From Lingula anatina (lineage: Eukaryota > Animalia > Brachiopoda), in contig CM120641.1 of the NCBI GenBank assembly GCA_051362555.1, positions 43,840,401-43,904,400 on the forward strand: a stretch of 64,000 nucleotides of DNA, read 5' to 3'. Made by a program: the position numbers and the translations under genes. Shown here piece by piece: positions 1 through 64,000 of this stretch. The notes under the pieces were generated by a model that had not been told where the DNA came from, ran no database searches, and saw nothing but the letters and a program-made list of their open reading frames with translations. How positions within the stretch are numbered: position 1 is the stretch's first letter; the number at the start of each line of letters is the position of its first letter.

Positions 1-480
1 TGACGGTGGTTGTTATGTATGAAGTATTGTGGAGTTTGATCATAATTCTCATTTTGAACGGATTTTTCCAGAACTCCGGTTTCACAGCCTAACCTGAAAC
101 TTACAGGATTAAAAAAAAACAAAAAAACTTAAAGCTGGTATCCCTTATATGGGAATGTGAAATTTCAATCTTATTCCAGAAACTTTGAATCTTGGTGACC
201 AACAATTATGGAGCACCAAACCAAACGTGAAGTCCCATAAAGTGTAATGATGAACGTTCAGATGAGTTTCAAAATTAATTTTTAAAAATGGGATCCAACA
301 GGTTCACCAAAGAGAAAAAAATTAAGTGTCAATAAAAGAACTTATTTTGCACATTCTTCTCTCAAGTATAAAAGACAGAATGGTCTGAAGTACCTTTTGC
401 CTGTTTAGTTTTAGCACAAAAATGCACTTGTTAATAGATCAGTAATAAAAAAGCTACAAAAACAAGTTTCATTGCACGAC

Positions 481-486
481 TTTATT
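481..486 (-). terminator. Candidate AATAAA polyadenylation signal of KIF23 (3' UTR about 1.1 kb)
   Basis: TTTATT on the plus strand about 1.06 kb downstream of the KIF23 stop. Hexamer match only. Confidence 0.4.
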
Positions 487-1546
487 TTTCTCAAATTTTT
501 CAAAGACAACCACAATACCTTAAAACATACATGTAGCACATTCACAGAAATGACACGACTGCCAGCCCAACATAAAGATAATATTAAATAAACAAAACTA
601 ATCTCTGTATCACAGTTATTCTGTCTTTCTGATCAATAAACAAAGCTAGTAGTTATTCACAACTTTGACAAATGATAACAATCATAATAAACCAACTGGT
701 CATATGCAATTGCCCTAACATAACCTTTTGTTTTAAACTATGAAGGATTTTTCAAATACTAGGGATGGTAAGTAAAAAGTAAATATTTCTCCATTAAAAA
801 AGAAAAAAAAAATCTAGAAAAGGGCTGCAGTTAAAAGTTCACATTTACCCCGATCATACACACAAGAACACACACATACATCAAAATGCATTTGGAGATT
901 TTTTTCCCCACCTCGAGATAACATTTCATGCTTTCTATTGTGAAAATATATCTAAAAAGTTTAACTAAATCCAATTAAGTCTACTGTACAGATGCTAATC
1001 AAAATTGTAGAGGTTTAATTTGTGTAATAAGATAATTTCAAAATGATATTAAAATAATGCTATGAAAGTATCTTTGAATTATTTCCTGCATCTTGGTAAA
1101 AGGTTATTCATTTAAAAGCAATATATCAAAACAAAAGATCCCCATCCTGTGGCACATTTTCTGATCGTACTTATTTTCCTTAAATGAAATTTCTTTTTTT
1201 TCTATTTCATATAACTAAAAGAACTGTGCATGATCACTTGGACTTTCGTAAACACATCTTTTTGATATTTGATGAAGCTTTAAATGTTTCTCTAAAATCC
1301 TTTGTTTATAAAACATGTCTAAGTCTTAAACCTGTCAAATTACAGCTGTTAAATATGATAAGTGACATGATTAAATAATATGTACAAAATTAGAAAAGCA
1401 GCATAAATGCCAACAACGGAGCTAAGTCCCATGTCCTGTATTGAAGTAGGTGCCATCTATGGTTGAAAACTGAGGTCCTCCATGAGTGGATTTCTAACAG
1501 TTGTTCCAAGTAGTGCACCCAAGGCAGTACGACTGTCAGAGAGATT

Positions 1547-4500
1547 TCACACACCAGAGAATTTGGACCTCCTGGAAATATTTACAGGAAAAGAATCATA
1601 CAAGTTGCAAAAAATACTCTTCTGGAAATATTTTAAGTTAAACCTACTGAGAAAAAATAATTACTGCAGTGCAATATTAATTTTCAAGATAAACTTGAAA
1701 AGCAGAAAGTAGCAAATTATTAATGCTGAGAGTAACCATTATGAAGCTTTTACTGTTTAAAGAAGAGAACAAGGTGAATCATTCTCTTTTCTTTTTTAAA
1801 GCCTACTCTATATCAATGCCATCTGGCATTTTTTTTAAAGAATGCTGAATCCTCGATCATGTTGGACAGAGAAACAGATACCTGAATGGCAATGATTCCA
1901 GACACAACACACCACCACACTGAAAAAATTACGCAGCACTACTTGTTGACATGAACTGAGCAAAATACAGACTTCAACAGAAGCATACAGGGAAGGCTTC
2001 CTTCCAAAAGGAGTGATACAAGGCCTGGATATAGACCCACATTTGCTCAGCACTTACTTTGTGGCGTGGCCCTCCAAAGCTACTGCACACCGGTCTTCCG
2101 TGTCCGTCCACTGACCTTCAAAGTCCTCTGCCTTGGGCTGTGGGGACCTGCGCTTTCTGGAAACATTACACATATATAAATATCATTTTCAATAAATAAA
2201 CAGGCATGAAATGAACAGCAAAAAAACCATAATATTTTTAGTCTTTAACATCAACATGTCATTCTTCAAGAACCTAATAATAAAAACTAATGTCTGGATA
2301 AGATTATCATCATAAGTAGATTGAAACAAGCGGATATGTTGAGTATTTTAACATTATACAGCCTAACTACAGTTTGGTGAAAGAAAAAAAACCTTTTGAA
2401 ATTTGATTGAAAGCATTTTTCTGCTTTGAAGCTTGGCACAAAACACAAATCTCTAAGATTTTCTTTCATTGTCTGGGAATACAAAAAAGTTGAAATGGAC
2501 ACTATTCTCCTTATTTTTTACTTCCCAGTTATATATCTTGTAATCTTCGGCCTGGCCTCCCTACTACTAATATATGGGCACCTGTACATACCTGGTACCA
2601 GGAGATATTTGTCGCAGGGTCTCCACGTCATTGAAGACCACACTAGCACCGCCACCAGCAGTGGGGACTACATTGGCCTGGAACACATCACAGAGATAAG
2701 GGATGTCAAATTATGAACTTGGGGAACAAATTTTCATTTTCTTTTTCTTTTTTTTTTCACACCTATGAGGCTATAACTCATTTTGTCTGAGAGAGACAAA
2801 CAATTTAAATATTGCCAAAAAAGTTTTCATTCAGTGATAAAAAATTATAAAAATATATACGCAAGAATCATTATCATTTGCATATTTTGTTCAGATTTCT
2901 TCTCAGAGACTCCAAGCTTTCTTTAATTGAATTTTTCCAAAAAAAAGGAAGCAACTAAAATATCATAATAATCAAATAATAGTAAATAAAAGACCAGCAG
3001 ATACCTTATACAGTTTGGTCTGCATCTCCCCATCTGAAGCCTGCTCCTGGTGCTGAAGAATGTACTTGGAGGCGGTCATGGTGTCCTTCACCTCCAGCTT
3101 ACTGACAGACTTCTTCTTACGCAGGTTGGGCTGCAGCACCGTATCTGAAACAGACAGGTCATGAAATTTGGCCTTGTGTCGTGAAATTTCAGTGTCAAGT
3201 CATGAAGTTTCTCTTGTAGATTACAACTTTGCTGTGAAATATATCAAGATACAGTAGAATTATACAACACTAGGAGAGAACAACGAGAGGATGATAATTC
3301 TGCACATGACTCAATAATTTCTTTGTGATAAATTGACAAGATGCTGACTTACCCAGCTCTATAGTCCCTGCAGGTTTGTGTTCTAGCCACACCTCATGGG
3401 AAGACTTGGAGCGTCTGTGAGCCTTAGGGTTGTACACTGGCTGGGACTGGATATCAAAGGTCAATACACATTGGTTATCACATCTTGTTTCAAATTGTTT
3501 TCAAATATACTTATATGTAATATTTTTTCCACTATGAAGCTAATAATGAACATTTTGATGCATTTTAAACAGGGGTTTTCCCAGGATTTTGGGTACAGGG
3601 GTGCAAAATCTCAATCTATAATATGGTCATCGATTTACAGGGAGTCCAACCCAAGCAAGCCCTACCCAAAAATTCCGTAAGCCATCCAGCCGTCTTTGGA
3701 AAAATAGGCTGTCTTTTGAGGCTAAAGGATGTTCAAATGACGGCTGGATGGTATTTTGGGGAAGGCCTTGCTTTTAAGCCTTTGGACCTACACAATATAT
3801 GGTTAAGCCCAAAGGAACCCCTCTAAGGCAAGTTCATCAGGCTAAGTGAGGTAACTTACCCCTTTGGGTGGTGGAGATGGAGCCCTCCTCTCAGTGGCCT
3901 TAGGACCATACGTCCTTCCTGACCTGGTGGCAGGCTTGGGTGTTCTCCCCGTGTAGCGCAGGTCCTGGTCGGACTTGGTCTGCACCCTGGAGGCGATGGT
4001 GGAGGTCATGTAGCGTGGCTTAGGGGCCACAGCGGGGCCTCTCCTTGGTGCCTTGACTGGTGGTTGAGTCGGGGTATCAATTTCGTTAGAATCTATGATG
4101 GACTTCAAGGCTTGCAGTGTGCGCTCTCTCTGCAAGAGCTGGGCCTCTGCTTCTTCTTCAATTTTCCTCTTCTCTTTTTCCTAAATAATTGTAAATTCAA
4201 ACTCAGCTCTAAGAGATTACTAGTTGCATGTATAACAGGAAGAAATTCAAGTAGGGGGAAAGCATTCAATCAAAGCAAGTATCAAACATGTAGTTTCCAT
4301 TTAAATGTGGTGGTGCTGCAACATGAATCCAATGCTATGATGATGTTATTAATAGCTGAAAGCCTTCAAAGTGAGCCCCTTTAACAAAAAACTTACCAAT
4401 TGATCCTCCATGTGCTGCTGGGTGAGTACCATCTTGCTCTTGAACTCACATTTCATCCTTTCCCTTTCTGACTTTTCTCTGAGGATTTTCCAGTCTTTTT

Positions 4501-7500
4501 CATTAAGCTAAAACAAAACAATAATAATAATAATAACAACACAAAAACAAATACAATTTTAGGCTAAAATTTTCAAAATTTGATTTTCTTGACTCAGTAA
4601 TAACTGAGGCCCATTTATCATTCTTGTCTAGTCTGAATTAAGCAGCCTGAGTTTTGGCTAATCTGCACTTTTTTGTAAAATATAACTAATATAGAGCACA
4701 GGCAGGCCCACAGACTAAGCATCAGTGTAGAAAATAATTTAAAAAAAAAAAAAAAAAATAAATAAATAAATAAATTGCAAAGCATACCTCTGTCTCCAGC
4801 TCCCGTTTCATGTTCTCAAACTGAGTATTCTTCCTCTCAAGCTGATCGTGACTCTTCTGCAGGCTGCGCAGTTTCTTCTCCACCCGCTCAAAGCTGCTGT
4901 CGCGTTTTCCAAGCAGATTTTCAAGCTCATCATTGCGATGCCTCAGGTCCATGTTCTCCTTCTCTGTCTTCAACAACTGGGCACGGAACTGATCAACTAA
5001 AAACAGAAGACAGGTTTTAATTTCACTTTGTTCTAAAAACCTGAAAGTGTCAAAGACTAGAATAATGACATGCGACTTGTGGGGGGGAAAAAAAAACACA
5101 ATTTGCAAGAGTACTCAGTTCCTTCTATGCACAATAATATTATTGTTTAAATTGTAAATATACAAATTGAAAAAAAAAATATATATATATATATATAATC
5201 TGACAACAAATTAAAACCACTCTTCAATATCAGGGAGCTTTCATGCATGAAGAGATTTCAATTGGAATGTGCTCGAAATATAATTTGAAAGGAATATAAT
5301 AGAAACGATTACTACTTCTGGTCTCATCACAGATCACAATACTTACATTTACTGTTCAGATCTGTTATTAAAGTGTTCCTCCTCATTTCCCTCTCAGCCA
5401 AGAACTGTATCAGGGGTACTATGACGCCTTCATCACTAGGATCAAGCAACTGGAAAGAACAATCAAATATAAAATATTAAAAACATGAGGATTGGCCAGA
5501 TATTTTCCTGACATACCTCAGTGTATCTTACAGTGCGGATGTTACAAGTGACTTGCGACTTCTCATCAAATGGAGCAAGATTTCACAGGGTTTGAAGAAT
5601 GGTGGTGTCAGAAATAATGAACACTAGCCAGTGTGGGAATGAATAAAAGATGGCAAAAATCCATTCAAGTACAATTTTTTGCACATCAGTAAAAATTACC
5701 CATATTCTGCAGGCTCTTACATATTACTTTCTAAGACAACAGCTCGTAGCTTCACTCTTTGTGCATGTATTCTAGCATGTATTCATGCATGCATTCATAT
5801 CATAATCATGACACAAATAAATGAAATTAATAAAATCATCACTCTACTATACTTTATCAACAGTACCTCACTGAAAATGATGGGTGAATGGATAAAAGAG
5901 AAAGGTCAATCAAGGCAAAGTAAGTCTTTCAGTTGTTTCCATACCTGTAATGCTGGAAATGATGGACCCATGCTGTAAGCCAGTGTCTTCTGGGAGGTGC
6001 CTAGAATTAACAACAGATAATCATCTCCTAGGAGTTAATCCTTTTTCAAGAACAATATTTTTTTCTAAGAATTTCATCTGCTGTGCTCTTTTACTATAAT
6101 ATTCTCTTTAATCAACACCTGTAGTCTCATTCCCCAAGAAGAAAATTGACAGACACCAAAAACAATTGGGGAGACAGTAACTCTAACATTAGCTGTTGAT
6201 TGAAGAAAATATCACAGCAACTGTTGCCAATCTATGCTTTGTAGTGTGGGTTAAGTCCAGGTGCATTTTCTAGCTCTAATAGCTATGCACGTGCATGTAG
6301 CATACAGTTGGCATCTGACATCTTGAACATTAATAAAATAACACTTCAGATTAGAATATTCCACTCAATTTCTGATGATGAAAAAATTGGAACAACTGTG
6401 ACAAACTGAAACAGCAACTGGCTACTGCTATCAAGGGTTCACTTTCACTGGGAAGATACTAGTAAGCTTTAATACTAGCAGAGGACTATTTTCTTGGCAG
6501 GTGATGATCTTGTAGAGTCATACAAAAGGATGAAAAATGGATACACACAAGAACACTGTACACCACCCACAATAATGAGGATTAAGTTTGGGTTAGTACA
6601 AAAGTAAAGCTTTTTTTTTAATGAGTAGCCCTGATAAGTCATTCTAGCAGAGAGAGGGAAAGAGAGAAAGATAGGGAGAGAGACAGAAGAATAAAAATAT
6701 AAACAAATAAATAAATTAATTAATTAAATTTGGTATAAAAGCACTACTCTTTGACCTTAAATCAACACAAACAACCAAACAACACACTCATTACCATGCC
6801 CAAAGTTCCTGCATGCAAATTTCTGCCAAGCACTGTATGCCAGGCCTGCATTTCAGGGAGAGGAAGAAGAAAAAAAGTACATGGTTATTTATGCTTGAGA
6901 ATTCTGCCAAAAGCACATAGTAAGGATGCTTCAGCACAGGTTGTTCTAAGCAAGTATTTGGAAAAAAAATGATAAAAATATAATTGAAAGCAGTAAATTC
7001 AAATAAAGGCTTAACAGGCACAAGGGCAAAAGGTTTGTCTCAAAATGAAGCAACTTCTGGGTTTGATTAGCATTTAATAATTCATGTTTATGAGGTGTAA
7101 ATAACTTTGAAAAAGGTACAATTTATATAAAGTATTTAAGGGAAAAGTATCAAGTATCAATGTCAAATGCCCCCATTACCACCAAACAAAAATTCAAATT
7201 CCAACAAAAAATTTCACACTCTGAACTGTAACAAATAACATTTTTCAGATTTAAAATAAGATCTATAAAACTATTTTCTTACTTCCTTCTTCCCCCATCT
7301 TGGTCATGGCCTCCTTGTACTGCTGGTTCATCCTCCTGCGTCCCTTGGCCAGTCCATAGTCAAACTGGACCTGCTGTGGTCTGGCCACCTGGACCTCCTG
7401 GGTCACCTCTGCAAACCTCATCACTTGCTGGAACACAACACAGCACAGCATATCAGGGACCAATAAGGCTAAATTGCGATTGTCATTATTAATTATCTAG

Positions 7501-7605
7501 ACAATAAGACATACAAGGACATATACACCTTCATATCACACTGCATATGAAAATGAAAAGATTGCCTACATGTAATTATTCAGAACATATGACACAGGTT
7601 GATAA

Positions 7606-7637
<32 letters not shown>

Positions 7638-10600
7638 TAAAAATAAAAAATTAACACATTTATTAGTTATAACTAACAATGCTTAAAGGGACAATAACTC
7701 TTCGTTTTGGCCAAAAAATGAATTTTCCTGGAGTAAACAACAATTTTCCCATACTTATCAATGGTTAATGAATCCATTTTTACATTTAAAGTTAGTCCCT
7801 GGTTTTTTTCTAAAAAGTTTGGTTTTTTGTTAAAATCTCTTAAGATCTCTTAAGAGATTTTAACAGAGTATAGCCATCAATGGAGGTCACATGGTCTGAA
7901 GACAAGCTCAGATATCAAAATAATAGCTATAACTGCTGTTTTTGTGGTAAAACAGAATATATTATATTTCTTTGAGTTATTCACAATGTTTCTATTGTGA
8001 AATATAGATCTCATATGAAGAGTTATTATCCCTTTAATATTCCCTAACAGCAAGCAAGCCGCACAATGTATGTTGACCTTAAAATAACAAAACTTGAATT
8101 TTCCAAGAAGTATCAGCTCTCAATTATTTATTTTTGCTATATAGGGGTATAGGATTTATGCTTTTAAACACGCAATTCAGATTCCAGCCTGTCAATCAAG
8201 CCAGTAGATTGTGTATTTTTATCAAAATAGTCAAGATATTCTACTAATGACTGACAGATGTAAACAAGCAGTCTGTGTGTCAATGATAAGGGAAAATACA
8301 TTTACATGTAAAAAATGTTCAGATTTCATTCTCATCTGAAATTCCATAATTCGGTAGTAAATTTTGTGGATAGAAAAAAAAATTTAACTGAACCAGAATT
8401 TCTTTTCCCTTGATGTGAGATTAGCTGAACACCAAGTACATGTGGAAAAAAACAAATAAATAAAATAATAATAAAACTCCCAAGGTGATAAAAACCAGGG
8501 AGATAAGGATGAAAAAAATAAACTGTGGTCTACAGTCTGCAGAGGTAGACAGAGACATGCTTTTTTCACATTTATCTCAAAATATAACAGTCAGCTGCCA
8601 GCAACTAATCTGATAACTTATCAGATAAAACTTACCACCCATACACAGACATCAAAAGTGATTAACAAAAACAGAGATACACGAGTGCAATTTAACTCCT
8701 GTTACAATATGAGAACTACAACAACTAACCACTGTCTCGTCATACTCCTTGGCTGCTGGGTTAACGGTGACAATCATGCGGACTTTCCCTTCACCGTCAA
8801 AGTAGTTCTTGAAGAGATGGGTCAGTTTGGAGTCCCTGTATGGCACCATCTGGAACAAGAGAGGAACAAGGTTAGTAATATGAAAATTAGATGTATTTGA
8901 ATGCACCTTGGCTGATACGCAAAAATAGAAATTGCTAATGTTTTAGACTGATTAGATAGCTACTTTCTTATAGTGAACTAACACGGCTTTATTCTGAACT
9001 GAAGTGGTCCAAAATTTTCAGTCATAAAATTAACACTTTCAGTCTTTTAATTCTTCTGTCAAAATAAGACCTGGGGTATTTTCCTAAGCATAGTTTTAAA
9101 TTATCTCTGTATGAATCACCAAACAGCATGATAACCTAACAGCCATTAATTTCAAAAACACTTCAGTCTTCAGTCAATTTTTTGATACAAAAAGGCCATA
9201 TTGCATCCACCTACCTTGTTAGCTCCTAGAAGCTGATTCTCTCTCAATGCATCCATGCATGCTCTAAGTGCCATTAAAGACTGGTTGATGTTACCTAAAT
9301 ATTGACAGAAGAAATAGCAAGACTAGTTTTAAAATTGGATTTAAAACCAATCCCCTTCGTCGTAAATTTACTTTGTAAATTAATTTCGCAATTTTTTTTT
9401 AGATTTCATGGAGTCATGTGTTATGTAGACTAATAGATAAAAACAATAAAAGCATAAATTCATTTAAAACAAGTTCACCACTTTAAAAAATTTAAAGGAA
9501 TAATAACTCTTCGTATGAGATCTATATTTCACAATAAAAACCTTGTGAATAACTCATAGAAATATAATATATTCTGTTTTACCACAAAAACAGCAGTTAT
9601 AGCTTTTATTCTGATATTTGAACTTGTCTTTAGACCACGTGACCTCCACTGATGTCTATACTCTGTTAAAATCTCTTAAGAGATTTTAACCAAAAACCAA
9701 ACTTTTTAGAAAAAAACCAGGGACTAACTTTGAATGTAAAAATGGATTCATTAACCATTGGTAAGTATGGGAAAATTGTTGTTTACTCCAGGAAAATTCA
9801 TTTTTTGGCCGAAACGAAGAGTTATTATTGCTTTAACCTAGAAGACAACAACTGGGTTCATCATAGTAAAATTAAAGCCAAATACTGTACACATTCTTAT
9901 TTGACTAAGAAAAATATAAAACATGTCATTGTTTTTCATAAACTCAGTACTGATTAATAAATCTGACTTTGCAAAAATAAATTCTATCCAGAAGAAACCC
10001 TTAATTTTGTATTGAAGTAAAGTATCAGCTCACCAGCTTCTCTCAGCCTGTCCCCAACATTGTTTGTCCTCACTAATCTCTCACTTCCAGCAAGATCTAC
10101 CAGGGCTAACTGACTGGAGCACACCCGAGACTTGTCCTGTATAATAATAACAACACAATAATAAATAACATTAAAAATAAAGGCAATCTCTTGACAGGAA
10201 ATAAATATTTTTATGCAAACTGGGACAATTGCTGGTGTTATATTAAAAATCTTAGATATCCAAATGAATACAGGAAACTCTCTTCGTTTTGGTAAGTTTA
10301 AAAATATCAACAAACACAGACACAAACTGTACTTCTACTTCTCTATTCAACCAGAAAATATTTGAATACACCCAACTGATCTTGTTTAATTAACAACAAT
10401 GATAAATTCTTGTTTATTAACAATGATAAACTGTCTGTGTACCTGTAAAACCTCCTCCCCAAGAGGATCCAGTGGAGCCTGCACCAGTCTGATGTTAAAC
10501 ACACTGTGACTACGACTGGACTCTGTATTTAGAGCAGTGTGAGCCACCTTCCTTCTTTTCTGACCTGAACATAAATACAAGAACATCTCAGCCTGTGCCT

Positions 10601-13600
10601 GGAACTATTTAATCCCATAAATCTGATTGCTGGAATCAGCAGTCATAGAAATACAAGTCTGAAGATGAATACTATAGATGATGGAAAAAATAACTTAAAC
10701 CTTTATCAGTAGCTACATTTCCACCATTAAAAAAAAAAAAAAAAAAAAATTACAAACCATACATCATTCAGACTAGCGACTACTAGTAAGTGGTCCAAGA
10801 TAACACACAGAGGATATATCTGCAGTAGAAAATAATTCCAATACATGTGACAGGAACCAAACATGAATATATCATAAGAGGCAACCCTCAGCATAAAGTA
10901 TGTCCGAGCATTTTAAAAGTTACCTTTGAGAAGAACATCAAAGGCTTCCTCAGCACTCTTCACCTCAACCTCTGTGCAGTTGCTCACATACATGCTGCGG
11001 TCACCATCTTCCCTGAGGATCTTGGAGTTGGGCGCTCTACAACAAAAACATACACGTCCATGGAGACATCTGTCACTCTTTCCTGATCATCTATTTTTCT
11101 GCATGCTGACCATGTGGCATGATATACTTTAAAACATCTAATTTTGATATGTTATGATTCATCCCTTTGTCTCGACAGAGTAAACCTGTCACAGGTTCTA
11201 GTTATTTCCATAAATCAATTTCCAATGTGAACATCACAATCCCCAATCCTCCTTTACTTATGTTCTGTCGACTACTGTTCTTTACTAAGTTGTTACAGAT
11301 GTGGTGGTTGTTAAGAGGAAGAGGGGTGAGACACTAATAAACTGTTTAAGACCTTAACTTACACAAAAAACATACATTTAGTGTTTTGATTCATATCACA
11401 AAATAGGTTTTTTAAAGTGGCTGTTTTTTTAATTGTAATTTTTTAAGTGCAAGTCTTTCTAAAACTATATAATTTTTGTTAGGAGCATTGTCTTTTTTAT
11501 TACCTGTAGCCTGTAATTGGGTCATAAGGAAGCTCCTCCAGAAGGTCATAGATGTAGTTGTTATAAATCTCAATGTAGGACACGAACACTGCATAGTTGT
11601 TATCCTCCTCAATATCATTCACCCTGGATGGGTCTGTGATCCTGGGAGCATCGCCAAACTCCACAGTCTTCTTGCTGTTCTTTGGTGTGGCGGGGGTGCG
11701 TGGGGCATCGAACCTGGGCATGACGTCCCGCTTCTGTCTCTCCACCATGGCATCAGCCTCTGTCTGGACATCATAGCCATTCATTTTGTCTGGCATGAAC
11801 ACCTAATAAGGAGGTATGAAATCTTGCACTATTCTAATTTTTAATTATCGTATGCGATGGCTGAAGAAGTAAACAGCAAAATCAAGGACATTTCTTGGCT
11901 TTAATTAAAAAACTGCTGATGCACATAACTTCACATAAGATACACACACAGCTGAAACTATTTAAATATTTCCTGACATTCATTAATGTGATTATCCACA
12001 TGGCACCACAACTAAATTGGATGTACCACCAATGGGCATTAACCCAGGGGAATACTCTATCTACTCACATATTTCTTGGCCTGTACTGAGGATATGCTGT
12101 TGAAGATCATATCCAGAGACCTGACCAGAGTACCTGGGTCTGAGGGTTTCCCTGTCATGGTGTACGTCTTGCCGGAGCCCGTCACGCCATAGGTAAACAT
12201 CAAACCTGTGGATAGCAAACGGTGTGAAAATGTATTTACAAAGTATAAGTATAATATCAGAAGCTTAACCTCTAAACCTCACTTGTGTTCGCTTATTCAA
12301 CAACAACAGCAAAATCCAACTCTAGTCAACAAGAAATGATTAAATTATTTAACCACATTTTAATTTCTTCAGATAATTCAAAACCTGGATCTTGTTTTTT
12401 AACCAACCAAAAAAATTTATGTAACAAAAACCACATATAATTCATACTAACCATTCTTCCCTCTGAGCAAGTCCTCCACAAGTGGAGAGGCCACAGTGTC
12501 AAACACGGCCTTCTGTGAAACATACTCGTCAAACACATACTTGAAGGCGTACTGGGTCTGGAAAAGAAGTTCAATGAGAGAAAATGAGATCTCCAGTCCT
12601 CCACAATTAGACAGCTCCATGTTAAAAACTGCCTTCTGTGAAACAAGGTTGTTGAACACATATCTGAAATTATTATGGGTCTGAAATAAAATGACAGTTC
12701 AATAAGAGAAAAGGAGACCTCAAGTCCACTATAACTGGAGAGATTAATGTTTATCACAAAGGACAAAATGAAAAATTTCTTGTGAATTATAAATATCACG
12801 TATATTCGACAAAGAAAATTCTATTTAGCAGCCAGGCTATTAGAGCAAGCTACAAACATAGCATAAACACACTTGCCTTAAAAAAAAAAAATAAATAAAT
12901 AACATAAAACTGCCGTGCTAAAACTCTTAAGAGTTTCTGAGCTCCTTTATAAGTTGTCCTTATAAAATGGTTGGACGATCCCTTTTGGAGCAACCCTGTG
13001 TAACTGGTTGTAATCAACTGCTTCATGACACAGTTAAAACTAAAGTAAGTTGCTACATTTATGACTCAGGGTTTGTTTTATTTTACTCCAAAAAATCATC
13101 TAATCATTTTACTAAGTTTCAAACTGATACATGTTTACTATGAATGAAGTGTCATGTTTTATGGGTCTTCTTCAACAAGTGCATTGAACTACATTATTAT
13201 GTAAAGAAATATTTCTTAACAATCTCCTTCGCATCTGTTAGATAGAAAGACAACCAAGTACTTTATTTAGGCCAGTCATATGGTTTCTCCTTGAAACAAT
13301 GTTCATGAATCAAAGGTTCCCATTAGAATGACAACATCATAGTTGCTAAACCTACTACAACATCCTCATTCAAGTTTTAAAAAATGCAGTTCACTTTCTT
13401 CATGCATACATTTTTCACTACATGCAGATTTCTTGTTCACTTATTGACTATATACAGGCAGGGTGAACCAAGTTCACCATATCAAGAACAACAACTAATA
13501 TAGTAATGACTTGACCTTTTCGATGAAGAAAAATTATCAAACTTCCAGATACATCATTTTATAATGATGAAATTATATTTCCATAAATCATTTGTTGTGC

Positions 13601-16600
13601 TTTTACTACACAGAACTATAAAGTAGCCTGCTTTTTTCAATAATGTTGCTACCACTCAATAACAAATGTTTTAATCCTAATAAATGATGACTTAAAATTT
13701 TAGAATAGATCTGTAAAAATCACAATTTTCCATCAATTAAAAAGATTAATTTCCAGACATGCTAGGTCATTTGTACTATAACATCAATGTACTTGCCAAG
13801 TTTAGCATATATTTCCACCCTTGCTGACCATGTCTGACTTGACAAGCATCAGTAGAAATATATAAATATATAGATAAGGTTCTCTTCTGCCCTCTACAGT
13901 AATAATCTAACATTTCCAAATTGGACAATGAATTAGTCTGACTCCACTTTACCTCTTTGTAGACACCATTCTTGTAAGCCTGGGAATTCTGAGAAAATAA
14001 AGCGACGACACAATTAGCAATTACCAAGCAGTCATCATCATCATCATGAAATAAGGAGAAGAAAAGGAAAGCCAAATATGGATAGAGAATTCAACAAAGG
14101 TAACCTCCACCTAGCATGCACTGATTAAGTGTGTGTCCCTTCAATCTAGACACATAAATAAAATGCTTATTAAAAACAAAGGAACAATGCATTAGTTGGA
14201 AATTGAAATATTAATAAATAATATCTCCAATGTGATTTCTACCATTTGCAATACAATGTTTGATGTACTTTGAAAGATTCACATAAAAAAATTGATATAG
14301 TTACTCACTTACTAGTAAGTATAAAATACTGCAATTTATTTAATATGTTGGAAAATTTGTCGTGGGGTCCAGGAGGCTGCCTGGGCCAATCGTTTTTTGA
14401 CTGCCAAAAAGAAATCCGCAAATAGTCAGAAAAATCTCATCCCTGACTTGTGACTTGTCACTGTATTTATACTTCAAGGTTGCCTTTCACTATCGATAAT
14501 GGGGTCATGATGAAGTTGCCACCATAGGAAATTGATGAATTTTCAACGGAATCAACAACACCATTGACCAACATGAAATATAAGTGCTGTGTAAGTAACT
14601 AGGTTAAGTCCAATCCTAGTTAATAAGGGGTGTGAAATATAGTTCAGTAGAAAGAAAAGAGACAGGGCAGGCAATTAAACATTCATCAAAATATTGACCC
14701 AAATAGGCTTGAATTAGAAAAGTAAAATTATTTTTAAAGCATATCATGTAATTTTTTCATTTAGATATCACAACTTTGACAAAATGGATATTCAGCTGCT
14801 TTTTGGCCTAATGACATAACTAATCAACTAATAAATTACTTACAGCCTTTGACGTAAAACTATCTCAACACAAGAATCTATCCATCATATTACTTCCGAT
14901 CCAGGTTTAGGGATCATCCCTTTTTATCATTTTCACAAGTCTACAAAGAGTAGGGTAGCGTTTGAAGACTTGTGATAATGATGATAAAATTGGATGACCC
15001 CTTAGACAAAATTGAAAAATTAATAATCTAGACGTATTAAGGTATCAGAAGTTCCCTCTACTATAGTGCAAGAAACAACCCCTCCACCAAAAAGTGATCA
15101 GGACTCACTTATCTGCCATACAGTAATCATCAGTCAAATGCAAATGCTTAAGACATCAATTTGGCTACAGAAAATACCAAATGTTTTGTCACCCTCTTGG
15201 CTCACGTGAAATATCTTTTTTGATGCAAAATATGTTCTTTGGCCAAATTAAAATAAAGAAAATCCTTCCTACTTCCAAAGATAAATTGACTTCAACATTT
15301 CCATTTGACTGAAACTGGACTCACAAGAGAATGAGCACAGTTCAACAACTGCAGAAATAAGTTTCTTTCTCAAGGTGGCAAATGAAGCCGACTTTCTGAC
15401 AGAACCCTCACCTCTGATGGGCTGATCTGGACAGTTCTTTCATCCAGTAGTTTCACACAGGTCTCTATATTTGGATCATCTGGTGGTCTGATGCGACAAT
15501 AAACCTAAAATATAATTATAATAATAAGTAAATGAATAAAATAAAAAAAGTTAAAAATTAAAACACACGGTGACCCTTTTTAAATTAACTTTATATATAT
15601 AATAAAGCTAAGCTCAACCTAGCAAAATACTTTAAAACAAATCTGAATTGGCTACAGCAAATGTTAAAATGCTTTCTTATAACATTTTTGTCACATTTAT
15701 TAGCTTAAATTTGTATCAATTATCCATGTACTTGACCAAATAATGGTAAATCTACAGTGAGGCATGTAAAGCCTGTCGCTATAAGTTTGCTAGGCCAAGA
15801 TGTTCCATCTTGTATACAAAGCACACCTTGCATGAGTGAATGAAAGATACAATCGTCTATTTCTTGGTCTTTTGTTCTAGACAGGTTGTGGTAGAAGTGA
15901 GCAAGGAGAATGTGAAATCCACCAGAGCTTTGGCCTTTGCAATTGTGGGTTTGACACAACCTTGCTGACATCAATTTTTGAAAATGAGAAAAAACAGTGA
16001 TGAAGATTCAAAAGATGCCTGCTGTATGGCATAATTCAACTGAAGATGTTTCCCTATAAATGATATCACACTGACAGCTATGACCTAAGAAAATAATCTA
16101 ACCTCCACTGGGTCCTTTGGCTGTGAATTCTGACGAGGGATTTTCCTGGGTGTCTTTCCTCTTCTGAAAAAGGAATAGTAAATAATTCAGTAAAAATGGA
16201 CTTGACAGAGCATAAAATTATAGCAAAAGCTTTTTCTCTACATCTAATCAGATTGAATTTCCGTTAATGGTTAGATAGATAGATGAAGGTTGGTTTTTGG
16301 TTGTGCACAGTAGTCTCTGCTGCTACAGCCATTATACAATGGTCCTCTGAACACAGTTGCCAAGCTTTTGTAATGGAGCATCTTTCTTTTCTTTTTGCTT
16401 TGGACTTCCAGGTAGATTACCACTAAGATGTATGGGCAGCTGCACTTTGCTTCACTGTTGCCCGATCATTATTTCATTTTTGTACTGAATTTATATTGAG
16501 TGGGTTCTCAATCACCAAACTGTGTAAGGAAATCGTACAAAATCGTTAAAACACTTTACCAACTTTGTTCTAGGTTTTGTACTTTAATTATTAAATGTTT

Positions 16601-16978
16601 TAAACTAAGACCTTTTCATGCTTTTTTTTAGATTCACCAACTAATCACGTATATAGACGAGCGTGGATTCACAAGTGACTACTCCAAAGGTGACTTTACG
16701 CTGGATACAAAACAACTGGATGAGAAATTAGAGAAGGAATAGCTATTCAACGTATTTCAGACAACGAATAATTAACAGAGGCAACATTTTCTGTAACTGT
16801 AGAACTAGCAGACTTCAAGTCGATCAGTCCTGCCAGCCGCAATTTTCTTTCGAGTCTTGAACTGAATACACCTTCTGATGAAGGTTCTACTATTTCTGAG
16901 TTACACTCAGATGTGAGTTTTACAATTTCTAAGGACATGTCAACTACAAAACATAGAGTTTACTTACTGTGGCTTCAT
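1547..16978 (-). CDS. KIF23: Kinesin-6 family motor KIF23/MKLP1 (Pavarotti/ZEN-4 orthologue), 23 coding exons, about 889 aa
   Basis: Phase-consistent GT-AG exons: 16968-16978, 16103-16163, 15412-15504, 13953-13988, 12452-12557, 12069-12205, 11504-11802, 10924-11036, 10443-10564, 10034-10136, 9215-9294, 8730-8849, 7283-7427, 5945-6000, 5347-5449, 4788-4996, 4397-4507, 3860-4180, 3353-3446, 3005-3144, 2592-2677, 2058-2156, 1547-1571 (sum 2670 nt). Motifs: N-terminus MKPQRGKTPRK...[12 protein letters not shown]-loop GVTGSGKT, switch I NTESSRSH, switch [17 protein letters not shown], kinesin-6 loop-6 insert, coiled coil, HRRSKS (Aurora B/14-3-3 site) and the tail motif [16 protein letters not shown]. 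Confidence 0.95.
3570..3823. mobile_element. Possible hAT-like MITE in a KIF23 intron
   Basis: Imperfect termini CAGGGGTTTTCC...GGAACCCCT and an internal inverted repeat CCATCCAGCCGTC...GACGGCTGGATGG. No clear TSD. Confidence 0.35.
7683..8037. mobile_element. Kolobok/T2-like MITE with TTAA TSD, copy 1
   Basis: TTAA-AGGGACAATAACTCTTCGT...ATGAAGAGTTATTATCCCT-TTAA terminal inverted repeats. Homologous to 9492-9836 (inverted) and 20164-20476. Confidence 0.8.
9492..9836. mobile_element. Kolobok/T2-like MITE with TTAA TSD, copy 2, inverted relative to copy 1
   Basis: TTAA-AGGAATAATAACTCTTCGT...ACGAAGAGTTATTATTGCT-TTAA; close reverse complement of 7683-8037. Confidence 0.8.
12500..12740 (-). repeat. 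123-nt tandem duplication of the KIF23 exon 5 acceptor and 5' exon part
   Basis: Two copies 123 nt apart: ...TTTCAG|ACCCATAATAATTTCAGATATGTGTTC ([19 protein letters not shown]) and ...TTCCAG|ACCCAGTACGCCTTCAAGTATGTGTTT ([19 protein letters not shown]). Confidence 0.85.
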
Positions 16979-17024
16979 TATTTCTTTTCCTCTGAAGAAT
17001 GTGCACTTATCTATTTCCTTTCTG

Positions 17025-17100
17025 CTGCTTTTCAAATAATTCGAACCGGGAAACTGACCAATCAGACTGCGCTATTTTACAACACGCGCGCGCCATCTGA
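17025..17100 (-). promoter_or_regulatory. KIF23 proximal promoter with CHR (TTTGAA), CCAAT box and E2F-like GC element
   Basis: TTTGAA on the minus strand at 17031-17036, TGACCAATCAG around 17055-17065 and TGGCGCGCGCG around 17085-17095, in a CpG-rich patch 50-120 nt upstream of the ATG. Confidence 0.55.
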
Positions 17101-17341
17101 GTCCAAGACAAGCCACCAGTACATCCTGTTGGAAACGCACAAACCCAACATAGAGGTGCATTACAGCAGATTATTATAATTTTTTACAGCGTTATACTTG
17201 TAGGAGATGACTGAATTTTTAAAATGAGTAAAACGTTTCACAGCTGGATGTTTTGCATTTGTGACAGTTACGTAGGCCTATGTTCCTGTTTGGGGCTAGA
17301 CGATGAATTTTTTTTTATCAATCATGGTTTCAGGAGAGTAC

Positions 17342-17375
17342 GTGAAACCAAGGAGTTATAACTCCTTGGTGAAAC
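17342..17375. mobile_element. P-superfamily-like excision footprint (20-nt palindrome, 7-bp TSD)
   Basis: GTGAAAC-CAAGGAGTTATAACTCCTTG-GTGAAAC. Confidence 0.65.
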
Positions 17376-17918
17376 TTTGATAAAAACTTATTCATGTGGG
17401 ACCCTAAAATAATCAAACAAAGTTTGCAATCAGGGCACTAAATATTTTCAAGAGTATGCCCATGACCTCAATTGCACATCTACTTTGGGTTTGGGTGAAA
17501 AATATCCTTGAGAATAAATACTTAATTGTAGCCTAAAATAGCGATACTGAATTTTGTGTATTTGCCTCTAACTTTACAATTTTATATTCAGTACAATTTA
17601 ATATTAAATTAAACATTTCAATCGCAAGCTTGTATGCATCTGGTTTAAAGTAAAAGGAAACACCCACGGTGACCTTCCTGCTACATGTACGTAACAAATC
17701 TCGTTATTTGGGAGGGAGGATCTGGGCAATTTTAATGCAAATTAAATCAGCCGATAAATTGCCAAACTTCCGGAAAGTATAAGTGCCTTATGTGCCTAAA
17801 ACAATCTGCAATCGAGCTTCATTTGACACTGGCTGAATGGATGGCAGTGAAATGTAGTTTGATAATTTTTATGACAACATTTAATTTATTTTTCGTCCGT
17901 TACACGATCTTTGCAAGT

Positions 17919-18260
17919 CAGTGGCGGATTAAGGGGGGGGGGGGGGTCCTGACACCCCTTCGATTTATGGAAAAATCACTGCAATGATCCCTCTTGAAAT
18001 TAGAATTTTGACCCGAACCCCACGCCAATGGGGTTTCGCATCCCCGAACCCCCCCCCCCCCCCCCTTCAAATAATCCTGGATCCGCCCCTACAAGCTAGC
18101 GTCGGCTTTAGATGACTCCCCCCCCCCCTTCGATTTCTGAAAAATGTATCACACCAATATTCCCCTATTGAAATTAGAATTTTGACTAGCTAAATTACAG
18201 TTCTAAACCGTACCAAATGACACTGTCCGCCCTCTAAAATACCAAAATACCAGGCCAAGG
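17919..18260. mobile_element. Non-autonomous DNA transposon fragments (CAGTGGCGGAT...ATCCGCCCCT type)
   Basis: TIR-like ends at 17919 and about 18090, with G/C runs. Segment 18115-18228 recurs in inverted orientation at about 22463-22570. Confidence 0.55.
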
Positions 18261-18284
18261 AGGGTGGGGGTTGATATTATAACA

Positions 18285-18467
18285 TAGGGACCATTCAGAA
18301 TAGGGGACTAGCTAGTCCAAGGGTCAAATATGGCGACCAACTACAAGGCTTTCCGCCTAATCTGCTAATAGACACTGAATAGATATCCCGTGGGGAAGTA
18401 TTCAAGTGGGTCCGCCATATTTGACCTGCGGACTAGCTATAGTCTCTTATTCTGAATGGGGCCATAG
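18285..18467. mobile_element. PIF/Harbinger-like MITE with long TIRs
   Basis: GGACCATTCAGAATAGGGGACTAGCTAGTCC...GGACTAGCTATAGTCTCTTATTCTGAATGGGGCC. Partial second copy at about 36893-37010. Confidence 0.65.
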
Positions 18468-18712
18468 ACTCCCCATCTTTGATCATATACTTCATTTCTT
18501 ATAGACATCACACCTTCAAGGGCAAAACTTGCTTAATCTAGCAAGTTTTGCCCTTGAAAGATAAAAGGACATTTTTATCAGTTTTTAAAGTAGTGTGTGG
18601 ATATTGTAGACATTTGTACAGACTTTGGAACCGCCAAATACCCTTGGCCTGTTTATACTGAAGACGGTTTTTACCCTGAGTTTCTAAGGGCATTGAAACT
18701 TAAAACGGCAAG

Positions 18713-18856
18713 ATCCTATCGCATCCCATCCTATTATCTTTTCCTACCCTATCCTGTAGTACCCTATCTTATCTTATCCTATCCTTCCCTATCTTATATA
18801 TTATCCTATCCCATCCCATCTCACCCAATCACATCCCACCCCTATCCTATCCTATG
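18713..18856 (+). repeat. Degenerate (ATCCT/ATCCC)n pentanucleotide microsatellite
   Basis: Visible run of ATCCT/ATCCC/ATCTT units; it explains the Tyr/Pro-rich spurious ORF 18597-18890. Confidence 0.85.
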
Positions 18857-19114
18857 GCGTAGTCCGGTCGACCGTGAGGGCGCCACTTGAGGAAAAGGCA
18901 AATGCCTGTTGATAAAACTGATAAATGTAGTAGAGCGATGAGTTTGCTGTCCCTTGAACCCCAGGGTGGTTTCAGTAGACAAGTTAGGTAATGTTCTGTC
19001 TGGCTGCGTATTTGATATCATTTTAATGCTGACTTGTGAGGAAGACAGTTTGTTATCAAAGTGTTCCTTTACATTAGGCCTAAGTCTTTCGAGATGATGA
19101 AGCGACGGATTACA

Positions 19115-21502
19115 ATGGCAAAACAATTTGGCATTTCGACGATATTGCTCCTGTTCTTTTGTCAAGGATACGCTGTAACAGTTTTCGAGCGTTACTGGGA
19201 AAATGTCCAGACGAATATTTATGGGTCATTACCAGAGCCTGAATTGGGCAACTGCACGCAAACAGATTATCTTAAGTGCACACAAGTAAGAAGAAAAGAA
19301 TCCGTCACAACTGCAAGGATTCGCACTCATTATTCGGATTATTTCAACGTTAGCGGAACTGATTACGAACACGACGCTCAAATATCGGACTATATCCGTT
19401 ACGTTGGCCGGCCGCTTATCAATTGCATTGGGTTGATTTGCAATACACTTACCATATGTGTTTTTGCCCGAAAAGAACTCCGCCGTGTAGCGACCTGTCA
19501 GTTCTTGATCGCTGTAGCGGTGGCGGACATATTGATATTGATAAATGGTATTTTTTACTGGATTGAATACGAGCTCTTAACCCCTGTGATGACGGCCAGT
19601 GAAGTGACATGTAGAATAACTGTATTCACGGTGTATTGCGGACCTCAAATTAGCGGGATTACTTTGATTGTCATGAGCATCGAGAGACTTATGAGAATTA
19701 TTGACCCTTGTGCTCATGAGAGGTGCTTTTCTATTAAGATGACTCGTTTGTATATCGTGGTAATTGTCTTGGCCATGGTGCTCTTGAATATCTGCATATT
19801 CTTCACCAACATATACTTCAAGGAATGCAGTAAGTGGGTTTGTTGGAATATATACCATGATAGCAGGGATATACTGGAACTCCACTATGAAAGGTGCAGA
19901 AACTGTACTGACTGTGATGACTGTGGTAAGTATTTAGCTTCGAGTGCGTATAGGCAGGTTTATGTATACAGTAGATGCTATCTAGCAAAAAGGTTCACTG
20001 AGACGAATTATATACAACAATGACCAATAAATCTTGAATTATTCATGAATCTTAATTACATAAATGCAATAGCATCTTTGCTTCTTCAATTTATTCAATA
20101 ATCTAGAGACCAACTCGTTTTCTCAATATCGTTTCCACTCCACCCCGTTTTTTCAGAGCAAATTTAAAAAGGATATTAACTGTCCGTATGAGATTAATAT
20201 TTCATAATAAATACATTTTAAACAAATCAAAAATATACAATAAATTCCATTTTACCACCCAAACAGCAGTTACCGCAATTATTCTGGGATCTGTGCTTGC
20301 CATCAGACCACGTGGACCTTCATAGATAGCAATACGTCCGTAATATTATTTAATTTCTTAAGAAGTTATTGCGAAAAAAAAAAGACATTGGTAAGTACAG
20401 TGTATGGGATATCGTCGTTTACCCCAGGACAATCCGTTTTGTTTATCGCCAAAACGAACAGTTGTTATCCCTTTAAAATCATACCCTCCTCCGTCTTGAA
20501 ATTAAGAAGAACCATTATCCATTGAAATAGCGATAAAAATGGCCAAATTGTAAAAATGATATTGTAAAGTAATTATCGGGAAATATGTCCTTGTCATCTT
20601 TTTTAAATAGCTAAAAAAATACATATTCCACCCAAAAAGAGTGGTAACTTTATTCACATTATGATATATGTATAATTGTTTTATGCCACTTTAATTGCTG
20701 TTGATTCTTTCCCATATATTGAAGGGTGGCCTGATATAGTAAATATAAGTTTCTAAAGCGAAAAACACTAGGGCAAGTCAAAACTATGCAAATATTGCAC
20801 AAAGTGACTATGTCACTGACGTGACACAAATGTTCCCCTTTTTATGACCTCGATCTATTTTCAGGCGTTCCAGGGTTGTTGGAGTTGTTGGACTTCTATG
20901 ATGTGTACAAGTGGGTAGCTTTTGCGATATACTGGGCCTTACCATGCCTTTTACTGCCTGTTATCAACGGTTGGTTACTGTACCAAATATATTTGGCAAG
21001 AAAACGATCGCGAGGAACTGAAGAAGAGATCAGCGTACCAAATCACTTCTACGGATCTAGTGATGATGGTGACTTAGAGGACGACGTGGAAAGGGAAAAA
21101 GCGGAAAAAGAAGTCACAATAATGTTGGTCCTGGTCACGGCATCGTATTGTATTTTGACCACGGGATTTAATTTTATACAGGTTGGAATCATTGACGTTT
21201 ACGGCTCTGGCAGTGACCAAGATCTAATTAAGTTTTCTTACGTGTATTCCGTTTTCATTCTTCTTTTTTACTTGAATCATGCGTCTAATTTTTTTCTGTA
21301 CTGTATTAGTGTTAGGCCATACCGCGATGAATTGAAATGTATGTTGATGTGTTTCTGTGAATGCATTGCAAGACCATTGCTTAAAATTAAATGGGCTTGT
21401 AAGGGCATCTGTAGGCGGAATGATGAAGATGAGAACGATACAGACGAAACCCCTCTTCAAATGAGCGGCAGAAGCAGAATTGCTTATGGATCGTGTGTTT
21501 AG
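19115..21502 (+). CDS. Class A (rhodopsin-like) invertebrate peptide-type GPCR, FMRFamide-receptor/GPR139-142-like; 2 exons, about 482 aa
   Basis: Exon 1 is 19115 (alternative ATG 19094) to 19925, donor G|GTAAG. Exon 2 is 20865-21502, acceptor TTTTCAG, phase 1, in frame. Signal-peptide-like MAKQFGISTILLLFFCQGYA; TM1 GLICN, TM2 IAVAVAD, TM3 C...MSIERL, TM5 YWALP, TM6 VTIMLVLVT, TM7 NHASNFFLYC. Confidence 0.9.
20164..20476. mobile_element. Kolobok/T2-like MITE, diverged copy 3, in the GPCR intron
   Basis: TTAA...AGGATATTAACTGTCCGTATGAGAT...CGAACAGTTGTTATCCCT-TTAA; colinear with 9492-9836. Confidence 0.7.
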
Positions 21503-21685
21503 GTTAAATAGTGATCGACTGTTGTAAAAGCTGAATAAGTTGTAAATATGAAGAGAGGTGGTGGGAATCGTTTCATTTAAGCGGATTTGAATCACGTACG
21601 TATTCGAATCACACACGACCAAAGTAACACATTGTCACATGGACTTAAAACTATGAAAAGCCTTCTCACAAAAAGCTGTATGACT

Positions 21686-21787
21686 GGGTTCCCATACCCT
21701 CTACCAGGGCGAGTGATAGATTTTTTACAGATATTCACAATATCTGTAAAAATCTATCACTCGCCCTGGTAGAGGGTAGGGTTCCCA
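21686..21787. mobile_element. 84-nt fold-back micro-element with a 9-bp TSD (MULE- or Academ-type)
   Basis: GGGTTCCCA-[TACCCTCTACCAGGGCGAGTGATAGATTTTTTACAGATATT-CAC-AATATCTGTAAAAATCTATCACTCGCCCTGGTAGAGGGTA]-GGGTTCCCA. Confidence 0.8.
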
Positions 21788-22156
21788 TAACCCTATCATA
21801 CTATCAAGGTTGATATGACTCCGAGGGGATTCTAGCTAAATTGCATTCAGTTTAATTCACTTTAAGGATATCGTGTTTTATGGCACATTGATAATTGTTA
21901 GATTACAGTAACTATGACGTGATGTGTGATATGTGTGCAGCAACCAATAAATTTTATATGAAGCAGGTATGTTTTGGATCAACTCGTGATGCTGTCTCGG
22001 TTTTCTGCAGTTGCAGTCCATGAGTTAAGGGGGTCGTAACATTAGGATTTTTGTCTGCTTAGATAAAGCAGAGATAAACATTGTAATTTTATGAGGTAAT
22101 GTTATCGCATTAAAAAAAACATCGGAATGAATTTGCTAGCTCGAGCTGATGACGCC

Positions 22157-22592
22157 ACAGCGGCGTTTTTTTTTTTTTTTTTTAAATTTCTTTTGGGGGT
22201 GGGGGTAAACCAGAACAGCTATCAACGCCATTGAAAGCATATTCAACTACGACAATAATAATATTTACTACAATCCAGTGGATGGGATCAAACAGCGTAA
22301 TTAGGGGCGCATATTTCCGAAAAACAATAAATAAATCCAAACGGTTGCATGCCTCGGATGCGAAGCCGACCATCGCCCTCTTGGTGTGGGGTTTGGGGCC
22401 TGCTGAAGAACCCTGAATTTTTTTTTTTTTTTTGTGTGTGTGTGTGTGTGTTTTGGAGAGCAAACAGTGCCTTTTGGTACGGTTTAGAACTATGATTTAA
22501 CTAGTCAAAATTCTAATTACAAGAGGGGAATGTTGGTGTGATATATTTTTCAGAAACCGAAGGGGGGGATCAGGACCCCCTAACCCCCCCCT
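22157..22592. mobile_element. Non-autonomous DNA transposon fragment related to 17919-18260
   Basis: 22463-22570 is a reverse complement of 18115-18228. Begins CAGCGGCG and has G-rich ends. Confidence 0.5.
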
Positions 22593-23147
22593 TGTCAGAA
22601 AGAGTTTTGTTATGTATACTGTCATTTTAAGCTGTAAATTTCAAATCATGTAGATGCTCCCCAAGTTGTTCTAAAACCTATTTTGTCTACAAAAGGGAGT
22701 TTGAAATCGAAAATTTACTTAAGCTACATGTACAACGGAAGTTTAACTCTAAAGATTGCATTATTAAAGAACAGGTTGGAATTTTGAGTTATCAGTAAGT
22801 TGTGGCAAATTTATTTAGCTTTCTGTCAATGTAAGCATGTAAGGAACTTTACCTTCATCCACATGCCAGGAATAGCACAAATCAAATCACAGTTGTGTAA
22901 AAACTCGCCATTACCGCATATCAGCCTCGTTTTGACTTCATGCACTTTCGTTTCCATATGCCGCGTGGAAGGTGACAATCACACGTAACTATTTACTCCC
23001 TTTGGAGCAGCTACTTGTAAGTTAATATTTCTGTCCATTTGTTCATTCTTGTTGCTTTCAACCATTTGGCTTTGTTATTTTAACTTTGTGTTATTCTTTT
23101 CCTCTGTCCTTTTTGCTCCTTTCGCTTGTCGTCAATTTTTCTTTACT

Positions 23148-23390
23148 ATGCCCTTCAGTACCCGTTGTTTGCATCGCTGGCCACAGTTGCGTTACCCGTC
23201 TCAGTGTTTATTTGTGTCCCTCCTCACCGTGCTTCTGTTTCTCCGTCTTTTAACCTGTCGTCCTGCTGCTCTGTCGTTCTTCGTGGAAGAGGTGGCACCA
23301 CTCTTTCACAGTTTCGTTCTCAGTATCTTCATTCTCTTCGCTCGTCACAACCCCAGGTTGTAATTCTCGAACTCGGTACGAAGGACAAAC
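23148..23390 (+). pseudogene. Frameshifted SGNH/GDSL hydrolase relic, probably from a Ngaro/DIRS-type or LINE ORF1 retroelement
   Basis: Block I VVCIAGHSCVTRL in one frame; block II VVLRGRGGTTL and block III QPQVVILELGTKD (GxND-like) in another frame. Confidence 0.6.
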
Positions 23391-24584
23391 ACCATCCATG
23401 GGATTGGTGTTAATCATATTGTTGTCTGTCAGGTCATACAGACAGGTCTGACAGACAGTTTAACGGGCAGGCAGATAAATACAACTCTCATCTGTCTGAA
23501 CTTTCTGGTGGCATAAGGGACTAATCAACCTTAAACAGCCTGTTTATCTACCTGATGGCGTACACCTGAAACCTCTTGGCCAGTACAGGTTATATGAATG
23601 TTTTTAACAAAGGGCTGTTACTGAACAAAAATATATTTAATAATGACATGCTGTTCCATAATTACGCTGAACGCTTTATGGTGAGAAATAACTGGTTAGC
23701 ATTTATGAATGGTTGTCAGCTGACCATAAAGCTATTTGTCTTGTATTTCTTTCTTTCTTTTTCTTTTTTTTTTTTTTTTTTTTTTTTTGGGGGGGGGGGG
23801 TCATCTGTGTGAGGCACTACATGTGTCAAAGACAGAAGCTTTGAACTGATTGTTGCTCTGTCACTGCCAGGATAAAAGTGCAGAGGTTCTTCAATCATTA
23901 ACCTCACAAATATAGGCTATGATTTATGGCAGAAACTCCCATCCATCCCTTCTCCTCTGTGCAGACTTTATTTATAGGTGACTGTGCAATTGTGGTAGTG
24001 AGTAGATTGCCTTGGTGCATTCTTAAAAAAACCTCATGTTTGCAATATCTTTGTACGTCATCAGAAATCAAATATGGGTGGCATGAATATTGAGAAGGTT
24101 TTTTTTTCAGTTTGTGTATGTGTCATTTCATTTGTATCATCAGCATGAGCCTGGGGATACTCATTGTTTAAGCCTTGACCCGTCTTGTTATTACTTGTTT
24201 GTTGCTTGTTTCCAGTTATGTTTTATGTTTAAAGGGATAGCAACTCCATGTAAGAGATCCATATTTCACATGAAAAACATTGTAAACAACTAAAAAAAAA
24301 AATCCATTTTAGCACCAAAATGACAGTTGTTGCAATTAATTTGGAATATTTGGACTTAAGCATGTGGTTCCATTGGACCACATGAATCTTCATAGATGGC
24401 TGCCCTTTGTAATAATCTATCAAGAAAAAAAAGGAATTATTCTTAGACTAACTTTTGAGTGTCGTAATGAATTCACTAAACCACTGCTTAGTATGGGAAA
24501 ATCCCCATTTACCCCAGCAAAATCAATTTTATGGCACTTCCTGCAAAAATTAGCGGTTGTTGCCCCATAATGTTTGTGTTGTTT

Positions 24585-24702
24585 TGTGGTATTGTGTGCT
24601 GGTGTGGCATATTATTAGTTGTAAAAAATATTAGCAAGTGTCTGTGGTAATATGCCATGCCTATGCACACCTGATGAGTTCAAATAAGAACGAAACATCA
24701 CA
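24585..24702 (+). ncRNA. Type III hammerhead ribozyme, slightly degenerate (cleavage triplet AUU)
   Basis: UGUGGU-AUU-GUGUGC-U-GGUGUGGCAUAUUA...UAAUAUGCCAUGCC-UAU-GCACAC-CUGAUGA-GUUC-AAAUAA-GAAC-GAAA-CAUCACA. Intact core, stems I/II/III pair, one A-C mismatch next to the core in stem III. Predicted cut after 24593. Confidence 0.8.
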
Positions 24703-25380
24703 TTTAAATGTGTTATGTGCTATTATATTAAATGATAGTTAACTTAAGTTTTTTATAATTTATTTTCACTATAATAATGTAATAAATAATGTCTCTCATA
24801 AAATCCAAAACTATCCACAGGGTTATGTAAATGCACCTGAGCTAATTTTATAAAGATATGTATGTACTGTTTATTCGTGTTACAAGAAAGGGTAAGTTGA
24901 AATAAACCTCTATGATAAATATGCAATGATGTTCACATAAATCTAATGCCACTTTCTTCTTTTTGTAATTTTTATTATTGTTTTTTTTTTGCACGAGATT
25001 AAAGAGGTCACTGTAGCAACCTGACAGCATGCAGAAATAGATGTGTGTGTGCCTCTGTCAAGAGGTATAAATCATTAGTTAACTAAAGGAATTAGTGTAT
25101 ATGGTCCCACTCAAGTTAAATCACATCAAAAAAAGTTTTTAGTTACAGAGCATTACGTATATTTAAAAACAATCTCTGATTTAAAATAGACACAAACAAT
25201 TTGAGCTTATTCTTTGGGTCTTAGTATCCCTTAACACAATATTTCTCAAACTTTGCAATAGTAAAATAACACTATTACTATAAAAAATTAAAAAAAAAAG
25301 TTCTAGACAATCAATTACCGCATGGTTTATTATTAAGGTTTTATTGAAAAGATCCCAGGTGCTGCTGACTTTCAAGTCAC

Positions 25381-25541
25381 TGGCGTTTCGTTCTTATTAG
25401 AACTCTTCAGGTGTGCATAGGCTATGAAAGGAATGGTATTAATATGCTGAATATTAACAAACTACATGTATATTAATACACATGATTAATATTCCACACA
25501 AACTGTAACTATTCACCTCCATAGCCAGCAACACGACGCCA
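25381..25541 (-). ncRNA. Type III hammerhead ribozyme with canonical GUC cleavage triplet
   Basis: Minus strand: UGGC-GUC-GUG(U)UGC-U-GGCUAUGGAGG...(long loop)...CUUUCAUAGCC-UAU-GCACAC-CUGAAGA-GUUC-UAAUAA-GAAC-GAAA-CGCCA. Perfect 6-bp stem III, 4-bp stem II, long stem I. Predicted cut between 25535 and 25534. Confidence 0.9.
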
Positions 25542-25815
25542 CATTCAAAACACGGAAATCCAGCAAATTGGTCACATTCTTAATTAGTAGCAGTCAAATA
25601 TCAACTAAAATATTACCAGAACTGCTTTTAATGATACTGCTAATATATTTCTGTCATGAATCATAACATTGAATGACAATCAGATAAATCTTGGACCATG
25701 TTACTGAATCTCTGTCTTGATAAACATAATATATGCTAACAAGGATTAGGAATGTTATATGAAACACATACACAAACTGTGAAGTTCTCCTCAACTACCA
25801 TGCATGTATCTTGGT

Positions 25816-25862
25816 GTTTTATCAAGGAGTTATAACAGTCTGTTATAACTCCTTGGTTTTAT
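25816..25862. mobile_element. P-superfamily-like excision footprint (33 nt = 17+16 nt of TIR, 7-bp TSD)
   Basis: GTTTTAT-CAAGGAGTTATAACAGTCTGTTATAACTCCTTG-GTTTTAT. Confidence 0.7.
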
Positions 25863-26873
25863 CAAATGTGAAACACTGAGGAAACAACGAATTGCTCACA
25901 ATCAGATGAAACTCTTTAAATAGTGCATGCTTAATTAACTATAAAGATGTATCTTTCAATCACAAACTCACATGCATGCTTGTGTGAGAATTCTCAACAT
26001 TCTCAACACAAATTCTCAACATTCAGATTAAAAACAATGTAAACTTACAGAACAACTGAATGCAAACAACAAGAATTAACACACACAGATCAACAATAAC
26101 AAACCAACTTCAAAACATATATCTACACAAGTACTTCTACTAATGCCCTCCCCTGGATTACTGCCAGTTGTACTGCACACAATATCCCGTGAACAGGAAA
26201 AGCACTTTGGACGCCTTAAAAAAATCATATTACCTACTATAGTGTCGGATACACAAGATAAATGGTAATGTTGATACTGTGGAGACAGTAGATTCTAATA
26301 AAAAACATGAAACTATGTCTTCAGGACTACCAAGACTTGTCCTGTTAACTTGATAACTAGAGGATTGCTGGCAAAAAGGTAACAGTTGCATTCACTTTGT
26401 TCAGGTTGATCATTCTCAAGGATTTTACTACTCCGCACTAAAGACTTTAAACAAGAATAACAAAAACAATCACTATCTTTGTAAGAACCACCTTGTCTTA
26501 CGTACACTTCCGAAGCTACTGACTAGTTGCTAGATGCAGCCTCTTCACTGACATCAACATGCCAGTACCTTAAATCTACTTTCCCACACTTTGCACAGGG
26601 ATCACACGGAACACCTGGGTGAATGTCTCTCGGGCATGATATAATATTCAATTTATGATGAAATAAAAAATATGTTCAAGTGATATATACCAACTTACTG
26701 TTAGCTACTCACTATATATATATATATATATATTCAGCTGTGTAACACTGATATCTTAATATAATACAAGTCTTTGTACTGTCAACACTTTAGGTCACTG
26801 AAAGTATAAAAAGATAGATAAACCTAATATTTGTACATTATAATAATAAATAACAGAAAAATATTTTTCAATA

Positions 26874-27344
26874 GTTTATACAAGGTGTTACAACTCCTTG
26901 GTTTATACAAGTTTAAGTCCTTTTCATGGATTATATTACATTTTTTGTGTTTTTTCATCTTACCTAAATCAAGATGCAAAGAAATAGCATGAAAAGGGAT
27001 ATGCAGAAAATTCAACATTCAATTTGACATTCATTCAAGATGTAACACAAGACTGCCCCTGTAGTTACTCGGAACATTGCAAAATATACTACCTGTCAGA
27101 AATGTAGAAAATCAAGGAGTTACAACTCCTTGGTTTATACAAGTTTAAGTCCTTTTCATGGATTATATTACATTTTTTGTGTTTTTTCATCTTACCTAAA
27201 TCAAGATGCAAAGAAATAGCATCAAAAGGGATATGCAGAAAATTCAACATTCAATTTGACATTCATTCAAGATGTAACACAAGACTGCCCCTGTAGTTAC
27301 TCGGAACATTGCAAAATATACTACCTGTCAGAAATGTAGAAAAT
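26874..27344. repeat. 232-bp tandem duplication, each unit headed by a P-like footprint palindrome
   Basis: Units 26881-27112 and 27113-27344 are nearly identical. The first footprint, CAAGGTGTTACAACTCCTTG, is flanked by a GTTTATA TSD. The second, CAAGGAGTTACAACTCCTTG, sits exactly at the junction. Confidence 0.9.
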
Positions 27345-28030
27345 CGTTAAGTTACACGTTATTTTGGTTCCTAAAATTTTTACATATTCAAAATCAAAAG
27401 TCAAACTTAAAAAAAAAAAAAACGAACAGATTAAGAAAAATCATCCTACCTGCGTTTGGCACAATTCAAAAGAACTATAATATACTATAGTATACTATCT
27501 GTGTGTTTGCTTAAAAAAAAAAAAACTGGGAAGAATGTTGTAATATGTGCCTGAAGCTTGGTGTGGCACGTCTTGGTCACGTGGGTTTAAAAAGCGGGAA
27601 ATTGCAGTGTGTAATGCGCAATGTCAGGTGAAGGATATGATGCAACGTTTCTACCACTATAATCTTACATGAAGCTGTTGGTTTTATTCATGGTTTATCA
27701 AATTACATTGAATCACAACAAATGCAAGAAAGAATTAATTCACAATTTATATGACCAAACTTGTAACGTTCTCCTCCACTTTCTCACTGCTGACTAAAAT
27801 TCTTACAGACTACTGTTTGTGGTTTTTATAAAGACAAGTCTGGAAATATCTTCTTATAAGACAGATTTAAAAGAATATTACATTTGGTAACCTTAAAGAA
27901 CCACATATTTTCCTTTCTTTTTTTGTTCTTTCTTTCTTTTTAAAAAGTATTTACAATACCAGTCAACTTCTCAACTTACAATAATGCAATCAATGATTGT
28001 ATTAAGTGTCTCCTGGTTAAAAAGTTAGTT

Positions 28031-31000
28031 CTAGAGTCTTGCCAAGGGTCCATCAGTGTCCACCTCTCGACACTTATTAAACGCATCACAGTAGCCAGCA
28101 AAATTGTTGCATGGCGCACCTGATACAAATACAGATGGAAGAAGAAGGTAAACATGGTATACTGACATTTCGCAAAAAAAGTAAGTGGTTTTTCTTTCTT
28201 TCTTTTTTTTTTTAACAAAATGTAGCCTACTGAACATTTAAAATAAATATCATACCCTTTACAAATAAATGTCATTATGATTGTTATCATCTTTATCAAT
28301 ATCATCTAACATTCATAACATTATTATGCTAGAGGTTTTCTGGTGAAAAAAAAAAAAAACATCTAGCCTTTCATAAATCTTCACCAATTAAATCCTTACA
28401 CACAACTATTAACAAATAATAATTAAATTAATCTAAAGTCTCATATCTTTAAATGCTCAGTAGACTTTAAAACACTAAAATACTAAAGAATTAAAAACAA
28501 GTTGTAAAACCATAGTTAAGTCATCATACAAATCAAAACTACATGCCCAACAATGAAATTATTCTACCCCATCTATATAACACCTATCAATAAACTACAC
28601 CTCCATCAAAATCCACTATTCCGTCCTAGACACCCATCCACTCCCACTCACAACTATACACACCCAATATACTATACTCACCAGGGGGCGCTTTGATAGC
28701 ATCTCCATTGGTAACAGTTTTTAACATGGCCTTAAAAGTATCTGGAAAACCGCCATCCTTTTGATTCAAAGAGCTCCAGCATTTTGAATCATTCCCTTCT
28801 ACAATTAGGAAAATATAGCACATATCTCAGTTGAATGTCAGAATTATTTCAGAAAATTATCCTGTTAAAAAAATTATACACGTAGAAACTGTGAGTTATA
28901 TACTTATCCAACCACATTTTAAAATACATTTTATAACAACTACGACATTAACCACTGGCTTGACTGGCAATCTCAGTAAAAATCGGACTGGGCCAGTAGA
29001 TTTTATTCAGCAGAAACATGTGCTCAATTTTTAATAATTTGTTTAATGTTCAGACTTAATGTCGATATACTTATTTTTAAACAACATTTTAAAAATCCCA
29101 TATTTTTGTTCTTAATTTCAATAGAAAGTCTGTTTAATCTTAGTGTGTTAATTCAAGTATTTTTCTTTTTTTTTTGAAAACTGGACATGGGCCAGTGAAT
29201 TTGTGTTTTGGCCAGTAAATTCTCAGACCCTAAAGGTCCTAATGGTCTGTAACTTGAAAAGTCTTTTGCACAGACTGTTATTATAACAGAAAGAAAACCA
29301 ACATACCTCTACAAGATACATAACATAAGGATGTCTTGTCAACTTTTTTATCTTTAAGATCAGCTTTAATGAAGCACTCCTCCCAACGGACATTATTACT
29401 CTCCATTCTTTCACATATAGACCCAGTGCATTCCTAAAGAGAAAATGGAAAACGTCTTTAACCACTATAAAGTTGATTACCTGGTTAATATTGAAGTGAG
29501 TTATCTTTACCTGACAAAATTCCTTACACTAACTATCAAATTAACAGTGTGAAGGCTTACTGAAAAATCAAAAAAAGGCTATATATACACTATTCAAATT
29601 CTTTGCTATGTCAAAAGGGCAATAACTGCTCATATGAATGAGATATTTAAATCAATAAGTTTTATGCTACACAGGAAGCACAAGGTACCACTTGTTTATA
29701 GAAATAGAAGCTGAATACTGTGGTCAATTCATCGGTCAAAATTATTGAAGAGATATGTAAGTGTCAAAACATTATGTACTCCCCTACACAACAACAATAT
29801 AATAATAATAATAATAGTAAATCATTGATGTTAGAATTTATTGTCATTTTGTTGTTTGTTGATCATTTGACTACCATTGTTAGGTATCAGGGGATTGAGA
29901 ATTACCAGAGCATCTACTAATTAAATATCACATTACAACAATTTCAAAAAAACTATTCTAATAGTAATCCATTGGTGTAGTCTTTGTTTGGAAGGTCACA
30001 TTGTGACCAAAATCTTTGTAATTTGTAGTTTAATTTTTTTAGAAAGTGAAAAGTTTAGTTTTATAACATGACAATCATATTGTTAATATCCTTATAGAAG
30101 AATCACTGAGATAAGATATACTGAACACAGCAGAAAAACTTACCCCTTGTTTGCATACTTTGGTATTATTTTTACAGGGTGAGTAGTCCGGCTTCAATGT
30201 TGAGTCTGGACAAGTGTAGTTTGTTCCCGTGAGATGGGAGTTAAGGCAAATATTTTACTGACATAAAAGAGTACTTCACCAATGATTTAAATTGCATGCA
30301 GTTAAAATCACCTAAAAAGTTATCATAGCATATGGTCATATATAAAAAAAGCTGGCAATGTGAAAATCTGACTTCTAAATCTCAATTTACTATAATTATT
30401 ATCATAATTATCCATTAGGCAAACTGGTCTATAATGCAAAAGTTATATGTCCTGTAAATCAAGGATATCTACAAATCTGTTGTTCATTGCAATCTGCAGC
30501 AGCTCTGCATACAAGCTTCTTTGAATCTGGAACATAGTCACAGGTAGTTGCATTACAACATGGCCCTTGCGACGGACTGAAAGGAAAAATTATGAATAAA
30601 AAATTAACCAGTTGCCATACAATTCAACTGTAATGATTTCCCTCACAATTTATCTAGCTGAAGTTGATTCCATTCATTTATGGCAATTCACAGAACAACT
30701 TTACCCAAATTTTATGTACTTGGTTTATATGTCTATTACTGTGTAAAATGCACTAAAATGGTAAATATATTTTTTAGATCAGCTTTTCAATTACTAAATA
30801 ATGAAACAAAGTCAAAATAAACAAAGCAAGATCAGAAAATGCCATATTAATGGCAGATCCAGGTGGCATGCACAGAGGGAATATATCCTTCCGTCTTCTA
30901 AAGAAAGTTAGCACCCATTCCCCTGCCCTAAAAATTACATAAAAGTTGTCCTTATGTACCATTTTGTATTTTCTAAGCGAAGCAAGGTGAAATTTTTCAT

Positions 31001-34000
31001 GCTTGTTTTCCCCTTCAGTAAACTGCTGCATCTGGTACTGTAACAATCCATATTTCCCCTTACCTACACACTGTGCCAGGCTTTCTTTTACATGCATTAC
31101 TGCTACTGCCACTTTCTACTGCTGGGTTGCAGCACTTGTCTGTACATTCCCCATTACTGTTGGCAAATCCACAGTCACATTCCTCTCCTTCTTCTACTAT
31201 GTTGTTTCCACAGAAAGCAGCATCACTGCCTGTGGCACAGAAGATAATATCATTTAGTACTTATTCAACAGAAGATATAAAATTTACACTTCATGCAACA
31301 CCTTATCTATGAGACTGTAGAGAAAAATCAAGATAGGTTTTAAAGTAATAAATATTAAATCAAATATACCAAATTTTTTATTAATATTCACTCAACAAGA
31401 TACTGACTCAACCATTTTCTCTTACAAATGTGACTAAAAGGCACTTGTAAGGACAGCCAAACATTCTAGATTTGATATGAAAATCTATGAATTCTTTTAG
31501 TAACTTCTTACAGTGGAAAATATTTTTAACCACTATAAAGTCTATTACCTGGTTAATATAGAAGTGAGTTATCCTTACCTGACAAAATTCCTTATAGTAA
31601 CTATCAAATTACCAGTGTGAAGGCTTACTGAAAGAATGAAAAAGGCTGGGGACTTTTATTTGTTTTATCTGATATTCAAATTCTTTGCTATGCCGAATGG
31701 GTAATAATTGCTCATAAGGATGAGATGTTTAAATCAAGTTTTACACTACACAAGGTTCCACATGTTAATAGAAATAGAAGCTGAATACTGTGGTCAATTT
31801 ATTGGTCAAAAGAGATACTAGTATGCAAGTGTTAAAACATTGTGTACTCCCCATACACAACAACAACAAATAATAATAATAATAAGATTTTAATAAGATT
31901 TTTTTAGGTATATGAACCACCAGTACACTATTATGAATAAAATTCACCCATCTCCATAATTTTGTTTATGGGTGGTAAAAATCAGAAATTTTGAATTGGA
32001 GAATGGGTTTGTGGGTTGCAATTTCCTTTCAGTTTTGGTCAGGGTATACTTTGGTGAAAAGGTGTTCAAATAAGGGCACATTCCCATAGATTTTAGATCA
32101 ATCTATCCCCGTGGGGAGTCTCACTAGATTACTGTCAGATAATCCGGCTTAAATGTCCGTCCCGCCTACTGCAAGCTGCAATGGGGTAATTAACTTTCGT
32201 GCCCACTCGGCTGACAGCTATTTAGCTTGAACCCGCAGGGATTTAGGTCGATCTAGTTGGATCAATCTAATCTCTGGAAATGGGGTCTAAGAAGGAAAAT
32301 CAATATTTTGCTATGTAAAGGTCTAACACACATTGAATGCCAGTAGTAAATCTTACCAATAAGACAGTTCACTTTGTTGGCTCCCCTGTTCAGAGCATCA
32401 AGAACCAGAGTGATGTTGTCTTTACTGCAAGGGGAGAACAGCTTGTTGTTTGGTTTTTCTCCAGAGGTAGCACTTGCAAACATGATATAGTTCCCATTTC
32501 TGTCACCCATTGATGTGTAGGGTGTACACTTGCTTCCCTGGTCATGCTAAAATAATTATATTTTAGAACTTCAGTATTTATCTAATTATTTATTTATTTG
32601 TTTGTTTATTAACTTATTAACTTATCTATATAGTGGTATATATATTTTTTCTTTTTTTTTTTTACCACTTATCTTGTCATATTTCTTTATTCAGTTCTTA
32701 ATTATTTTTTTCAACACAAAATGAGAGCATAAAGGATCCTATGGTCATAAGGTGATATCCCTTTTCTCTAATCTGATAAAAACATCTATTCATCTACAAG
32801 CAGTACAGTTTTATTTTGTAGATCACATTCCACATCTGAATATTTTATACTAAATCAGTGACAAATGTAGTTAAATGCAGTATTTTGAACATCTCTCTCT
32901 TTTGTTTCTTTTCTTTTCTTTCTCGTTTTCTTAAAATCACCAGCTTTTTGTATTCTACTAAACACCAAGAGAAGGCGTGCTATGTTAGACTGATCTATGT
33001 AGAATGACAGATTCATTGCGAATGTGCCTTAACACACTATGGACTCACCGGTGACCCAAAGTTATGACCGATTTCGTGGGCCAGCGTCAGTGAGGAAACC
33101 CTGGATGGAACAGTCTGCCCATAGTTAATGAAGGTCACAATGCCTGTGTTCAGACTCTTGTACACTTTGAGGGTGCTGGTGGCTTGGCCACGCCCATATT
33201 CCTTGTACTCCTTCCATTTTTCACATATGCCACCAAATGCCCCTTAAGAAGAAGTCACATTTTTATTTTGTGCGTGTGTGTATGTGTGTGTGCATGCATG
33301 CATGACTTCCATCGATGAATAATTACATAAACAATAACTAAATATTTATGTGATTTAATGTATGATTAAAAATTCATGTTTAAAAAGTTTCATCAGTTTG
33401 GTAGATAGTAAAAATCAAATACCCTTTTGAAGATGGCCAAATGTTGAAATACTTCACAAGAGTTTTCTTTTTCTAGGTTTGTGACAAAAGAACTTTTCAT
33501 CTCAAATAAATAAATAAAGAAATATGATAACATATTGACCATGAATTACAAAATCTTTCTCCTGTCCACCACAAAAGGAAACAAAGATTGCACCACTTAC
33601 TTTTTGATCCCTCCCACGCCAGTCCCAGGGTGCCTCCAGTGAAATCACGATACGTGAACATGTACGCCAGGCAGTACTTGTCGTGGTTCATTTTAGAGTT
33701 TAGGTTAAGGAAGTGGATGACAGATATATATCTAATGCAGAAGTCTTTAACAGCTGCTAGTGAGCAGTCACTACGCTTGAAAATCTGAAATGTAACATTA
33801 AATGGCAGTCTGAGATCATACTTCTGGTCCATGGCAATTAACCACAAAGTTGGGGATTTTGTAAAAAATCTATTAAACTATGTTAAAAGTTAAAATAGTA
33901 ACTGTAAATTTTATACTGCAACTGCAGCCTTCACTCACTCTGACAACATGAGAGGTACTTCACAGAAAAGCCAACAGGCCTGTTTTCTGGTGCTTCTCAT

Positions 34001-37000
34001 CATATCTGTTGAAACTGCCATAGTAACATGCGTAAGGCACAAACACATACAAAAAACATTTTACTGCTTTTGATGCCTAGAAAAAAGACCCATGTGTTGA
34101 GTTTCTCACATAAACAAACAAGCAACGAATGCAAGCTACATCATTTTTGGGTCCTTTTCTCTTGTCATATGCAGTGGTATTAGTCATTTACAACATTTGT
34201 CGACAAGGCCTATGTAATATGTGTATTTTAAAATACACCTTGCTGACTCATGGTATATCTAATACTTACCCTCACTCTTTGAACACGGAAACTATAACCA
34301 GTCAGTTTCTTGGATCCATCATATGTCTCAAATATTGTGTTCTGATATATGTCCTTGATGGCCGTGACATGGGTATGAAACATGGCTATAATGGCTTCTT
34401 CTGTACGCATGTCATCCTGTGGGTTGAATAAAAATGAAAACATAAAGAGAATATTTAAAATTTGATTAAAGCACTAGTTCACTTGACATCACGTCATAGA
34501 ACCCATTCTATTAAAATCTAAAAACATAAAAGGCAAACAAAAAAATAAAATCCTTCCTTAGAAAACTTTTATACAAAAATTCTAAAAATATATAAACAAA
34601 CAAATAGGAAATAAAATCAAGACTAAAAAAAAAATTATATAAATAATGCATAATATACAAACATTAATAAACAAGGACTGGAGTGGAAAAAATAGAGCAG
34701 GGTAAATACAGTAGAGTACAGCAGAGTAGAGCAAAGGAGAGTAGATTAGAGCAGAGAAGAGTACATACAATAGAACAGAGCAGAGTAGAACAAAATATTC
34801 AAGGTGCAGCAAGTTGGACGTCAACTATATAACATACACTATACATTTGTCTCATGTGATCCCACAGTGCAGGGTCTGACTGTAAGAGCAGACTGCAGGT
34901 GTTTTTTTGCGGAGTGAATAAAGTGACAGTCGCTCTCTTCTGCCAGTTTTCTTCCTCTCGTTTCACCCTGTTCAAAGCCTCAGAATAGATATTGTGCTCC
35001 CTCTGATGATCTTCCCTGGTAGCCGTCCTGTAACTTTTCTGGAAACATAAACATGGGTGTCAGGACAGCATACTCCAATGTTAAATATAGGTGTCAGCAC
35101 TGAATATTTTCTTGCTTTACATCTATAGGTGTCAAGACTATTTACTTCTCAGGTTAAAAATTAAATACTCATTTTGACTGTCATTTGATAGTTTTCACTA
35201 AGATATTGGATTTATTTTGGTTTAAGACATGAAGATGCTCTCTATTGTGTACTTGTTAACATGCCATTTATATGGCAAAGAAATAGTTAACTGTCTAGAT
35301 ATAATATACATCACTTGGATCCAAGAGCTCCATTTATAACAAACCCTGCAGAAGCAAGAAGTCACATTTACTTCTTATAATCAAGGACCTTTTTACAAAG
35401 AACTTGAAACTCTTAAATTCTTCTTACTTCCAAAACTGTTCTAAATTCTTTAGTTCAAAATACAATAGACAGAAATCTTTTTTTAGTATGAATATTTAAG
35501 TACACAATGAGCAGTATTCAGAGAAAAATTTATCTCGTAATGTCAACACTAATTCAACAATCAGCATGGCATAACATATCCATACGGGTTGAAAAATTAA
35601 TATCTAGGAAAATATACTCTCTTTGTCCTCCCTCCTTTTTAATTTAAAAAAAATTGCCATATAAAGGTGTAATACACATTGTATAATTAAATACAATTTT
35701 ACCTACTTTCTTTACATCCACAGCAGAATTCTGAACTCTGCTCATCCAGTCTGCAATGTCACTATTGCTATTTCCACACTGAGCAGTACCAGCTGCACTG
35801 CGGATATGCCTGAAAAAATAAAAAATAATACAATTACCAGGATAACTTTAAAACAAGGGACCCATTTCACAACAATTCTAAAAGTTTTGGGTTGACCAAA
35901 TACCACTCAGCTTGCATAGACTTCAAAATAAAATTCTCTGTGAGATATTGTTTTAGAGCATTTCATAAAAGATTGGCCCAGAATAAATCTAATGCAAAAC
36001 TCAAAATGCAAAGATTTTTTTGCATATTAACAATGATAATATTGGCCCAAAAGTAATGCGAACAGATAACTGATAATTCTACTCAAAGCCATATCATGTG
36101 GAGTTATTTTGTTGGTACAGCAATGAAAATTGTGGTAGAGGAGACCTTGTACACAATAAAACAATGTGGCACAACAGTTTGTGAAATAGGCACACTGTCT
36201 CCTTTCCAGAAACATTAGGATGTTATTTGGTATGTACCATTACTGGACCAGTGTTTGTCCTGCTAAAGATCATGTGAATACTGTGCTTGCTCAACCACAA
36301 GAAAAATTTGAAATAATTAAAAATCAAGCAGAGCACTGATATTGGGAGTTAATTACTACTTTTGTCCAGTATCAATAATTAATGGTTTTTCTCAAAAAAG
36401 TGAAAAAAGGTTTAAGATAATTTTGATCAGCTTTCAACTGCAGTTTGTGTTATTGCTTGCAAATAATATTATATATTTGCAAATAAAGAAGTAAAAATTA
36501 GAAACATAAGGAATACATCAAAACCTTAACAGGCAAAAAAGAAATGCCATATTTCTCTAAATTCATGCCTTAATCTTCAGATTTTAAAATTATCTCTCAG
36601 TGGCATTAAAATAATAAATATAGATTACATTCATATATAACAATTCTAGAAGTGCTTCTCACCTGTATGGGTCCATATCCATATGATCCTCATGGTAGAT
36701 GATGGAATGGAACTTTTTCTTCTCTGTGACTTCTTTAGGGAAGTACTTGTTGGCATGTTCTATGTGCCACCTTCCAGTCTCTGGAGACTCAATGGTTCCT
36801 GTGAATACTCCACCTAACACACTGCCATACACAGATGACCCGGGCTCACCTGGAAGGGGAGGGGCGCAAATATACAGATTAGCTACTATACTGTGGCCCC
36901 ATTCAGAAAGGGAATTACCAGTCCGAGGATCAAATATGGCAACTCGCTACAAAGCTTGCCAACTAGAACCGAATAGATATCCTGTGGGGAAGTACGGATT

Positions 37001-40000
37001 CTAGTGGGTCAGTTAACATAATTCTGTGGGATAAAATACTAAAACTCAGTATCCACAGTTCAAATACATTCTTAACATCAAGTGGCCAGTGAAAGTCAAA
37101 CATTTTACATTTGTCAGCTGCATTAACTCAATCTTGTTGTAAACAAAATCATCCTTATCAAGTACATGTATGAATTACCTTTTCCCACTGTACAGAAAAG
37201 AAAACTAACTAAACAAGATGATGGAATCTCTATAATGGCTGCCCCCCTGGACTAAATTACTGATATCAAAATGCATGAGGATCTGAGGCCAATATTACAG
37301 ATGGCAGGCATCGTTACCTCTATCTGATAAAACCAAGAGTGAGGGTCAAGGAGGGCCTATCTAACTGGCTTATCATGTGACTAAGTAAAGACCAATCTTC
37401 TACACATAGTACACAAAACAACAAGTTTCTATCTTACTTAAATATCAAACTCAATAGTCATTAGGTATTTTAATAAAAGTGAAAGTGAAAGTTGATTATA
37501 ATTTCATTTTTGATATATTCCATTTCATTCAGTGGTTGTAAAAAAATAATTTTAGGGTATGGTATGTGCATTATTTCTGTTGTTGTGTCCATTTTGTCAA
37601 AAAAAATGTGGTCGAAAAAAATTATGTTGCAGAAAAAAAAAAAAAATCATGCATCCACAAGTTTTCACGAGAAAAAAAGGAAAATAGCAACACATTAAAG
37701 CTAAGCAAATTGTGTCATAAACCAGCTTAATCAAAGGCATGTCATTTTTTAACCAATTTCTGATATGAAGAAATTGTGTACATATATGATGACAATTTTA
37801 ATGACCAAAAAATATATGACCATTATACAAGACACTGTCATATTCAGCAGTGTATATAAGGAAAGTATTTCTATATATTTCTGTGGCTGATCTTAAACTT
37901 CAGTAGCAAGTATTCTCAATGATGATATGTGTGATTTGGCTGCCACCAAAGGCAATCATATAATAGACTTGGCAACACACTACTAAGGCGCATTCACAAT
38001 AAAACTATCGTACTAGGTAGGTAGTTCAAACTTCATTGGGCCCTCGCCTTCTCTTGTATCCAATGTACTCGTATAATCACCAGCTAATCTGTATTCTATT
38101 CAAAACCAGGAGGAGGTATGTTACTCTGTTCATCTGATTACATTCAGCAAGAGTCCCCACAGAGTCAGTTCAAAACTACCTAAATCGTTAGTTTGATTGT
38201 GAACACAAACATTATAAACATAAAGCAGCATTAAACTGGAGAAAATTTAATGACGTGGTTTCTATTATTTTCGATCACCTCTTGATGTTAATTTTTAACT
38301 ACTAGTACTTAATTTTGATTTCAACTAGTAAATATTTTAAAGTTTCTACTTATTAGCCAGAGTGACCAGTCAGTGAGCTGAACAGTAAAAGGTGCATCCA
38401 GCAATACTTTGTACACTTACCCCATAACTGCCCTCTGTATAGAAAACTGGTGTCCAATGGCTTTGTGCTTCCATCTCCATATTCGATATCTGCATTTTTA
38501 CTGAAGATCTTGGAGTCTTTTTGGAGTTCCAAATTAAAATTTCTGGAAAAAAGGAATGTTTTGTATCCTTTTTAAGTATTAAAGGAAAACATCTCCGATA
38601 AGGACAATACTGGTTAACGTTTTAGTATCTTTTTGAAGTTTTTAATCAACAAATAAGAAAGAAATATGTTATTCAAAACACAAACTTACATCAGATTTAA
38701 TAATGAAAATTGACATCTGAACATGATATCCAAATATGTAATTTGTAGGTGAGAACTTACCAATATAGTTACTTCTATCTAAGATCTAATAAACGTGTTT
38801 ATTAGATCTTAGCTTCTATTAATACTGTCCAAAATATTTATGTGGAATGAACAAAGGATAATATGCCAAATATACCTAAATCTGTCAATCAAAGAAACAC
38901 CAATAACTGACAAAAGAAAAGGTAAGATATGTATATTAAGATTTATTCTGTTTAAGATGTACTTATGAACACCTTGATTCATATCAACCAATTAAGTTGA
39001 TCTACACCTCTGTAAATAAAATATTACTGCACTTCCATATCTTGAGATAATACTGGTTTATTGATTTTTCTTGTTAACAATGAGCAAACCTAACATGTAC
39101 TCAAGATCTGTGTGTGACCTGGCATTTTTCATTTTTCTCCTTCTTCAGTTTTTCTTCTCTTAAACCTTTTACTTTCTCTTTGCCTTAGCTTCCACCTCTC
39201 TGTTTTTTTTTAAAGAAGAAATGACCAGACCAACAGTTTAATTTACTGATCCCATCAATATACCTTTACACAACAATTTTCTGGTTTGAAAGCTAAGGAT
39301 AACTTTTATGATAACAGTCACTGGACTTCTCAATACAGGACTTTTAAAAGCCCATATAAACTGAAACTAATTCAATTTGCAATATACAGTACTAGTGTGC
39401 TTCTACCAGACATGCTGAAAACTTTTCAGAATGGCCAGACATTTGGACTGGCAGTAATGAAAAATTTGCCAAATAGATTGGATTTTTGTTGGACCGAAAA
39501 TCACCCTATTCGTTTGAGACAGATATACCAGTACCATCAGGTAGCTTTAATTTGTTTGTGAATGTAATAGGTTTGAAATGGAAGGGAAAATACGTTTTGG
39601 GTTTTATATTATTTTATTAGTGAAGTATGTCGAATGATGACTGTAAATTCAAAATTGCGGTTCTTAAAACTCTTGTCGGTCCTTTGCACCAACCAAGTCC
39701 AATTCTTTGCCAGTCCAGATAAATTTTCCCGGTCATGACCAATCAGACCGACAGTTTCAGCATGTCTGTATTACATAAGGGACACCTGATATTTTACCTT
39801 ACCTGCTGTGAGCTTTAAACATGAGATTAAGGGTCGACTGGTCAGACAGTGACCGTTTGGCTCGGAGATGAAGGTTGTGAAGGTCATCCGCATCGTAATT
39901 TAATTCCTCGTAATGGGAAATATAGTCATTCAGTTTGTTCTTTGTGCCTGAAATATAACACAAAACATTGTCAAAAAATTGTGGTTAAAGTGTTTGTTTT

Positions 40001-40698
40001 GTTCTACATATTAGGCTCACTTTCTGAGGACAAACCTCATTCAAATGCTAAACATGCATAAACTTGAATTAAGAATACTGTAAATTATTCTCGTATTTTA
40101 ATTATTTGGTCATTTTCATCCTTGATTTGGCATGTATGCATGTTTTCGTGCACAAATACAAAAGAGAAGAAACAATGCTGCAGTGAAAAGCTTACAGTAC
40201 TTACATAACTTTTATCCAGAATTTACAAGGTTTGTCATTGTGATTTCTGAGTCTGTAAGTATGTGTTTGCATCAGTTTACAATATTAAGACATCTTTATG
40301 GCATCTTTGTTGATTAAGCATAATTACATAAAATGCTTTTCCACAAACCCAAGGACAAGGTAATAAGTGCATTAAATATTAGGTAATGGTCCCAGGCTGT
40401 TGTATGAGGGGGAAGAATAAACATATCACTGTCAGTCTACTTCAAATAGCAACTCATCAGAGCTATAATACATATGCTGTTATTTGCTCATGTCATTTAC
40501 CATACCTGTTGAATGCAGTCACACCTGCCTCCTCAGCTAAAAGCTATACTGCAATTTTATACCATAAATATATTATAGCATTGTAAAGAATAACCCCACG
40601 TTGTCACACAGTCACGACCAACCCCTAGACTCACCTGATCTGCATCGAAGCTGCAGACAGATCACCACCGTTACCCATGCTATCCTTCTGCACTTCAT
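28031..40698 (-). CDS. ADAM10: ADAM10/Kuzbanian-like metalloprotease, copy A; 16 coding exons, about 742 aa, ends before the transmembrane segment (predicted secreted)
   Basis: Exons 40635-40698, 39803-39947, 38421-38542, 36663-36849, 35707-35809, 34838-35038, 34270-34416, 33601-33784, 33049-33242, 32357-32546, 31064-31229, 30469-30576, 30144-30228, 29307-29433, 28682-28798, 28031-28119 (sum 2229 nt, all in phase). Signal peptide, prodomain with AQCG cysteine switch, [31 protein letters not shown], Met-turn GNYIMF, disintegrin [15 protein letters not shown], Cys-rich [29 protein letters not shown] then TAG. Confidence 0.9.
29460..31860. repeat. Dispersed direct repeat of about 310 bp (29460-29790 and 31529-31860) in two ADAM10-A introns
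   Basis: Both copies start ACCACTATAAAGT...TTACCTGGTTAATA.TGAAGTGAGTTATC and stay colinear to TGTACTCCCC. Probably a transposon fragment or local duplication. Confidence 0.75.
30229..30468 (-). other. U12-type (minor spliceosome) AT-AC intron in ADAM10 copy A
   Basis: 5' site TGTAG|ATATCCTTGA, branch site GCCTTAAC about 10 nt from the 3' end, 3' site CTCAC|G. Splicing restores QQIC-R-GTNYTCP, matching the ADAM10 disintegrin pattern. Confidence 0.92.
32074..32287. mobile_element. PIF/Harbinger (Tourist-like) MITE, 214 nt, TAA TSD
   Basis: TAA-GGGCACATTCCCATAGA...TCTCTGGAAATGGGGTC-TAA. The paralogous site in copy B (about 61015-61025) is empty with a single TTA. Confidence 0.85.
36893..37010. 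mobile_element. Partial copy of the 18285-18467 Harbinger-like MITE
   Basis: TGGCCCCATTCAGAA...GATCAAATATGGC...GAATAGATATCCTGTGGGGAAGTA. Confidence 0.6.
39407..39768. mobile_element. hAT-like MITE present only in ADAM10-A intron 2
   Basis: TIRs CAGACATGCTGAAA / TTTCAGCATGTCTG. Absent from the paralogous position in copy B (about 50470). Confidence 0.65.
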
Positions 40699-40712
40699 CT
40701 CCGTTTGTCAAC

Positions 40713-41835
40713 TGTTGTGTTGTTAAGTTGTTTTTGAAAAGAGAAAAATGCAAAATTCCAGAGTACTATCGATACACGTTTAGCCTTTTATTTTCCTGCT
40801 TTGCGTTTCTGATGTCTACATATATTCTCTAACATAGTGCTTCAGCAAAACATTACATTCCTCCCCACCTTGAATAAAGAGGCATGCAACTATGTATGTT
40901 TTGTCTTGAACATAAATTTAAATCTGAAAAATGAATTCTGAAAATGATGCAAAGAGAAAAGAAAGATTGCATTTAAGAACTGAGCCTTACTCTGGCTATT
41001 GGCACAGTTACACTTACTGTGGCAATGAATCATAAAATGTTTGCTTGGCACAAGTGAATTATAACGTTTATAAAATTGAGCACAGTTTTTTTTAGGCTGT
41101 TATGAGTGTATAGCATCATATGAAAGTTGTTCATTCAGTCTTTGGCAATAAGTTAAGAGATATACTGGTAGTCAACTAAAATATAATAATACTGCAAACA
41201 CTTAAGAAAATGTCATCAGTCTTTGGCAATAAGTAAAGAGATATACTGGTAGTCAATTAAAATCTAATAATACTGCAAGCACTTGAGAGAATGTCATCAT
41301 ATCTATCATAACTTGTTTCATGACATGGATAAAAATAAAAGATGTTTCAAATTATTAAGAGATTGATCCTAGGGTAAGGGTAGACTGTCCTTCCCTAGCT
41401 GTATGCTCAATAAGAACCGCAATTAGGCACTATTCTGGCCTTTTAGTGCGTGTTCATTATAAAATCCTTGGATTTTGAAGGCAGATTACATTCACGTCTG
41501 GGCCTTTCTGGTGGCATTAATGTTGCCCTATAGTGCCATCTGATGATTGGCTGGTTTGAGTTGCTGAAGTTGATAGGTTTGGTTCTTCTTCTTCATCATC
41601 AGATGATGGGACGTCTTCTGGGTACGCAGGAGAGGGCTCGATTCTCAGTGAATTCCTGGTAACCGTCTTCCCATTTCATGCAGCAGTTAACATTGACTCC
41701 TTCTGCTCACACACAACGAGGGGTTTTGGGTCAAAAGGTGGGTCAGCCTTCTTCCATCCTTCTTTCTTCAGTAGCACGGGATCACCAACCTTGATTGGAG
41801 ATTCTTTAACATAGGGCTTTATTGTTATCTCCATA
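40713..41835 (-). mobile_element. 5'-truncated Gypsy-type LTR retrotransposon: integrase C-terminus, 3' UTR, polypurine tract and 145-bp 3' LTR
   Basis: Minus-strand translation KPYVKESPIKVGDPVLLKKEGWKKADPPFDPKPLVV...SMLTAA*NGKTVTRNS (GPF/GPY module) and terminal RPRRECNLPSKSKDFIM. Tandem repeat of about 81 nt at 41136-41298. Polypurine tract AAGGTGGGGAGGAA at 40871-40858. LTR TGTAATG...ACAACA at 40857-40713 with an internal AATAAA. Confidence 0.85.
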
Positions 41836-42214
41836 GTTTAAGGCGTTTAGAAATCAAAGATCAAACAAATTATTAATAAAAAACAAAGAAAAGCGAATTT
41901 TTTAAAAAAAATTTATTGTCTTCAAAACAAAAAAAAAATTTAAAGTGAACCTAAAAAATGTAAGAACGGTCTTAAATTGTTATTAATATATCTATCGTTC
42001 GTGCCTCAGCTAGTAGATGGCGATGTCCTGATCAGCTGGATACGTGAACACACATTCAAAGCGCGTGCAGACACAAAATGCACATATCTAATAAAAAATT
42101 AGATCAATTGCTGACATTGAACAATCATTTGTCCAAGCCTGAATTCACATTTAGAGACCATATGAACGACTAGTGTGAAAGACGCAATGACCGATCGCAC
42201 CTACTGCATCAGTA

Positions 42215-42295
42215 AAGTAATCTCGCGATTATCTCATCGAGGAAGTAGATTCGCGCATGCGCAAACTCTAGGTGTGTCGACTAAACTTCCTGCTT
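42215..42295 (+). promoter_or_regulatory. CpG-rich housekeeping-type promoter of ADAM10 copy B
   Basis: TCTCGCGA (BANP/Kaiso-like, 42221), GGAAGT and ACTTCCTG (ETS, 42241 and 42285), GCGCATGCGC (NRF1, 42253-42262), 80-150 nt upstream of the ATG. Confidence 0.6.
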
Positions 42296-42370
42296 TATTG
42301 TGTTGAGTCGTTTGTCGCCACAGGACCTTCATTTGGGCGAAAAAATAAGCTTAAACTAGCTAGTTGACAA

Positions 42371-63555
<21,185 letters not shown>

Positions 63556-63565
63556 ATATCCTTGG
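63556..63565 (+). other. U12-type 5' splice site (ATATCCTT) in ADAM10 copy B
   Basis: TGTAA|ATATCCTTGG at the same codon position as in copy A. The 3' end of the intron lies beyond the window. Confidence 0.88.
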
Positions 63566-63636
63566 TCTACAGGAGCATTTCACTTTTGTATTATAGACCA
63601 GTTTGCCTAATGGAGAATTGTGATAATAATTATAGT

Positions 63637-64000
63637 TGTACCACCAGCGTAGGCGCTGGCGGTACACATGGTTTTAGTCCCTACCCGTATGTTCCGCCAG
63701 CTCTGCCGGCTCCTGCGGCTCCACCGCCAAGTCATCATTACCGCTTCTCCTCCTAGACTACTAGGGCCTACGTACCCAGCTCTTGGATTTAGGTCACCTA
63801 TAATCTCAACTCGTTCCACGTAAAATTTGGGCTTTGTCGGTGTTGGGGTCTAGGTGTGGCACTCATTGCAATGCACCCTTGTCCAAAAATGGCAAAATTA
63901 AATGCTAATTATCTACCCTACGGAAGGAATTATGGGAAAAATTTCTACAGACAACTTTCCAAAAGTCATATGTGTAGATTTCAAATATACCCTTGGATTT
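63637..64000. mobile_element. Copy-B-specific insertion starting with a terminal hairpin (possibly Helentron/DINE-like)
   Basis: Homology to the copy A intron stops at ...ATAATTATAGT; the insert begins TGTACCACCAGCG-TAGG-CGCTGGCGGTACA. Confidence 0.4.

Follow-up and report, generated by a model that had tools for sequence, protein, structure and literature searches.

A convergent pair of type III hammerhead motifs between a GPCR gene and a truncated ADAM10 duplicate in Lingula anatina

Introduction

Hammerhead ribozymes of type I are described as typical of animals and those of type III as typical of plants (PMC7761336). Animal retrozymes carry type I motifs in tandem repeats (PMC7229834) and have been described as Penelope derivatives (10.64898/2026.07.22.740005). 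Paired hammerheads of opposite polarity had been called typical of viroid-like RNAs in an earlier note on the DNA studied here, a statement that omits the dual minimal hammerheads on opposite strands, 100–700 bp apart, which are tied to Penelope-like elements (PMC4209133); inverted pLTR structures have been described as well (10.1101/2021.04.23.441226). Two further systems are of type III. The motif in the 3' UTRs of mammalian Clec2 mRNAs is an atypical, discontinuous hammerhead with a helix I of 150–1500 nt (PMC6155905), and HDV-like RNAs as well as termite and dipteran genomes contain type III motifs with a long helix I (PMC7936874). The hammerheads of the HDV-like RNAs have a loop-loop pseudoknot and a 6-bp helix II and belong to a circular RNA that carries an antigen ORF (PMC7936874).

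The locus described here lies in a stretch of 64 kb of Lingula anatina DNA (hereafter the window, 34.9% GC) and resembles each of these systems in part. The core, the 4-bp stem II with its six-base loop and the UAY bulge after a proximal stem I of 6 bp are common to it, to the type I hammerheads that non-LTR retrozymes carry in animals (PMC7229834) and to the family Hammerhead_HH9 (RF02275), but the Lingula motifs are of type III with an open stem III of 6–8 bp, do not occur in tandem, have a low copy number and are convergent. Like the Clec2 ribozyme, they are animal type III hammerheads with a very large helix I and an AATAAA after the cut; unlike it, their helix I insert is a continuous hairpin of only 60–105 nt, and they form an opposite-strand pair known here from DNA rather than from mRNA 3' UTRs. 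The Penelope-like pairs (PMC4209133; 10.1101/2021.04.23.441226) also consist of two opposite-strand hammerheads 100–700 bp apart, but these are of type I and mostly minimal, whereas the Lingula pair is of type III and has no Penelope ORF remnant nearby. The HDV-like RNAs of toad and termite share the type III layout, the long helix I with an internal loop and homologous ribozymes on both polarities (PMC7936874), in contrast to which the Lingula unit has neither an ORF nor a rod fold. The existence of the pair was confirmed, and for an animal its architecture is unusual, yet each of its elements has a known neighbour. No published report of the motif was found in a search of the main text of openly accessible articles, and earlier genome-wide lists could contain it; the accessible parts of PMC3088659 and PMC10886601 do not mention the motif.

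Results and Discussion

As claimed in the earlier note, two complete type III hammerheads face each other tail-to-tail, with about 680 nt between them (Table 1). Both contain all consensus core bases (CUGANGA, GAAA and UH around three helices), and each folds alone as a three-way junction, with fold z-scores against 200 shuffles of -3.3 for the plus motif and -5.5 for the minus motif. In the minimum-energy folds of both motifs stem III is open and stems I and II are closed, which is the type III topology; a good type I reading was sought for the plus and the minus motif and found for neither. Both copies have a long, capped stem I, composed of a 6-bp proximal part, a U/UAU internal loop and a long distal hairpin, together with a stem II of 4 bp closed by a six-base loop II and an open stem III of 6–8 bp. 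With as many as 3 mismatches allowed, a 26-nt pattern of the core was matched twice in the 64 kb and never in 100 shuffles. The identity of the catalytic segment shared by the two motifs in inverted orientation was reproduced at 36/38, with one mismatch at N7 in the core and the other at the first base of loop II. Contigs from the DNA runs X1 and X3 are identical or nearly identical to the window over most of 24400–25750, and the pair is therefore not an assembly artefact.

The surroundings of the pair also agree with what had been reported. The AATAAA hexamers are located as stated (Table 1; on the minus strand at 25345–25340 and 25331–25326), with the chance level being that an AATAAA starts within 80 nt of 9–12% of positions. 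The stop codon of the plus-strand GPCR lies at 21502 and the last detected exon of the minus-strand ADAM10 ends at 27977. Each ribozyme is found in the sense orientation of the gene pointing at it, 2.4–3.1 kb past the last coding exon, a distance within the travel of Pol II past a poly(A) site.

Table 1. Position of the two hammerhead motifs and of features in their vicinity (numbering of the window)
Feature	Position	Strand	Basis or remark
Rhodopsin-family GPCR reading frames	19040–21502	+	Context; AATAAA at 21946 and 22326
MITE-like repeat, 343 bp, degenerate terminal inverted repeats	24229–24571		Ends 14 nt before plus ribozyme; context
Type III hammerhead, plus copy	24585–24702	+	Sequence, fold, Rfam HH9 28.5 bits (gathering 52)
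Shared 38-nt segment (36/38, inverted relative to 25385–25422 on the minus strand)	24659–24696	+	Alignment
Spacer	24703–25380		25–32% GC, no long ORF, differs between copies
AATAAA	24781–24786	+	78 nt after plus ribozyme, 188 nt after cut site; candidate signal
Two AATAAA hexamers	25326–25345	-	190 and 204 nt after minus cut site; candidate signals
Type III hammerhead, minus copy	25381–25541	-	Sequence, fold
Truncated ADAM10 duplicate	27977–40704	-	Context; AATAAA at 27688

The two copies differ in their predicted state. The plus copy (core 24671–24677, stem II 24678–24691) has the triplet AUU (H = U) with a predicted cut after 24593, and its stem III of 8 positions contains an A.C mismatch at 16.2/15.2, beside the core; its distal stem extends for about 15 bp beyond the proximal stem I and the internal loop. 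The minus copy (core 25410–25404) has a GUC triplet, a predicted cut after 25535 and a perfect stem III of 6 bp. Its distal hairpin is about 105 nt long, and its proximal stem I contains one extra U, where the contigs of X1 and X3 are gap-free. Hammerheads cleave fastest at GUC and GUA and can be slower by orders of magnitude at other triplets; they tolerate mismatches close to the core poorly (PMC3138052). The active-fold share, calculated for secondary structure only, was 0.27 for the bare plus motif and below 0.001 with at least 15 upstream bases. For the minus motif it was 0.69–0.73 in 15 of the 20 contexts, 0.36 in one and 0.005–0.09 in the four others, which included 60 upstream bases. 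The plus copy is predicted to be a weak or inactive cutter, and the minus copy is likely still able to cut. None of the Rfam hammerhead families (clan CL00010) reached its gathering threshold with either motif; the best was HH9, which scored 15.8 bits with the minus copy (plus copy and threshold in Table 1). If transcribed, each motif would fold during synthesis and would be cleaved 7–9 nt inside its 5' edge, and the downstream RNA would keep the ribozyme body as a hairpin-capped 5'-OH end. In an RNA of the whole unit, either core is predicted to pair with its counterpart's antisense only once about 700 further nucleotides have been made, which would be too late to stop a fast cut.

Comparison of the two motifs points to a common descent. 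Their stems III are five transitions apart, which account for a compensated pair, a wobble, a broken pair and the cut base; three of these five changes are compatible with CpG decay if the GUC form was ancestral (CpG observed/expected of 0.36 in the window). The distal parts of stem I align as well (p about 0.01, 2000 shuffles), with an extra paired segment on both stem I arms in the minus copy only. The tails of the motifs align weakly (p 0.05) and the upstream flanks are unlike (p 0.95); blastn-level inverted homology is confined to the 38 nt. From the stem III transitions, the alignment of the distal stems and the weak alignment of the tails it follows that the two motifs are old homologues. 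The earlier note had taken the stems, which differ in sequence and stay paired, as a sign of selection on structure. Selection on the ribozyme structure at some time is supported by the sequences, in which the copies differ only at free positions of the core and the core is unchanged in other copies with diverged flanks; stem III, however, is homologous and five transitions apart and does not count as independently paired.

Other genomic copies were judged from contigs of X1 and X3 at 80% likeness. Contigs of the window's own haplotype have a depth of about 40–55, and the depth summed over the two core bins was about 540 in X1 and 520–535 in X3. This suggests roughly five cores per haploid genome, both window cores included, summed contig depth being no copy number. 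A divergent contig over 24570–24699 has 10 differences in 130 positions. Another (24670–24801) matches all 35 core bases at 24670–24704, but the 100 bases that follow have 7 substitutions and 13 gap letters. Divergent contigs were also obtained for 24782–24973 (15 differences in 193) and 25520–25728 (25 in 207), and the spacer and the right flank have therefore been duplicated too; some of the divergent contigs could be divergent alleles. The chance of an unchanged 35-nt core under neutrality is 5%, 2.5% and 0.3% at 8, 10 and 15% divergence, respectively (one post hoc test). A single X1 contig, from one of the two DNA runs, joins 24704 to 24808–24833 and further to 25373 and seems to be the same facing pair with another spacer; the 26-letter side of this joint was placed at 80% likeness and is of a kind often due to repeats. 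Among the differences listed (40 out of 95), three are located at fold-paired sites (24634, 24647 and 25496), and all three turn a G-U pair of the window into a Watson-Crick pair.

In RNA, no read with at least 90% identity was found on 24400–25750, a stretch without a control gene, in 9.5 million records of run X14 (about 6% of the run) or 11.1 million of X17 (about 25%). Eight reads of X14 and 19 of X17 were aligned, each below 90% likeness and almost every one on a repeat. The plus ribozyme is crossed uncut by a single X17 read, which has 16 differences, and the minus ribozyme is without a read. Because the stretch contains no control gene and the libraries lose short non-polyadenylated RNA, the blank means only that the locus is not in abundant mRNA of two samples. 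For a place between stop codon and poly(A) site, such as the Clec2 ribozyme has, the observations are a lack of close reads in X14 and X17 and an AATAAA ahead of the ribozyme in both neighbours.

The spacer (approximately 676–680 nt) is AT-rich, like host intergenic DNA, and folds no better than its shuffles (z of 0.46 and -0.03, 12 shuffles). Ribozymes are present on both polarities, as in viroid-like or HDV-like circular RNAs, and no fold that is rod-like or highly paired extends over all 957 nt of the unit. No terminal direct repeat of the unit was found, and none of the 49 stop-free frames of at least 48 aa between the two genes had a Pfam match. The earlier proposal that the unit is an integrated ambisense element was right in that core and anti-core form a duplex in the minimum-energy fold computed for the full unit; the spacer, however, is unstructured and has neither an ORF nor terminal redundancy. 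The type I layout and the same-strand tandem of 150–400 nt that characterize non-LTR retrozymes are missing, with no tandem unit around either motif, and the locus has neither the RT and GIY-YIG ORF nor the long direct or inverted arms of a Penelope-like pLTR. Close reads of the circular and linear monomer RNA that is abundant for non-LTR retrozymes were likewise not found in X14 and X17, whose libraries lose short non-polyadenylated RNA. A reading of the motifs as 1.1-mers of a type I retrozyme was not supported, the junction repeats being not significant (p 0.15 and 0.18) and the flanks upstream unlike.

With a relaxed pattern of bulge, core and loop II, at least 120 loci were detected in metagenome contigs. 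The 120 matches listed comprise 104 of type I, one of type III, 11 of neither layout and four at a contig end. Judged by sequence, the contact module of the Lingula motifs (UAU bulge and six-base loop II) corresponds to the usual one of type I hammerheads in animals. The sole type III motif among the 120 listed (L078, 1190–1275, minus strand) is intact and has the same module with a shorter distal stem; its contig is AT-rich, 205 kb long, without long ORFs and eukaryote-like, and contains no partner motif within 1.2 kb. An opposite-strand second core is present in at least five of the 120 listed loci. Four of them (L007, L010, L036 and L108) are divergent type I palindromes with near-identical arms of 200–520 nt, unlike the convergent Lingula pair. 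The fifth (L071) is a convergent type I pair of two families, 541 nt apart, with only the core in common. The number of five is a lower bound, because flanks were scanned for partners up to 1200 nt in 80 of the 120 loci and up to 300 nt in the other 40, and because the primary core was missed in six of the 120. The exact 35-nt core pattern gave no match in metagenome contigs. The stem II pattern was found once in viral contigs, in an ordinary short type III hammerhead, and the bulge-plus-loop pattern neither in viral contigs nor in prokaryote genomes.

The ADAM10 copy next to the minus ribozyme has two in-frame stops in its last detected exon and a changed first ATG, and exons for the transmembrane and cytoplasmic parts were sought in 1–28000 and not found. 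Its best RefSeq match, XP_013415888, ends at the same stop, and the truncation is therefore real. An ADAM10 exon in the window is 90% identical to XP_013415901 of Lingula anatina, and RefSeq contains at least three ADAM10 loci. The minus copy and a plus-strand copy at 42362–64000 and beyond form a head-to-head inverted duplication, spanning 27977–40713 on the minus and 42362–63636 on the plus strand, with blocks of 75–96% identity, the longest of which are 82–89% identical. The plus-strand copy has a 2-nt deletion in exon 60770–60956 and may be broken too. A minus-strand frame at 41458–41834, the N-terminus of the truncated ADAM10 in RefSeq-type models (P0033, P0035), resembles a mobile-element fragment rather than ADAM10.

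The origin that we tentatively prefer, with a probability somewhat short of an even chance, is an old inverted duplication of a mobile hammerhead of the retrozyme or Penelope type, which would have few genomic copies and would be decaying at this locus with no role for the neighbouring genes. This origin is favoured by the type I contact module, by the opposite-strand partners in at least five of the 120 listed relatives, by the homology beyond the core and by the damage to the plus copy (AUU triplet, A.C mismatch and low active-fold share). The MITE-like insert, the truncated ADAM10, the poly(A) signals of both neighbours more than 2 kb ahead of the ribozymes (Table 1) and the RNA result argue in the same direction and against a host role, the last with the reservation that a control gene is lacking. 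Against a mobile relic stands that neither a tandem repeat nor a remnant of a reverse transcriptase or endonuclease was found near the pair, that four of the five listed opposite-strand pairs elsewhere are divergent palindromes and not convergent pairs sharing only the core, and that about five cores are few for a mobile family. The unchanged 35-base core beside a diverged flank is, moreover, compatible with continued selection in place.

The conserved cores are explained equally well by a two-way cutting cassette kept by the host in a duplicated segment (possibly the 3' region of ADAM10, in which the pair would be an intron or a downstream element), which would cut read-through RNA from either side. 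We regard such a cassette as possible, though improbable. The window copy would then decay because the ADAM10 here is dead, and selection would keep an intact copy. The cores unchanged between genomic copies with flanks 8–15% or more apart fit this proposal, as does the match between this flank divergence and the identity of the longest ADAM10 blocks. In number, the three ADAM10 loci of RefSeq also come near the two or three pairs that the depth implies, all three fold-paired variants among the listed differences strengthen pairing, and the X1 contig seems to have both ribozymes in the same arrangement. This contig, however, is the only one with such a joint and has the short, repeat-prone side described above, and matching RNA is missing in X14 and X17. 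A more specific form, in which homologous hammerheads were rewired from a retrozyme to type III and are kept facing in several copies of the duplicated segment, cutting the nascent RNA of both strands, is rather doubtful.

An ambisense circular RNA of the viroid-like or HDV-like kind, with one ribozyme per polarity, which was reverse-transcribed and integrated long ago, is an unlikely source of the pair. Homologous, diverged type III motifs on both polarities with a long helix I and an internal loop are what the HDV-like RNAs of toad and termite would lead one to expect (PMC7936874), the extra segment paired on both stem I arms of the minus copy is of a sort seen in rod-like RNAs, and the spacer of the X1 contig may be much shorter. 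These points are opposed by the unstructured spacer, AT-rich like the host's intergenic DNA, by the failure to find a Pfam match in the 49 frames or a terminal direct repeat, and by a contact module of the animal type I kind instead of the HDV-like pseudoknot. Similarly small is the probability of two independent insertions from a dispersed family, an option raised in the earlier note, the units of which would be about 200 nt long (5' hammerhead, AT-rich tail and AATAAA). The nearly equal distances from cut to AATAAA (188 and 190 nt), the weakly aligning tails and the convergent pair at L071, in which only the core is common, are in line with it; but the spacer and the right flank are also found in other copies, the homology extends beyond the core, and with about five cores genome-wide at 80% likeness chance adjacency is very unlikely. 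It is highly improbable that the ribozymes serve this GPCR and this copy of ADAM10 as a terminator or as a switch for decay through the 3' UTR, as also proposed before, despite their sense orientation and distance: both genes have earlier poly(A) signals, the duplicate of ADAM10 is truncated, the plus ribozyme is damaged and preceded by a MITE-like insert, and Pol II reads through hammerheads in a reporter with expression persisting, the structured 5'-OH end being a poor Rat1 substrate (PMC2702688).

In the Lingula motif the contact module of animal type I hammerheads is combined with a type III layout in which stem I is long and capped. As a natural intermediate, such a layout would link the hammerheads of retrozymes with the discontinuous ribozyme of Clec2; one other eukaryote-like contig (L078) contains a similar motif in intact form. 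If the pair is only a relic, as preferred here, it adds brachiopods to the groups known to have type III hammerheads and means little more. If the facing pair is conserved and active, it would be a rare case of ribozyme domestication in an invertebrate, and among animals a host-kept cassette would be the first bidirectional self-cleaving element maintained by its host.

Other features of the window

The MITE-like repeat upstream of the plus ribozyme has 65–76% matches to three other copies in the window and belongs to a high-copy family that is also represented at 7683–8037, 9491–9836 and 20161–20335; the depth over a bin in this repeat (24492–24537) was 1316 and 1386. A tandem duplication of 232 bp (99% identity) is located at 26881–27345, and a family of short palindromic repeats at 17345–17370 and 25823–25857. 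On the GPCR side, a near-perfect 34-bp hairpin lies at 21692–21781, 190 nt after the stop codon, with microRNA matches at sub-threshold level only.

What the first reader, a model, noticed from the sequence alone, without database searches (positions are those of the whole stretch)
40699..41835. Gypsy 3' LTR sits 14 nt upstream of the ADAM10-A start codon and replaces its ancestral promoter
Seen: homology between copies A and B ends at GTTGACAA just upstream of the ATG. In A it abuts the ...ACAACA end of a 145-bp TG...CA LTR preceded by a polypurine tract and an integrase relic, all in the same orientation as the gene. The NRF1/ETS promoter of B is not duplicated, and the first ATG of B is ACG in A. 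Inference: A is transcribed either from the LTR (promoter exaptation giving new tissue specificity) or by bidirectional firing of the B promoter about 1.5 kb away. The AATAAA inside the LTR could instead silence it.
Basis: partly seen in the sequence, partly recalled or inferred. Interest (0 to 1): 0.72.

Follow-up and report, generated by a model that had tools for sequence, protein, structure and literature searches.

The report
Retrotransposon beside a near-silent ADAM10 copy
In a Lingula brachiopod, the tail end of a Gypsy-type retrotransposon sits where the promoter of a shortened second copy of the ADAM10 protease gene should be; five RNA samples show no transcripts starting in it, so it likely switched the copy off rather than giving it a new promoter.

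Summary
The anatomy is real. An integrase tail, a purine tract and a 145-bp TG...CA LTR (40857-40713, minus strand) abut ADAM10 copy A. The LTR ends 8 nt before A's lost first start (ACG) and 14 nt before the second ATG. B's promoter is not duplicated. A second animal carries the same junction, and another family copy supports the LTR's 3' end. The promoter claim is not supported. In five RNA-seq samples, 258 reads join B exon 1 to exon 2 and no listed joint uses A exon 1 or the relic. The LTR body has zero depth in the two samples laid finely. A-type alleles are 4 of 951 reads at the four best-covered diagnostic sites. Its 744-codon frame and all 15 introns are intact (neutral P(no stop) = 0.008), so selection kept it until recently or still does. 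Best reading: a recently silenced partial duplicate (0.45). LTR-driven expression in unsampled cells stays open (0.3).

The parts
40713..40857 (-). 3' LTR, 145 nt, TG...CA, AATAAA at 40792-40787; no TATAWA and no Inr consensus match
   Evidence: Sequence. Diverged copies in DNA runs X2 and X4; one X2 contig leaves the homology at 40713. RNA depth 0 on 40730-40824 in X13 and X14.
40858..40871 (-). Polypurine tract directly before the LTR
   Evidence: Sequence; shared with another family copy seen in RNA and DNA.
40872..41454 (-). Element 3' untranslated region, with an 81-nt tandem duplication (41135-41296, 6 of 81 differences)
   Evidence: Another family copy has a single unit (loose end before 41216).
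41455..41819 (-). Integrase C-terminal tail relic; one stop near 41677 and frame breaks near 41585 and 41531; everything 5' of about 41850 (integrase core, RT, gag, 5' LTR) is missing
   Evidence: RNA depth 0 on 41395-41869 in X13 and X14.
40705..40712 (-). The 8 nt of host 5' UTR that copy A keeps
   Evidence: Alignment to B.
40635..40704 (-). ADAM10 copy A exon 1: ACG at 40704, in-frame ATG at 40698, signal-peptide hydrophobic core intact, donor intact; 3 differences from B, all non-synonymous
   Evidence: At most one read in X12 and in X14, none in X13, X15, X18.
27980..39947 (-). ADAM10 copy A exons 2-16: prodomain, metalloprotease with intact zinc motif, disintegrin, Cys-rich domain; open frame to a stop at 28033-28031; no transmembrane or tail exon found in the window
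   Evidence: The same stop position ends RefSeq XP_013415888.
42241..42292 (+). Promoter of copy B: NRF1-type motif 42252-42263, ETS-type cores at 42241-42246 and 42285-42290, CpG-rich; RNA begins at about 42250-42285
   Evidence: RNA depth starts in bin 42250-42344 and 5 molecules end at 42280 in X13. Motif names are recalled.
42371..63555 (+). ADAM10 copy B exons 1-12 (runs on beyond the window); the expressed copy
   Evidence: 258 exon 1-2 junction reads.

Best explanation
The 3' end of a Gypsy-type element lies in the former 5' UTR of a shortened inverted duplicate of ADAM10, the duplicate is silent or nearly so in five RNA samples, and the insertion is likely what cut it off from its promoter. 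Steps: (1) ADAM10 exons 1-16 were duplicated head to head, without the transmembrane and tail exons, or lost them later (anatomy shown, order inferred). (2) For most of its history copy A was kept as an open frame that would give a secreted ectodomain (inferred from decay statistics). (3) The element integrated 8 nt before the start codon, in the gene's direction (junction shown; integration inferred from the exact LTR end). (4) A deletion or the duplication breakpoint removed the element's 5' part and A's own promoter (absence shown, cause inferred). (5) The remaining LTR does not start detectable transcripts in the sampled material (shown); its AATAAA, and two more upstream, would end any read-through from B's side (inferred, untested). 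A is therefore most likely a young pseudogene with a trace of leaky RNA at most.
For: (X13, X14; joint table complete): the only joints are B exon 1 to exon 2 (84 and 55 reads) and one from another element copy; depth 0 on 40730-40824 and 41395-41869 on both strands; A exon 1 bin 0 and 0.68, against about 107 for B exon 1. (X12, X15, X18, X13): A exon 1 bin 0.04, 0, 0, 0; the reads on A's exons carry B letters. At four protein-diagnostic sites where B reads map well, 4 of 951 reads lack the B letter (0 of 392, 0 of 140, 2 of 253, 2 of 166; upper 95% bound 1.1%). Signs of relaxation: all 3 exon 1 differences change a residue, including the start codon; A departs at 5 of 199 positions conserved in at least 90% of 27 outgroups, B at 1; pairwise dN/dS 0.44. 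A search for short A-type proteins found none above 66% identity among 59 hits.
Against: A has no stop in 744 codons (4.6 expected if neutral since duplication, P 0.008), no frameshift (4 to 17 expected) and 15 of 15 intron ends intact, so it cannot have been dead for more than about 12-38% of its branch. The element looks older than that: its 81-nt tandem units differ at 6 of 81 sites, about 3.7% per unit (1.4-7.7%), if the tandem arose after insertion. The relic differs between the window and the RefSeq model by a stop and two frame breaks in 116 codons, against none in 719 codons of A (nominal p 0.003; confounded by gene conversion and differing genealogies). At other diagnostic sites A-type letters reach 5 of 73, 6 of 64, 5 of 79 and 4 of 94 reads.
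Confidence: 0.45

Rival explanations
1. Promoter exaptation with narrow expression. The LTR starts A's transcript in cells that were not sampled or are rare in the samples (germ line, early embryo, a gland). Translation begins at the second ATG and gives a secreted, transmembrane-less ADAM10 with an altered catalytic domain.
For: Frame, splice sites, zinc motif and signal core intact. The element seems older than A's possible period of decay. The junction is shared by a second animal at full depth (X4 contig 40673-40867, no difference). Trace A-type alleles in X13 and X12. At 1% of B, about one read is expected on exon 1, so the 5' blank does not exclude a trace. An AATAAA 345 nt after the stop (27688) could make exon 16 terminal. 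An LTR drives an oocyte-specific Dicer isoform in mouse (PMC7786948, passage).
Against: No sense read on the LTR body in X13 or X14 and no exon 1 joint. No TATAWA or Inr match in the LTR. No read of another family copy covers the LTR body either. Three diagnostic sites have no A-type read in X13 (0 of 177, 0 of 76, 0 of 26).
Confidence: 0.3
2. A is transcribed from somewhere else and the LTR is spliced out or read through: either from the integrase relic as first exon (the RefSeq model XP_013415888 splices from about 41490 to exon 2 and skips exon 1), or by divergent firing of B's promoter.
For: The RefSeq model exists as a coding gene. X14 has about one or two minus-strand read pairs at 41965-42154. 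The LTR end plus the next base forms a CAG with a branch-like CTTAAC before it.
Against: No depth on 41395-41869 and no joint from the relic in X13 or X14; sense depth 0 in bin 41197-41707 in all four runs. The relic-derived leader has no hydrophobic signal (best 12-residue mean 0.15 and 0.63, against 2.37), and in the window and in X4 its frame is broken. Three AATAAA lie on the minus strand between B's start and A. Whether the RefSeq intron rests on reads could not be checked.
Confidence: 0.15
3. Dead on arrival. The element sat in one allele first; a segment running from inside the integrase to intron 16 was then copied in inverted orientation. A never had a promoter, and gene conversion from B keeps its frame open.
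For: Needs two events instead of three and explains both truncations at once. Conversion is evident: the 200 aligned sites over exon 4 differ at 0.5%, and the 3' part of the two A haplotypes differs at 16 of 178 residues against 4 of 541 in the 5' part, several toward B-type residues.
Against: dS (0.119) equals intron divergence (10.6% raw), so exons are not homogenised more than introns, while dN is 0.052. Exons 6-10 hold most of the fixed A/B residue differences and three indels, all in frame, without a stop; only 34 of 138 intron indels are multiples of 3.
Confidence: 0.1

Closest known systems
LTR-derived host promoters (mouse MTC LTR of the oocyte Dicer isoform; human HERV-E LTR2B of pleiotrophin)
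   Same: A sense-oriented LTR next to coding sequence of a host gene (PMC7786948 and PMC4379568, passages read).
   Different: Those have chimeric transcripts on record; none was seen here. Here the host promoter is gone from the copy and the LTR is a 3' LTR still attached to its purine tract and integrase tail.
HERV-E upstream of human salivary amylase AMY1B
   Same: An LTR element inserted upstream of a duplicated gene (PMC4379568, passages).
   Different: That element is full length, antisense and acts as an enhancer of an expressed gene; this one is a sense fragment beside a near-silent copy.
Snake adam28 to mdc-1, the first step toward secreted P-III metalloproteinases
   Same: An adjacent ADAM duplicate that keeps metalloprotease, disintegrin and Cys-rich domains, gains an early stop and lacks the transmembrane exons (PMC7245079, passages).
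   Different: Different ADAM subfamily (ADAM10), inverted not tandem, and a very young copy (about 11% intron divergence); no expression or secretion shown; nothing points to a venom role.
K02A2.6-like Ty3/Gypsy integrases (Priapulus XP_014662077, XP_014676488)
   Same: 62% identity over the integrase C-terminal tail, and the same terminal motif just before the untranslated region.
   Different: Only the tail remains, broken; the clade cannot be assigned without RT.
Lingula anatina RefSeq XP_013415888 (copy A) and XP_013415899-901 (copy B)
   Same: Same two copies on one contig, same early end of A, same relic upstream of A.
   Different: The RefSeq model uses the relic as first exon and skips exon 1; the RNA laid here does not support that.

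Membership tests
LTR retrotransposon 3' end | LTR bounded by TG...CA with short inverted termini | tested here: met
   40857-40713; 7 of 9 terminal bases inverted-complementary.
LTR retrotransposon 3' end | Polypurine tract directly 5' of the 3' LTR | tested here: met
   40871-40858, 13 of 14 purines.
LTR retrotransposon 3' end | Other genomic copies whose homology stops at the LTR boundary | tested here: met
   3' end: one X2 contig matches 40713-40723, then continues differently, with a TGG two bases on (primer-site-like, recalled). 5' end: no copy with a different flank among the rows shown; 31 loose ends were not shown.
LTR retrotransposon 3' end | Paired 5' LTR, primer site and target-site duplication at this locus | not testable with these tools
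   The 5' part of the element is absent from the window.
Ty3/Gypsy | Integrase is the last pol domain, directly before the 3' UTR, tract and LTR (excludes Copia order) | tested here: met
   Integrase tail 41819-41455, then UTR, tract, LTR. The relatives carry rve, and one also Integrase_H2C2.
Ty3/Gypsy | RT/RNase H phylogeny within Ty3/Gypsy (versus Bel/Pao); clade such as Mag | not testable with these tools
   No RT remains. That K02A2.6-like proteins are Gypsy is recalled, not shown by a call.
Exapted LTR promoter | Transcripts start in the LTR and run into the host gene | tested here: not met
   Depth 0 on 40730-40824 in X13 and X14; sense depth 0.05, 0, 0, 0 in bin 40686-41196. Five samples, tissues unknown.
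Exapted LTR promoter | Host gene remains functional after the insertion | tested here: inconclusive
   Frame intact beyond neutral expectation; rough dating suggests constraint outlasted the insertion, with caveats; RNA about 1% of B or less.
Exapted LTR promoter | Promoter activity in a reporter, open chromatin, capped 5' ends | not testable with these tools
   Needs experiment.
ADAM10 (membrane sheddase) | Prodomain, zinc motif, disintegrin and ADAM10 Cys-rich domain | tested here: met
   Pfam Reprolysin and ADAM10_Cys-rich on the RefSeq A protein; best solved match human ADAM10, E 6e-104.
ADAM10 (membrane sheddase) | Transmembrane helix and cytoplasmic tail | tested here: not met
   Copy A stops at codon 745; no tblastn hit for B residues 751-865 better than E 0.07 in the window; best 19-residue hydropathy 1.22 against 2.92 for B.
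Classical pseudogene | Frameshifts, early stops or broken splice sites within the domains | tested here: not met
   None before codon 745. If A is a pseudogene it is so by loss of expression only.

The most novel reading that the evidence does not exclude
Lingula carries a young, secreted ADAM10: a head-to-head duplicate that shed its membrane anchor, remodelled five conserved catalytic-domain residues, lost its housekeeping promoter and is now driven by a 145-bp Gypsy LTR in a narrow cell type. That would be a promoter swap and a membrane-to-soluble switch caught in one step, like the adam28-to-mdc-1 step in snakes, in the protease that cuts Notch.
Probability: 0.25. Interest if true: 0.7.

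Novelty: new member of a known kind. Interest (0 to 1): 0.35.

Why it matters
On the best reading this is an ordinary end of a gene duplicate: a mobile element in the 5' UTR and loss of expression. It also shows that a RefSeq model (XP_013415888) fuses an integrase relic to ADAM10 without support in the RNA laid here. If the rival holds, it would be a clean invertebrate case of an LTR as the only promoter of a gene, and a natural soluble ADAM10 that could compete with or bypass the membrane form. One tissue panel of 5'-end data would decide.

Tried and rejected
No whole genome is held for this window, so family copies were seen only through contigs of two DNA runs. The run search listed no indexed RNA holder; that blank is not used as evidence. 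Pfam gave no family for the relic itself. A 17-nt likeness between the relic's 5' edge and B's 5' UTR looked like a trace of A's old leader; rejected, because those bases read as frame-broken integrase in the translations (judged by eye) and the flanks do not align. The RNA on the purine tract and LTR start (40847-40892; 66 and 76 reads) is not from this locus: it is antisense, all reads carry a different letter at 40856, it leaves the window's sequence at 40847, and the same joined form is in DNA contigs of X2 and X4. A CTCF-like site at 42010-42022 (one mismatch) is within chance, 2 found against 0.54 expected. Site 29346 looked diagnostic, but 46 of 108 reads lack the B letter, so it is likely polymorphic in B; dropped. 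Low protein difference between the two A haplotypes (20 of 719) was considered as proof of current selection and rejected: nearby non-coding contigs differ from the window by only about 0.5%, which predicts a similar value under neutrality. Literature: 'Lingula' with 'ADAM10' gave 1 unrelated paper (listing only); the one supplementary file held for the 2015 genome paper has no ADAM10, ADA10 or kuzbanian; searches gave nothing on this locus (listings only). The scan's earlier findings held nothing.

Full report
Setting. The window holds two copies of ADAM10 head to head: A on the minus strand (40704 to 27980) and B on the plus strand (42371 to beyond the window). B's first exon is identical to the start of Lingula anatina XP_013415901 and its exons 2-12 are 97% identical in protein, so the animal is L. 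anatina or a very close relative. RefSeq holds both copies on one contig.

The observation. The homology of A and B ends at GTTGACAA, with one base of overlap with the LTR end. The LTR spans 40857-40713 and follows a 14-nt purine tract. The relic is an integrase C-terminal tail, 62% identical over 79 residues to a Priapulus K02A2.6-like protein, whose cluster carries rve and Integrase_H2C2 domains. The 14 nt are counted to the second ATG; the ancestral start, now ACG, is 8 nt from the LTR. In DNA run X4 one contig covers 40673-40867 without a difference at depth 91, and another covers 41699-42402 at depth 115, so the junction and the join to B's promoter exist in a second animal. In X2 a contig of another copy matches the last 11 bases of the LTR and then departs, which supports the 3' boundary; this is one contig and six bases beyond the end. 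The 5' boundary rests on the tract and the TG. I laid 2 of the 11 DNA runs listed; 131 contig rows were not shown.

Copy A has 16 exons and an open frame of 744 codons that stops at the end of the Cys-rich domain; a second stop follows two codons later. No transmembrane or tail exon is found in the window, and the RefSeq A protein ends at the same place. If made, the protein would be secreted: the hydrophobic core of the signal peptide survives behind the second ATG, though one change puts an arginine three places before the likely cleavage site (inference from the recalled -3/-1 rule). The zinc motif is intact.

Is A transcribed, and from where? I laid 5 of the 9 listed RNA runs (three studies; 6-25% of each run read; tissues not given). 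On 39780-42600 (X13, X14) the joint table is complete and lists only B exon 1 to exon 2 and one joint from another element copy. The LTR body (40730-40824) and the relic (41395-41869) have no depth on either strand. A's exon 1 bin has 0 and 0.68, the latter about one read that may belong to B; B's exon 1 has about 107. B starts at about 42250-42285, beside the NRF1-type motif. Opposite-strand RNA upstream of B is 0 in X13 and one or two pairs in X14. On 27400-42700 (X12, X13, X15, X18; 12 joints, 170 letter rows and 145 loose ends not shown) the reads on A's exons carry B's letters, and the bin with A's exon 1 has 0.04, 0, 0, 0. Exon 1-2 junction reads of B total 258. Of the 40 letter rows shown I used the 32 exonic ones; 12 are diagnostic by protein. 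At the four where B reads map well, 4 of 951 reads lack the B letter. At the others the counts are 5 of 79 (two linked sites), 4 of 94 (two linked sites), 1 of 34, 6 of 64, 5 of 73 and 46 of 108; B reads drop out there at 95% likeness, and the last site is likely polymorphic in B. A is thus at about 1% of B or less; the trace cannot be told from rare B alleles with A-like patches. The RefSeq first exon inside the relic has no support in these runs and encodes no signal peptide.

How long has A been off? Introns of A and B differ at 10.6% of 6838 aligned sites, with 138 indels, 34 of them multiples of 3. Over 601 codons dS is 0.119 and dN 0.052. Had A been neutral since the split, 4.6 stops (P of none 0.008), 4 to 17 frameshifts and 3.4 hits in splice dinucleotides would be expected; none is seen before codon 745 (assumes equal branch lengths and no conversion). 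So A was kept by selection for most of its life, and any neutral period is at most 0.7-2.2% divergence of a 5.7% branch. Two clues suggest that the element is older than that: the tandem units in its UTR (6 of 81 differences; another copy has one unit) and the three breaks that separate two haplotypes of the relic. Both are soft. The tandem may predate insertion, and conversion blurs the haplotype comparison. They are the reason the exaptation reading keeps 0.3.

Mechanism. Shown: the anatomy, its presence in a second animal and in the RefSeq model, B's start site, and the absence of LTR- or relic-derived sense RNA in five samples. Inferred: integration into the 5' UTR, loss of the element's 5' part with A's promoter, earlier selection on A, and silencing by the insertion. 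Untested: any terminator role of the AATAAA, which is common by chance in this composition (28% of shuffles).

Comparison with what is known. It resembles LTR promoters of mammalian genes in layout (PMC7786948, PMC4379568; passages read) but fails the defining test, a chimeric transcript. The truncated copy resembles the adam28-to-mdc-1 step in snakes (PMC7245079; passages), where a duplicate gained an early stop and lacks the transmembrane exons. The element is Gypsy-type by domain order and by its nearest relative; a clade such as Mag (PMC6238403; passages) cannot be assigned. The 2015 genome paper gives 1.6% heterozygosity and 0.2% Gypsy (PMC4595640; passages and one supplementary file) and that file does not name ADAM10. 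Searches found nothing on this locus; subscription papers and bioRxiv supplements were not covered.

Verdict. Observation confirmed; interpretation partly supported, as position and not as function. A new member of a known kind. Interest 0.35. The boldest reading left open, an LTR-driven secreted ADAM10 in a narrow cell type, has probability 0.25 and would deserve 0.7.

Noticed in passing
window 60770-60954 (about 60816): Copy B exon 10 is 2 nt short in the window, a frameshift inside the catalytic domain. RNA reads of other animals and all RefSeq B proteins are in frame, so this is an assembly error or a null allele.
   Followed up: partly
window 30229-30468 (-) and from 63556 (+): Intron 12 of both copies has AT-AC ends with an ATATCCTT donor, the minor-spliceosome type (consensus recalled); intact in A.
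   Followed up: partly
window 33049-33784 (-): Five fixed changes in A at positions conserved across 27 outgroups, all within 45 residues of the catalytic domain (D345S, S347I, N348H, V382E, S389F in XP_013415901 numbering). The outgroups are mostly arthropods, and human ADAM10 differs at some of these sites.
   Followed up: partly
window 39407-39768: A 362-nt insertion in A intron 2 with perfect 14-nt terminal inverted repeats (MITE-like), absent from B; copies elsewhere are transcribed.
   Followed up: partly
window 40847-41315: Another copy of the same element family is transcribed antisense in three samples of one study; it has a single 81-nt unit and an altered LTR start.
   Followed up: partly
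window 36660-36880 and 56185-56420: Exon 4 and its intron flanks are almost identical between A and B, a likely gene-conversion tract.
   Followed up: partly
P0125 (XP_013402891): A third full-length Lingula ADAM10 on a 17-kb contig, about 5% from the other B proteins and A-like in places: a divergent allele or another paralog.
   Followed up: no
window 61293-61922 (+): A 209-codon open frame in B intron 10 matching PF09004, which I recall as typical of the end of LINE reverse transcriptases.
   Followed up: no
window 19040-21502 (+) and about 8600-12700 (-): Neighbours: a two-part rhodopsin-family receptor and a kinesin (Pfam) that looks KIF23-like (recalled).
   Followed up: no
window 32071-32307, 49982-50217, 50769-50971: A short dispersed repeat with hundreds of RNA reads that run on into unrelated sequence.
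   Followed up: no
window 26881-27345: A 232-nt tandem duplication at 99% identity downstream of A's last exon.
   Followed up: no
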